Shown here: positions 1-64,000 of the stretch, piece after piece | How positions within the stretch are numbered: the first letter of the stretch is position 1 | Layout of the letters: each line of letters begins with the position of its first letter | DNA from: Oopsacas minuta | Taxonomy: Eukaryota > Animalia > Porifera | NCBI GenBank assembly: GCA_024704765.1 | Contig: JAKMXF010000066.1 | Coordinates: 689,854 to 753,853 of the forward strand | DNA length: 64,000 nt | Direction of reading: 5' to 3' | Translations under genes and position numbers: made by a program | Notes under the pieces: generated by a model | Told to the model about the DNA's origin: nothing | Database searches by the model: none | Seen by the model: only the letters and a program-made list of their open reading frames with translations

Positions 1-217
1 AGTGCATAGCGGCAGGTAGTACACTTTCCATGATAATCAAACTGGATCAAACCAAGTCAGCATTACGCGACACCAAATTTGCTATTCTGAAGTGATCTGC
101 ATGATCTGAAAATATTTGGTGTAATAGATCAAGAAAAGACTACACATATTTGCTGTGAAGGTAATTTCCAACTAATATAACTTTGTTGTGTCTTGTTGAT
201 AAGCAATAAAATAATTA

Positions 218-1879
218 TCAAAATATTAGATCACAAGCTAATTGCGATATAACGTCTGCAGGTATCTCTTCGCATGTCCATAATGTAGTGGGAAGATCAT
301 TAGTAATCTCATCTCTTTGTATAATGAGAATATTCATTGAATAAAATGGACGATTATCCAATTTTCTACAATTTTTAGGATTCTGATTTTTAACTTTTTG
401 AGGGTGATTTGGTGTATTCTTTCCTGATGGAAAAGATTTTGCTTTGTTTGCTTGAGAATTACTGATTTTTTTTAAACTAATTTTGGAATCATTTTTGCTG
501 CGTGGTGGACTAACGTAATTTAAAATAGACAATTGCTTGCAGTCCGGAACTGAAGGTTGAGACTTCGCAACTTTTGAAATAAGCTTTTTTGAATTGTAAT
601 CGTGTGATTGACTATAACATTTTGATTTGGTAGAAGTTTCTATTAGTTTGTTTGCAGAGAAATCTTGCGAAGAATTGGAAAATAATGCATTAGTCTGTTT
701 CACTAGATTTGTTTCGGTTTTAAAAAAATTGTTTGGAATATTTTGTTTATCCCAAAGATCTTCATTCTTGTTTGGAGGATTGCAGCGATTGTTTTCAAGA
801 ATTGAGTATTTATTGTTTGTTTGTTGGTTTATATATTTATCTTTGAAAGTGTGACATTTCGGATCCTGTAAAAGGGTTAATTCTTGACTTTGCGAAAATA
901 GAAAATTTTGAGTGTCAAATTTATCGCATATTTGAGAGTTAAAGTTTTGAGTTAAGACAGGTGAATTTTGTAAATGAGTTGCCTGTGTTACAGGAATATT
1001 ATCTGAACAGTCAAACAGCATTGAAGTAAAGTTCAAATCCTCTGTTTGAGTGTTTGATAAGGACAGGGAACTTATGGGTAATGTCTCACTCAAATCAACT
1101 GAAGCAGAAGGTTGATTTTCTTGTGAAAAATATCCTGGATTATCCAATATTGTATAAGATTGTGTTGTTTGTTTGTTTACCATATTATTTTCTATGTTTA
1201 CTTCTTGAGATTTCGGCAAATGATCGTCTATCGTTGGTTCATAACTCTGATGATTATTACTACTGCAAGGTTGTTGCGTATTTTCGTGATTATCAACATT
1301 TCCGACTCTTTTTTTCCGAGTAGATTCAATCAAATTCGGTGATATATTATTAATCATAGTAGAATTCGCCTCTGATAAACTGCTTGTGGATTCCTTCCGG
1401 GGTAAAATAGGTCGATATTGTCTTTCAATAACTATTTTCCGCTTAGGGTTACGTACGGGAATCTTAGGTGTTATCATTGGATTAATACAATTTTTATCCG
1501 CTAATTGATTAGCACTTTGTAGCCTTATTACTAACTCAATTGTGTTTGTATACCATCTCTTCTTTTTCAAGAGTTTTTCCAAATCTGACTGTATTTCTAG
1601 GATAATATTAAACTGGCATTGAAAAGCTGATAGTTCTGATAGTTGTTGAGGGACTAACACATTTCTAGCGAGGTGTATACCCATGGTAGAGATCTGGAAA
1701 TCAATATCCTTAAACTTTTGTAACATAGAAGTTTGTAGCTGGAGAGCATCTTTTGTAATTTTCTCGAAAAGTTTTCTAATTTCTAAGAGAAATGATGGAG
1801 TTGATCTCAATCTTTGTTTTATTAAGGTTTCCAAGTCAAACTGACTTTTACGGATAGAATTCAACTCTCTGAGGTACAT
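218..1879 (-). CDS. Uncharacterised 553-aa protein: helical/coiled N-terminus, long N/S/Q-rich low-complexity middle, short hydrophobic C-terminal motif
   Basis: 1.66-kb stop-free ORF in very AT-rich DNA, ATG start; no recognisable domain; 5' exons possible. Confidence 0.7.
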   Translation of the reverse strand: MYLRELNSIRKSQFDLETLIKQRLRSTPSFLLEIRKLFEKITKDALQLQTSMLQKFKDIDFQISTMGIHLARNVLVPQQLSELSAFQCQFNIILEIQSDLEKLLKKKRWYTNTIELVIRLQSANQLADKNCINPMITPKIPVRNPKRKIVIERQYRPILPRKESTSSLSEANSTMINNISPNLIESTRKKRVGNVDNHENTQQPCSSNNHQSYEPTIDDHLPKSQEVNIENNMVNKQTTQSYTILDNPGYFSQENQPSASVDLSETLPISSLSLSNTQTEDLNFTSMLFDCSDNIPVTQATHLQNSPVLTQNFNSQICDKFDTQNFLFSQSQELTLLQDPKCHTFKDKYINQQTNNKYSILENNRCNPPNKNEDLWDKQNIPNNFFKTETNLVKQTNALFSNSSQDFSANKLIETSTKSKCYSQSHDYNSKKLISKVAKSQPSVPDCKQLSILNYVSPPRSKNDSKISLKKISNSQANKAKSFPSGKNTPNHPQKVKNQNPKNCRKLDNRPFYSMNILIIQRDEITNDLPTTLWTCEEIPADVISQLACDLIF

Positions 1880-2643
1880 TTATGAATATTAACAATTCAA
1901 ATGTAGTTTGTATATTTCTGAATGTGAATTGAGTTATCTGTAATTCCATTCAAGTAAATTTGCAAAGGCCTAGTTATCAGGCGCCGAAATTCTAACCGCT
2001 TGAATGATCCAGGGTAGTTCATCTATTATTGAGAGGGCTCAAGTCCCCTACCTACCCACCTCTACCCCTGGTTCGACACCTATGGGTCTAGTGTGTAATG
2101 ATGGTGGAATTATTTTACTGGATAAAGACGATTGAAAGAGTTCAAACTGGAACAAATTAACAGAGATGACAAAAAGTACAAACAGTAGAATTTGATAAAT
2201 TCACAAAACGCCCTCCTAACTAAAAATATAACATGTCTCAATATTCTAAAAATATACATTCTAAAATAGAGTGTAATGTAATCCAAAGTATTAATTACAG
2301 AGTGATTCGTATCTGTAATTACCTAAGAGTACCCTCACGTAATTGACCATCCTATTTCCTTTCCCTTGGTATTTAGTGACGGGATTTGAAATTGCAATTA
2401 TGTGAATATCAAGTATTATTTAGAGGATCTAATTGTCTCCTGATCCCGGTTATAAGAACCCCCTTGGGAGTAACAATACAAGTTCTTATAACCGGAATAA
2501 ATAACCAGAAATATATGAGAACCGTTTTCCAGAGGATGGTGTTTATATCCGGTACGTCTCCACCCAGGTCATGGGTCAAACCAATTTGGCCTACGTCCAA
2601 TTCGCCCATACTACACCCTTGTATACAATATACAAATATTTAC

Positions 2644-3858
2644 TTGTCTCAGTGAACTGTGAAGATCCTTTCCTTACACCAGATATGTAGCTTGTCGCAG
2701 GAGCAGATGACCCATAATGCATTGGTGTCTTAGGAAGTACACTCTTACCGGTTTGTATAGGTTTAGTTTGGGTGTGAGAATCCCCTGAGTCTGCATGGTC
2801 TGGACTCATTTCTGGGATTGGTTCAAATTGGAACACACTAGCGTTGGGGGAAGGAAGGTGTGGAGATGAAACTAGAAGAGCACATAAATACATGAATATA
2901 TGAACAAATTTAATAGAATCTGCTTACTAGCTCTTTGGCTTCAGCCTACTGAGGTGACCTGTACTACGGACACTATTGTCACAGAGGTCTTTGGGGTCAT
3001 TTTAACAGGTCCTACTATAATTTAATTACAATCTGGATAGTTAGGCTACTTACCCTCGGAAAGAGATTCTTCGTTAGTACACTTAAGGTCGATAGCAAGC
3101 TCAGCATATCTAAAAGCCATTTCATCGATAGAAGCGATTAGTGATGTGTATATTCCTACAAAAGAGCTGGGAATAGGAGTATTCAAGTCACGTGATACTC
3201 TATTCACAACTTCAGCTGCCCAAGGAATCTATAGAAATGTTTAAAATAATACACGTATGTAGTGAAAAGGTGTGAAATATACTACAACCTTGGTGGTATG
3301 TATATTTTGGCTGAATTAAAAAAATTTTAGAGTACAAATAAGTTCTAACCTTCAGATTCATAATCAGCTGTTCGACTAACAACACTACATCGTCTGTCAG
3401 CCTGGTATATTGAAGAACTGAATGACTGTCGATGCAAAGAAGCGCCTGAAATTGGAGGACACAATTATAGAGAGAGATTCCTCACATTTAAAAACAGTCA
3501 ACTCCGGTTATATCTAACACGATATACCCGCTTATATTGAAATACAAAATCGTACAAATATGGTCCCAAACCATCACAGTAACATACTTCACCGAGTTAT
3601 ATCAAAGCAGTTATCACGGTTCATTGAGCTTCGATAAAAGGGAAATAGATTGTATGCAGAAAATATTGCTGAGTAGCTTACTTGTGATCCAATCTGTAAT
3701 CTCCGTAAATGCTCAAGTTCTTCACAGGAAATATAAGCTGAGAGGTTTTGGAGAGCAAATTGGACAACAAATAATATTTGTTTGGGATATGTAAGACTCT
3801 CAAGGATAGATAAACACAATTTTGTACACAAATCTCTTGGATTAAACTCTTCTAATAT
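2644..3858 (-). CDS. ZFYVE26: ZFYVE26 pre-FYVE exons 3682-3858, 3350-3445, 3054-3228, 2644-2871
   Basis: All four join in frame through GT-AG introns (phases 0, 0, 1); they match the human LEQLLMNMKVDW...RYAEKALD region followed by a Ser/Pro-rich linker. Confidence 0.8.
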
Positions 3859-6800
3859 CTAAAATAAGAATTGTAAGTCAGTGTTTTTCCAACTTTTTAA
3901 TTTATGGAGATGGACCCTCCTTTAACACATTCTGTTGTGGTAAAGATAATTATTAAAATAATTTAATCAGGTAGATAAATTTCCATTCTATCAGCTGTTT
4001 CTCTAATCAAACCACCACAGCATATGAAGAATGAATTTACAAATACAATAGCATAATTAGCTATGGTAATAACTGGAATTATAGGTAGTTCACCTAAAAT
4101 ATCTTTGTAGCAATAGGAGACTGCAGTAGTATAAATAGAAGAAAAGGCAGCACGAGAATATATATATATAACTAACAGCTAAAGATGTCTACAGATTACT
4201 TTTCAGATGCAAGTGAGAACTATAACAATAATTCGAACTGTTCATTCGTTAAAAAGTGCAAAAAATGTACTATTATAAGTGAGCCAGGTGACGTTACAAC
4301 AAAAGTTGGCAATTTCATTAAACTGTCAACAATCATAACTTCTCCCAACCCTAGCTATCAATGGTACGACGGCTCAGGAAGGCCAATACCTAACAAAACG
4401 CAGAGTACACTATTCATCGGCCCTGTTAAAGAAGAGGATTTCGGCTTTTACAAACTAGAAATAATCGATAGAACTACTGGAGAGAAAAAATACACTAGTT
4501 GGGTGGAGGTTAAAAAATGCGAACAAACTTTCTATCCAACGAAGCCAAGAGTAACTGTAACACCACGAGGAGGTTTATTCAGAAGGGGGGATACAGTGAG
4601 ACTATACGGATCATTTGAAAACGCTGTATACTACCAATGGTATAAAGACGGACACATGATTGAGGGATGTACCAACACTAATTTAAGTATTAGAAGTTGT
4701 AACAGTAGTAGTTCAGGAAGATACGTGCTGATGGCTTGGAACACCTTTGGCACTGAAACAACACAAGAAGTGGATGTGATGATACGGTAAAGGATATATA
4801 GTCAATGGACAAAAGTATTCGACCACACAAATATATTGTCATAAATGGTATACTCTTTCCCGCTCCTATGTATTGTATAGTCTATATTCGTGGCTGCAAT
4901 CTAGTAATTTGCATAGAATAACATATGTTTTTCAAGAGAATATTTTCGATTTACACTTTTTGAAGGTGTTAATTATTAATAATTATTAGATAATTATTGA
5001 CAGTCAAAATATGTGGTAATTCAAAACCTATTAAGAATCTGCAAGTTCTGACTTTGATATTTGAATTCTACGTAGGCGAGTTACCTCAGATTTAAATTTC
5101 CAATGGAATTGAACTATTTTTACCAAAGTTATAGAAGAATTTCAATTTGTGCCACTTGAGCCACCTTTTGCCCATGATGGCACAAGTGGCCGTTACCAAG
5201 AGGTTATTTTGTAATTCAAGGGTTAGCATAGTCATATCATTCGAAAATATTACTCTGACTTATTCCTCCTAACCCTAGTTCATTTCCTTATAGTGGCGCT
5301 TTTTCTGCCGCCTGTGCCACTTTTTTCAAAAAGTGGCTCAAGTGGCACAAATTGAAATTCTTCTATAACTTTGGTAAAAATAGTTCAATTCCATTGGAAA
5401 TTTAAATCTGAGGTAACTCGCCTACGTAGAATTCAAATATCAAAGTCAGAACTTGCAGATTCTTAATAGGTTTTGAATTACCACATATTTTGACTGTCAA
5501 TAATTATCTAATAATTATTAATAATTAACACCTTCAAAAAGTGTAAATCGAAAATATTCTCTTGAAAAACATATGTTATTCTATGCAAATTACTAGATTG
5601 CAGCCACGAATATAGACTATACAATACATAGGAGCGGGAAAGAGTATACATTTATGACAATATATTTGTGTGGTCGAATACTTTTGTCCATTGACTATAT
5701 ATGAATTCAAACTTTTAAATATCAATCATAATTGTTCAGGTACTTGCTGCTTAAAGGAATCTACATTAATCGTACAGCCCCAAGGAGGAACATTCCAGAA
5801 AGGTGAGACGATAAATCTGACAGCTCATTTTATGAATGCGAGATATTATCAATGGTATAAAGATGGTGAGATCTTATCAGGGTGTGAGGAAATACTTTAG
5901 TAATACACGGAAATGTAACTGAGAATACTGGAGAACTCATGATAGTTGCTTCTAACGACAGTAAGGCTACCGCTAAAACAACTGTAAAATACAGATAGTG
6001 TCATCTTAGAAATAAACATAAAAATATAATCAAAACTTAACAAATTAATTATTTAAATACCAATATTTTGTTAATAATCACCTCTCTGTCTTATTATTAA
6101 TCTTTATTGTAGTCTGTAATTAAATAAAACTGGAATGTATAAATCCTCCAAACTAATAATATTCGATTGAAATTCAAAATACAGTTTTGTGAAAATGATT
6201 TTGCTTTCTGGATTAGTAATTAGGATGGAACCTCGTTAATATCAACAGGATTAATAATCTTGTGATATTTATGGTTATACTTTCATCACAAACAGAATTT
6301 CAGTTCCTTTTGTGTTCTAAATATAACTCAGAAACAAATTCAGTTCATCTTTTGTTTTGAAAAGATGATAACCTTAAACTTGGGACTAAAATAGAGAAGG
6401 AAGTATTAATTGAATAATATTTCTAGCGTGCTAAATATAACTCATGGGTCCTTTGAATAGAAATAGGAGCAATTGTATACGCTCTATAATGAAAGAAGAA
6501 TTTGAAAAACCCAGAAATGCATTACCGATAAGGTATTACTATTACATCCAAGAAATAGATTACTTACTTCTGGAATATGATCACATTAGTTGGAATAAGA
6601 TTGGGAATATGATCACATTAGTTGGAATAAGATTGGGAATATGATCACATTAGTTGGAATAAGATTGGGAATATGATCACATTAGTTGAATAAGATTGGG
6701 AATATGATCACATTAGTTGGAATAAGATTGGGAATATGATCACATTAGTTGGAATAAGATTGGGAATATGACCAAATTTGGCTAAGAAAATTGACTAAAA

Positions 6801-9800
6801 TTGTTGTTTCCTTTCGAGGATATTTATAAATTGAATTATCAATATTTGCTTACAATCAAATTGTAAATATGTTATCATTTTCTAGGCAGATTACAAGTGT
6901 ACTATCTTAAATCGACAAAGAATTGTGATATTCAATTTTCACACCTTTTCAGCTCTCTAATTCATAATCATCCGATATAAATTCCCAAAATACAAATTGT
7001 ATAACTTTTCTTATGATTAATACTCTACAAATCATTTTCGGGGTTTAAAAAGTGTCCGTACAGATATAATATGATGTGGCTGTACTCTCCATAAACATGT
7101 CAGTATACATATATTAATACAATGCATTATCAAATATTGTATCATATGGTATTATCACTAAGAGATGCCCTTGGCATGGATGATGTTGGTAAGTCCGTAC
7201 GCGTGGTCCAATTGAAGATAGATACGCAGCTCGGATTATATAATTCATCAGATGAATATATTATCACACCTTTTTGTTGTTTAAAGCTAAACCAATCAGA
7301 TAGAAGATTAAATATTATATCATATCTTGACACGATCCGAGGCGCCACCAGTCTGTACGCTGGACATTCTTCTAGGTGACAAATGTCTTGACCTATCAGA
7401 ATAGGAAGTTGACACAGTTAGTGAAGGCTTCGGGAGACACGGACTATTATCCTCGATATGAAAACAATTTGTTGTAGAGTCAACTTTAATAAATACAATA
7501 AAGATACAATTCAACAAATAAATTGCATAACAGTTCTTTGATCGGCTAATTGAACCCAATTAGATAGAATATGTCTACCGTAATCGTCAGAAGCTAGACA
7601 TCTGTAATAACCAAAACTGTCCTTTTTAATTGGGGCAAATAATAAATATTGCCTCGTTTCTCCTGATAAAGGCATTCCTCTTTCATTATACCATTGATAA
7701 CGTATATTAACACCTGTGGCATGTACGAATATATTCTCAAAGTCACCAACACGTCCACAAGCAGGTTTAGGCTCAATCACAAAGACAGGGGGAGCGTGTT
7801 CAAGAGAAGATATGTCCACTAGCTCAATCCAACTCGATAGTAAGTGATCTCCGTAATAATCTTGAATTCTAACTCGATAGAATCCGAAATCTTCCTTCTT
7901 CAAAGGGCCTAATGAAAGAAAAGGTTTGCTAGCTCCTTGAATATTCAAACCATTTTGTCTGTACCATTGATATGTTAATCTTAAACCTGTTGCTTCAACC
8001 TTAAACACTACATTATCACCGTATGATGCATTCTGAGATTGTGGCTCTGATAATATTATCAAGTCGTTATGCATTTTCTTGTATAACTCGTATGAAATTT
8101 CAAAAGATTGTTTAGAGTGAAAGTGTATTGTGATTTGTTGTAATAGATTTATTCGCTATTATATATATTGTAGGGAAAGTGTATGATGTAATCTTTAATG
8201 TAAACAAATCGAAAGCATCTATGTTGTATCTACACGAATTGAAACGAATCAAAATAAGAGATAAAGATGTTGTTAATAAAGGTAGAATGGTATGTAACAT
8301 TTTAGTGAATGCTTGAAATACAAAGGGATGAGATCAATTATCGTTCGAGCAATAGCTGCCAAGCCTGCATGATGGTCCATGGATGTTTCATGCCTCACAA
8401 AGCCATATGCATGAATGCATTTTCTTTAGGACATGGCAATTACAGAGGTTATAGACGAATGAAAACTGCCAAACGAAAGTGAAATTATCAACAATCGAAC
8501 AATTAACATTAAAGATGATGATACATGCAAGATGCAATAAAAGTATACTTTTATGCTTAATGAATTGTTCCTTACAACGGTGTTTACCGTATTTATATTG
8601 CTTAACAGACAAATAGTCTGCCACTAACAGAGTTTAGGAAAGTACTCTGATTCACAAGCAATCATATTTTCCAAAAGTTTCTAAAATGCTAAATTTAGAT
8701 TCTCTAAAGTTTCGTGAAATATAGTAATGATATAATTCATGTAGAGAAGTCAATTAGAATGAAAGTGAAGGTGATTCCAATGTTTAGAATATGCCTATAT
8801 AAAGGAGTTTCGAATAGGAAAGTTTCAAAAGAGATAATTCCTAAAATACAATAATGAACCCAATACCAAATTACTTGATAATATTATCAGAGCCACAATC
8901 TCAGAATGCATCATACGGTGATAATGTAGTGTTTAAGGTTGAAGCAACAGGTTTAAGATTAACATATCAATGGTACAGACAAAATGGTTTGAATATTCAA
9001 GGAGCTAGCAAACCTTTTCTTTCATTAGGCCCTTTGAAGAAGGAAGATTTCGGATTCTATCGAGTTAGAATTCAAGATTATTACGGAGATCACTTACTAT
9101 CGAGTTGGATTGAACTAGTGGACATATCTTCTCTTGAACACGCTCCCCCTGTCTTTGTGATTGAGCCTAAACCTGCTTGTGGACGTGTTGGTGACTTTGA
9201 GAATATATTCGTACATGCCACAGGTGTTAATATACGTTATCAATGGTATAATGAAAGAGGAATGCCTTTATCAGGAGAAACGAGGCAATATTTATTATTT
9301 GCCCCAATTAAAAAGGACAGTTTTGGTTATTACAGATGTCTAGCAAGTGATAAGTTCGGTAGACAAATTCTAAGTTGTTGGTTGCATTTAGCTCATCAAT
9401 AATCGAAGAAAATTATATTATTAATCATATGTATGTATATGAGTATAACTTTATCACTTCAATCACCATTAAATCTTTATTATAAATAAAGTGTCAAAAT
9501 GAGATAATTTATAATTTTAGTTCTTAACGATCTGCTTCGCTTGCTCGCGCTGTGTGGCTTGCTAACAGTTTGTGTTCGCATGGGACTCGGCACTTCGTGC
9601 CTAGAATTTAGCAAAGTATAAAGTTGCAAAATGATATTTCAATAGATTGAATTTACACTTATTAACGTCAGTCAATTGCAATTCAATTAAAAAGTCCAGT
9701 TTTTTCCAAAAATTTGTGCAACTTTGCGGTTGCAAAAATATTACTTAATACCAAAGAATCAATGGCTAAATAAAACTGAAAATATAACACTATGTATAAG

Positions 9801-12800
9801 GAATGCATACATAGGGTGAGGACAGCTGTCTATACATATGTTATGTCCATTTGCAAATCGCTATTGACAAAATCGACATAACAAATATATGTAGAACCAC
9901 ATAATCAATACTAATGTAGTAGTGTGAACGTATTATCGTAAACAATTTGCATAAGAACTACATAATACTGAAACATTGCAATGTACGCATGAAGTGTTTC
10001 CTTCAATATATATTATAAATATATCTGTAAAAAATTGAATGAAGGCTAATATGCAAAATAGTAATTACAAAGCTACGTATAGTTTCAAAATTAGCCATCA
10101 AAAATTTTTTTTGCTTCCAAGTTTTGTAACAATGAAAGCAATTCAAAGTATTACTATCAGTTTACGTAAAATTTGTTAAATTTCAAACCCGATGCAAAAA
10201 TCTTTATTACAAACAATACAAACAAACATATTACTATATACATATGCGCATATACTATTAACAAGCAACACAACATCGTGATATTAAAAGGAAAGAAGCT
10301 AGTGAGGAAGACACAAATACGCTCTCTGATCACAGTGCTAATGCTAACAGGGATTATTAATATTTGACAATCATAACTGTGATTATTATAATAAAATGCA
10401 GGACTATTTAACAATGTGTGATGCGAGCTATGTGTCGAATATAATAATTATACCCAGAAATTAGCAAGCTGTCTATTAATGGGTTTTTAATGGTTTATAG
10501 TTTTCTAGATATTCTGGTGGCTGTTCAGAACTAAACTCCAAGAATGCTTGCCTGGCCATTTCCCTTAGCTTATCATTTCCAGCCCGTATTTTAAGATAAC
10601 TTTCTTCAAGGGTCTGCTCTCTAGAGACGAATTCACTTCCATGCTGAGTGACTATCTCATCGAAAGGTAACTTTCGGGAGTGAAGTTGATTTGAAGTTAG
10701 AGGATGAGAATATGAAGAAATCAGTAATGGATCAGGTCTCTTTTCGCATAGCTGCAATATAGACCATTTTGTTCTGAGATGAAACCCATAATAATCCCTT
10801 GCTACTAATCTGTATTGATAGTTTAAATGAGCTGAAGTAACAGGTCCAATCGTCAATGTTTCTTTGAACTCATTCATCAATACTTGGATAGCCCCTTTAG
10901 AGAGCACTTCCCAGTAAAACACAAGATTTACGCCAGTTAATACCGGAGAAATTGTGACGTAACTCCCAATATTACAATAGTAGACAAGATCTGCTTCTAT
11001 TTCCACTTTTGGCCTCTCGGGTCGAGAGTACTCACCACGAAAATTATCAGAATGCATTAAGGAGAGTATAAATCAAAATACAGTAGAAATCGGGTTTTTG
11101 GCAATTTCTTTCCACGAGAAATGAAGACAAAAATAAACTTAGTTAAGGTAATGTATTGAAACATCTCCCGCATCATAATATATAGGCTGGGATGTTTCAA
11201 TGTATTAGAGTAGGATAATAACAAAAGTTCAGTTTGTGTGATACAAATTACGGTTACCCATTTAGACAATTCGACTGCTATGGATATATTATTTTATGAA
11301 TGTTCAAAGGCATAATAAACAATACATTACTTACCAGATGAGCTGTGGAGTAATCAGGTTCTTGCATTGTGAAAAGGAACAAAATATGATCACGTGCAAT
11401 ATGCTAGAAAAATGGTAAAATATTGAATACAGTAGCTAATATTAAAACTTCTAATTTTTGCAATATCTCTACAACTCTGAGATGTGACAAGAATTCGCAA
11501 GTCGAGCAGGGCAACATAGTGAAAGTATATGTAACTGTGATGTTAACATGCTAGATTTTCACTTTGAATAGTAACTGGAACTGAAAGTAAAACACATTTC
11601 AAATTACATTAATAATGATATAATGAATTGAAAGTATCCGTAATTGCCACATAATAGTGTCAGTTATATTTTTAAAGGTAAACTGAAAGCCCTACCGCTG
11701 ATATTATTAGATAAAGAATAATACATGCAAAACCTTATAAAGATAAAATGAGACAGAATCTTAGGTGTCTTGGCTAGAGCTAATATATTTAATTCTATTA
11801 AAATATAACACCAAATTGGTGGATGTGGATCACAAACAGCTTGTTAAGCATTTTAATTGGGATAATTTAGAGAAAACCCGATATCCTCGTTCATAATACA
11901 GTGGAACCTACTTAACGACCACATTGGGCCAGTCCCTTCGGTAGCCGTTATTGACATGTTTGACTGTAATAACATTTAGAATGTTAAAATATGTAAGAAT
12001 GGTTCGTGTTGCTTGCGCTACCCGGCTTGTGAACTCAGAGATTCACTTAGATATTCGAAATACTTCCGAGAAATACAATATTGAAGATACGTGCCAATTT
12101 CTTGTATGGCAGTCCTTAACAATTTCTCAATCAACTCTGCGCAAACGAAACTACAGTTGAATTTATCAAGTAAACAAATATGACAACAATTAGTAAACAA
12201 AACTGACAAAACCTACCAAATATATAGGATCAGGGACGTTGTGTATTTTTCCCCATCTCTTGGCTAGTTGAAATTCTCCTTTTCTAGACAAATGCCTTAC
12301 AAGAATTTGAGGCATTCTTTGAGTTTGTTTCTTAATATCTCTCCAATGTTTCCATTCTATACATCCTCCTATTTTTACAGATTCTTCATTGCTTAATTGA
12401 TTTACATCTGGTCGGATAAGTGTGTTCATTATCTATAATAAAAAATAGTAATACAAAATCTCAAATCACTCAAAAATATACAAAGATTACCTCGGAATAA
12501 ACTTTAATTTTCTCCAGCTGGTTATGGAGTCTTTGTTTCAAACTCGACTCTCCAATCAAATTCGAATAAGCATGCTGAAGGATATTCAAACACAATTGGG
12601 TATCATTCCATTCATATATAATATCCATTACAATCTCCCCAAGCAATTCAAAGTTAGTTAGCTGCATTAGAAACTTGAATGATTCTTCACTCGACGCAGG
12701 AGCGCGCGTGTGTTCAAATTCCTCAATTTTTTCGCGTTGTCGACGTATATAATTAATACACCCAATCAGAATCAAGTCTTTTATCTGTTTATACCATTGA

Positions 12801-15800
12801 CACTCACTGTAAGGCAAAAAGTTCTCAGAGGTGATAATGTCGAATGAATTTATCCATCTGCGTTTGGCTATGAGATGATCCAATGACAGTATACATGTTT
12901 TTATGGAAGGGGAATTTGCTTTATCACCCAAAAATAAATCGTGAATATTGAAAAAAAGTGGTTTGGATGAAGCATCCGGTAATTGTTCAAAACTGATAGG
13001 TGGAATTATCTCTATTTGTTGGAGGTGTGTGGTAGTTTCACTCGCATCTGAAAGAATGAATGTGGTTATTTTCCTTGCGAAAGCTATTGTAATGAACGAA
13101 TCTTCGAAGTATGATTTAAGGACAGGGATATCTGAGAAAATATTCAGAATTCGATCTTTGTTTCTATCAAAACTGGAGTCATCTTCATACTCCGAATTCT
13201 GAGTGGGCAAATTCCTTGAAAATAGCCTAAAAGGCACAATTCCAGATTGTTTGTCGTTGCTAGCGACAGAAGATACACTTTTAATACTCTGTAATTTTTC
13301 GTCTTCAGAAACTGAAACGCGTTTTGATAATCCTAACGGCTGAGTAGGTAAACACACAAATGTTGCTAGTTTAGATAACACTTTGCTATGAGTAGATATA
13401 TAATGAAGGGATGATTCATTGAGGGAATATTTAACAAGTGGATCTTTGGGTTTGGATGTGTCGGGACCGATAAATGGAGAAACGTGGAACGTAGTTGACA
13501 CTTCCAGGAGATTAGTCCCTACACATTGTGTAAAGAATCCAAATCGCCAAATATGGGGAATAATTTCCAATGAGTTCTTTATCATAGCTTGGAGGGATTT
13601 TGGGAGAAAAGGTTGCAAATTCAGTATTATTAAATCTCTTTTATGCTCATATGACAACTCTCTTTTCGTATTGAAATGTGAAGCATACCATGTGAGGAAT
13701 TCTGCAATTCTGACAATTCTGACATCCTAAAAATAGACTTGATACACATTGTACTAGAGGTTTCATTACAAAATTTGGTACTCGTGTTACGAACTTGAAC
13801 TATAGTTCATCCTATTGTTAATTCAAAATAACTACTAAGCAAATGGTCTGCACAGTATAAAGAATATTATGATGTATTGATCTTATTGTACTACTGGAGT
13901 AAACATGTAATGTCAACAATGTTTTGTGAACAAGTTACTGGAAATTGTTTTGAGACTGATGTGAATGTAACTTGCGAGATATTAGGGTATCTTACAGCTA
14001 CACAAAGTTAACTAACCTTTGCAGTTTGTGGACGTGGTTCAATATTGATAGAACAAAAGGCTGTTGTTGAGGTGGTCAGAACGTCTTGCAAGTTTTCTTT
14101 GTTTAAAATCTAAATAAACCACATTTGAATCGGAAACTTCACGAATAAATACCACACAAAGTTCAGGTTAGTAGCTTCCACAGGAAAATTCAGATATTCT
14201 TCCTAACAATTAGTACAAGATTTGATCGTTTGTTTTGAGAAAAGTACGTACTAACAGAAAGTAAGTCATAAGCCGAGTACATACTAACCGAGTTCTACTG
14301 TATTTGTAAATTGGACTGGACCCCTTGTCCCATGGCCATGTGACCCACGTAAGTAGTATTGCCATAAACATGGACGACTAATATTAAGCATTAGAGCTCA
14401 TCATAATTTCTGTATTGTCGTATACAAATCTACACTGTAGAAATATACACAGATAATTGTGGTAGACCAATTAGATTTACTGTAGACATACGTATTTAAT
14501 ATTTAGATATTTTTAGCCAAATGTAATTACTTAAAATTACAACAACAACAAAAAGTAATAAAAACAGATCACGTATGACACAAAATATAAACAAAAGTTA
14601 TACATAACAAGCTACGTAGTTCTACCTTTGCTTTAATATTGCCGAGTATACAATTTCCTATAACGAAGACTAATCGTGTATCAGTTTGTTTGAGAGCAAA
14701 GTCTCTAAATCTATCTCTCTTATTTGACGTATACGTCAAGGTTCTGAGGCCTTTTGAAGCAATGAAGCTCTCATCGAGTGCGTGTAACTTCAAAATCTTA
14801 AATTGTAGGTCCAAAAGGCTAGAGAGAAATGTAGAAGTTAGGAAAACGGAAAAACAGTGTTTTGACAAAAATGTTTATTAGATTTTAACCATGGATGGTG
14901 AATTTCTTAACTTTGTTTTGTTTATTAGTTCCTATTCCAAGAAATATGATAGTTTTGTTAGAAACAGCTCACCCCTTCTGGAACAATATTTATTATTTTA
15001 ACACGGACATTTATTAGTTCTGTATCCCTTAATTAACCTAAATGTAAAGTACACAATCATCAAATGAAGTCAAAAGATACAGAAAGATAGTCGCATATCT
15101 TTGGGAAGAGAACTTACAAATCCTATGAGAATTCCTGAAAAAACAAACAAACAAACAACAAACAAATGCTACGTAATACCATGTTCGGAAATTTCTAGGT
15201 AATTTTCATGAATAACCCGAACTAACTGACTCTTATAATTAATCATAGTCCAAATTGTGGCTGTATGAAGTATTTGCAATTTTAGCTAACGTATTATAGC
15301 CACATTCTAGATAATATTAGATGAGTAAGCTTCCAGTATATGAAACCGTTCACCACAGAAAATGATCATTATTACATGATGTAATTACCCTACGATGGAA
15401 TATGGAATAAATTGAAACCAGCAGTATTAACCTCAATAGATTACTGAATCAGTTATCTAGAACTACGGTTGGAACTAGAACTAGAACAAATGGGTGTTAA
15501 CATACACCAACAAAGTAGATACATGAGTGTATTCAAATCAGTTTATCCACTAGAAGATACTATACAAGGAAATGGAGCCTCAATACAGAGATTCAATTTC
15601 AAAAATACTGGCAATGCTTTGGAGAAATGCTAAAACCTGATAAGTCAAGAGATTTTGTCACCTATCTGAGAGAGTTTAGTTCAGATATTTGAAAGAGCCT
15701 TTGATGTAGCATATTTCATAGATATGCCAAATCTCAAGTTTGTAGCTCTTACTTATTCTTCAATAAACTCAGACAAAAAAGTTTCAATAATAATTGTATA

Positions 15801-18800
15801 TTCAACAGGTCAACCAATATTCATATCAGAAACTCTATATTCAGAATTAACAGGAAATTCCTTTAGAAATGGAGAGGAATGTGATTGAATATTCAGCTGA
15901 ACCTTGGCTCCGAATAAAATATGAATAATCTATATTCCATAAAAGTGAATGAAAGTATGTAAATTTGTATTTCCAGCAATAGATCGACGAGTAAACTCTA
16001 TGAACCCTAACAGATGTACGTTCTATCGCTAACTAAAAAGCATTGAATATGTTAACTCCATAAATAGAGATTTCTAACCACCAACAAGATAGTGCAGTTG
16101 TTCTGGTCTATTCATTCCAGAAACTTACTGTAATACAACTCATGAATATGGAAATACATGATATATCCCAGAAGATCGTAACTATTATTATAATCTCCCT
16201 ATTAAATACACAGAACCAATATTCCTGGGGTATAGAACCTAGTAGCACTCGCTACAATGAACTTAGGAGAAAGTAGAAGAATATTCTCTTACGCAACATA
16301 TGAATAATATCTAATATACAAATTCTCAGAAAATGTATTAGGTCAAAGTATTTGTATAATTACATAAGATCATTGAAGTTAGTTTTTGCTGTTTGTATTC
16401 ACTGGAATTTTTGTAAATTCTCACAAAATATAGGAGAAGTAAATCAATAAACTCTGACTTTATCCAAAATATTAAACTTAAAAGTGGAAATCCACCTTTT
16501 GATTCAAGAGGAGCATCTCTAGAACCATTGAAAGATAATGAAGTAGCTCCACAAATTGGAACAGATATCTAGAACTCTGAAGTGTGAATCCCATCAACTG
16601 ATTATTGATGTAACATAAGAATTAGTTTGTCTGTTGTATATCTACTTGTCTTAGTATTTACTTTACTATTGTCTATTACCCAATATAGATAATCCAGGTC
16701 AGTAGCTATGTGTTACAATAACTTTGGTAGTCATTATGTATCAGTAAAATTACATATAAGATAATAATAAATGAATCTTGGAATTTGCAAGTATATTTGA
16801 GGAAGAAAAGTTGATCAGATTGAAAACAGCTGTCCAAATTACAATCCTAGATATTTCAATAAGATTCTGTTGAATATACAAAACTAATAATACCATATGA
16901 ATTCCAAATATACTTTCACAACTACAAAACAGTTATCCTTCTTTAAATACAAAATACTTTTCAAATATTCTACATGTGTTCACACTATGCCTGTAGAATA
17001 TACAAATACATAATTCATACTAGGATATAATATAAATTAAGAGAGGGGTAGACAAAGTACAAACATTTCTGCAACTTCTAAGATGATATCAACTAACAAG
17101 GTAATTATCCTTATAATACTCATATTATATTGTTTTGTACTGGTCAAAGGCAACTGTGGAAATAGCGAAATAGACTGCAATAATGGTAGAATTGGTTATG
17201 ACTGCCGTATTAATGGACAAGACACAGATGCAATACAACAAAAAATGTACGAATGTTCTCAAGGAAATCGGGTCGACCTCAATATTTACATCATGCAAGG
17301 GGGAGAAGGCGTTACATTAAATCTAAGCTTACCGAGTAATATAGAAGGTTTGAGTTTGAATAATAACATCGAGACAACGTGTCATGTTGAAACTTCTTTG
17401 ATAAATTCAAATATTACAACAATAGAATTTCACGGCTATGAAGTATTCATCAATCATAACGACTTTTTCACATATTTCCCGAACGTTAAGCAGATCTACT
17501 TGGATTACTTAGGATCGAATTTAATGCCATTTTTCACTGAGAATATACATACAACTAGCATAGAAGTATTCGAATCATCAATAACGGAAGGAAATGGTGT
17601 CATAGATCGGAGTATGATAGGGGGACTAGAGAAATTAGAGCAATTTAGATGGTATTATGGAAATATAAAAAAATTAATGCCCGATTCTTTTAACGGAACA
17701 AAAGTTTTAAGATATTTGGGCTTTATAGGTAATAAGATTCATGAGTTATATGACTGTACTTTCCTGGGTTTACTGAATTTGCAATATCTGTATCTGGGAG
17801 GTAATGACATAACCAAAGTTGGAAAGTACACATTCATCGGTCTGGAAGATTTACAAGTCGTACGCTTGGAAAACAATCCATCATTTCCATTATCGACTCT
17901 TACAGTAGCGAAGAAAATTAGAGAACTAAACATAGAGAATTATAATCCTGCGTTATTGAATCCAGAAATTTTTCAACAACTCCCAAGATTATCAGATTTA
18001 AAGATGAGAGAAATTTCATTTGATTGCACCTGTGAAATGGAGTGGATGTCAAAAATAGAAAATGAGTATAGGATCCGAATATATATAAACTCAAGAGGGT
18101 ATTGCCCGAGAAATCCAAGCCTCCAAGTAGACGATCCCAGCCTTTATGTAAACTGTAGTAACCCCAGTTATCAGTGCCTCGATCGTTCAATAGTATGTCC
18201 TGGGGATAATACGTGGTATAAAGTTGATACAGAAGATGGTTGTAACTGTACTTATCCACCAGAACGTGCCTTCTACAATGATAGTAGTTTCGTATGTTCA
18301 GACATAGATGAGTGTGAAGACAGTAGTATTATATGTCAAGGTAACTGTACTAACACAATTGGTTCCTACACATGTGATTGTCGTGAAGGATACATTAATC
18401 TCAATGAAACGTTCTGTAATGACGTGAATGAATGCGGGGTAGATAATGGAGGTTGTGAACACAATTGTACCAACACCATCGGTTCATTTCTATGTTCTTG
18501 TATCCAAGGATACACTGAAAATGGAACAGAATGCATTGACATAGATGAATGCGAGGTAAACAATGGAGGTTGTGATCAGAATTGTACTAACATCAACGGT
18601 TCATTTCTATGTTCTTGTTTCCAAGGATACATTGAAAATGGAACAAAATGCATTGACATAGATGAATGCGAGGTAAACAATGGAGGTTGTGAACAGAATT
18701 GTACTAACATAATTGGTTCATTCGATTGTTCATGTTTTGATGGATTCAACAAATCCCCTACCAACAGTAGTGACTGTGATATCGCTCCTGTCAATCCTCA

Positions 18801-21800
18801 AATCTTCAACTTTGGTGAGACTGAATTCATTCTCATCATATTCGGTGTTATAGTTTTCGTTCTACTCGTATTGCTTATCCTGATATTCATAGTAATCTTG
18901 TTCTGTTTCTTTACGAAGAGATGGTCATATTCACCCAAACAGATACCTGGGTATAATCCTACAATTGCTGAATTAGACAAGAAGAAAGCCAATGAATCTA
19001 CCGTCATACAAAACCCACTTTCTGACTCAGTAGTATACTCTTCAGAACCCTTCAAAGAGAACAAAGTATCTCCACAGGTGTGATCAGATACTCTCACATC
19101 TGAACTCATAATCACGTCAGCTGATTGTTAAGTTATGTTTTACATTATTCTATTAAGGTGTCTGTTGTAAGTATTTACTTTTGTACATATTTATTCACAT
19201 TTTGTTTATATTCTATTCATATCTATTCTAGGCTTGTAAATATTTCCTTACAATGACTTTGTAAGTAATTTCATATCTTTTGTTGTTGATTAGTGCTAAT
19301 TTGTGTGATAATAAACTGATTTGTATTTACAACACTGATACAATTCCTTAAACACAAACTTACAGAATATTGTTTGATATTAGCAATATTATATTTTAAG
19401 GATATTTGTTCTTACAATAATTCTATAGATGGAACCATAGGAGTAGTATACAGACTATAATAGAATGTTTATGGCATATACAACTTAGGCTCATAATCAG
19501 CTGTTTTACAATCACTCAACTCTGATTGAATCGATACCAGTAAAACGGAATTAATCTGTATGTACATATGTGTGTGTGTAGTATATGTTTATGTTTGTAT
19601 GTTTAGAATTGATTGAAGGAACTGGAAGACCTACAGGGCTGATTTTAGGGTACAGGTGTATTATGGGTCTAGAACTAATGAGTATTAACATACACCAACA
19701 AAGTAGATACATGAGTGTATTCAAATCAGTTTATCCATTACAAGATACTGTACAAGGAAATACGAGCCTCAATACAGAGATTCAATTTCAAAGTACTGGC
19801 TATGCTTGGGTGAAATGCTAAAATCTGATAAGTCAAGAGATTTTGTCACCTATCCGAGAGAGTTTTAGTTCAGATATTTGAAAGAGCCTTTGATGTAGCA
19901 TATTTCATAGATATGCCAAATCTCAAGTTTGTAGCTCTTACTTATTCTTCAATAAACTCAGACAAAAAAGTTTCAGTAATAATTGTATATTCAACAGGTC
20001 AACCAATATTCATATCAGAAACCTTATATTCATAATTAACAGGAAATTCCTTTAGAAATGGAGAGGAATGTGATTGAATATTCAGCTGAACCTTGGCTCC
20101 GAATAAAATATGAATAATCTATATTCCATAAAAGTGAATGAAAGTATGTAGATTTGTATTTCCAGCAATAGATCGACGAGTAAACTCTATGAACCCTAAC
20201 AGATGTACGTTCTATCGCTAAATAAACGCATTGAATATGTTAACTCCATAAATAGAGATTTCTAACCACCAACAAGATAGTGCAGTTGTTCAGGTCTATT
20301 CATTCCAGAAACTTACTGTAATACAACTCATGAATATGGAAATACATGATATATCCCAGAAGATCGTAACTATTATTATAATCTCCCTATTAAATACACA
20401 GAACCAATATTCCTGGGGTATAGAACCTAGTAGCACTCGCTACAATGAACTTAGGAGAAAGTAGAAGAATATTCTCTTACGCAACATATGAATAATATCT
20501 AATATACAAATTCTCAGAAAATGTATTAGGTCAAAGTATTTGTATAATTACATAAGATCATTGAAGTTAGTTTTTGCTGTTTGTATTCACTGGAATTTTT
20601 GTAAATTCTCACAAAATATAGGAGAAGTAAATCAATAAACTCTGACTTTATCCAAAATATTAAACTTAAAAGTGGAAATCCACCTTTGATTCAAGAGGAG
20701 CATCTCTAGAACCATTGAAAGATAATGAAGTAGCTCCACAAATTGGAACAGATATCTAGAACTCTGAAGTGTGAATCCAATCAACTGATTATTGATGTAA
20801 CATAAGAATTAGTTTGTCTGTTGTATATCTACTTGTCTTAGTATTTACTTTACTATTGTCTATTACCCAATATAAATAATCCAGGTCAGTAGCTATGTGT
20901 TACAATAACTTTGGTAGTCATTATGTATCAGTAAAACTACATATAAGATAATAATAAATGAATCTTTGGAATTTGAAGTATATTTGAGGAAGAAAAGTTG
21001 ATCAGATTGAAAACAGCTGTCCAAATTACAATCCTAGATATTTCAATAAGGTTATCAGAAAGAAAATAAGATTCTGTTGAATATACAAAACTAATAATAC
21101 CATGTGAATTCCAAATATACTTTCACAACTACAAAACAGTTATCCTTCTTCAAATACAAAATACTTTTCAAATATTCTACATGTGTTCACACTATGCCTG
21201 TAGAATATACAAATACAATTCATACTAGGATATAATATAAATTAAGAGAGGGGTAGACAAAGTACAAACATTCCTGCAACTTCTAAGATGATATCAACTA
21301 ACAAGGTAATTATCCTTATAATACTNNNNNNNNNNNNNNNNNNNNNNNNNNNNNNNNNNNNNNNNNNNNNNNNNNNNNNNNNNNNNNNNNNNNNNNNNNN
21401 NNNNNNNNNNNNNNNNNNNNNNNNNNNNNNNNNNNNNNNNNNNNNNNNNNNNNNNNNNNNNNNNNNNNNNNNNNNNNNNNNNNNNNNNNNNNNNNNNNNN
21501 NNNNNNNNNNNNNNNNNNNNNNNNNNNNNNNNNNNNNNNNNNNNNNNNNNNNNNNNNNNNNNNNNNNNNNNNNNNNNNNNNNNNNNNNNNNNNNNNNNNN
21601 NNNNNNNNNNNNNNNNNNNNNNNNNNNNNNNNNNNNNNNNNNNNNNNNNNNNNNNNNNNNNNNNNNNNNNNNNNNNNNNNNNNNNNNNNNNNNNNNNNNN
21701 NNNNNNNNNNNNNNNNNNNNNNNNNNNNNNNNNNNNNNNNNNNNNNNNNNNNNNNNNNNNNNNNNNNNNNNNNNNNNNNNNNNNNNNNNNNNNNNNNNNN

Positions 21801-24800
21801 NNNNNNNNNNNNNNNNNNNNNNNNNNNNNNNNNNNNNNNNNNNNNNNNNNNNNNNNNNNNNNNNNNNNNNNNNNNNNNNNNNNNNNNNNNNNNNNNNNNN
21901 NNNNNNNNNNNNNNNNNNNNNNNNNNNNNNNNNNNNNNNNNNNNNNNNNNNNNNNNNNNNNNNNNNNNNNNNNNNNNNNNNNNNNNNNNNNNNNNNNNNN
22001 NNNNNNNNNNNNNNNNNNNNNNNNNNNNNNNNNNNNNNNNNNNNNNNNNNNNNNNNNNNNNNNNNNNNNNNNNNNNNNNNNNNNNNNNNNNNNNNNNNNN
22101 NNNNNNNNNNNNNNNNNNNNNNNNNNNNNNNNNNNNNNNNNNNNNNNNNNNNNNNNNNNNNNNNNNNNNNNNNNNNNNNNNNNNNNNNNNNNNNNNNNNN
22201 NNNNNNNNNNNNNNNNNNNNNNNNNNNNNNNNNNNNNNNNNNNNNNNNCTATTCATATATTCAGTGTTCTTGTTGAGTAAGAATCAATAATTATGGTACA
22301 AACCTCAATTATTTCATTAACATAGATATTATTCTTGTAGTTAGGTTTTGTCTCAATAATCATAAAATATCTTAGTTTATTAGCTGATTACTATCAATAC
22401 TGTATTTGGATTATCACTGACTTGTGAATTAGAATAATTCTTAAAGTTCAAATACTAGTAATTGCTAAAAGCATTCCGTCTGCACAGATTAAGAGAGATA
22501 CTTTTCTATCGCTTTAAATATTATAGGAAAACGAACAATACGGATTAAGCATGATTCTCCCACAATTTTGAAATTTGTTAACTTTATGTACCCAAAAGTA
22601 AACAAATATTTACAATATGTTGTTTACACACACACAATAATGATTTAATAATATCAATAATTATCTATGTCAGGTTACACTTGCGTTAATTAAATTAGAA
22701 TGAATCAACAAATATTTATTGTTTGGCTAATTACTTACGTGTAATTATTGTTTTGCTTATTCTATGTATATCTCTGAATTCTAGGAAATGTGAATAATAT
22801 GAACGAAGTAATATTAATTGCAATTAACAAGAGTTTCTTACGAATTCGATGGAAGTTCTACATTTTGACGTATGTCTTAGTGTTCGTATTATAGATTAGA
22901 GAATACTCGTAGATTTGCTCCAATATCTTTCAAAGTGGTTTTAGTCACGAAATACGAAATTAGAGGGTATGAAGGAATGCCAGAGGCACAGCAGACCCAA
23001 AGTGTATTTTAGTGGGACATTGGGCTATCAGTCAGTACCTGGCCTACCAAAAATAGAGACAAATAAGCATAAAGGAGGGGAGTATATTTCTGACAAATAA
23101 TAACATCAAAACACTTACTTGACTATTCCAAGTTGTCCAATATAATAACAGGTTTGTATGAAGAAGCAAAGCATTGTAGTCACCCCAAAAATAGAGAGAT
23201 CTTCATTTCTCTTTTTCATTAGAACAGATTGACAAATAGCTGCGTGAATATTTAGCGCATTGACAATGTTTACATAAAATATGATCTTGTTTTCATCATT
23301 AGCTAGTAGGAGTAAGTCAATTGTATGTAATGTCTCTAATAATTCTTCAAATTCAATATACTGTGGGTGTGATGCACACTCTGAAAGATATTCAAATCCT
23401 AGAAATTGATCTTCTTCCTGTAGCCGTTCTAAATTTAGATAACTTAAGGACACCCTTGGATGGGAAAACAGTCAAACTTGTCTATAACGGCCACGGAAGG
23501 GACTGGACAAGAGTAGCCGTTATGTACAGATGGCGGTTAAGCAAGCTTGCCTGTAATCACTAATGTATACCGTAACCAGGGATTATAGTATTCTATAATG
23601 AATCAACATTTCCCTAATGTGCTTCTATAACGTTGAAAAAGTAACAAATTCTTTTCTTAGTTACCCCGTTAGCATTTCGCCACACCCCTCAGTGAGGGAG
23701 GCGATGATCGAAGAGGTGTTTCTGGTATTTAATGTTTTCAATAAACAAGTCAGTATAATTCAGTTTAATAGTACAAACATCATAGTATGATTACCAGCTC
23801 ATCATTGATTACATTATTCATTGTAGGTATGTATAAATTACATTTGTGGCTTAGAAGTTTAATTGAACTCAGTGGTGAGTGTATATACCGCAGTATAATA
23901 GTGACATATGTATATTTATACTACCATATATGGAAGTAAAATAATAACAAAATAATAGTATTATTACCGTTCATAATGACTAATGCTTTAGTAATAATAG
24001 TCTCAGATAGAGTTAGGAGAGATTCTACTGTATCTATATTCCCACAATTCGGTCTGTTAATTGGATTGAGGGTAGGAGAGCATCGAGCAAGGAAGGGGAA
24101 GGCTAAATATAAGATAATAATAATACAAACACTCTTTAATAAGCCAATCAAATTACAGCCTCAGTAAGGTGTTATAAACCATATCCAATTCAGTCTATAT
24201 AAGATTGGTGAACCCTCAAATCTGATAGGTTAAGACATTTTGTTACCTATCCCAGAGAGTTTGAGAGACATTGGTCATAAATTGAAATCGGTTCCTATAT
24301 TTGTCACATGTCACACACATGCCAAATTTCCAGTTTGTAGCTCTCACCAGTTACTCAATAACAGAGTTACATAATAATCATTGACGTTTTCAACACGAGG
24401 GAATCCTCAAGATGGGACACTGGACCAACCAGAATTTGTACTCCAGATCAACTGCCGACAAAGTCCTAAATTCTAATCAGGTCTAGTATTATACATATGT
24501 TTTCAAGTATAATCCAGACCTGAATAAGAAAATCTGTAAACTATACAAAAACTTTGATAACAGTATTTGGCCATGGAAAGTCTAATATTACAAAAGTAAA
24601 TTACCTCAAAGTCCAAAGTAATAACTAACTTTCGGTAAATTACCTGATTATTATAAATCAACAACAGACAACAACAATGATTTTAGCATCCATTTTTACT
24701 CATAATTTTTCCAGTGCATTTAATGATTACTAAAATACAGTAAGAGTTTGTTATATTCCAGAAACAACATTAAATCACCTCGCGTGTTATGGCATCAGTA

Positions 24801-26710
24801 AGGGGAGAAGATATTAACAATAATGCATAATTTATATTACAAGCAAATGTAAGCTTATAAGAATATTAATATGGAAAGAAAGGTGGTTTTGTTTGAATTT
24901 ACTAATAAGTAATATTAGCTACATATCTGGCAAAAATATACTGAAATCAAACACAAGAATATTCTCCAAAATTCATCAGTGTAACAGTCATATCGACAGG
25001 TTTAAAATTTATTACTTAGCCACGAATAACAAGGGTGGCGTAAGGTGTTAAGTGGTGGTCAGGACATATCCTTAAATGTTGAAAGAAAATGGTTATATAT
25101 CCTACATGTTGAAGGTAATTTCCCAACAAATTCAATAATTAATAATTAACAAGAAAGCACAACATCTATGACGTAGGTGGAATATATAAAACACAGCTCT
25201 GAGCTAGTACAGATACTTCATAGAATGATACATTAATTCGCAATAGGTATGGTGTCAAAATTGGATTAATCATAAGATAAACATAGTATTGGAAGTAGTA
25301 GAATACAGAGAAATCGTTTTCACAATGTTTGGAAAAAGTTTTCATTTACGGAACACAAGTGGAATAGAAGCGTGTTTCTAGAATAGTTTTGAAGTTACAC
25401 ACAAAAGGTGTGAAAATATGAATAATCATAATTCATAAGATTTAATATAATTACCGTTGAACTTTGTAGAACAGCTGTTTAACGCTGGACAGGTGAATCT
25501 TATCATTATAAGAACTACATCCAAACGGATTGATTTAGCCAAATCTTCCAACCTAAACAACAACAAACAATAATACTACACAAGAACTCGGGTGAGATGG
25601 GAAACCAAATTCGTATGTATACTTTGAATTATTGTGAAAATAAATCTGTAACCATGGATTATAGTATACTTACATTTCTGGTTTAAGCTGTTTCTCAAAG
25701 ATGAGCCTTGCAACAATCTTTGAAGGACTTTCCTTTAAGAGAACCATTGAGCTTAGTGCTGTTGTGTCTATTCAATAGAAATCAGCAAATGAACCATGGA
25801 TATATTGAATTGTATTAACTTACTTTCTTGCAAATCATGCTTAATTAGAAAAGAGCGTATAGTTTCCAAATGTTGAAAAAAACAATCAAAATAACTACAG
25901 CTGTATTTCATTGAGTTCATTTGAGGGAACTCTACGCTTAAAGTGTCCAACTCCTCACCAATTGAACCTCTAGCCTGATCAGAGAGGTCTACTGTACCTA
26001 TACCCAGAGTATCGGGACTATCTGGTGTATCCTGAATAGTCAATACAGCATTGGATGGAATGAGAATACCTACAATGGATAAATTTCAAACTTATCAATA
26101 GCTTTGATCAGTGGTTTTATAGTCCCATTGCAGGGGATCAATATGTTACCGTCCAAAAAAGTGTCATCCTAGTTGGTGACAGCAGGGGGTTCATAAATAT
26201 ACAAACCTTCCCGATTAGTAGAAAATGCCTTGAATAGGTCATTAAGAGAGCTAGTGATGTTATCCATCATCATATCATTAACTAATCCCTGCTCCTCAAC
26301 AGCTAGTGTAGACCTAACAGCTCTAAAGAGCCTCTCTACAGCTCTGTACTGAAACTCACGAAGCTTCTTAAGAGATACGAAATAAGAGGGACGAAGAGAA
26401 TCTGCAAATTTGGTTAGCAGAAGGTTGGGGGTTAGAGCTTTCAGCATGTGTCCATTCCGTACTAATTGTAGCGGGAGTACTAGGTCGCCTGACGTCTTTA
26501 TTATCTCATTTATTGTCTGAAATAATCGATTGAATTAACACGACATTAACACTTCAAAAAGTTGAATAATATCTTACCTGTAGGAAGATTAAAGGTTGAG
26601 AGAGGGAATAGTTTTCGAAAATAAATTGTTTATCAAAAGCTTTGGTAGCTAGCGGCTTAAGTGATCCAGAAGATGTTGTCCTGGACAGTTTGGGGGCAAT
26701 AGCGCCTAAA

Positions 26711-26760
<50 letters not shown>

Positions 26761-29700
26761 GTCACTAAGATCTATATTTTGCTCAAAAAATGTTTGCACA
26801 CAAGATTGAGAACTTCACGCGGGTGTTCTCCGTCCAAATATTCGTTATAATAATTCTGAAGTCTATCTTACCTGTATTTTGATGTATAGATAATTTCTGT
26901 GTAGCATTCTTCAATAGCTCTCTACCAGTTTCATAAGATATATCATAAGCACAAAGCAAATCAAGAATTATCAGAGAAGGAACAAAATTAACCAACTGCC
27001 TAAGTATAACAGATTCCTTTGCACGGAGTAACATGCTCTCCTGACCTGATAGCATTATCTTGGATAAATTAGTGCTAATTAAAATGTTGTTTAGTTCGTC
27101 TTTAACAACAGAGTTCTTGGATAAATACACTGTTAATTTATCGTAATCTTCTGAGCTCACTGTTTCTCCCTTCATTATCTCGATCGGATCGAAAGTTGGT
27201 TCCTAAATACAGTACAACTTTATCAAGAATATGATTCAACAGTTTAGCCAAAAAATATCCGTCTAGACATACTGAGTTAACCCTCAGACCTGATAGGCGA
27301 CACATTAATCACCTGCTCTCAGACATGGGTTAATTGATTTATCAAATTCCACACAATTGCCTAATTTCAAGTTAGCAGCGCTTAATTACTAACTGTGCGG
27401 ACAGCAAGGTCATAGAAAACCCCCAAAGTGGTATTCTAAATTGGAGGCACTAAGTGTATTAAATCTATACACGTGTAATGCCTTCAGATTAATATCGGGA
27501 CTGACAAAATATATATTACCTCATCTTGTTTAGTGACAGCAGACAATTCACACCCAATAGACTCCATTTTCTCAGCAAAATGAACCATCTGTGCGCCTAT
27601 ATGTCCCTCTAGTTTGAAAATCTTAACAACTTCATAAGCTGAAACGAAGTTCCCCAGTTTTAAGCACATGTTTAAGAGGTTAACCGGTGAAGATAGCATT
27701 TTTCTAATTATATTCTGTTTAGATGAATAATCTCGGGAAAACTTCTCATTTTTCCTTTTATGCTTACGAACTGGAAATCCAGTTTTCGGTTTCGGTTTAA
27801 GAAATATTTTCTTATCTTCTGTGTCTCCTTCATCTCCAGAATCTCCGATTTTTAATTTCAGAGAACTGGTTTTCCCTTTCTGTTCGCGATCTGACAAGAA
27901 TATAACCTCTGACTTAGTGTAGAGGCCTTTTTCATGAGGTTGAGGTTTCCCTAGAGATATTGAGGAATGTCTTCTGTCGCCTAAAGTATAAGTATAGAAA
28001 ATATTCAGAAATATAAAACGGGAAATTAGACTCGTTTGAATTATGAACACATTCGTAATAGGGTGATTGATTTAAACTAGGGGTTCCCAACCCGCGGTTC
28101 ATGAACCTCTTGGTGGTCCACGGACGACAGCAGGGGATCCACAGAATGGAGGGGTCCACAAAATGTGTAAATTGGTATACAGGATCCACGGGGAAGCGCT
28201 GATGTAAATTATCTACTTACCAGTTTCCATATCGTCCTCATCATTACTGAAGTCTATATCACTTGAGCTTTGAGTATCAGCCCCAATATTAAGCTCAGCC
28301 TCCCATTTACTACACACAGCATCTTCTGTATAAGATACAGTACTGTCTTCTAGCGAGCATGTTGGTGCTTCTGTTGTTGTTACGAGTTTGTAACGCCATG
28401 TAGCTTCGTTAATGCATTTCTCAAGCTGACTCAAGCGTGAGTGAAGAATGTCGTGATTAATGGATGAGTATACGGATTGTTCCGAAGCTAAAAGGTAAGA
28501 GGCACCATATGTACTGAGCCACCTGGGGATAAATACTGTCGGCACAGATTGTTATACTTATCACTAACCTGCAGGCCTCAATTCCCCAGGGATAGATTCA
28601 CGTCTAAAAGCATAACGAGATGTCTGTATATCATAAATAGCATCTCTTAACAACTGCAACATCTTCTCTATCATAGGCCGGGACAATAAGAATCCTGTCG
28701 CAACAGGTTCTATTCGTTTCTCTTTAACAAGGGAGTTTGTTGAAGCTGAAAGGCTTGAAGATTGCTCTGAATCTGTGTCATTAGATACTATTGAGATAGT
28801 TTGTTTATATCCAACATTCCTTGAGATTGATAAAATAAGATATTCTCTAATATCTGACCTAAAGGATTAGAAATACCGACAACTTACACAGCAAAAATCA
28901 AAAATAGCCGAAGAGATGTAAACATATAAGTAAACAACAGATCTCTACATATATGCATATATGTATGCAAAATTTGCTTACATGCTAATATTTTCATCCA
29001 AAATATTAATAAATAATCAAAACTCGTTAAATATGGGACCAAATAATTTCTATTCCAAGTGGAGTTGCAAATAGCATATCATCCGAATAGTAGCCGACGT
29101 GATTATTCACATTTTAACACCTTTGGACGGAAGACATATATGTAATCACATACTACACACCATGAATCACAGCATTCTATACATGAATCTATTCACCAAC
29201 TCCTAACGTGCTTCTGTGACGTTGAAAAATAAGGTATGTCCCAGTTTCCATGGTTACCTCGTTGCTATTTGGCTACACCCCTCAGCGAGGGAGAAGATCA
29301 TTACAGGTGCTACTATTCGGTAAATTTTATTGCTATTAGTATATTAATTTGTTATACCTTGTGTAGTGTTGACTACGAGTAGTATCTTCAGAATCACAGC
29401 CATCAACAGCTAAATTCTCATACTTCAGGAATAATAGTGAATAAATGTTCTCAATTATCTCCAATCTAAACAAACAAACAAACAAACAAACACATAAATA
29501 TACAGTAGAGAGTGTTTCGAAAATAGTGATAAATACCTGTAATATAACGGGTAAATAGACTGCAAATAATTTTTAACTTCCTCTAGAGTTCTATTAATAA
29601 AACCGTCTACAGCTAATATCAGGCTAGTAGTATCTGTAACAGGAATCTTATCCGATTCACAAGGAATATTCGTTTGTAGAGAATCTGTTACTGTAGTGAA

Positions 29701-32700
29701 AACCTCTCCAGAAACAGATCTATCCATCCTAGAAATGTAATCAAGAGATTATTGGAAAATCAAAATAACGATCTGCGCGGACAGCATAGCAGATAGTGCC
29801 TACAATTAATAGTGCCACTCCAATGAAGTTCATTGAATTCTGTCGGCACAGATTTGAATTTTAGATTCTTTTCATGTAAATATGTCGAAAAATCCATGAA
29901 ACGATTTGTTTGCAGAAAAAATATGGCTCAAAGTGGCACAGTGTGACAGATCAAAAATCTTGCCGTGGAAGTTTCATCACTGAATTGTGGCAATCTCACA
30001 GGTACAAATGTGTCCAGTTCAACAGTGTTCATTAAGATATATAGTTAACACTTACTTTGAGTATGAGAATATTTCTAGAATTTGACACCGAGCTCTCTCA
30101 TCCCTGATTAGATTTCCCAGATGGGCAGAACACAGAATAGCATCCATGGTTAGTCTTATAGCACAGAAAGATCTGTATACTGCTATATCACGAGCTTGTG
30201 AAGATGTTTTGGGCACAGATAGAGTGCCAGGAAGACTAATACAATGGCAATAATTATAGAGAAATATGTGAATGTAACGCCAGTCTATGTGATTTATGCA
30301 AAAAATTGAAGTTTCGTATATGATCCATGGTTCAAATACATATTCTCATTCACAATAGATGACAAAATGTGTTATTAGAATAAAGACTCACTCATCAATA
30401 GAAGGAGACATCTTCAACAGCTCCATTATCTCTTTTGGATCAGAAGAGGAGAGGGAGTTACTCTGATGTAGCATATATAAAATTGATTGAGACTCTAATC
30501 GTGAGAATAGCTCCCCTTCTTGCTGGAAAGACCCGCTAGATTGACTGGAGCTACTACTTGTTGATAATATCGGTCTAAACAAAAACATACAAATTATACG
30601 ATATTCGTAACTCAAGATATGTTGAAATTTGGCGTGTGTATGTAATATGATATAAATCAAAATATTTTCTAGTTTCTAAAGAAAAAATATTCACATATCT
30701 CTGAGAAAAAGGTGCTATATGTGTCGTCCAATCTTAGTATTCTAATATTCCAACGAATTTAACATTACATCAGCGGTTTCCAACCCTTCCATCCATGCTA
30801 TCGTCTGTGGGCCACTAAGGTTGGGAAGTGTTGCATTACATCAATACGTGACTATCCAAAAATATTTCATGGCGAATAAGCTTCACATTTAGTATTACAA
30901 ATATGCAGGTAAATATGCACAGGTATAGTTCAACACATTTCCTAGTATAGTGATTATAATAACAATACAATTAGCTGAATAAACATTTGTATACATAATT
31001 ATCGTCACATTACTACAAAGCGTATGAAATACAAATGCAGTTTCCCCGATTATAACTTTATCACAGAAAAAGCAAAATATCAAGAATTATTAAATAGTAT
31101 TAATTCTCAATTACTTAGGAGAATAATCATATTATTCTATAAGGATTGCGCTCAAATCATTCACTAATCATATACTTACCATATATGGACATATTAACTA
31201 CATTATAGTTATGTAAAATCTAAAAGTATAAACTGTGCGAACAGCATAGGATAATGGCATTATTATTTGGAGGCACTAAGTGTATTGAGGTAATAGAATA
31301 TAATCCGATCTGACGTAATGACATATATGCAACTTTTTCGTCACCTCTATGCATCTGATGACAATACAAATGATGGATATAACATGTTATCACCTTTTCT
31401 CAGAGATTATGAAAACTTGTATGTATATGCCATTACCTAACTTTATCTATACACCAGTCAGCTAGATTAAGTTGATAATACAGCTTCTGTATAGCAGAGA
31501 ATAAAGCAGGTTGTAGATTCTGGTCCTAGAGAATTATCTTAAGTAAAGTTCAATGATTTCAAGTATAATGACTTGCTAGTTGGCGAACTCCAGTGTATAT
31601 CATTCCCGGTGGAGGATAGACATTCTGTTGGTGATATGGACACTGTGAGCTCTTAGCGTCCTCCCAACTTAGTTACGGTAACATGGAATTAGAATTTATT
31701 GTAGTAAACAACAACAATAATAATAATAATAATAACAAACTTGAGGGCGATATAGTGTGTCAAGTAGCTTCTTAGCAGACTGCATGCTCTTACAGTGATC
31801 CCATGATAATAATAGTAACAGAGAACTCATAGGATTCCATTCTGGATCCTTCATGAGATCAGATAAAGTATCAAAATCGTTTTCTCTAACTAGCTGTAAT
31901 CCTCTATCCTAAACAACAACAAATAAGTAAACATATTTTCCTGTTTTGTAAATATTCGACGAGCAGTTGGAAACTTGTTTCAGCTCCACGGCCTACGCCA
32001 AGTTTACCAGCCGTATGAATATTGTCATTATTTCCCCATTTTGCACTATATTTTCTAGGCAACGGACGAATAGTAATGATTCTATCATCACAGACCTCCT
32101 TTAACATGCTTAATTAACATATTTAGAAGTTTCTCACTAACTTAAGAATTCATAACAAACTATTAAAGATATGTATCTACGGATTAAAGTCATAAATATT
32201 CAGCTGAATATTAGGAACGAAGATTAAACGTAACGTATGATAACAGAAGTCAAAGAGTGTTGATAAAGTGTATGCAATATCCGTAAGTTTGGATTAGCAA
32301 TATGTAACTAGAACTTAGTGAAAAGCAATAGAAAATTGTTAATTCGTTTAGGGGAACTATTTTTATCAAAATCAAAAGAAAAATATCAATAATAATTGGT
32401 CATACGATTGTACAGAGCTGGCGGAAATGAAATAAATATTCAAATATCCAATTTACAAGAATTCAGCTCACAAACTTTAAACCGGATGAGATATGACATA
32501 ACTGTTTAGCTTATCATATTGTTTAGAATTAGCAAACAGCAAACTGAAAGTAACTATTGTGTCATGTTTGTATGACAAATAAACTGTCAATAAATATGCA
32601 TGAAAAGGTGTTAAATGTGATTAAATCACAAATACTCGATAGCTGAATAATCTGAGTAAACATATTACATAATTAACTCAGTAAACGAACGGAAATTACA

Positions 32701-35700
32701 ATAAGTTTCCGGCAGATTGAAATGCGAGAAACTCACACATGGATTAATAGAAATTAATGATTACTTTCAGTTTCGATAATAGATTTAATATTTGTACAGC
32801 TGTTTATCTCTAATCTCACTGGCGGCGTAGCCAGCTGCTACTGATAGGGCACAAGCCCTAACCTGGACCCACCCACGGGTCTCTTCTGAATTTGTCCACA
32901 CAATTAGTATATCATTCAAATCTTAAATGTAGAAAATGAAAGTACAATTGAATATGGAGATAGATGTTACTGAAAATTGTATATGAATCTAAAAATAATT
33001 TAAACTCTCAAACAAACTGAAAACTAATTCTGTAAAACCATATATTGTCGCCAGAAATGAAAAGTAATATCCAAATACAAAATATTCCAAAAGGAGCTAT
33101 TTTACAATTACAAATTCAATATCAACTAACAAATCAGTGTAAATATAGAAGTACAAATGAAAATATTATATTACTATCAGTACTCTATGGAACTAAATGT
33201 AGTTATGTAAATCGTGTCAAATGAAAATAAGATTTGTGACGTAAAGACTTGCACAATCGTACAGAAAATCAAGATATACATATGATTAATTGAACAAGGA
33301 ACTTCAGATTTCAAAATAGACTCCCTCGCTGAAGGGTGTAGCCAAATGCCAACGAGGTAACCATGGAAACTGGGACATACCTTATTTTTCAAAGTCACAG
33401 AAGCACGTTAGGAGTTGGTGAATAGATTCATGTATAGAATGCTATGATTCATGGTGTGTAGTATGTGATTACATATATGTCTTCCGTCCAAAGGTGTTAA
33501 AATATGAATAATCACGCCGGCTACTATTCTCTGTAATACAGTATATCAAATTTCAAACAGGAGTAACTTTCATATAAATAACATAACGGTGAATAATATA
33601 AATACATTTTCAGTTAAAATAATGAGGCAAGCAATTAAAGCTATCACGGATTAATCAAAAAGTTCATCACTCCTTTTACACATATGATTAACTGGAAAAA
33701 ATGAATTTCTCAAAAACAAAATGATAAAAATAACAAATCTCAGAGAGGTAATCTCAAAATTGCGACAGTATAACGTGTTGTAAATGAGATCTAAGATTCT
33801 TGCAATTAATAGGAATAAATAACAATAATTATTGTTTACTTCATAGTACAATGATATCAAGAATAATTTTGAATAATATTTGAGGAAAAACATGTGAGCG
33901 CGAAGTGCAAATATATTTTTATATAAACTTAATGAATGGGTCACGCTTTCAATATTCAAAAGTATCCTAATCATATTTCACTGAAACTGTCTCTGTAACA
34001 AACATAAACACTTTTGTGATACAAAATTTCTTGAAGAATTATTTATTACAAATCGTTGAATAGAATAATGCATAAAGGAATGGTCACGCTTTCGAAAAAA
34101 TGATCGCCTCCCTCGCTGAGTGATATAGCCAAATACCAACGAGGTAACCATGGAAACTGGGGCAGGAACACGTTAGGGAGTTGGTGAATATATTCGTGTA
34201 TAGAATGCTATGATTCATGGTGTGTAGTATGTGATTATAGATTATGTCTACCGCCCAAGGGTGTTAAAATATGAACAATCACCTCGGCTACTATTCGAGG
34301 AATACACCTAGGAGCAAATCTCACATTAATAATCAACCATTAAAATTACATCACAAATGAAAAAGCAATTAAATTCACACATTTATGCTAATTCTTATTT
34401 GCAGAAAAGGACTTCAAACACACACACTAGGCTTATTCATAATACACACACGTTTCAGCAATTTATATTAATAATGATGGCAAGAATATAAGAAATAAAT
34501 GGGTGCTATAATTCACACATACGAAGTAAAAGTCTGGGAAATTATAATAATACTTAAGTTCGGATAATCATTTAATAATATCGGTGGGGTATGCGTACAT
34601 TTAAGTTCGTGTAGATGTTATACAAATCATTTCTCTGAATAGAATCGAAGAAACAGTTAGAAATGGACATATGTTGATATAATTATTGTGAATTGGCTTA
34701 GGAACATAAATTCCAGTTTAAGAGTATAACATGATAACTTCACCGATATTAAGACCATTCAGTGAATTTCCTTATACCGGATATAAGTTCACTATTAGCG
34801 TTCGGATTTATTTCTGCTATCACAATACTGTCATAAGGTAGGAAATGGAACTCTAGAACAAGTATATTAGTTCGGCTAATGAGAAATACATTGAAACTTC
34901 CAGAAACAGGGACTGTGGACTGGGAAGCATTTTCGACCTCCCTACTCCCGTGTGTGGAGGCTGCACTGTAGCTAAACTGTAGCAACCCTGAAAATTCAAG
35001 GCAACAACTTCCATTAATAAGACTGCAATCTATTCCATAGTAAAGATGACTACTAGCTTCCTATATTATTAAGGTTATACTGAACTAGCAAAGAAGTACG
35101 CAGATAATCAACACTTCATCACATGTATATTGATGTGATGTAGCATCACATATTCGGATGTATATTATAATACGCATGTCAAAGTGAACTGCGACAAAAT
35201 TATAAAATTTTGAGATCTCCATAAAACGCAAAAAAGGTTAATGTAAGTTGCATTTTTCATGAAAATATTTGTTGAATACGAGTAAATTCGAATAAGTATG
35301 ATATTTTCTAGCCTTTTTAGAATTTCACTGTTGCTAAACCCAGATTCGTGAAAAGTGACAATTTCTGAACGAATTTCTTCTAACATGATTTTCTGGGAAA
35401 TCATCAACTTGAATGATATATACTTGGTATAATTCGAAAGAGCGCCAAAAATGCTACAAGAAATTCTAGAAGATTACTTCATAAGTATATTAATAGCTAC
35501 TGTCTAAGGCGCCAAAATGTATAACAGAACTTATTAGACACCCTGTAGACTTCATCTGTATGTAGATATTCTCCAATATGGATATATCTAAAATCTACAA
35601 TCTACAAATATTGGCTAATTCAAACGATAGATTGAAAGTAATACAGTTCGTTCCAAGTTATATTTAGTTCAGGAAATACATACTTGCAGTAGATGCAAAA

Positions 35701-38700
35701 GATTAGTATAAATACAGGAAATACAGTCAAAAGAATAAAGTGAGATAATAAAAACAACAAAATAAAGTTTCAAGAAAAATGACAACTTTAACATTTGATT
35801 ATGAACAAAAATTGAATATTTCCAAAGCAATATTAGTTGAGAACTATCATATACGTGCGGAGAAGACAAGCTTTTTAAACTTAATACACAAAGATCGTGT
35901 TTATTCCGTCACTATTAATGAGTTTAACAAAATCATTAACCGAGAGTGTTTTACTGACATAGAACGAGCTTATATACGGGAACAGAGGAAAAAAGCCGTG
36001 AACAGGAAAGCAGCGAGAGTATCAAGGAAACGCAGACGAGATGAAGATCAATCTCTAGAAAAAACACTCAGAAATCTTCAATCGATAAAATATGGACTTT
36101 TGGAACGAAAAGATATATTGGAAAATGAAATACATTTCTACAAACAAGGCTGTGAACAGATGAGGTATATGGAGTATCATCAAGGCAATATTGTACATAA
36201 CTCTACACCATATGGGTTGATGGGGTATCCTTGCAATTGAATTTATGTAATCAATGTATATCAGATATTTTTCAGATAATTGCTAAGTAATAAAAGAAAT
36301 GCTCATTGAGTCTACATCAATACAAATACAATAAAGTGCTAATTACATTACAAACACTCCACCAGAACGAATTGTATGCATTTATGCCTAATTGTAAAAC
36401 CTTACAATCTAATTGGGCTAAAATACAGATGTGCCAAAATGTGTTAATTATACACATATGTCAGGTGCACATCTAGATGTTACTACGAGTATACATACAA
36501 AATTTGGTGTCTTAATCTCTAAAGGTGTGATCAGCAGAGCGAAAACACAAAAAAATGTAAATAATATATCAGTGTTGAGCATGTCAAAGAATTGAATTTA
36601 AGCCAATCAATTTACACTCTCAGAAAGGTGTTAAGAAGCACTACTTGCACATTCAATTGAACCAATAGAATATCAGCCTATACTTACTGGATAAACCCTC
36701 AAATCTGATTGGGCTATACATTTGTCGTCAGATGTATAAATATATTAAATCTGAAAATATGTTGTTTTTGTTTTCGATAAAATATACTTAGACATCCTAC
36801 TGGACTATGGATGTAATTCAATTTTGTATAGCAACGCGGCTATCGCTCATAACACAACAACACCCTTGGGAGTAGCAAATATGTTCATATAACCGGTGTC
36901 CTTAGAGCGATACGCATTGTACATCATTATAGAGCTAGAATTATCATGGACAATATATGTTGTATAAAATAATTCTAACTTAATTAGAATAAACTTGACA
37001 TCCAAATAAGGAGTTATGTAATTGTATATGTGCGCTACTACAGTAAACTTGTGATAGTCGCACTAGAGAAAAGGTCAAATCATTCACACTTAATTAAATA
37101 CAAATCACATTAAGATAATATGCATTAAAATTCATTTTTACAAAATTTCCAAGCCAATTCCAATTTAGATGCTAAATTTACTAGAAATAAACTGGAATGA
37201 TAATTAAATCAATAAATATTCTGAAACTATTCACATATTCACCAACACTTCTGTTGTATATCAAGAAGCAATAAGTACAGTAGCTTGTACTTGACCATTG
37301 ATAAACATTATGACTTGCTGCATGTGGTTATTGTGTAATTGCTCAATTGAAAGTACAAACTATTATCAGTAGCTTTAATTCATTGTTGACAAATATTTGA
37401 ATAACATAGCTATTGTATATGTGTATTAAGCATATGGTTAAATATAAATAAATTCACAGATTAATATGTACAAGTATGCTTGCTTGTGCTGGACGGCTTC
37501 GTGCCTAGGAAGGTCTACTGAGAAAATACATATCAATGATTAAAACGACTCAATATAGTGCTTTCATATAACTCTTTACTCGTTACTATTATGTATTATT
37601 AATGCAGTCCTATAGGGAGATGCCCTTTCGCATAGGTGAAGAGTGAAGCACGTTCGTCGTTCGAGGTGTCCTGAGAAATTCAGCGGGCCAATTTACATGA
37701 AAATTGGTACATGGGTATATTTTGGGGTGTAGATATGCACTTCGGGTATAGAATTTGTTCAATGTGGATATTTTCATAGTTAAAGTTTGAGCAAACAGAT
37801 TGTAGACTTTTGACATTATAGGATACTCCCATTTCTAACCCAAATAATCTAACATCAACTCTAAAATCTGAAAGGTCAAGACATCTCGTCACTTATCTCA
37901 GAGAGTTGTGGAGATATCGCTTAGATATTAGAAACCAAATTTCAAGTCAGTAGCTCTTACCATTAAGATATTGAATACCGGTAGAAGTTCCAAACGCTTA
38001 CACTTATACATAACACTATTTTGGAAAAATCCAAATATGTAAAAATATTTAGAATTTATTCTAGAACAAATAATCGCTGACTATACTTATACTAAGTTCA
38101 AGTTAAGATATTTAGCAGACAGCACAGATATCTCATATTTCTAAAATTGAAAGTAAGAGCTAAACAGAAGTAGTTTTAACGGACAATTGAATATCGGCCC
38201 CGAAACTAATAATTGGTAACTAACAATAATTATTGAAACCCCCTAAGATAATTCCAGAAAATATTACTAATCAAAATCTCAAAAACAAGATACAGGATAT
38301 GACTTACTGTACTGACTATATTATAGTAAAAATGGTATAATTTACAGCTGACTAACAGTATACGGAATATATTACTGAATTATAGTTGATAACTTGATGA
38401 TATAATAAATTCGAGGTCAGACAATTCGCAACTGTACGCCATTCGGTCACAATTCTTGATCAAATAGAAACCGACACATTTATGCCAATTTCATTCTTTT
38501 ATCCCTCAAAATAATAGTTGACATTTACAGCGAGATCATTTCTCGTTATTTCTGAGTATTAGACTCTTGGAAATAGTGTCTCATCTTGTCTTTGAAAATT
38601 CTAACAACTTCAAAATCAAAATAGTTAAGCTCATTAAAGAATACAAATTATGTTACTGTATAAGCATCAGAGATGGAACCGGTCGGGTCGGGTCGGGTCG

Positions 38701-41700
38701 GGTCGGGTCGGGTCGGGTACCGGTCGAAGATCTCGACCGGCCGGTCATAATTTCTGAATATGGTAAATCTGAATTTGATACTGTAATCATATTGACCAAA
38801 AACTTCAACTTAGCAGTTCGATTAAACTAGACTATAAATAAAAATTTCATACATTTTTTGAATAAATATTTATTCATCAACCTAGAGCAAAAGAGATTTT
38901 CTACTTTCTGCTATATCCACAGAATATTCAACATATTTTCGCCGTGTGTCACTTGTGTCACAAGTGGCAGGGTGTTCCAATACTTTTGGCCAGGCAGTGT
39001 ATAGTCAAAGTTACTAGTCGACCGGTCGACCGGGTCGGGTCATGAAAAAGCTGACCGGTTCCATCTCTGATAAGCATTATTATTATTTAATGGGTAATTA
39101 AACAGCAAGCAGAATACAACACAAGCAATAATTAAACCAGTAGCCAGCGTTTATACAAGTGGTTTAGAAATTAAATATATCACCAAAGAAAGCATCAAAT
39201 GCATCAAATTGTGTATTTTCAATTTCTCCCTGTTCTAGCATACTTTTATAAGACTCTATTTCTGATATTAATCTCATTCTTTCTTCTGAGAGAGACGATT
39301 TCTCTGATTCAAGTTTCCCCAAGTCAGAAGTAAGAGTCGAATCTTCTGTTTTTCTACGTCTACGTGACACACCGGCGGCGCGTCTATTAACACACTTTCT
39401 CCGCTCCTCTCGGATATACGCACGTTCATTGTCATTAAAACAGTGACTATATATTATTTTATCAAATTGAGTGATTGTAACATCCTTGACTCGATTGCGA
39501 TCGATCAGGGTTAGAAATTCATACGTCTGTGAAAGTTCCAGACAATTATCCACAAGAATTGGGTATGCAACTTGAATTTTGATAGAACACATTTTGACAA
39601 AAATATTTATTCTCTTAATCTGTTTGTTTGTTTGTTTGTTATTGTTATTTTGGAAACTATCATTCATATATATACTAACTGGAGAAATTTTGAATAATCC
39701 CTCTGGAAATTGAAAATATCGATGCTGTGTATACAAATAACTTTAACAACTAACTCGAACTAAGCAGCTTATTCAAACACCTGAAAATCTTCATTTATGG
39801 ATAATAATGCTCTGTATTAATATACAGACAGAAACTGATGCATGAATAACTAAAATTGTGGCCCAAGCGATTGGGGGTCACAGATATTTTCAGGTATTCT
39901 AAGATTCATCCGAACTGATGAGAACTGCAATTTACAAATGCAAAAATATGATCAATAAGCTATAACTCAATTAGCTAAATCAACTACAAAATGGAATAGA
40001 GACTAAGCGTACATATTTTCATATCTAAGTTTGATTATATTCAAGTGAAATAAGCTGTTTACAAAGAAAATTAGTAATCTGGAAATTATCTAAAAGTAAG
40101 AAAGCTACAGACATTTTGGCGTATAAGGACAACCGAAAATAAGAGAAAACTGAAAGTAAAAATTGGAATTTTGAGGTAAATATATTCGCACGCCAAAAAT
40201 GTTTTCAGAAGTTATTAAGGGACTGGTAAGAGTTACAAACATGAAAGTTGGTACATTTATGGAATGTGATACATGCAGTATCGTGTCCCAATTATTAATA
40301 CATATCTCAACTAATCTTTGAGATATGTGACAAAATGAATGACCTATCAGATCTGAGGGTTGACTCAGTATATTTAATACAAATACATTTCAGTGCTAAT
40401 TAAATTACAAACACCTCCACCAGAACTAATTTTATGCATTTATGGCTAATTGTAAACCCTACAATCTGATTAGGCTAAAATACACAGGTGTGAAAAGCCG
40501 TGAAAATATACACATATGTCAGGTGCACAACTGGATGTCACTACGAGTACATATGCCAAATTTGGTGTCTCAATCTTTAAAGGTGTGAACATATATACAT
40601 ATATACTAATTTTAGAACTGAGACACTATCTGTAATAGTAACACTTGCAACTCACCAATACATCCTCTAATGCATGAGTTTTGTGATAAAACGCGTGTAG
40701 AAATATATTATTCCACTTTAGATCTCTTTTCTCAACTAACAAAGAATTCTTAAATAGAAAATCAAACTCTTTGTACTGACTTTCAAACTGCAATGCTTCT
40801 ACCTCAGAAAATACACGAATAAGATCTGGCGTATTTCTCCCAATTATTGAATTATAAGTTAGTTCCCTCTTCAAACCAAATTCTTCAGCTTGAAGCAGTT
40901 TTAGGAACAAATTCCCAACTCTGAGTTTTGATTGATAAACAGAAGGAGGATCAAAAACACCTAAATAAACAACAACAATAAAGCTTAATAGAGTCAACAT
41001 GTTAATCGGAACAACACCTATATTCCGTCTATCGGGTCAGAATAGCCTGGTCCGGATGTGACCCTATGAAGCGGAGTCTATTGTTTACTGAAATAAGCAC
41101 ATTAAATATTTCTCGCATAAACTATATACCGTAAACTGGGGCTACTTTGGCCCAAATATCAAAGTTTCAAAGAAACTAGATTAGATTCAGTATTATACTT
41201 GAATATGACTTGCCAAACTTTCAAATATCGGTAGACAAATTCGAATACAAATACAATATCTATTCGATACGTAAGCAAATTTTAATATTTGAGTTAAAAC
41301 AAACCCAGTGGGCCAAAGTAGCCCCAGTTTACGGTACAAATAATCATCTCTTAGAGAGTAATAAAATAGGATTGAGGTTGGTAATTCTAGTACATATGTT
41401 ACTTTTCAGTGCAACAGTATATTGTGTATGCGTAATCATATCAAGGAGATGAAACTCAGGAATAATATTATTCAGCAGAAATGTATCTATCATATATCAA
41501 GTCGATATAATCTGTAATAGGGAAAGGTGATGGCAGCTAATAAACTGACATAACCAATCAACAGTCCCAGAAGGTGTTAAGAATGAATACAGTCACAACA
41601 TGAATACTTAAATCTGATTGGTCGACACATTTTGGCGCCTTTTCTAAGACGCATGTGAAAAATTTTGTTAGATAATAGCAATCATGCTTACATATATTAT

Positions 41701-44700
41701 ATACTACAAGTATGCCAAATTTCAAATTCGTAGCTGTAACCAGTTCTTCAATCAAATCGTATAAAAAACTGTAATAAATGAAAAAAATAAGCAAACCTAA
41801 TATTCCATATATAGTCTCTAATACCACATTCCTATCCTCCAAATCTGTCTCCTTGAGAGATATAACACTCCCTTCAATACAACTAACATATATCCCCAAC
41901 AGTTTAACATTATTATCAGCATACAATGGTATATCAGGAACGATCAGCTGTTGGATAATACAGTCACCAATGGTGCGGTTGGATTTGAGGATTGTTGCTA
42001 AATAACTTAATACTTCCTCGTTGATAGTTTCTACGTGTGTTAAGGGGGTAGAAGGAGAGTTAAGGCTTCCGATATAGTTGCTGTAATATGCAATAACTTG
42101 TTCCTAGATGTTATATATTAATAATTAAGAAATACATATATACATTGTTCCCTCGAATAGTGCTAGAAATACCAACGAGGTAAACATGGAAACTGGGACA
42201 TAACTTATCATCCAACGTCACAGAAGCACGTTAGGGGAGTTGGTGAATATATTCATGTATAGAATGATATGATTTAAAGGTGTGAAGTAGGTGAATATAG
42301 GGTGCTAAAATATGAATAATCACCACGACAATTTTTGAGGTTTTTCGGGGACGATGATTGATCGTATGCTTACTACAAAATGAAGCCTCTTTTAATCTAA
42401 TTAGCAGAATTACGTAGCCAAATATTTAAATTCCAATTCTAATGTGGAACCTGAATAAGTACAATAATCTCATTCGTGCGGATTAGTAAGCAAAATGAAA
42501 GGAAATAACCTAAAGTAGAGAAATAATGCAACACAAACAAACATATGTATACAATTATCTAAACAAGATAATAAAGGATGTATCTACATACTAGACTGAT
42601 CTACAAATTATTCACTTACTATACAAAATACTTTATTTCAAGAACTCTTTAGAAATGTGAATAATACAATACTAAAATAGATATATGAAGCAATGTGTGA
42701 CGTATTATAATACAAGTCTACATTACTTCTGAGCTATGCAAATTTCCTATAGAATAATATCCTAATTAATATTAATAGTAACTTTCCATTAGAGTAATGC
42801 GTATAGATTCAGATAAGCTAAAATGTATGTACGAAAAGTTCCTGGAATATCTCAGTTTGTCTATCAACCCGCTTGGGGACATTACGTAACCACTTAAAAA
42901 GCCACTTTATGCCACACAGCTATTCTTAGGAACATACGCATGAAGTGGTATCCCATTATAAGATGATTATTACACATTCTGGTGATTAATCATATTTTAA
43001 CACCATTCTTAGTTAAAGCTAGAAATCAGGTTTCAACCTGCAGTCAGGGGTAATTGTGCATGTAGAGTTCGATTTTGAGATTTAGAAACCATATATACAT
43101 GATTTATCATATGATTAATCATATTTTGACACCTTTTTCAGATATTTCAAATTGATGTTAGAAATTTCCTTTCAACGGTTAGTAGGGGTAATTGAACATG
43201 CAGATTCCAATTTTGACATTTTCACATATATATATCTACATCATTAATCATATTTTCACACCTTTTGCATACTTCAAAAGGATGCTAGAATTTCGTTCCA
43301 TGGTTGACTTTATTAATAACTCTAATTACGGTTAACTATAAGAAGATTAATAATATATTCACACATTTTAACCAACGACTAAAACTGCGACGAATTTGCC
43401 ATGAATCGCTCTATTAATAAACAGAGTATTTCCTGTTAAAAGTACAAACTTTCATGGTTATAGCTAGAATTATCAAAGTTGCGTATTTAGAAGATTTCAA
43501 TGGAATACAGGCTAGCTATATCTTTAGCAATTCATGATTATTTCTGTAATCAAATTAAGTGATACTTCAAGAATATATGGATGATATAATAAAGATATAA
43601 TTGGAGACTATTATTAGTGTATTAGCAAACATTCTGTAATAATTTTCAGAAAAATTTCTCTGAGAGCTGGTACCGATAGAAGAAACAACAAGTTTTACAA
43701 AAAGGGACAAATACTTTCAATATGAATTTGCAGTTCCTTGAAAATGAAATTGATTTGTGTTTGTTTGTTGTTTGTATATTTTTGATGACGTTATAAGTTC
43801 ATAGAACAGTTAATTCCAATCTTACACTATGCACAATTGTAAACTATTCGGAGTAATGTCTAAAATGGCTGTACCAACCATAGGTGGAGGTTGTATTTAG
43901 GATATTGGTAGTGACGTGGCCACCAAAAAAAGCGGGATAATACGCACGCTTCAGTGGTACAATTAGTTACAATAACTCATAAATATCTGTTTTATAAAAA
44001 TTGCCCTCATTGGCTAGGTTTGGACCATGGATGGTGAAGACCATCACGTTTTGAGCAACAGACCTAATCTAGACCCCAATGGGGGCATGATGGGGCAATT
44101 CTTTACAAAACAGAACAATACTTACCTTCCAAACATTCTGAATTTTCAACTCAAACTCTACGGTATACAACAATAAATATAACTCCACCAATTCTCCAAA
44201 CTGTGTAGGAATATTTCTCTAAAAGGAATAAAGTTATAAATAGATTTTCTAAATTTAGAGACTATAATATCTTCTCAATACAAATCAGTGTACATAAGCT
44301 TTGAATAAATCAGTTTCTATATTATAACACATAGAAGATATGTAGATATTATTATGCAGCAGTAATATTTATGCTCAGTCATATTATTAAATGATCTGTT
44401 GTTTGTGTGTTTATGTGCGTCTGTTGTTAATATGTGTTACACATTGTAGAAAGTAAACATTCAGATTTATACGTAATCAGATGAAAATTTGAATGAATAC
44501 AGTTGCTCTGATTATTATGAAATTCACGTCACTTATTTCCATGCTATTTCCATGAGCTAAAATACACCATGGATGAATGAAAATATACGGTAGATGCCAG
44601 TTATAAGCACCATCCTATGGAATACTGTTCTCATATATTACTGTACATTTTATGACGATTACAAGAAGACGTGTTGCTACTTCCAAGGGGTTCATATAAC

Positions 44701-45482
44701 CAGAATACACTGTAATTCACATGCTTTAGTATATTGTAACTAGAATATACCATGGATAAGATAACTGAATTCATTACAGTGTATCTTGGACCAAGGACGA
44801 GTATATATTTATGCGGGCCCTTTAGAAAGACAAAAATGGACCTCTAGTCATGAGCAGTGAATCATCATTTAGTATAATAGCAAGCATAACTAACCTCACT
44901 AACATCTACCATAAGTTTGTATTCAGTTAGACATAGCCAAGATAAGTGATAAGGTGAAGGAATAGAAGCAGAGTAGCGCCTACATTATAATTAATATTAA
45001 TACCGTATCGTTTTAGAATAGTAGTGGGGTGATCATTCATATTTTAACACCCTTGGACGGGGACATAATCTATAATCACATACTACATACCATGAATCAT
45101 AGCATCCTATGCTTGAATCTATTCACCAACTCCCTAACGTGATTCTGTGATGTCCCAGTTTCCATAGTTAGCTCGTTGGTATTCGGCTATACCCCTCAGC
45201 GAGGGAGGAATCATTAAAGGGGACTATTATTCGAGGGATAGGGTGAATAATTATATAATACACTTACCAAATAACATGCGGGTATATCACAATAGTCCGC
45301 AGTAGATTATGCACTTCTACATGCTTCCCTTCATCTAATATCAGCGCTCCATCGTCCAGCTCTTCATTGAGTCTCCTAATACAAACTCTAGCTAGCTGCC
45401 ATTGACCCAGACTAACGTAGTTGAAGAATGCGTATAGAAGACGTAACGGATACTGTTTTGATTCACATCTCAAGAGGTCCAT
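2644..45482 (-). CDS. ZFYVE26: Spastizin (zinc finger FYVE domain-containing protein 26 / SPG15), multi-exon; FYVE domain and C-terminus not found in window
   Basis: Collinear minus-strand exons match recalled human spastizin in order: LLYAFFNYVSLGQWQLARVC (45.3-45.5k), SIPSPYHLSWLCL (44.9k), IIRKMLSSPVNLLNMCLKLGNFVSAYEVVKIFKL (27.6k), LHNQLEKIKVYSEV (12.5k), EWKHWRDIK...GEFQLAKRWGKIHNVP (12.3k), LLVEQLIMNLK/IPWA...IDEMAFRYAELAID (3.1-3.4k); GT-AG junctions are in phase where checked. Confidence 0.9.
4185..4790 (+). CDS. Intracellular two-Ig (I-set, MALT1-like) protein, 201 aa; nested antisense in a ZFYVE26 intron
   Basis: Two Ig motifs (YQWY..G..I...T...L.IGPV..EDFGFY.L; YYQWYKDG..I.G...L.I......GRY.L.A); no signal peptide or TM; TATA-like tataaatag near 4131. 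Confidence 0.8.
   Translation: MSTDYFSDASENYNNNSNCSFVKKCKKCTIISEPGDVTTKVGNFIKLSTIITSPNPSYQWYDGSGRPIPNKTQSTLFIGPVKEEDFGFYKLEIIDRTTGEKKYTSWVEVKKCEQTFYPTKPRVTVTPRGGLFRRGDTVRLYGSFENAVYYQWYKDGHMIEGCTNTNLSIRSCNSSSSGRYVLMAWNTFGTETTQEVDVMIR
4795..5701. mobile_element. Tc1/mariner-like MITE with ~370-bp near-perfect terminal inverted repeats
   Basis: 4795-5164 is the reverse complement of 5333-5701 (one indel seen); ends TA-TAGTCAATGGACAAAAGTATTCGACC resemble Tc1 termini; TA flanks. Confidence 0.9.
5730..5997 (+). pseudogene. Third Ig domain paralogous to domain 2 of 4185-4790, frameshifted
   Basis: IVQPQGGTFQKGETINLTAHFMNARYYQWYKDGEILSGCE, then a frame change to GNTLVIHGNVTENTGELMIVASND; parallels VTPRGGLFRRGDTVRL...YYQWYKDG. 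Confidence 0.65.
6572..6771. repeat. 32-bp minisatellite (ggaatatgatcacattagttggaataagattg), 6 units plus a partial
   Basis: Contiguous, almost identical units; one unit lacks one G. Confidence 0.95.
7511..8074 (-). CDS. Intracellular two-Ig (MALT1-like) protein, 187 aa
   Basis: LIILSEPQSQ...VVFKVEATG...YQWY...FGFYRVRI...SSWIEL and a second Ig ending YYRCLASD...SNWVQL; no signal peptide or TM. Confidence 0.85.
   Translation of the reverse strand: MHNDLIILSEPQSQNASYGDNVVFKVEATGLRLTYQWYRQNGLNIQGASKPFLSLGPLKKEDFGFYRVRIQDYYGDHLLSSWIELVDISSLEHAPPVFVIEPKPACGRVGDFENIFVHATGVNIRYQWYNERGMPLSGETRQYLLFAPIKKDSFGYYRCLASDDYGRHILSNWVQLADQRTVMQFIC
7593..9344. repeat. 472-bp inverted repeat (7593-8064 / 8873-9344), 808-bp spacer
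   Basis: Arms read as exact reverse complements by eye; the two translated cores are identical. Confidence 0.9.
8854..9402 (+). CDS. Intracellular two-Ig (MALT1-like) protein, 182 aa; inverted paralog of 7511-8074
   Basis: Identical core to 7511-8074 with different termini; TATA-like tatataaa at 8796-8803. Confidence 0.85.
   Translation: MNPIPNYLIILSEPQSQNASYGDNVVFKVEATGLRLTYQWYRQNGLNIQGASKPFLSLGPLKKEDFGFYRVRIQDYYGDHLLSSWIELVDISSLEHAPPVFVIEPKPACGRVGDFENIFVHATGVNIRYQWYNERGMPLSGETRQYLLFAPIKKDSFGYYRCLASDKFGRQILSCWLHLAHQ
10476..11057 (-). CDS. Divergent single-Ig protein of the same family with a helical C-terminal tail; possible first exon near 11335-11367 (MQEPDYSTAHL, GTAAGT donor)
   Basis: GVNLVFYWEV...LTIGPV...YRLVARDYYGFHLRTKWSIL parallels LSLGPL...YRVRIQDYYGDHLLSSWIEL. 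Confidence 0.7.
   Translation of the reverse strand: MHSDNFRGEYSRPERPKVEIEADLVYYCNIGSYVTISPVLTGVNLVFYWEVLSKGAIQVLMNEFKETLTIGPVTSAHLNYQYRLVARDYYGFHLRTKWSILQLCEKRPDPLLISSYSHPLTSNQLHSRKLPFDEIVTQHGSEFVSREQTLEESYLKIRAGNDKLREMARQAFLEFSSEQPPEYLENYKPLKTH
12190..13657 (-). CDS. ZFYVE26: ZFYVE26 large exons (ORFs 12470-13657 and 12190-12429)
   Basis: HSKVLSKLATFVC, LCLNILQHAYSNL...LKQRLHNQLEKIKVYSEV and WKHWRDIK resemble recalled spastizin segments. Confidence 0.8.
15760..16600 (+). pseudogene. Decayed paralog of the LRR-EGF-TM receptor (3' part); duplicated at ~19945-20780
   Basis: 16486-16572 encodes GNPPFDSRGASLEPLKDNEVAPQIGTDI*, aligning with the receptor tail QNPLSDSVVYSSEPFKENKVSPQV*; the adjacent 3' flank is also similar; many upstream stops. 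Confidence 0.6.
17083..19083 (+). CDS. Intronless type I membrane protein: signal peptide, LRRs, LRRCT, 4 calcium-binding EGF repeats, TM helix, ~55-aa tail (666 aa)
   Basis: Hydrophobic N-terminus; LxxLxLxxNxI repeats; FDCTCEMEWM cap; D(I/V)(D/N)EC...C.N..GS(F/Y).C.C x4; FILIIFGVIVFVLLVLLILIFIVILFCFF TM. Confidence 0.95.
   Translation: MISTNKVIILIILILYCFVLVKGNCGNSEIDCNNGRIGYDCRINGQDTDAIQQKMYECSQGNRVDLNIYIMQGGEGVTLNLSLPSNIEGLSLNNNIETTCHVETSLINSNITTIEFHGYEVFINHNDFFTYFPNVKQIYLDYLGSNLMPFFTENIHTTSIEVFESSITEGNGVIDRSMIGGLEKLEQFRWYYGNIKKLMPDSFNGTKVLRYLGFIGNKIHELYDCTFLGLLNLQYLYLGGNDITKVGKYTFIGLEDLQVVRLENNPSFPLSTLTVAKKIRELNIENYNPALLNPEIFQQLPRLSDLKMREISFDCTCEMEWMSKIENEYRIRIYINSRGYCPRNPSLQVDDPSLYVNCSNPSYQCLDRSIVCPGDNTWYKVDTEDGCNCTYPPERAFYNDSSFVCSDIDECEDSSIICQGNCTNTIGSYTCDCREGYINLNETFCNDVNECGVDNGGCEHNCTNTIGSFLCSCIQGYTENGTECIDIDECEVNNGGCDQNCTNINGSFLCSCFQGYIENGTKCIDIDECEVNNGGCEQNCTNIIGSFDCSCFDGFNKSPTNSSDCDIAPVNPQIFNFGETEFILIIFGVIVFVLLVLLILIFIVILFCFFTKRWSYSPKQIPGYNPTIAELDKKKANESTVIQNPLSDSVVYSSEPFKENKVSPQV
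21288..21325 (+). CDS. Start of a second copy of the LRR-EGF receptor, running into the assembly gap
   Basis: First 38 nt are identical to 17083 onward, with the same upstream sequence. Confidence 0.7.
21326..22248. other. Assembly gap (923 N)
   Basis: Run of N. Confidence 1.
23119..23428 (-). CDS. Exon encoding a DUF547-like segment, apparently within ZFYVE26
   Basis: LHTIDLLLLANDENKIIFYVNIVNALNIHA...FFIQTCYYIGQLG matches the recalled DUF547 pattern (EKxAFxINxYNALxIHA...FF...YxIG); TTTAG acceptor and GTAAGT donor. Confidence 0.6.
25768..34985 (-). CDS. ZFYVE26: ZFYVE26 middle exons (in ORFs 34749-34985, 31904-32107, 30388-30660, 29455-29727, 28213-28545, 27484-28050, 26783-27175, 26554-26799, 26169-26447, 25768-26043)
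   Basis: Run of minus-strand open frames flanked by splice-like sites; 27484-28050 is clearly spastizin-like; exact boundaries only partly resolved. Confidence 0.65.
28078..28201. mobile_element. hAT (Charlie-like) MITE
   Basis: Ends TAGGGGTTCCC / GGGGAAGCGCTG; imperfect 8-bp flanks atttaaac / atgtaaat. Confidence 0.55.
29083..29320 (-). mobile_element. ~240-bp MITE family C (TIR cgaatagtagc); other copies ~33321-33530, 34101-34300, 42151-42330, 45017-45237, partial 51917-51985 and 23660-23710
   Basis: Shared core ccctcgctgaggg...acgaggtaaccatggaaactggg...gtgttaaaatatgaataatcac in 6-7 places; short inverted termini. Confidence 0.85.
30771..30833. mobile_element. 63-bp hAT MITE with a perfect 8-bp target-site duplication
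   Basis: CATTACAT-cagcggtttccaacc...ggttgggaagtgttg-CATTACAT. Confidence 0.8.
35165..35547 (-). mobile_element. Tc1/mariner transposon remnant (terminus plus degenerate N-terminal HTH of a transposase)
   Basis: Minus-strand end TA-CAGGGTGTCTAATAAG at 35547; downstream ORF EIRSEIVTFHESGFSNSEILKRL fits a Tc1-type HTH start. Confidence 0.55.
35779..36240 (+). CDS. Small CNC/Maf-type bZIP transcription factor (153 aa), nested antisense in ZFYVE26
   Basis: Extended homology region (SVTINEFNKII...FTDIERAYIREQR), basic region NRKAARVSRKRR, heptad zipper L-x6-L-x6-L-x6-L. Confidence 0.9.
   Translation: MTTLTFDYEQKLNISKAILVENYHIRAEKTSFLNLIHKDRVYSVTINEFNKIINRECFTDIERAYIREQRKKAVNRKAARVSRKRRRDEDQSLEKTLRNLQSIKYGLLERKDILENEIHFYKQGCEQMRYMEYHQGNIVHNSTPYGLMGYPCN
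36340..36530 (+). repeat. Dispersed repeat, also at ~40405-40590
   Basis: ctccaccagaac...atgcatttatg...cacatatgtcaggtgcaca...aatttggtgtct shared. Confidence 0.75.
37612..37800 (+). repeat. Dispersed repeat, also at ~47718-47885
   Basis: tagggagatgcc...gtcctgagaa.ttcag...gaaaattggta...ggtatagaatt shared. Confidence 0.7.
38668..39069. mobile_element. 402-bp hAT MITE with (GGGTC)n subterminal repeats and a perfect 8-bp TSD
   Basis: ATAAGCAT-cagagatggaaccggtc...gaccggttccatctctg-ATAAGCAT. Confidence 0.92.
39164..39592 (-). CDS. Second small CNC/Maf-type bZIP (~142 aa from ATG 39592; upstream exon possible)
   Basis: DVTITQFDKII...FNDNERAYIREERRKCVNRRAAGVSRRRR plus leucine zipper; paralog of 35779-36240. 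Confidence 0.88.
   Translation of the reverse strand: MCSIKIQVAYPILVDNCLELSQTYEFLTLIDRNRVKDVTITQFDKIIYSHCFNDNERAYIREERRKCVNRRAAGVSRRRRKTEDSTLTSDLGKLESEKSSLSEERMRLISEIESYKSMLEQGEIENTQFDAFDAFFGDIFNF
40656..42103 (-). CDS. ZFYVE26: ZFYVE26 exons 41797-42103 and 40656-40960
   Basis: Open frames bounded by AG/GT; phase-1 junction is compatible (…YGIL-G-VFDPPSVY…AFYHKTHALEDVL). Confidence 0.7.
41129..41334. mobile_element. 206-bp Tc1/mariner-superfamily (pogo-like) MITE
   Basis: Perfect 26-bp TIR CCGTAAACTGGGGCTACTTTGGCCCA flanked by TA on both sides. Confidence 0.88.
45268..45482 (-). CDS. ZFYVE26: ZFYVE26 first coding exon
   Basis: ATG at 45482 (MDLLRCESKQYPLRLLYAFFNYVSLGQWQLARVC...), phase-2 GTAAGT donor; joins in frame to exon 44895-44979 (WRYSASIPSPYHLSWLCLTEY). 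Confidence 0.85.
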
Positions 45483-45902
45483 AGCAACCAATCAATGCAT
45501 ACGCAACTAATTAGGAAATATTTGTATTAATTAACATTCCATGGGATAATTGGGTTAATTAACATTCCATGGGATAATTGGGTTACTAAAGAAAATTCCA
45601 AAATATGAACATATTGCTCTGATTATAACTCATAGAATTATATTGTCATATGATTGGAATATATTCAGTCTTCGAATTCATATTTAGCATACACACACTA
45701 ATGTAGCAGTGTTCACGGTTTAAAAGGTAGGACAGAGGAATATCAATAATCCGACACAATTATGTGGGTCCCAACGATTGCCACACCCCTGAAATCTCCC
45801 AAATGTTAACGACAGACAAAGTCTCCAAATTGTCTCATAGAGGCAGGCTATCAGAGACCCATTTATGAAGTAAACTGGGACAAATATTGGACAAGCAATA
45901 AT

Positions 45903-47111
45903 GTAATTAATTCAACATTTACACAAAACCAAAATACATACATACATGTATTATCCTATAACAAATCTAGATAACAATTATACTAATCTTCTTCTTCATT
46001 CTCTGTGTTAGATTCATTCTTTAGGCTAAATTTCCTGATTCTGTAAATAATCCTTTTGTGTATTGAAGATATGAAATTCATCATGTTTATGTTATTGTTT
46101 ACTAAATAATTCATCTCATATTTATACTATAAACTGTGTTTATTATTAGATTATTGGTGTAACTGTTTACAAATTAGTTGGTATAATTGTGTTACCATAA
46201 CTTCACATATGTCACTATAATGAACACATACAAATAAACAAAATGATGAAGGAGTTCAGTGATGGCTTCTAAGTGACATGATTACCACACTAATCGAGCT
46301 AAAAATATTTCGGTAACATGTCTGCGAAGTTTAGAAATGTAATTATCATTTATTAATAACTATCCTCAAAGCCTCCCTCTGGGTGGCTTTTTCTGCTAGT
46401 TACTGCGGAATGCTTTTCGGATCTTCAGCCCTCACGATTGTCTTTTGGAGTTTGCAAACGCTAAGCGTATTATACAAAGAAAGGAATCTGATTGGCCAAC
46501 GTTGACCAATCAGATTCCTCCGAAAAATGCATTGATTTATATGGGTGAGGTGTGAAAATTCACATATCTGGTCTAAAATGGTTCGATTCAAATAATTCTT
46601 TTTTGTATGGGTTGAGTACTACTCCTGAGAGCTCAATGAGCCTCTGGAGCCATTTTCAGCGAGTCTAAGTTCTCTTACTGCTAGTTTATACGTGTATATA
46701 GAGTATTCTCTGTTAATTAACGTATACTAATGTCATGTCACTTAGAAGCCATCACTGAACTCCTTCATCATTTTGTTTATTTGTATGTGTTCATTATAGT
46801 GACATATGTGAATTTATGGTAACACAATTATACCAACTAATTTGTAAACAGTTACACCAATAATCTAATAATAAACACAGTTTATAGTATAAATATGAGA
46901 TGAATTATTTAGTAAACAATAACATAAACATGATGAATTTCATATCTTCAATACACAAAAGGATTATTTACAGAATCAGGAAATTTAGCCTAAAGAATGA
47001 ATCTAACACAGAGAATGAAGAAGAAGATTAGTATAATTGTTATCTAGATTTGTTATAGGATAATACATGTATGTATGTATTTTGATTTTGTGTAAATGTT
47101 GAATTAATTAC
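45903..47111. repeat. Large inverted repeat, 379-bp arms (45903-46281 / 46733-47111), 451-bp spacer; foldback-like element
   Basis: Arms are reverse complements with about two mismatches seen. Confidence 0.92.
46483..46518. promoter_or_regulatory. Inverted pair of CCAAT boxes (ggaatctgattgg-N10-ccaatcagattcc)
   Basis: Perfect 13-bp palindromic arms each containing CCAAT, between two divergent genes. Confidence 0.4.
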
Positions 47112-47545
47112 TTGCTCATAAAGATCTTTCTCTGAATTGCTCTCCTCGCTATTGCTTATTATTGTCGATTTTATGCCCCCGTATAGTGAATTATTTATAA
47201 GATGAATTGTCTCGAGAAATATTTTTCGGAAAGAGGACACTCTGACCTACATTTTTGCAATTTTGAGCATATAAAACAGACTTGTATTTTCGAGATATGG
47301 CTATGATAAGTGGTTGAGCCACAAGCAATTGTGGTGGTCAGACATTTTGTTCAAGGGGCTCTTAATTGCGCTGATTATTATGCTCGAAAATCAAGCAAAT
47401 TCACTGAAACAGAATAAGGTTATGATATGCTAAATATCTGCAATAAATATGAGGCTATATTCTAAACTGTAGGCACTACTTATATACTTGCATTACAGAA
47501 TCATAAGGCATATTAGAGTGCTAATTGTGACATTATTTAGTAAGA

Positions 47546-49015
47546 ATGAGGGTAATTTTGGTACTGGATCAAAGGAAATTTGAAGTTGAAGTATACGCCC
47601 ATGATAAAATAACAACTCTAAGAGGGAAAACTTGCGATAAAACTGGAGCACTGCCATATCAGTTAACTTTCTATCATGTGGGTGAGTTATATTTCATTAA
47701 ACATACAGTTTTAGTGCCTAGGGAGATGCCTGTTCGGACGATGTACGTGTTTGACGGCCAAACCACCGTGTTCGCTGTCCTGAGAATTCAGTGGACCTAT
47801 TGACGTGAAAATTGGTATATGTATTCATTATGGAGTGTACATGTGAGCCTTAGGTATAGAATTCATAAAAGTCATTATTTTCACATCTTTTTGGCACTTA
47901 AAACTTGGCCAATCCTAGGGCATAAACTAGCATTGAGGCAGAGGAAGCAGTTGCCCCCTCGCTTTTTCGGGCATCGCCTCATTTACCTATTGTAATAGTA
48001 ATTATATTGAGACGAATATCCATCCTTGCCTCCTCGCTCTGATCAGATTGAAGGCTTTCGTATTTATCTGTTTACATCTTATACATTGTAAGCCTTGGAA
48101 TTTGATTGTCCTATTTTATTTAGGTCGAATCTTGGATGAGTTTAAAACATTCTCACAGGAAAATATCATAAAAGAAGCGACTATTCAGGTTATGCGAACA
48201 CAAACTTTGGGGCAATTTCTCGACCTAGCAGTTGTGTCCCAAATTAATCCTGCCTTGAAGAATTACATAAGAATTGAAGAAGGCAGAAGTGTTAGGTTTT
48301 TGAAAGAAAAAATATATGAATGTTTTAAGTGTCATCCAGATAAGCAAAACTTAAATGCTATTAACGAGAAAAAACCGCAAAGCATAACATATATGTCAGA
48401 TGAAAGAGGCCTTTGGGAATTCGATCTTGATCATAATTACAAAATATTCGTTTATTACGACTTTGAAGGCACAATTACTTTCAAACACAGAGTTTCATCA
48501 GATATCTACAAAATAAAAATCAAGTCAAACAGTACTATAAGGCAGATTAAAGATAAGATTCGTGATGAATTGCTTATCGGGACTGTTACTGAGATCTATA
48601 ATCAAAATAATGTAAAGCTGAATAATGACACTACAATAGGTGATAACCAAATAACACCAGCTGATATGCTCCAATTCGAATTATTAGGTTTGTTTACTGT
48701 TTATTTATTAGATGTCAAAGGAGTTAAACAAAATCTTACGTATTAGATAACCATAATATCCTTAGTAACAATGGATGTTAATACCCAAAATTATTTAGTA
48801 TACGAATGATAATCGTGAACATTCTGTAGGAGATTTTCCTGATCATAGAAAGCCACAGCAGCCGGGAATCCCTGTTTATCCTCTACCAATGCCAAGACAG
48901 AAGATTCCTATGATGAGAGATGATCCAGATCATTATCCTGATAAGAGAGATGAAAATTATGCACATTATAACATTCCTCATCAACCACCACCACTACCAC
49001 ATCAACAACAGCATC

Positions 49016-49052
<37 letters not shown>

Positions 49053-50507
49053 TTATCAGCCAGGGCCACAACATTATCAACAGGATTACAAATATCATCA
49101 AGAACAGAGGCATCCATATAATAAAAATCCAAACGGACAATTTGAAAAATCAGGTCAACACGATCAATTCCAGCCAAAAGCACCAGAAGCACATCCCCGT
49201 GACCAAAATGAACCAATACGCAAACAAGATGTTGAGAAACAACGGTCATTGAGTAATATCCATGAGGTGTATGATCACAAAAGGGGACCATTCTTGCCCC
49301 TCAAGAATGATGAATGGTTTAGAGGTGAGTATTTGGTAACTTTGTCCAAATATTTTTCCTTTTATTGAGCGATATCGACTTGAATATTGTATGTATTTTC
49401 ATGATCTAAAATAATGTATATAATACAGGTTATACTTACAATCCTACAACAGATGAGCCTATTTATCAACGTGTTGACAGAAGACAATATCCTGAACATA
49501 GACCTAATCCTAATCCTAATCCTGTGTACGCTACACTACCACCTGGACAACTACCACCACGACCAGTAGGAAGAGGAGGTGTGTATTTCTTTGTATATTT
49601 TCTCTGTTTCGATAACATGGGTTCCATACCCTAGTTAAGTTGGGGTTATTAAACTATGATTTTCCCTCTGTACACGCCATGGGGTGAGGTTATTAAATTC
49701 CTGACCTCACTCATTGTCGTTAGGATATACCTTAATTCTTATCAGGATTAATTACTGTTGTAGACAATAATGATATAATTGAGGGAGTTAATAATAGTAG
49801 AAAATAACTTTTTTATCTTATAATCTAATGAAAGTAATTTGCATTTGAAAGTAATATTTTGATACAAACCATCTGTGTATTAATTATTAGCTCTTTATTG
49901 CAATTTATCCACACACACACGCACCAAATGCTGTGCTTATTGTTATTCTGTGTGTAACAGTTGTTTTTAGTAGTTTTGATCTTTGAATGAGGTTGTTAAT
50001 ATATTCTTATATATTAAAACTTTTGTCAAAAGTATATTGAAGATCTGGTAAGAGCTACAAACTTGAAATATGGCATGTGTGTGGGATGTGATAAATCAAA
50101 GTTGAAATAATAATATTTAACAAAAACCTTCTAAACTGTCTGATAAAAGGTGACAAAATGTTTTGTGAAAATTTTGTAAACTATCCTATAATTCTGTTAA
50201 ATATTTTCATCAATTTGTAGAGGATATGACTGATGGATTTCTCGCTCAAGTGATTATAGCAGCTGAGAAAGAATGGCAACAAATAGGCACAATTCTCTTG
50301 AACGATTTCCCTAAGATTCTCCAGATTATTGATGAACGACAACAGGCCTATACCTCATCAATGTGTGTATTAAGAGAATGGAAAACTCGTTGGCAGACAT
50401 TAGGTCCAAGTTCCAATGTTATGCCTTATAATTATGATTCTCTGATATTTGCACTGGAAAGTGTTGGAAGGAAGGATCTTGTACACAAGTTTTTTCCAAG
50501 GAAATGA
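47546..50507 (+). CDS. 543-aa protein: three tandem ubiquitin-like domains, Gln/Pro-rich linker, C-terminal Death domain (exons 47546-47681, 48124-48687, 48830-49324, 49429-49578, 50221-50507)
   Basis: Four phase-1 GT-AG introns give a 1632-nt open frame; Ubl1 ...QLTFYHVGRILDEFKTFSQENIIKEATIQV; Death domain EWQQIGTILL...MCVLREWK...LIFALESVGRKDL. Confidence 0.85.
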
Positions 50508-50813
50508 TAAAAATCTTATTTGTATGTTATTAAGTTTTATTGAATTTTTTGAATATTTTACATTAAAATAATTGAATCTATACCGTATTGCGACTAAAGA
50601 TATTTTAGAAGCTTAACATGGTTACGGATCTGGTGAATAGGTATTTACATTCACCGTTATCTGAAAAGTACTGAAATAGGTTTACGTAAAATTACCATTG
50701 CACAACAAGCCACTGTTTTAATTGTGTCGACTATATTCTATTACAATACACAGTGTTATCTTTCTTATAGAAATAAACTGCGAGTATAGTGAGCAAAAAT
50801 ACAAAAATATCAT

Positions 50814-50950
50814 CTGTGCCGACAGCAGTTAAACTTCTATTAATTCCAGTCACTATATAATGTTGAATTCCCCCAGTATATACGTTTAGTGCCTCCGTTT
50901 ATACTGGCACTGGCATGAAATTCAATTACTATATTATGCTGTCGGCACAG
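50814..50950. mobile_element. Small MITE-like element with a 14-bp TIR (ctgtgccgacagca); related termini near 27400, 28537 and 29772-29855
   Basis: Inverted 14-mers; the motif ctgtcggcacagat recurs. Confidence 0.55.
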
Positions 50951-52241
50951 GTCATAATTTCAGATTTGTGGAGCTTAAAACTTCACTTCCTTTCAAAGTG
51001 AATTCTCCGCGGCGCTCTGAAAACTTCAGAAATTTCATATATATCAAATTCCATGTATATTTATTCTTTTATTTGATAAATAGGATGATAGCTGTATTAT
51101 TGCTAATGTTGAGTAACATAATTGTTGTTGCTCTGATAAACAAATTTGTTTATTCCTAACGCTCAATAAGTAGTTAAGTTAAAATTATTGGTAAATAATG
51201 TGTGATTAAAGTGGTTTCTAAACGGATGGGAAACAACAGACTCCAGATGTGAGACATTAATCATACAATTTATCTAGAAATTATGGCGCACTTAAAGCTG
51301 ACTATGAAAATATCAAAGTTGTATTTGCGTTGTCATTCATTAATGCGAAGTTCCTTTGAATACTAAATTCACAATAATTCAATATGCATAATTAGATTAT
51401 AATATTACTTACCTGTAGTTTGTTTCTATACTAAATTCCCCACACGTGTATTACATCCACTTTTATCAATATTTCATCGTTTCTATGTAATTGTGTGATT
51501 TACGAAATTAATTATCCCCGAATTGTGTGCATCGTTCGCCACTTGGCGAAAAGAAACTATACCATCTACATTTCCGCCACCTTTTGCGTTACGCCATATA
51601 CTAGTGCTCCAGTAGTCTGTTTAGGATGGCTACGTTACTGCCATGAATGATACGCTACGAATGTCATGTCATGTAAGTATTTCGAAGTTTTCAAGAAAGT
51701 TCAAAGCTTTCCTTGAAATTTTACAAATTCTGAGCACTTTTTGTTATCTGATAAGCTCCAAGAAGATTCATTAAAGGATTCTACTGATTGCATTATATTA
51801 TCTGGCACAGTATCTAATATAATTACCAGATTCTAAATTTAGAATTTTGGGATTTCTTGAACATGCGAGAAGTGGGGGGTATTAGTGAATAAGCTCTAGC
51901 TAGTCAGGGAAATTTGCTCGAATAGTAGCACCCTTCAAAGAAAGCTTCCCTCGCTGAGGGTGTAGTCAAATACCAACGAAGTAACCATGGAAACTGGGAC
52001 ATGATTTGTGGGAGTTTGCGAATTAATCCATGCGATTATTCTTATCAAATTGCTAACGATTTCATTAATAAGACATTATTACCCAAAATATGTTTCCTTG
52101 TGTGCTCTAATTCCTGGATTATTTTGTTACACAACTTGTCGTCTGGCCTGTTGGTCTATTGATTACGCTATCCACTAACTTGTACCTGATTAGTATATAT
52201 AGTAAAACTGGAGAGAGTTCATGAAACAAAAATAATCTGTA

Positions 52242-53252
52242 ATGAATAATATGAAGGTTGTAATCGCCCCCGCAATTTCATATATTGCAACAGGCCGTGA
52301 TATTACGCTGAGACTGATTTCGAGTTTGGAAATAAAACTTGAGAAAAGATGGAATAAAATCGATGAAGAGGGGAACATTTTTGAATTGGATGGACACGAC
52401 GAGGACACTTTGTATGTGGGTCCAATTTCAGAATTCGATTATGGAACTTATTTTTGCGAGGTTCGTGTTACCGGCGAGGATCATTTCTTTAGAACTGAAT
52501 CAGCGAGAGTTTTACGACCAGAAGCAAGGCCAAATGGTGTCCAAAAATCTTTTAATAAATATGGCATTTCTTTGTCAATTTCAACTAGGAATAATCGACT
52601 ACCATCTACGTCGTCCTTGTCACCCGGCGTATCGCCAAGACATCCATACTTCAAGGGATACGCAAACAAACAGCTAAAGAGTACATTTACCTTGACAACG
52701 GAGAGGAATGTAATTACACCGGACCAAGAATTACCAAGAGTATCGGTCGATTCGTCAGATAGTAGTAGCTCATATTGCCCCAGAGAGGATAACTTATCCT
52801 TGTCAGAACTCCCGAAAATCCGGCCGAATCGTATTTTTAGAAGGGACTCTAATCTTTCTTCTGAATCAGACATTTTCCACGAAAATACTCAGTTGACTAG
52901 CACCCCCCTTGGGTGTCCGGAGACACCGGATTGGTCTCTGGGATCCTCTGGGTATGCGATAGCCTCTCCCTCATTGAATGATTCAAATGTATCCAGTCCT
53001 CTACCTAGTCCTATCTCACAATTACGGACTACTTTCTATGAAATGGCCGCTCTCCCGATACGTTCATCTCTCTCACGTCTCTCCACACGATCTGAACAAA
53101 TCTACAGACCGCAATACAATAACGAACACGACTTCCGGTTAGCAGGCTACCAACAAGACTCCCTAAAGACTCCCTCCTTCGATGTAACGCCTAGAAAATC
53201 TCATTTTCGTTTTTCGATAAGATCAACTTCTGACTATAACTCGAATAAATAG
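52242..53252 (+). CDS. N-terminal intracellular Ig domain (same family as the 4-11 kb cluster) plus a Ser/Pro/Arg-rich disordered tail, 336 aa
   Basis: RW.KID...ELDGHDEDTLYVGPISEFDYGTYFCEV; no signal peptide or TM. Confidence 0.85.
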   Translation: MNNMKVVIAPAISYIATGRDITLRLISSLEIKLEKRWNKIDEEGNIFELDGHDEDTLYVGPISEFDYGTYFCEVRVTGEDHFFRTESARVLRPEARPNGVQKSFNKYGISLSISTRNNRLPSTSSLSPGVSPRHPYFKGYANKQLKSTFTLTTERNVITPDQELPRVSVDSSDSSSSYCPREDNLSLSELPKIRPNRIFRRDSNLSSESDIFHENTQLTSTPLGCPETPDWSLGSSGYAIASPSLNDSNVSSPLPSPISQLRTTFYEMAALPIRSSLSRLSTRSEQIYRPQYNNEHDFRLAGYQQDSLKTPSFDVTPRKSHFRFSIRSTSDYNSNK

Positions 53253-53671
53253 CTTAGAATTTAATTTTCTGCTTTGAACAGATTTTCCCTTTATTTTCCT
53301 GAAAGATATTATTTATTGATTTATTTCTTAGTTTTGTAATGCTTTTTATTCAATTAAATTCCCTCTTTGAATGCCTTTGAGACTGTTATGTTGTCAGGTA
53401 AATGAGTGAAAGAATTTCCCTCTTAAAACGTAAAATATTAATACATGCCGGATATAACTCCATCCTCTGGAGAACTGTTCTCATATGTTCCTGTATATTT
53501 ATGCTCGTTATAAGAGCCTGTATTGCTACTCCCAAGGGTGTTACACTGTTCTTCCCTAGTTACCAAATAATACCTGTGGAATGCTCTCCTCCTGCACAGG
53601 AGACGATCTCTCAAACCCAAACTCAAATATTTTTAATTCTGTTAATCCCTTATTAGATAATTAGAACAAGT

Positions 53672-55225
53672 ATGTCACACGTACTAGCTATTGACATCGG
53701 TTCTACTAGCATTAAATGTATAGCAGTTAACAAGCAGGGGCAGCAGGTATCACACAGTCAGAATCCTATAACTACACTAAGACCGGAGGCAGGATGGGTG
53801 GAAATAGATCCGCACCATATATGGGAAGTTTGTAAGTCTGTTATATTGGAGAATGTAAGGAAAGGAGGATTTGATATCAAAGAGATTGTAGGATTAGGCA
53901 TAGCTTGTCAGAGAAATACTTTCACGTTATGGCGGCGATCTACGGGTGAGCCTGTGATTAACTTTTTGTCCTGGCAAGACTTGAGAAGTTTAGAATTATG
54001 TAAGGAATGGAATGAATCGAATACTTTCAAAGCTATTCGATTCGGTTCTAAGATATTACGAGGCATTACACATGCGGATAAATTCATCGCTAGTAGTATC
54101 TTACAATTCACTCCTCAACACGCGGTAATTCGTCTATACTGGGTGTTCAAAAATATGCCGAATATCCTGAAACTCGGAAATGATAACGATCTCTGTTTCG
54201 GCACGATTGACACTTGGCTTGTGTGGAAATTCACAAATGGCCGCATGCATATCACGGACTATTCTAACGCATCCTCCACTGTTATCTTCGATCCTTTCAC
54301 GATGACATGGTCCACCATGCTCTGTAATTTGCTAGGATTTCCTATGTCGATACTTCCAGAGATAAAACTAACTTCTGAGGAATATTGTCGAATTGATGAG
54401 AATATTTTCGGTGTTTCATTTCCAATCGGCGCCTTGGTAGCTGACCAATCAGCTTCTGCATTTGCGAATAGGTGTTGGAAAAAAGGAGACATTAAAATGA
54501 CGCTAGGCACCGGAGGTTTTATAGATATATGTCAGGGACAGGAGTGTCGGGCTTCTCTTAGGGGATACTACCCTCTCATCGGATGGGTGGACAAGAGGGG
54601 ACCTAATTTCATAACGGAGAGTAACATACCGTCAATGGGAACGACCATTGAATGGGCTATGTCATTAGGTTTGTGTACTGTCATTGAAGAGTTGAGTGAT
54701 ATCGCTAATTCGGTCTCTACCTCTAACGGTGTTGTGTTTGTACCAAGTTTAGGAGGTCTCCCCGCCCCATTTGAGGAGTACAATACTGACGGAGCTTTCA
54801 TGGGACTAAACTTAAGAATGAACACTGCTAATATGGTTCGAGCTATTTTAGAAGGGTTAGCTTTCCAGATTAGGTGTCTATACGAAATAGCACAAGAGGA
54901 AGGACTAGTTGTTCCTACTGATGCTTCGATTATAGCTGACGGGGGAGTTTCTAAGTGTACCTTCTTAATGCAGGAAGTGTCCAATCTGATCGGCCGTAAA
55001 ATTGTGTGTCCGTTAAATGTGGACACTACTGCCACGGGGGCAGCATACTTGGCAGGGTTGGGGTTAGGATTCTGGAAAGAGGCAAGAGAGATACAAGATT
55101 TCTGGAAGACAGGAAGTCAATATGAACCCCAGACAGTCTCAAAAGAGACCAAACAATCTTTTACGAAATGGAGCGAGGCAATAAGAGCTACTCTACAGTA
55201 TTCATCTAGAATAGCTAAGATATGA
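53672..55225 (+). CDS. GK5: Glycerol kinase 5 (FGGY family), intronless, 517 aa
   Basis: LAIDIGSTS, GWVEIDP, NFLSWQDLR, CFGTIDTWL, TDYSNAS, ALVADQ, KMTLGTGGF, YPLIGW, ADGGV motifs; closest to recalled GK5. Confidence 0.95.
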   Translation: MSHVLAIDIGSTSIKCIAVNKQGQQVSHSQNPITTLRPEAGWVEIDPHHIWEVCKSVILENVRKGGFDIKEIVGLGIACQRNTFTLWRRSTGEPVINFLSWQDLRSLELCKEWNESNTFKAIRFGSKILRGITHADKFIASSILQFTPQHAVIRLYWVFKNMPNILKLGNDNDLCFGTIDTWLVWKFTNGRMHITDYSNASSTVIFDPFTMTWSTMLCNLLGFPMSILPEIKLTSEEYCRIDENIFGVSFPIGALVADQSASAFANRCWKKGDIKMTLGTGGFIDICQGQECRASLRGYYPLIGWVDKRGPNFITESNIPSMGTTIEWAMSLGLCTVIEELSDIANSVSTSNGVVFVPSLGGLPAPFEEYNTDGAFMGLNLRMNTANMVRAILEGLAFQIRCLYEIAQEEGLVVPTDASIIADGGVSKCTFLMQEVSNLIGRKIVCPLNVDTTATGAAYLAGLGLGFWKEAREIQDFWKTGSQYEPQTVSKETKQSFTKWSEAIRATLQYSSRIAKI

Positions 55226-55447
55226 ATATTCTTTATTGTTGTTTATTATTTATATATTTCACGCAGGAGATTGTTTATTTCATTCTTTTATATTTTCTAT
55301 TAAGCTAGGTGATATTAAACGGCCACTTTGACGAACATATTTAAATCATCCGTTGGTATTTGTATTATCGAGGTTGTTATGTCTCCCTTCCCTAGTTACG
55401 ACAATACTCCATAGCTATTTATACTTTAAATCACCTCTAAAATTAGA

Positions 55448-57331
55448 ATGAGGATAATCACTTTATTCACTCGGAAACTTGATCTCCCAATCTTACGTCA
55501 CTTCAGCACTCTCCCTTCTCTTACTCCATCACAAGATCCACCCCCTGTAGACGAACCGACAAACCTCATAGTTAAGGCCATGTCTACAAAATTTCTCGAT
55601 AACACCAAGCCCCACAAATATCAAACAATTCCACATCCACATAGTTATGATGTCACACATTGTATGGTGTTTGTTAGTAGTTACATAGCAGCTCTGCATA
55701 ATCTTGATTGCCCAGATTTAGACCCGTTACTAAGGAATTTGGAGGAATGTTGGTGTGAAATTTTAGAATATTTTCACCTAAAAGAGCACCCAAAGAATAA
55801 TTATTATTATTTACTTCATGAAGTGGCGAATACGAATATTTTCAGAGAGAATATATTCGCATTCCGAACTGAATTTCAAATACAGACTTTTAATTTGATA
55901 TATGAGATGAAAATATTATCACCTTTGCTCTTAAGAATTTCTCAGAAAATCAGAAAAACTAAAAACTTTGGTGTCAATGAATATGAACGTTTGTCGTCTC
56001 TTCTTTTCAATTCAGGAAATGTCCAATATAATCATATTTCAAATTACAAATCAGAGAGAAATCGTTCCAAGCTATTCTTTGATTTGATAGATGAGATGAA
56101 GTCTTTGCTTCTGAAACCTACGAAACAAATATGTATGCAAGCGTTAGAAAGTTTATTCCATGTAAACAATAGACGAAATGAACGAACAATAACGTTAGTC
56201 CGATCGGTAATATCTGAACACCCCGAGCTAGCTAGAGACCCTCGTGTTATCGTTCTTTCAAGTCGCACATCAGGAAAACTGGACTTAATCCAAGCTACAG
56301 AGAACATGACCTTACAGAACTGCCCCGTGAATGAATACTCGATACAGGAATTGTTAGATGGAATGATTTACGGTGGGGAGATGTCTTTAGATTCACACGG
56401 TACTTATATACCATCTTTCAAATCGCTGAAACTTACAATTAACGTTGCTACTAACGAACTTTTACCATTTCTAACAAGTAAACATCTTGACTTATTATTT
56501 CGCGCTATACGAGCAGTTGATTTAGACAGGTTAGCTGTTCGTATTTATTTACTTACTAGGGATAAGGGGCTGTATCCAGGGGAACACGGTTTTGAGGACT
56601 TAATGTTCACGGTAGCTCGAAATTCAAACAGTAGGAATCCAGTTCTCCATATCTGGTATGATATTTGTGATAGGTACTATGGATCACCACCTCCCTGGGC
56701 TTACAGGGTCCTGATTCGAGCCTTATGTTACGACAAGAAGTACCCCACTACTGGTGCTGAAATATTCAAGAGAATACTCCGCATTAGGCTTGAGAAAGAC
56801 TCGATTAAGACTCCATCTGCCGACCATTGGGCTTGGTCGAGTGATATGTGTATTGCTAAGATCCAAGCGTATTCATGGGCGTACGCAGCCCAAGATGTCA
56901 TACAGGTTGTCAAGGAAATAATTGCCTTAAATGTACCTCTTACACCGAAGTTAATTGAAACTCTTTTTATGCCAAATTTCAACCATCCATCTCTTCAGTC
57001 TTATCTCCCAATTGTCCTTCAATTATTATTTGAAACCAATTATCCATTGTGTAGTTCCAGCATCAAGAGGGGTATCGCTAACCGTCTCCATCGGTCCCAA
57101 GCCTTGGCTTATCGCAAGGGACGGAGGAACTTTTCATACCAAATATTAGGGAAAGATCTTGCCTTCGAATTTGACATTGATAGTTCAGCAGTTAGGAACC
57201 GAATAAATGGAACTGTTGCTGATATCGTAGTGAAATTAATATTAGACGAGAATTACATTTGTAGGAATTATGAAGCGATTAATGTTATGTCGAAAGTAAG
57301 TGATATTAAAAATTACTTCTTTTATCTGTGA
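55448..57331 (+). CDS. 627-aa intronless protein, probable mitochondrial presequence, helical (PPR-like) C-terminal half
   Basis: Long ORF; N-terminus MRIITLFTRKLDLPILRHFSTL; PPWAYRVLIRALC resembles a PPR start. Confidence 0.7.
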   Translation: MRIITLFTRKLDLPILRHFSTLPSLTPSQDPPPVDEPTNLIVKAMSTKFLDNTKPHKYQTIPHPHSYDVTHCMVFVSSYIAALHNLDCPDLDPLLRNLEECWCEILEYFHLKEHPKNNYYYLLHEVANTNIFRENIFAFRTEFQIQTFNLIYEMKILSPLLLRISQKIRKTKNFGVNEYERLSSLLFNSGNVQYNHISNYKSERNRSKLFFDLIDEMKSLLLKPTKQICMQALESLFHVNNRRNERTITLVRSVISEHPELARDPRVIVLSSRTSGKLDLIQATENMTLQNCPVNEYSIQELLDGMIYGGEMSLDSHGTYIPSFKSLKLTINVATNELLPFLTSKHLDLLFRAIRAVDLDRLAVRIYLLTRDKGLYPGEHGFEDLMFTVARNSNSRNPVLHIWYDICDRYYGSPPPWAYRVLIRALCYDKKYPTTGAEIFKRILRIRLEKDSIKTPSADHWAWSSDMCIAKIQAYSWAYAAQDVIQVVKEIIALNVPLTPKLIETLFMPNFNHPSLQSYLPIVLQLLFETNYPLCSSSIKRGIANRLHRSQALAYRKGRRNFSYQILGKDLAFEFDIDSSAVRNRINGTVADIVVKLILDENYICRNYEAINVMSKVSDIKNYFFYL

Positions 57332-57360
57332 ATTATTTTAATTTGTATTTTTCATAAATT

Positions 57361-57520
57361 ACAGTCCTGTTATATCGAACACGGACTTATTGAAATACCC
57401 GCTTATATCCAAGTCTGGAAATGCACACATATGGTCCCAAACCGTCAGAATAACATATTTCATCGATTATATCTCAGTAATTACGGTCCCTTGAGCTTCG
57501 ATATAGCGGAGGTAACAATT
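57361..57520. mobile_element. Tigger/pogo-like MITE; related copies ~3493-3655, ~61140-61222, ~11897 and 63923-64000
   Basis: TACAGTC...TTATATC starts, shared core atacccgcttatat...atatggtcccaaacc...gagcttcgata. Confidence 0.7.
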
Positions 57521-57602
57521 CCGTGAAAATATGTATTCTATAATCCATGGTACTTTTTACATTACTCATCGCTAGATTCAATAATTCCTCATTTCTGACT
57601 AT

Positions 57603-60600
57603 ATGGCACGCTACGAACCTCCACCAGGTGCTAGATACAGGATGCCAGGACCTAGATGTCCTCCCTTCCCTCACGGAGGTATGTATGGTCCTCCAGGTCC
57701 AGGTCCGGGCCCAGGCCCAAGGGGTCCACCACCTCTATACGATCGTCCTTACCCTCCGCATTATGACTCAGAGCCCATTGAAGATTATGACGATCAGTAT
57801 GACGATAGGTTCCAGCATGACTACCCAGATGACTGCGAGGAATTTCAGGATTATTATCAAGACCAACAACAAATAGGTCCACCACCACCACCAATGGGAC
57901 CTCTACCTCCTCCAAATTTTGACCGTGGACCCCCTATAGGGAACAGACCGATGTGTCCGCCTCCTATGGCTCCGAGATACCCACCACCGGGCCCACCTCC
58001 TCCTGAGATAACTCCTCCCCCCAGAAATCCTGCTCCAGTTATGAGGTGAGTTCAATTCACAGTCTCAGATATGTTTGAATAATATGCACACCCAATTTGA
58101 ACAATAGAATACATTCTGAGTAAACCCTCAAATCTGATAGGTTAAAGCATCTGTCAAACCTTCGGTAATTGATTGAATATATTTCTTGTAAATATTTACA
58201 AATTATTCTAGATTTGAAACTGAGAAAACAGAGGAACCAAAGAGGCACACAGAAATCCCGCCTCTAGAGTTGATAAGACCCCCGGGCATGCCTCCGATTC
58301 CCATCCCCCCTATGGGTCTACCTCTCCTCTCTTCAACTGCAGGGATACCTCTCCCCCCAATGCCACCACCTCTAATCCCAAATATGACATCAAGTCAGTT
58401 ATTTATTTATTGAAACTTCTTTCAGCTTCACGGCCCGCATCAAGTTTACCTGCCAACATGAGTATTGCCATTATTTCACATATTTACTGATTTTGTCATC
58501 ACAGACCTCCTTTAACACGCTTAATTAACATATTTCGAAAGTTTCCATGAACTTCATGTGGAGCTGAAACAAGTTTCTCATTAACAGGAGTCTTAATGTT
58601 ATTATTATTATTTTCTCTCTAGTACGTATGCCAGTACCTGTTGTAGCAGGCCACCCTCAACTAGCTATCATACCAGTAGTACAACAGAACGATAAACCAA
58701 TGGAAATATCTAAACAGGATCAAACAGTAAGTAATATATTTACAACAAAATATGAACCCGAAAGTGAATTATAGCGCTATAGGAATGATTTATTTGGACT
58801 AGGGATGTGTTCATAAAAGCCCCATTTGTTATTAAGGGATAAAGAGTCATTAAATATTCAAACAAACAAACAAACCAATATTTATATACATCTCTTATAT
58901 CTCTATCTTAGGAACAAGTCACTGAAGAAACAGACAAATTAACCTTAATAGAAAAACCCACCCAAACAGAATCAGTAAATGTAACTCAACCTATATCTAT
59001 TCCCGAGGCAAATATTGTCAATAACAACAACATAATCACATCACAAACACAACTACAACCACAAATACAAACAGTTCCAGATCAGATAATCATACAGCAG
59101 CCTTGTGTCATTCAAGCTGAAGTAGTTAATTATCCTATCATATCTCTAGGACTGTCTGACTCTCAAAATATTCAGTTAGATGTAAGTAACATTAGTGTTC
59201 TTAAAATAGGAAGTTTAAGCTATGAATATTTTCACACCAATTAAAGTGTGCTATACATTTATGGAGTTCGGTTTCGACATTTCTTCAAAATCAAATATTG
59301 ATATTTTCACATGTTTAGCAAATAATAATATAATAATATTTATTCTAGGCTAATGTATCTGAGATGAGAACAGCTACAACTGTGTTTATTGGTGATATTT
59401 CTGATAAAGTTTCAGACACTCTTGTTAGACAACTTCTACAGGTTTGTTGTTCCTTCAAGTTTGTTTGTTTTTTTCTGGAATTATATTAGTAGCTATGACT
59501 TTTGTATGTGGTTGTACTGTTGGCGTGTGCAAATAAAATTACCTGTGCTTTGTTTCAAATAATTATGGTTGGATTATTATGTGACTCACGATCACTTAAC
59601 AATTAATATTCTTTAGGAATGTGGGAACGTAAAAGCATGGAAGAGAGTGCAAGGTGCTACTAGAGATCTACAAGGTATAGTTTCTTATATCTTGTATATT
59701 TTTGTGTTTTTTTGTCCGTGTTTATTGAAAAACAGGTAAGAGCTACAAACTTGATATTTGGTATGAGAGTAGAATATGATATATCTAGGAGAAATCTCAA
59801 AACTCTCTGAGATAGGTGACAAATGCCTTAACCTATCAGATTAGAGGGGTTACTCCATGGCTGTTATTCTCTTTGATATATTAAGGTGGTTGGTAGTCAT
59901 TATTAGTGCGTATCTGAAACTGTGAATTGATTGGCTTAGGCCTTAGGGGGGTGAAATCCTGCCTTGGGCCACCACTGAGAATAAGAGATTTTGTCCCAAG
60001 TTCGCCCTGGGCATGCCTGGTACTGGGACCGCTCTCGGTGACGTGATGTAGTAGGTATAATTTTGTTTCCCGAGGAGGTGTGTGTTTCCGAGTTCTACTG
60101 TACGTATTATAAGATTATATTTGTAGCTTTTGGATTCTGTGAATTTGCAGATCAAGATTCAACACTACGAGCATTGAGAGTTCTAACGAATTTGAGTTTA
60201 GGAGGAAAGAAGCTGGTAATTAAAGTAGCGGACAAATCTAAACCTCAGTTTTTGAGATATATTGAGAATAAAAAGAGAGCGAAACAAGGATTATCTCCTC
60301 TTCCCGAATTAGCTGAGGTATTATACGTATTTATTGTTATTGTTAATTATCAACATATTTGTAGTTACTTTGGTTGTTAAGGTGACTACACAGTTGGGTT
60401 TCAGCTGTTAAGAGACGTGTGTATTTATTCGATATTATTTAGGGAGTGGATACTTCTGAAGAGGCAGATAAGATTACTGATGAACAGTTATATCAACAAG
60501 ATGAAGAACTGGATAATGATGTTAAGGTAGGTTAATATTTCCTTTATCACTTCTATCAACTCCAGTGGTTGTGAGGATCGGCCCTGCCCCCATGTCTGCC

Positions 60601-62947
60601 AGATCTTCTGAGTTGTGTAAATTAATATTCTATGTAGGAAGAAGATCTTACAATTATTGAGTCTATTAATAATCTTATTAAACAAAACCCAATGATAGCT
60701 TCTCCTCAAATAGTTGAAGGTTTGTTTGTTAGTTTGTTAGTTAACATTCTCTTATTATTTGTTCTTTTTAGAAAAGCGTGAAATTACCTTCCATGTCCAC
60801 GCAAAACCTGACGTAAGTTAGCCTATTACATATTATTAATGTTATTAATCAGCATTTTTAACCAAATCTGTTATAACATTATCCCAAAAAATGCATACAT
60901 ACATACGCATGATGTTATCACCATATTCTGCTATAGTTTGATATATATTTTCTCCTTTCTTTCCAACACCTACATGAGCTATTATTATCATGTGATATTG
61001 AAAGAATTATTCTAATTAAGTTACCTGCGATTAACCAGAAACAGAACCAGAACCATACAAATAATGTCAAATACTTCGGTTAATCGGGCAAACACCTTTC
61101 TTCCCTTTAATCTGGTCGAATTGGCCTGGTCCCGAGGTGATCCTATTTACGCGGATTCTACTGTGTTTTCTAGCTGTAAGGGGATAAAATATCACTTCGT
61201 TATAGCGGGAGTTTACTGTATTTATAAATTCTACAGAGTGTAGTTGATATTCCTGAAATAGAAGATGATAGAACAAGGGAAATGGTTCATGACGAAATAT
61301 TGAAGTTCAGACACACACATAAGGTATTTACTTCTACAGAATACATCCGTATAAGACAATTGAATAATTATTATCGAATTATAGTAATTTTGCATTGCCG
61401 CGGGAATCCAACGTTAATTCGATGTTTGTTAATAATATATTTGATGGATTCAAGATTCTAATACAATATGGATTGTTTTATATCTTAACAGCCAAATTGG
61501 TAGGATGGAATGTGAGTTTTATTCAACCTAGGTAAGTGTAAATTCCTGCTAATTCGTGTACACATATTTTTATTTGACCATGAAGCTGATTAGTCAAGAT
61601 TGATGTCACAGAGCTGGCCTATACAGGATCGTGAACACCTTGCGACTATTCATATTTGTACAATCAGAGGAGTTTCTATTAACACGCGTTGACTGCTAGC
61701 TCCTCCTCTGTGTACAATAGTAATTGTTAAATATGGCAGGTCCGTAAACAGATTTGTAAAAGGATCTGGCCAGAGGCCAAATCTCCTAAAATCTTTTGAC
61801 GCTCTAAATTAAATTAGTCGATATATCATGTCATGTTGTGGACTTGTGGCTCAATTGCACGAATTTTTAGCTTAGACAGAAGCTTTCTTGTATAAACCTA
61901 TTTTCACTTTCAGTTTAGATTGAAACTGTATTTACTTTCAGTTAATTAGTAATATATTTCTAAGTAAATTTAGGTTTTAACGTGTTTCAATGCAATAGAG
62001 CGGAAATCTAATATAAGATAATTACTTATCTAGCATTACATTTTACATTTACTGTATCTATGATAAAGTATCTGGGACGAGGTGTTGTGTTTTTATAGAG
62101 CTAGTGTGATTTGATTTCCCTTTAGGAGAGAGAATCCAAACGGATGCAAGACAAAGAAAAAGAGAGGGAACGAATTGCCAAAGAGAAACTTGAAAGGGAA
62201 AAAAATAAACATGTTGATAGCGATGAAGGGAAAACAAAATCTAAGAAGTCATCGTCACCTCGTAGAGAGGATCGTAAAAGGAGAGATTCATACGAGAGGG
62301 ACAATAAATCCAATAGATCACGGAGAAGTCGTGAGAGAGAAAAGGAAAGGGATAAAGAGAGGGAAAGAGATAAAGAAAGGGAAAGAGAAAGGGAAAGGGA
62401 GAGAAAGGAACGTGAGAGAGAGAGGGAGAGAGAGAAGGAGAGATTAAAACAGAGGGAGAGAAGGATTAGATCACTCAGTCGTAGCAGAAGGAGATCACGA
62501 TCTATAACCAGTTCTGATAGGTTAGTTAATCATGTACAGCGCATAGCAACAAGTTTGGATGAGTGGAATTCTATTTTATTCATTTTATTGAAATTTAGTT
62601 CATTTCTAATTCTTCCCAGGGGCCAGGAGAGAAGACGATTGGTTGATAAAGATGAGGACAGTGAAAAACGGAAGTTTGAAAAAAGACAGAAAGAGAGAAA
62701 ATTAACTTTTGAAAAAGTAATTTTGGTGCGATTTTTACAAAAAATGTATGTTTAATCCTGATTATATTTTAGGCATTAAAAAGTTGGGATTCAAGAGAAA
62801 GAAAGAAAATTCGAGATTTTCATAAAAGAAGGGAAGATGAAGCAGCAGAAAATGAGGAATTGGTAAGTAGTGGCGTGTAGGAACCGTTATGATCGACTCT
62901 ATCTGATAATTTGTCTCCGTCCCTCTTGGAATGTTTCGATGGTTAAG

Positions 62948-63023
<76 letters not shown>

Positions 63024-63900
63024 GTGTGTTTTGTTGTCTATCTTAGCTGTAGTGATGAAATTTACCTGGAGTTTGTGTCAGGTTTACTCCTGTGTGTAGT
63101 CCGGATGTCTAACTACCTCATTGTCGTTGGATTAGGTCTTTGGAGTAGATATCTACTTGCTGGATATGAGTTAGATAGTAGAATTGAAATAATTTTAATT
63201 TTTTCTCTTATTTTAGAAAAGAGAGTCTAAGAAATTAGCTAAATTCTTAGCTGACTATGATGACGAACATGATGACCCAAAATATTATAAGTGAGCTTTT
63301 ACAATGTATGCTGGTTATAAGAACACCCTTGGGAGTAGCAATACATGTTCTCATAACCTGTATCAAATATGCAGGAATATATGAGGACCATGGTGTTCAT
63401 GTCCGGCAATGTTCTTATAACCAGCATCTGTTCTATCAGATAGATAGATTGATTTTTTTAACTTATCACCTTTTAGAGGAGGAAATTACGCTCGTAGAAG
63501 GAGAGATCGGGCCATTGAGAGTCAGGAAGATTCAGAAGATAGAGGCAGAGAGAAAACTGAAATAAATGAGATGAAAGATTTACAAATTAATGACATTTCC
63601 TATTCCAGGGATTCTATATCAATGTCTCAATCAGATTCTAATCCAATGGGATCTGTAAGTATACTGTATTGCTATAAATGGTTTTCATATGACTAATTCT
63701 TATGGATATATTCATACAGGACTCAGATGGGAGAGATTCTAGCCCTGACCATTTGAGTGACAAGGAAGAGGCAATACCATTAGAGAAACCCTCTCAAACT
63801 CAATTCTATTTCTCTTCTCATCATTCTAATTCTAATTCTAATACAGCTCAAACCTTTATGAAACATGAAGCTAAACAGGATATTCTTGTTCCTCCGGTAA
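57603..63900 (+). CDS. RBM25: RNA-binding protein 25, multi-exon, 3' end (PWI domain) beyond the window
   Basis: Pro-rich N-terminus; spliced RRM TTVFIGDISDKVSDTLVRQLLQ|ECGNVKAWKRVQGATRDLQ|AFGFCEFADQDSTLRALRVL (59349-60317); RE/RS repeats 62126-62520; FLADYDDEHDDPKYY (63217-63290). Confidence 0.95.
59735..59855 (+). mobile_element. Dispersed repeat family B (HINE/DINE-like); copies ~15633-15757, 19820-19945, 24220-24348, 37860-37962, 40310-40370, 50047-50160, 58115-58165
   Basis: Shared motifs gtaagagctacaaacttga.at.tgg and gataggtgacaaa...acctatcagat..gaggg; superfamily assignment is inference. Confidence 0.7.
62945..63022. repeat. (GT)n microsatellite in an RBM25 intron
   Basis: Long GT dinucleotide run. 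Confidence 0.95.
63308..63427. mobile_element. ~120-bp MITE family A (TIR atgctggttataagaac); other copies ~2446-2560, 36860-36900, 44600-44705, 53447-53550
   Basis: 17-bp perfect TIR here; shared core cccttgggagtagcaata; 14-bp hairpin at 2446-2495. Confidence 0.8.
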
Positions 63901-64000
63901 ATATGTCTGTTTGCAATATAAATACAGTCAACTCCCGTTATGCCAAACATGGATATATCGAAGTCTATAATTGTACAAACATAGTCCCTTACCGTCAAAG

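Follow-up and report, generated by a model that had tools for sequence, protein, structure and literature searches.

Probable interlocus gene conversion in an inverted pair of immunoglobulin-domain genes of the glass sponge Oopsacas minuta

Two immunoglobulin (Ig) domain genes of the glass sponge Oopsacas minuta lie head-to-head on one chromosome and share a coding core of 472 nucleotides that is nearly identical in reverse complement, whereas the sequences that directly adjoin this core are still homologous and have strongly diverged. The pair was pointed out in an earlier note on a 64,000-nucleotide stretch of DNA (assembly GCA_024704765.1, contig JAKMXF010000066.1, positions 689,854 to 753,853 of the forward strand; this whole stretch is called the window below, and positions are given in its numbering), and the observation of an inverted Ig pair with the appearance of conversion is confirmed here. 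The reading that we favor, with a probability of roughly 85%, is that these genes are an old inverted duplicate whose coding core has been kept near-identical by interlocus gene conversion, which is a well-known process and requires no new mechanism. The pair would thus be a clear example of concerted evolution in an animal lineage that branched off early, and it cautions that glass-sponge paralog trees and duplication dates will be misleading wherever gene cores have been homogenized.

The left gene, here called OmL, is an intronless ORF on the minus strand (positions 7511..8074) that encodes a protein of 187 amino acids with two Ig domains, a C-terminal helix and a terminal cysteine (...RTVMQFIC). 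The right gene, OmR, is an intronless ORF on the plus strand (8854..9402) and encodes 182 amino acids; its two-Ig core is that of OmL, whereas its N-terminus differs (MNPIPNY...) and its truncated tail ends in HLAHQ before the stop codon. Both genes are single-exon, complete and transcribed divergently; both products match Pfam Ig_3 (E about 4e-9), and both intact ORFs are annotated, since the OmL protein is found residue for residue in NCBI nr and UniRef and that of OmR likewise in NCBI nr. The ORFs, the Pfam matches and the alignment agree with the proposal of the earlier note that the locus encodes two proteins with a shared two-Ig core and different termini. An AlphaFold2 model of OmL, for which 14 aligned sequences served as input, has a mean pLDDT of 85 and places Ig1 at residues 1-87 and, after a linker, Ig2 at residues 97-178, followed by a helix at residues 179-186. 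As read from the sequences, neither protein has an N-terminal hydrophobic segment or signal peptide, so OmL and OmR are probably not secreted, and they are taken to be cytosolic.

The homogenized tract runs from 7593 to 8064 on the minus strand in the left arm, corresponding to OmL codon 4 through codon 161, and from 8873 to 9344 on the plus strand in the right arm. The earlier note gave these coordinates and the 472-bp extent correctly and described the arms as identical in reverse complement; a base-by-base comparison of 7593-8064 with 9344-8873 finds them to match at 471 of 472 positions. The single difference pairs 7823 (minus strand) with 9114, where GAG faces GAA, so that both codons specify Glu and the change is synonymous, and the longest perfect run within the tract is 241 nt. 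The two arms of the tract are separated by 808 bp on the same molecule, and a search of the genome (61,460,524 bases in 365 contigs) found exactly two copies of the tract, which rules out a transposable element as its origin.

Homology between the arms is longer than the tract itself. A repeat search reported inverted arms at 7538-8075 and 8862-9399 (538 nt, 96% identical), and gapped alignment extends the homology into the 3' flanks, to 7457-8075 paired with 9484-8862, so that it ends approximately at the start codons on one side and reaches past the stop codons into the region of the polyadenylation signals on the other. In the left arm, the diverged homologous 3' flank (7457..7592, minus strand) encodes the FG loop, strand G and tail helix and contains the stop codon, the start of the 3' UTR and an ATTAAA at 7490. 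Its counterpart in the right arm (9345..9484, plus strand) contains the TAA of OmR at 9400-9402 and an ATTAAA at 9468, with an AATAAA adjoining at 9485. Expressed in protein terms, the tract begins just before strand A of Ig1 and stops at the end of strand F of Ig2 (the YRC motif), which leaves as paralog-specific the initial residues together with the FG loop, strand G and tail helix of Ig2.

The transition between these two states of divergence is abrupt and not gradual. On the 3' (gene-end) side, 17 of the 55 nucleotides directly beyond the tract are mismatched, as are 5 of 11 on the 5' side, so that matches fall from 471/472 inside to 38/55 and 6/11 outside; the contrast between 1/472 and 17/55 mismatches gives p = 2.8e-17 in Fisher's exact test. 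The peptides that the earlier note had quoted for the genes just outside the tract, SDDYGRHILSNWVQLADQ and SDKFGRQILSCWLHLAHQ, are correct, and the 31% of bases that differ there bear out its description of sequences that are homologous but diverged, as the sharpness of the edge bears out its description of the boundary. Synonymous sites follow the same pattern: by the Nei-Gojobori method, dS is 0.010 (one synonymous difference) and dN is 0 over the 156 codons inside the tract, compared with a dS of 0.41 and a dN of 0.37 in a 3' flank of only 19 codons. The differences in this flank include two serine switches between TCT and AGT, plus three simple synonymous changes. Purifying selection can be ruled out as the cause of this contrast, since synonymous sites are affected and the core is not slow-evolving, its protein sequence being only 62-79% identical between assemblies. 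In addition, GC-biased conversion is rejected, as no excess of GC3 was found in the gene (0.26, compared with 0.32-0.36 in neighboring genes).

Relatives of the pair in other assemblies provide a further kind of evidence. Six such clusters, all from ENA or Logan assemblies, came out of a word-based protein search, and a scan of metagenome contigs for relatives found none. The lineages were labeled Sp1 through Sp6 by contig, with distinct sequences on contigs of equal size taken as copies on one contig: Sp1 (contigs of 443,390 and 293,435 bp), Sp2 (785,562 and 472,265 bp), Sp3 (2,473,602 bp), Sp4 (369,966 and 467,231 bp), Sp5 (161,432 and 566,854 bp) and Sp6 (short contigs). All comparisons across species were made at the protein level, and at this level the cores of different copies are 97-100% identical within an assembly, as opposed to the 62-79% between assemblies. 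The termini are of two types, one (type A) with an N-terminus of the form ...K(S/K)PII and a tail of the form ...NWVQL...MQQ(I/L)C, and another (type B) with an N-terminus ...(K/R)(S/R)ISI and a tail ...F(K/R)DIC. For example, the A and B copies of Sp1 and Sp2 are 97-98% identical over a 154-residue core and only 44-64% identical in the 25-residue tail, whereas same-type tails from different assemblies are 64-72% identical.

Phylogenetic analysis of these two portions of the protein gave incongruent trees. In the core tree, copies cluster by assembly, and a type-B clade is rejected (delta lnL 142, p-AU 1.6e-5). In the termini tree, a type-B clade spans four assemblies with support of 98/99, and arrangements that unite the A with the B termini of an assembly are rejected in Sp1 (p=0.007) and in Sp2 (p=0.016). 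These AU p-values are optimistic because the labels A and B were assigned with the alignment already in view and the termini provide only 35 columns; the direction of the result is nevertheless plain. The observation that cores group by assembly and termini by two shared types indicates that gene conversion has probably been recurrent across these lineages. Together with the jump in synonymous divergence, this incongruence among the relatives supports what the earlier note had proposed for the pair, namely recent arm-to-arm gene conversion within an old inverted duplicate.

The O. minuta termini themselves do not split into types A and B: those of OmL and OmR group together weakly, on the non-B side of the tree (support 52/53). 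Their tails are 59% identical to each other, and the left tail is 52-64% identical to the tails of other assemblies. Since these termini are not assigned to either type, it is the divergence of its flanks that suggests that the O. minuta pair is old.

The relatives also provide information on where the exchanged region ends and whether exchange continues. The place at which the copies first differ in residue agrees among O. minuta, Sp1 and Sp2 to within one or two codons at the 5' end and to within about eight at the 3' end. At one site in Sp2, K is found in the A copy and R in the B copy of one assembly, and the reverse is found in the other assembly; in Sp3, four copies carry mosaic combinations of variants. 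Both patterns fit a continuing exchange of sequence between copies, as judged from the proteins. The four Sp3 copies (P0004, P0014, P0015 and P0016) are on the contig of 2,473,602 bp; three are near-identical throughout, and the fourth departs from them in its first ~35 residues only, which places the conversion boundary elsewhere in that lineage.

Three other explanations for the O. minuta pair were weighed. The first is an assembly artefact, in which a true difference of a few percent or more between the cores was erased by bubble-popping or polishing, or in which one arm is a chimeric fold-back. The genome was assembled as a SPAdes hybrid of corrected PacBio and Illumina reads and then processed with SSPACE, Pilon and GapFiller (PMC10280926); since such pipelines can fuse repeats with a few percent of divergence, and since SPAdes was run with k up to 99, so that a 472-bp repeat exceeds k and its collapse is possible, the 99.8% identity of the arms and the sharpness of their edges may be overstated. 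However, each arm is set in unique, intact and different flanks, the 779-bp spacer between the genes is unique, and one mismatch survives within the tract. In addition, independent assemblies contain near-identical cores (97-98% at the protein level) joined to different termini, and the 2-3% by which those cores differ indicates that the pattern itself is biological. An artefact could have raised the identity of the arms from ~97% to 99.8%, but it could not have created the pattern, and we regard it as very unlikely to account for the pair.

Even less probable, in our estimate, is that the locus is an invertible cassette, in which the spacer would be inverted by reciprocal arm-to-arm recombination, so that promoter and N-terminus change places between the two tails in a regulated or frequent switch. 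The geometry of the locus would permit this, since a crossover within the in-frame tract yields two intact chimeric genes, but no long ORF, and no recombinase ORF, was found in or beside the spacer, and a Pfam scan of the neighboring ORFs returned only Ig, EGF and LRR families. Moreover, a single orientation is seen here, and in Sp1, Sp2 and Sp5 the type of N-terminus is linked to the type of tail, which argues that no inversion has been fixed in those lineages. The weakest of the three is that the whole gene was duplicated very recently and that, without gene conversion, only the termini then diverged fast. This reading draws on the weak grouping of the two O. minuta termini and is scarcely credible, as dS climbs from 0.01 to 0.41 inside a single exon and no mutation rate can shift 40-fold at a codon boundary, the types of termini in Sp1 and Sp2 are older than the split of the assemblies, and the two O. 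minuta tails differ from each other about as much as the left tail does from those of other assemblies.

Under gene conversion of an old inverted duplicate, we infer a repair mechanism, a direction of copying and a cause for the boundaries as follows. The core would be copied from arm to arm by non-reciprocal homologous recombination that does not lead to a crossover, and because the arms lie so close together on one DNA molecule, a break or gap in one core could readily be mended with the other as template. Two portions of the protein, a short N-terminal leader and a C-terminal region (FG loop, strand G and tail helix), would lie outside the copied stretch and so retain their old divergence. 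The tract probably ends where identity becomes too low for extension of the heteroduplex, in which case the boundaries would be self-perpetuating, and selection for distinct tails may add to their maintenance. A broader proposal is that the genes form a module of one core and two tails that has kept the same codon boundaries since before several glass-sponge lineages split, with the tails held distinct by selection; that the pair is one case of a genome-wide habit, among glass sponges, of keeping small gene pairs in short palindromes whose arms repair one another; and that OmR is decaying, its core open only by virtue of being overwritten. As a whole this proposal is possible but, in our judgment, unlikely.

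The stop codon of OmR, the right copy (TAA), is located where OmL reads AGA, and the DNA past this stop still aligns to the tail-coding part of OmL and to its 3' flank. A terminal hydrophobic stretch followed by Cys (...MQxIC or ...FKDIC) is found in every relative of either type and in OmL (...MQFIC), and OmL is the full-length ancestral form. OmR thus carries a premature stop through which the conserved C-terminal helix and terminal Cys have been lost. Because the core is regularly overwritten, the open frame of OmR is weak evidence for selection on OmR itself, and overwriting by OmL may account for its intact core as much as such selection does. An intact reading frame, as in the tail-less OmR, therefore need not signal selection on the copy in which it is found.

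The two start codons are separated by a spacer of 779 bp (8075..8853) that lacks a long ORF. The earlier note had envisaged that both genes are driven from one divergent promoter region of ~780 bp, and this part of its account is not borne out: a search for inverted (arm-to-arm) homology between the halves of the spacer found none, which rejects a shared symmetric promoter, and each start has a TATA-like string of its own (at about 8150-8165 for the left gene and at 8797-8806 for the right), even if such strings are weak evidence in AT-rich DNA. From their appearance, the starts of OmL and OmR do not look like the two sides of one shared promoter.

Interlocus conversion between close inverted paralogs is known from the hsp70Aa/Ab pair of Drosophila and from paralogs of Caenorhabditis. 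Such conversion is well documented (PMC3966223, PMC3924832). The O. minuta pair resembles these systems in that the paralogs are inverted and a few hundred bp apart, that a bounded near-identical tract is embedded in older homology, and that copies group by species within the tract and, in the relatives Sp1 and Sp2, by orthology outside it. It differs from them in its host, a glass sponge, and in tract boundaries that, at the protein level, appear to fall on nearly the same codons across several lineages. In the literature searched, no paper connects hexactinellids with gene conversion of nuclear paralogs. A second point of comparison is provided by the palindromes of mammalian sex chromosomes, which undergo arm-to-arm conversion, have arm identities of >99%, are far larger and have been reported to show GC-biased conversion (PMC3723533, PMC8981503). 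Both systems have inverted arms around a unique spacer and an identity that is kept by intrachromosomal conversion. In contrast to arms of many kilobases that are >99% identical throughout, the Ig pair has arms of ~0.62 kb in which an inner tract of 0.47 kb, comprising the core only, is homogenized, and it shows no GC enrichment.

Among known structures, the best PDB neighbor of the OmL model is the Ig1-Ig2 module of human MALT1 (3K0W; Foldseek E=1.1e-10, TM 0.51, 23% identity). A profile of the sponge family also matches 3K0W (E=1.4e-9), in a match that includes a strand G resembling the ...FSQWSQL of MALT1; this is the third-best profile match, and by sequence the Ig-like domains of two phage tail proteins (9c2d, 9ncf) outscore MALT1. 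Like the tandem Ig module of MALT1, the sponge proteins have two Ig domains and lack a signal peptide; unlike MALT1, these ORFs of 182-187 aa consist of the two Ig domains plus a short helix and have no death or caspase-like domain. Because the phage domains score higher by sequence, the likeness to MALT1 is treated as generic to this type of Ig domain, a resemblance rather than membership of the paracaspases. The possibility of a paracaspase gene was also rejected from the paralog on contig C22, which is another Ig-only gene, of 214 aa.

The pair is part of a local cluster of diverged Ig-only genes, of which the C22 gene is a further member. Within the window, the cluster includes an Ig-only gene at 4185-4790 on the plus strand that is 29% identical to the pair, an Ig fragment at about 5730-5900 on the plus strand, and an Ig-only gene at 10476-11057 on the minus strand; the head-to-head pair contains the only homogenized members. 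Two further ORFs on the minus strand gave no matches, one of 553 aa (218-1879) in an Atlas search and in Pfam, and the other (12470-13657) in Pfam. A tandem repeat with a 32-bp unit in about nine copies is present at 6529-6814, between the Ig fragment and the left gene of the pair.

Several other repeats are present in the window. Between two of the Ig genes, at 4794-5702, is an inverted repeat whose 377-nt arms are 99.5% identical and flank a 156-nt spacer; it belongs to a multicopy family with 423 candidate sites in the genome, and 38 other copies, among the matches listed, are 89-92% identical to it. This repeat is probably a fold-back or MITE-like transposable element that is unrelated to the Ig palindrome. 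A second unique palindrome (45903-46281 and 46733-47111) has 379-nt arms that are 99% identical, a 451-nt spacer and two genomic copies, and each of its arms contains only a 43-aa ORF. An inverted pair of 209 nt (29085-29293 and 33321-33529) is 97% identical, with the two members 4 kb apart. In total, the 64-kb window contains two unique inverted pairs that are at least 98% identical, the one transposable element and the one 209-nt pair, and a survey of 200 kb of contig C66 for unique inverted pairs (200 nt or longer, more than 93% identical) found none; the sample formed by these 200 kb and the window is too small and too biased to yield a rate.

A direct duplication (15481-17120 and 19669-21325) with a period of 4.19 kb, 94-99% identical in blocks, is located in an array of receptor genes with LRR and calcium-binding EGF domains, and could be either a recent tandem duplicate or a homogenized one. 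Finally, an exon that encodes part of a FYVE domain (E=1e-11) is found on the minus strand 7.5 kb before the window (C66:682253-682387). It is consistent with a large FYVE gene that spans this region, in which case the Ig cluster would be intronic, and the pre-mRNA of the host gene would hold both arms of the Ig pair and could fold into a 472-bp hairpin.

Follow-up and report, generated by a model that had tools for sequence, protein, structure and literature searches.

A glass-sponge gene encoding three head-to-tail ubiquitin-like domains, a proline- and glutamine-rich linker and a probable Death domain

In the innate immunity and cell death pathways of vertebrates and flies, Death-domain oligomers and non-degradative ubiquitin chains cooperate as separate molecules, the chains being assembled by dedicated ligases, and linear ubiquitin chains decorate Death-domain signalling complexes as scaffolds. 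Ubiquitin folds are also found in conjugated modifiers such as ISG15 and FAT10, whose C-terminus is a free di-Gly. The closest described architectures come from the TRADD-N adaptors, a group expanded in sessile marine invertebrates whose fusion partners include ubiquitin domains (Kaur, Iyer, Burroughs & Aravind 2021, PMC8195603). The supplement to that study lists, as uncharacterised proteins, UBI+Death+UBI+Death+Death+TRADD-N in the starfish Acanthaster and GT4+TRADD-N+UBI+UBI+UBI in the corals Acropora and Orbicella. An arrangement of three ubiquitin-like domains (Ubls), a linker and a single Death domain without TRADD-N is absent from its table, which is limited to TRADD-N proteins. An earlier note on the DNA studied here, made from the sequence alone, knew of no characterised protein in which tandem Ubls are combined with a Death domain, and our literature search found none either, although the novelty of the combination is reduced by these supplementary entries. 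The Ubl-Death theme is therefore already catalogued, and what is new here is a tri-Ubl array in polyubiquitin register, joined by a linker to one probable Death domain, with no TRADD-N.

The gene lies on the forward strand of the window, by which we mean the whole 64-kb stretch of DNA that was analysed. A script check on the window confirmed the model of the earlier note, with five exons (47546-47681, 48124-48687, 48830-49324, 49429-49578 and 50221-50507), GT..AG borders at all four introns, every intron in phase 1, and a coding length of 1632 nt, equal to 543 codons and a stop. Four public runs of one sample cover the window, of which three resemble genomic DNA and one, X4, resembles RNA; the library type of X4 is not on record, and it is judged to be RNA-like by the contrast in depth between exons and introns, the exons having a summed word depth of 750-3200 and introns 2 and 4 one of 10-40. 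The joints 47681|48124, 49324|49429 and 49578|50221 are present in X4 contigs. At the remaining junction, 48687|48830, loose contig ends occur on both sides, where the sequence running past 48688 opens exon 3, and that running in before 48827 closes exon 2. Taken together, the joints and the matching loose ends indicate that each exon is joined to the next in RNA, although this support comes from short contigs, which cannot prove one full-length molecule. The earlier note had asked whether junction data would split the model into separate genes, and the X4 junctions favour one: the Ubl exons, the linker and the C-terminal exon form one expressed gene on one chain of splice junctions.

Relatives of the gene were sought by several routes. 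An exhaustive HMMER search with exon 2 against 1.84 billion representatives returned three proteins at E≤1e-3, namely two orthologous exon-sized ORFs and one marginal, unrelated tandem-Ubl protein, and a word-index search with the orthologue profile recovered 11 distinct orthologous ORFs, all in ENA assemblies. Exon 5 and its profile yielded a sole relative, P0004, in the word-index search, and nothing in a scan of JGI metagenomes with the exon-5 profile. Neither the HMMER search of the 1.84 billion representatives nor the word-index search found relatives outside sponge-derived assemblies. Contigs from seven other assemblies were compared, six of them with long contigs (loci L003-L010), while L001 ends short of exon 5. 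In all six long-contig assemblies exons 1 and 2 are followed by the linker and then by exon 5, and the intron positions and phases of the window are shared by L003 and L004. An FGGY kinase lies downstream, as in the window, at L004, L005, L007, L008 and L009, and an ORF of ~625 aa likewise at L004, L005 and L008. Synonymous sites were found to be saturated, with dN of 0.16-0.42; dN/dS, where computable, came to 0.06 in the C-terminal exon and to 0.13-0.16 in the Ubl exon, and the gene is conserved under purifying selection. In one assembly the whole gene is repeated in tandem, with three or more copies and two diverged types of C-terminus, and no paralogue was seen in the 64-kb window. The gene is mostly single-copy and syntenic and, as far as detectable, restricted to glass sponges. 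The genome also fits the organisation described for Aphrocallistes and Oopsacas, which is compact and poor in introns, with nested genes.

At the 5′ end, an acceptor AG at 47539-40 and a 5′ UTR of 5 nt (47539..47545, forward strand) form the joining site of a 19-nt leader. This is marked by the loose end of an X4 contig at 47539, in which 19 nt that do not match the genome precede the acceptor. The leader was not matched in the 64-kb window with up to 2 mismatches, nor in the ten fetched loci, and it is likely to be either a spliced leader or a distant 5′ UTR exon, since a trans-spliced leader of ~37 nt is known in glass sponges (PMC10282587). Position 47546 is the first ATG past the acceptor, and the L003 and L004 orthologues begin at the same site. 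Upstream of exon 1, the read depth of X4 is moderate. The flanking Ig-only genes encode Ig_3/I-set proteins; these neighbours were considered as functional partners and dropped, position being their sole link to the tri-Ubl gene.

The Pfam, PDB and structure searches and the AlphaFold2 runs for the gene were performed exon by exon. Exon 1 (47546..47681) holds the start codon and the N-terminal two thirds of Ubl1 in 45 codons and 1 base, with its ATG and intron position kept in L003 and L004; it matches Pfam ubiquitin at E 1e-3 over profile positions 5-41 of 72, the match being partial since intron 1 splits Ubl1. The C-terminal third follows at the start of exon 2 (48124..48212), whose first 29 residues align to ubiquitin residues 48-76 and end in x-G, with one Gly in 11 of the 11 sequences that cover this junction. 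Ubl2 (48213..48470; 86 aa, ending in an invariant FEG) matches Pfam Ubiquitin_2 at E 3.2e-7, its 31.2 bits exceeding the cut-off of 23.1, and lies in register with the next ubiquitin unit. Ubl3 (48471..48687; 72 aa, ending in E-L-L and a Gly split by intron 2) gives a whole-exon ubiquitin score of 25.2 against a cut-off of 25.4, aa 118-147 being the best-scoring part of a domain that spans aa 118-187. In the window and orthologues, it also matches Rad60-SLD, Crinkler-N, NPL4-UN and Ubiquitin_4, which are beta-grasp families. All three units accordingly belong to the Pfam clan Ubiquitin (beta-grasp), and the three Ubls that the earlier note had read from the letters are real.

The arrangement of these units was seen most directly with a profile of four orthologous exon-2 sequences, which found polyubiquitin in the PDB at E 4e-19, its positions 1-149 being in register with ubiquitin-chain residues 48-186, or two and a half units. 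The three units therefore stand head to tail with the periodicity of ubiquitin and without spacers, as in linear tri-ubiquitin. The ESM-feature neighbours of exon 2 are likewise tandem-ubiquitin clusters. Exon shuffling, which had been suggested by the phase-1 introns, is weakly supported: the C-terminal domain alone forms a module of one exon preceded by a phase-1 intron, but intron 1 splits Ubl1 at the position of ubiquitin Gly47/Lys48, the whole of Ubl2 and Ubl3 occupies one exon, and the register is that of polyubiquitin. Judged by sequence, the Ubl part looks like a degenerated polyubiquitin-type array rather than a set of shuffled single-domain exons. No pairwise alignment among Ubl1, Ubl2 and Ubl3 was significant; they are not near-identical repeats, and the triplication is therefore old.

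The junctions between the units read x-G, an invariant FEG-T and E-L/I-L-G, with one Gly at each in every sequence covering them. As had been noted for the window copy, no Ubl ends in a free di-Gly, and neither di-Gly nor RLRGG occurs at the Ubl junctions among 12 orthologous sequences. This argues that the array is neither cleavable nor conjugatable in the usual way, and the tri-Ubl array is predicted to stay in one piece, uncleavable by the usual ubiquitin processing. Mean identity between orthologues is 70 % for Ubl3, 65 % for Ubl2 and 51 % for the tail of Ubl1. The alignment of the exon-2 profile to polyubiquitin places no conserved hydrophobic residue at the Ile44 position of Ubl2, while hand alignment places Tyr there in Ubl1 and Ubl3 and indicates loss of the tail residues R72/R74. 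The likeness to a ubiquitin chain therefore lies in topology and not in the recognition surface.

The linker comprises ~215 residues and bears out the earlier description of it as polyQ/Pro. Exon 3 (48830..49324) is a disordered, Q/P/H-rich stretch (Q 20 %, P 15 %, H 9 %) with a poly-Q/H run at ~48973-49062, bounded by X4 junctions, and exon 4 (49429..49578), joined on both sides in X4, is P-rich (P 24 %). The orthologues, including L003 and L004, have P/Q-rich exons at the same place, with little sequence similarity. The sole conserved stretch spans the exon 3/4 junction, where exon 3 ends with ...PF...D/E-W-F/Y and exon 4 opens with TYNPT, an island present in L003, L004, L006, L007, L008 and L010. 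A TRAF-type or NPxY-type motif within the island was considered and rejected, as the candidate residues vary between orthologues. The earlier note had suggested that the Q-rich linker aids condensation; for a proline-rich segment that evolves quickly outside this one short island, we consider the role of a flexible tether, carrying a single short docking motif, more likely than that of a driver of condensation.

Exon 5 (50221..50507; 94 aa and a stop, joined to exon 4 in X4) is the best-conserved part of the protein, its orthologues being 56-82 % identical with 38 invariant columns across nine copies. The window copy had no match to Pfam at E≤10, and no Death chain came up in sequence searches of the PDB, whether the query was exon 5 alone or a profile of 3 or 9 sequences. 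However, exon 5 of L003 matched Pfam Death (PF00531; gathering score 22.6) with 20.2 bits at E 6.5e-4, its residues 16-91 aligning to profile positions 16-82 of 86, and that of L008 did so in the same register with 13 bits (E 0.11). Thus two of nine copies show the Pfam Death match, both below the gathering score, seven show none, and no competing family appears. Among the ESM-feature neighbours of exon 5, 29 of 30 are Death clusters, with a top score of 0.91 and 190 shared features.

Exon 5 was modelled with AlphaFold2 in two runs on 3-sequence alignments. The first, led by the window copy, reached a pLDDT of 76.6 with helices 1-3 fused into one long helix; the second, led by L003, reached 59 and showed six helices of the expected lengths, with no packed fold. 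Neither gave a confirmable death fold, and searches of both models against Foldseek/PDB, VIA-align and the ESM Atlas returned no significant or compact death-fold match. The tops of both Foldseek lists, insignificant at a TM-score of ~0.25, are crowded by Death domains (ankyrin, RIPK1, RAIDD, TRADD, FADD, TNFR1, DR3, p84 and p75NTR), which at this score reflects sequence-level rather than fold-level similarity. Of the complete Death domain originally proposed, the family assignment stands as a putative one: on sequence comparisons in which Pfam support stays below threshold, exon 5 very probably encodes a Death domain.

These features would fit a cytosolic adaptor consisting of an uncleavable tri-Ubl platform, a tether and a Death domain that docks on Death oligomers, and this is the reading of the whole protein that we favour, with some confidence. 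The putative Death domain would dock the protein onto homotypic Death-domain oligomers, and docking would concentrate a permanent, deubiquitinase-proof platform resembling polyubiquitin at the assembly, with the linker serving as a flexible tether. The platform could then recruit ubiquitin- or Ubl-binding factors, leading either to onward signalling or to delivery of the complex to the proteasome or p97. The earlier note had likewise raised a coupling to these machines or to E3 ligases, which is conjectural. A bolder version, which we hold to be unlikely, is that in glass sponges the polyubiquitin scaffold of death-fold signalling is built into the genome: the gene would encode a deubiquitinase-proof mimic of linear tri-ubiquitin tethered to a Death domain, and Death polymerisation would show a ready-made chain to its readers without a chain-building ligase.

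Two other readings accept the gene as a unit and differ in what its ends do. The protein may be a negative regulator or degradation shuttle, in which the Ubls bind proteasome receptors, as do those of Rad23- or ubiquilin-type proteins, and the Death domain captures Death proteins, so that signalosomes are turned over without signalling. Integral, non-conjugatable Ubls held across a long flexible linker from a cargo-binding type of domain are what such a shuttle would have, and it fits all the data shown; we nevertheless think it rather improbable, as the Ile44-patch positions are altered in both the profile and the hand alignment and three Ubls exceed what known shuttles need. Alternatively, the C-terminal domain could be another small helical domain, leaving a tri-Ubl protein with no link to the death fold. 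That every Death match is below threshold, that the window copy has no Pfam match, that no PDB sequence was matched and that neither AlphaFold2 model has a significant structural match all speak for it. However, Death is the only Pfam family to appear, and it does so twice in the same near full-length register, while Death clusters make up 29 of the 30 ESM neighbours and Death domains dominate two independent Foldseek lists; a non-death fold is accordingly improbable.

The strict retention of a Gly at each Ubl end raises the question of a modifier precursor, cut after a single Gly in the manner of the UFM1 and ATG8 precursors, with its units then conjugated. This is very improbable: di-Gly and RLRGG are lacking, junction 1 has a variable residue ahead of its Gly, the Ubls are too different to align pairwise, and the conserved downstream domains suggest that the polypeptide works as a single chain. 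The idea of an annotation artefact that merged an adjacent Ubl gene and Death gene would draw on the short contigs on which the chain rests and on the moderate depth upstream of exon 1. It is, however, extremely improbable, given that all consecutive exon pairs are joined in X4 with the frame kept at all junctions, that order, phases and spacing are conserved in other assemblies, and that the tandem copies duplicate the whole unit.

As a conserved fusion of an uncleavable polyubiquitin-like array to a Death-type domain, found in one of the animal groups that branched off earliest, the gene is a natural experiment linking two systems, and it offers a simple reagent with which to learn what is recruited when a permanent ubiquitin-like chain sits on a death-fold assembly. 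The age of the coupling between Death domains and ubiquitin chains might also be read from it. Even if its role proves mundane, the gene represents a family well supported by junctions, synteny and purifying selection, which adds to the poorly annotated immune and death repertoire of glass sponges.

In comparison with known systems, the protein shares with ISG15 and FAT10 the presence of at least two tandem ubiquitin folds on one chain, but its array is internal, without di-Gly, and is followed by ~310 more residues. Polyubiquitin and Met1-linked chains share with it the spacer-free, head-to-tail succession of ubiquitin folds, whereas the sponge units are highly diverged, with no RLRGG and a single Gly at each junction, and the array is predicted to be a fixed part of an adaptor, neither made by a ligase nor processed from a precursor. 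Like the adaptors MyD88, FADD, TRADD and RAIDD, the sponge protein would be small and cytosolic, with one terminal Death-type domain, putative here, and a non-catalytic interaction module; unlike them, its second module is a tri-Ubl array and not a TIR, DED, CARD or TRADD-N. No TRADD-N domain was matched in the five exons by Pfam at E≤10, which places the protein apart from the TRADD-N family. The TRADD-N/ubiquitin fusions nonetheless resemble it in setting ubiquitin folds, often in tandem, beside death-pathway adaptor domains in sessile marine animals, while the sponge gene has a simple order of three Ubls, linker and probable Death domain and stands outside any large lineage-specific expansion.

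Our analysis revealed that the whole Ubl-linker-Death gene (47546-50507, + strand; three ubiquitin-like domains, a P/Q-rich linker and a probable Death domain) is present in at least three tandem copies in one species, represented by assembly ERZ25069837 (L010 10055-19786; L007 6820-13390). These copies carry two diverged C-terminal types and therefore indicate a lineage-specific tandem expansion of a gene that is otherwise single-copy. A different kind of duplication was seen in L001, a 4.2-kb contig in which an identical 207-aa Ubl ORF occurs twice in inverted orientation (1290-1913, -; 3110-3733, +), and this pair probably reflects an artefact, a palindrome introduced by assembly or by a long read, rather than biology.

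Upstream of the gene, the window contains two intronless ORFs (35779-36240, +; 39164-39736, -) with a common basic-region motif, …AYIREQRKKAVNRKAARVSRKRRR…. A bZIP ORF also lies upstream of the gene in L008 and L010, and synteny is thus conserved over a wider stretch. Downstream, a 336-aa ORF (52242-53252, +) with a serine-rich tail and without a Pfam match is located between the gene and the FGGY kinase. Four other assemblies each have a counterpart ORF, of 232-331 aa, at this position (L004 13778-14476, L007 14544-15533, L008 14634-15629 and L009 17537-18256). The 336-aa ORF shares an N-terminal 'L-x-I/V-G-P-...-F/Y-G-x-Y' motif with the Ig-only genes at 4185-11057. Three of these Ig-only genes (4185-4790, 7511-8074 and 8854-9402) are intronless, match Pfam Ig_3, I-set and Ig_2 and have no obvious signal peptide; they include a near-identical pair, with one copy on each strand. 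Elsewhere in the window, an assembly gap at 21300-22250, a run of N (923 N in the window), falls within a second LRR-EGF receptor gene copy, the first 12 residues of which are the same as those of the ORF at 17083.

In one RNA-like contig (public run X4), 19 non-genomic letters, TCTTCATAAAAAAACTTAC, are joined at the acceptor, 5 nt upstream of the start codon of the Ubl-linker-Death gene (47539-47545). This 19-mer had no match in the 64-kb window or in the 10 fetched loci from other assemblies. It is a candidate for the 3′ end of a trans-spliced leader, or else may derive from a distant 5′ UTR exon; trans-spliced leaders are known from glass sponges (PMC10282587).
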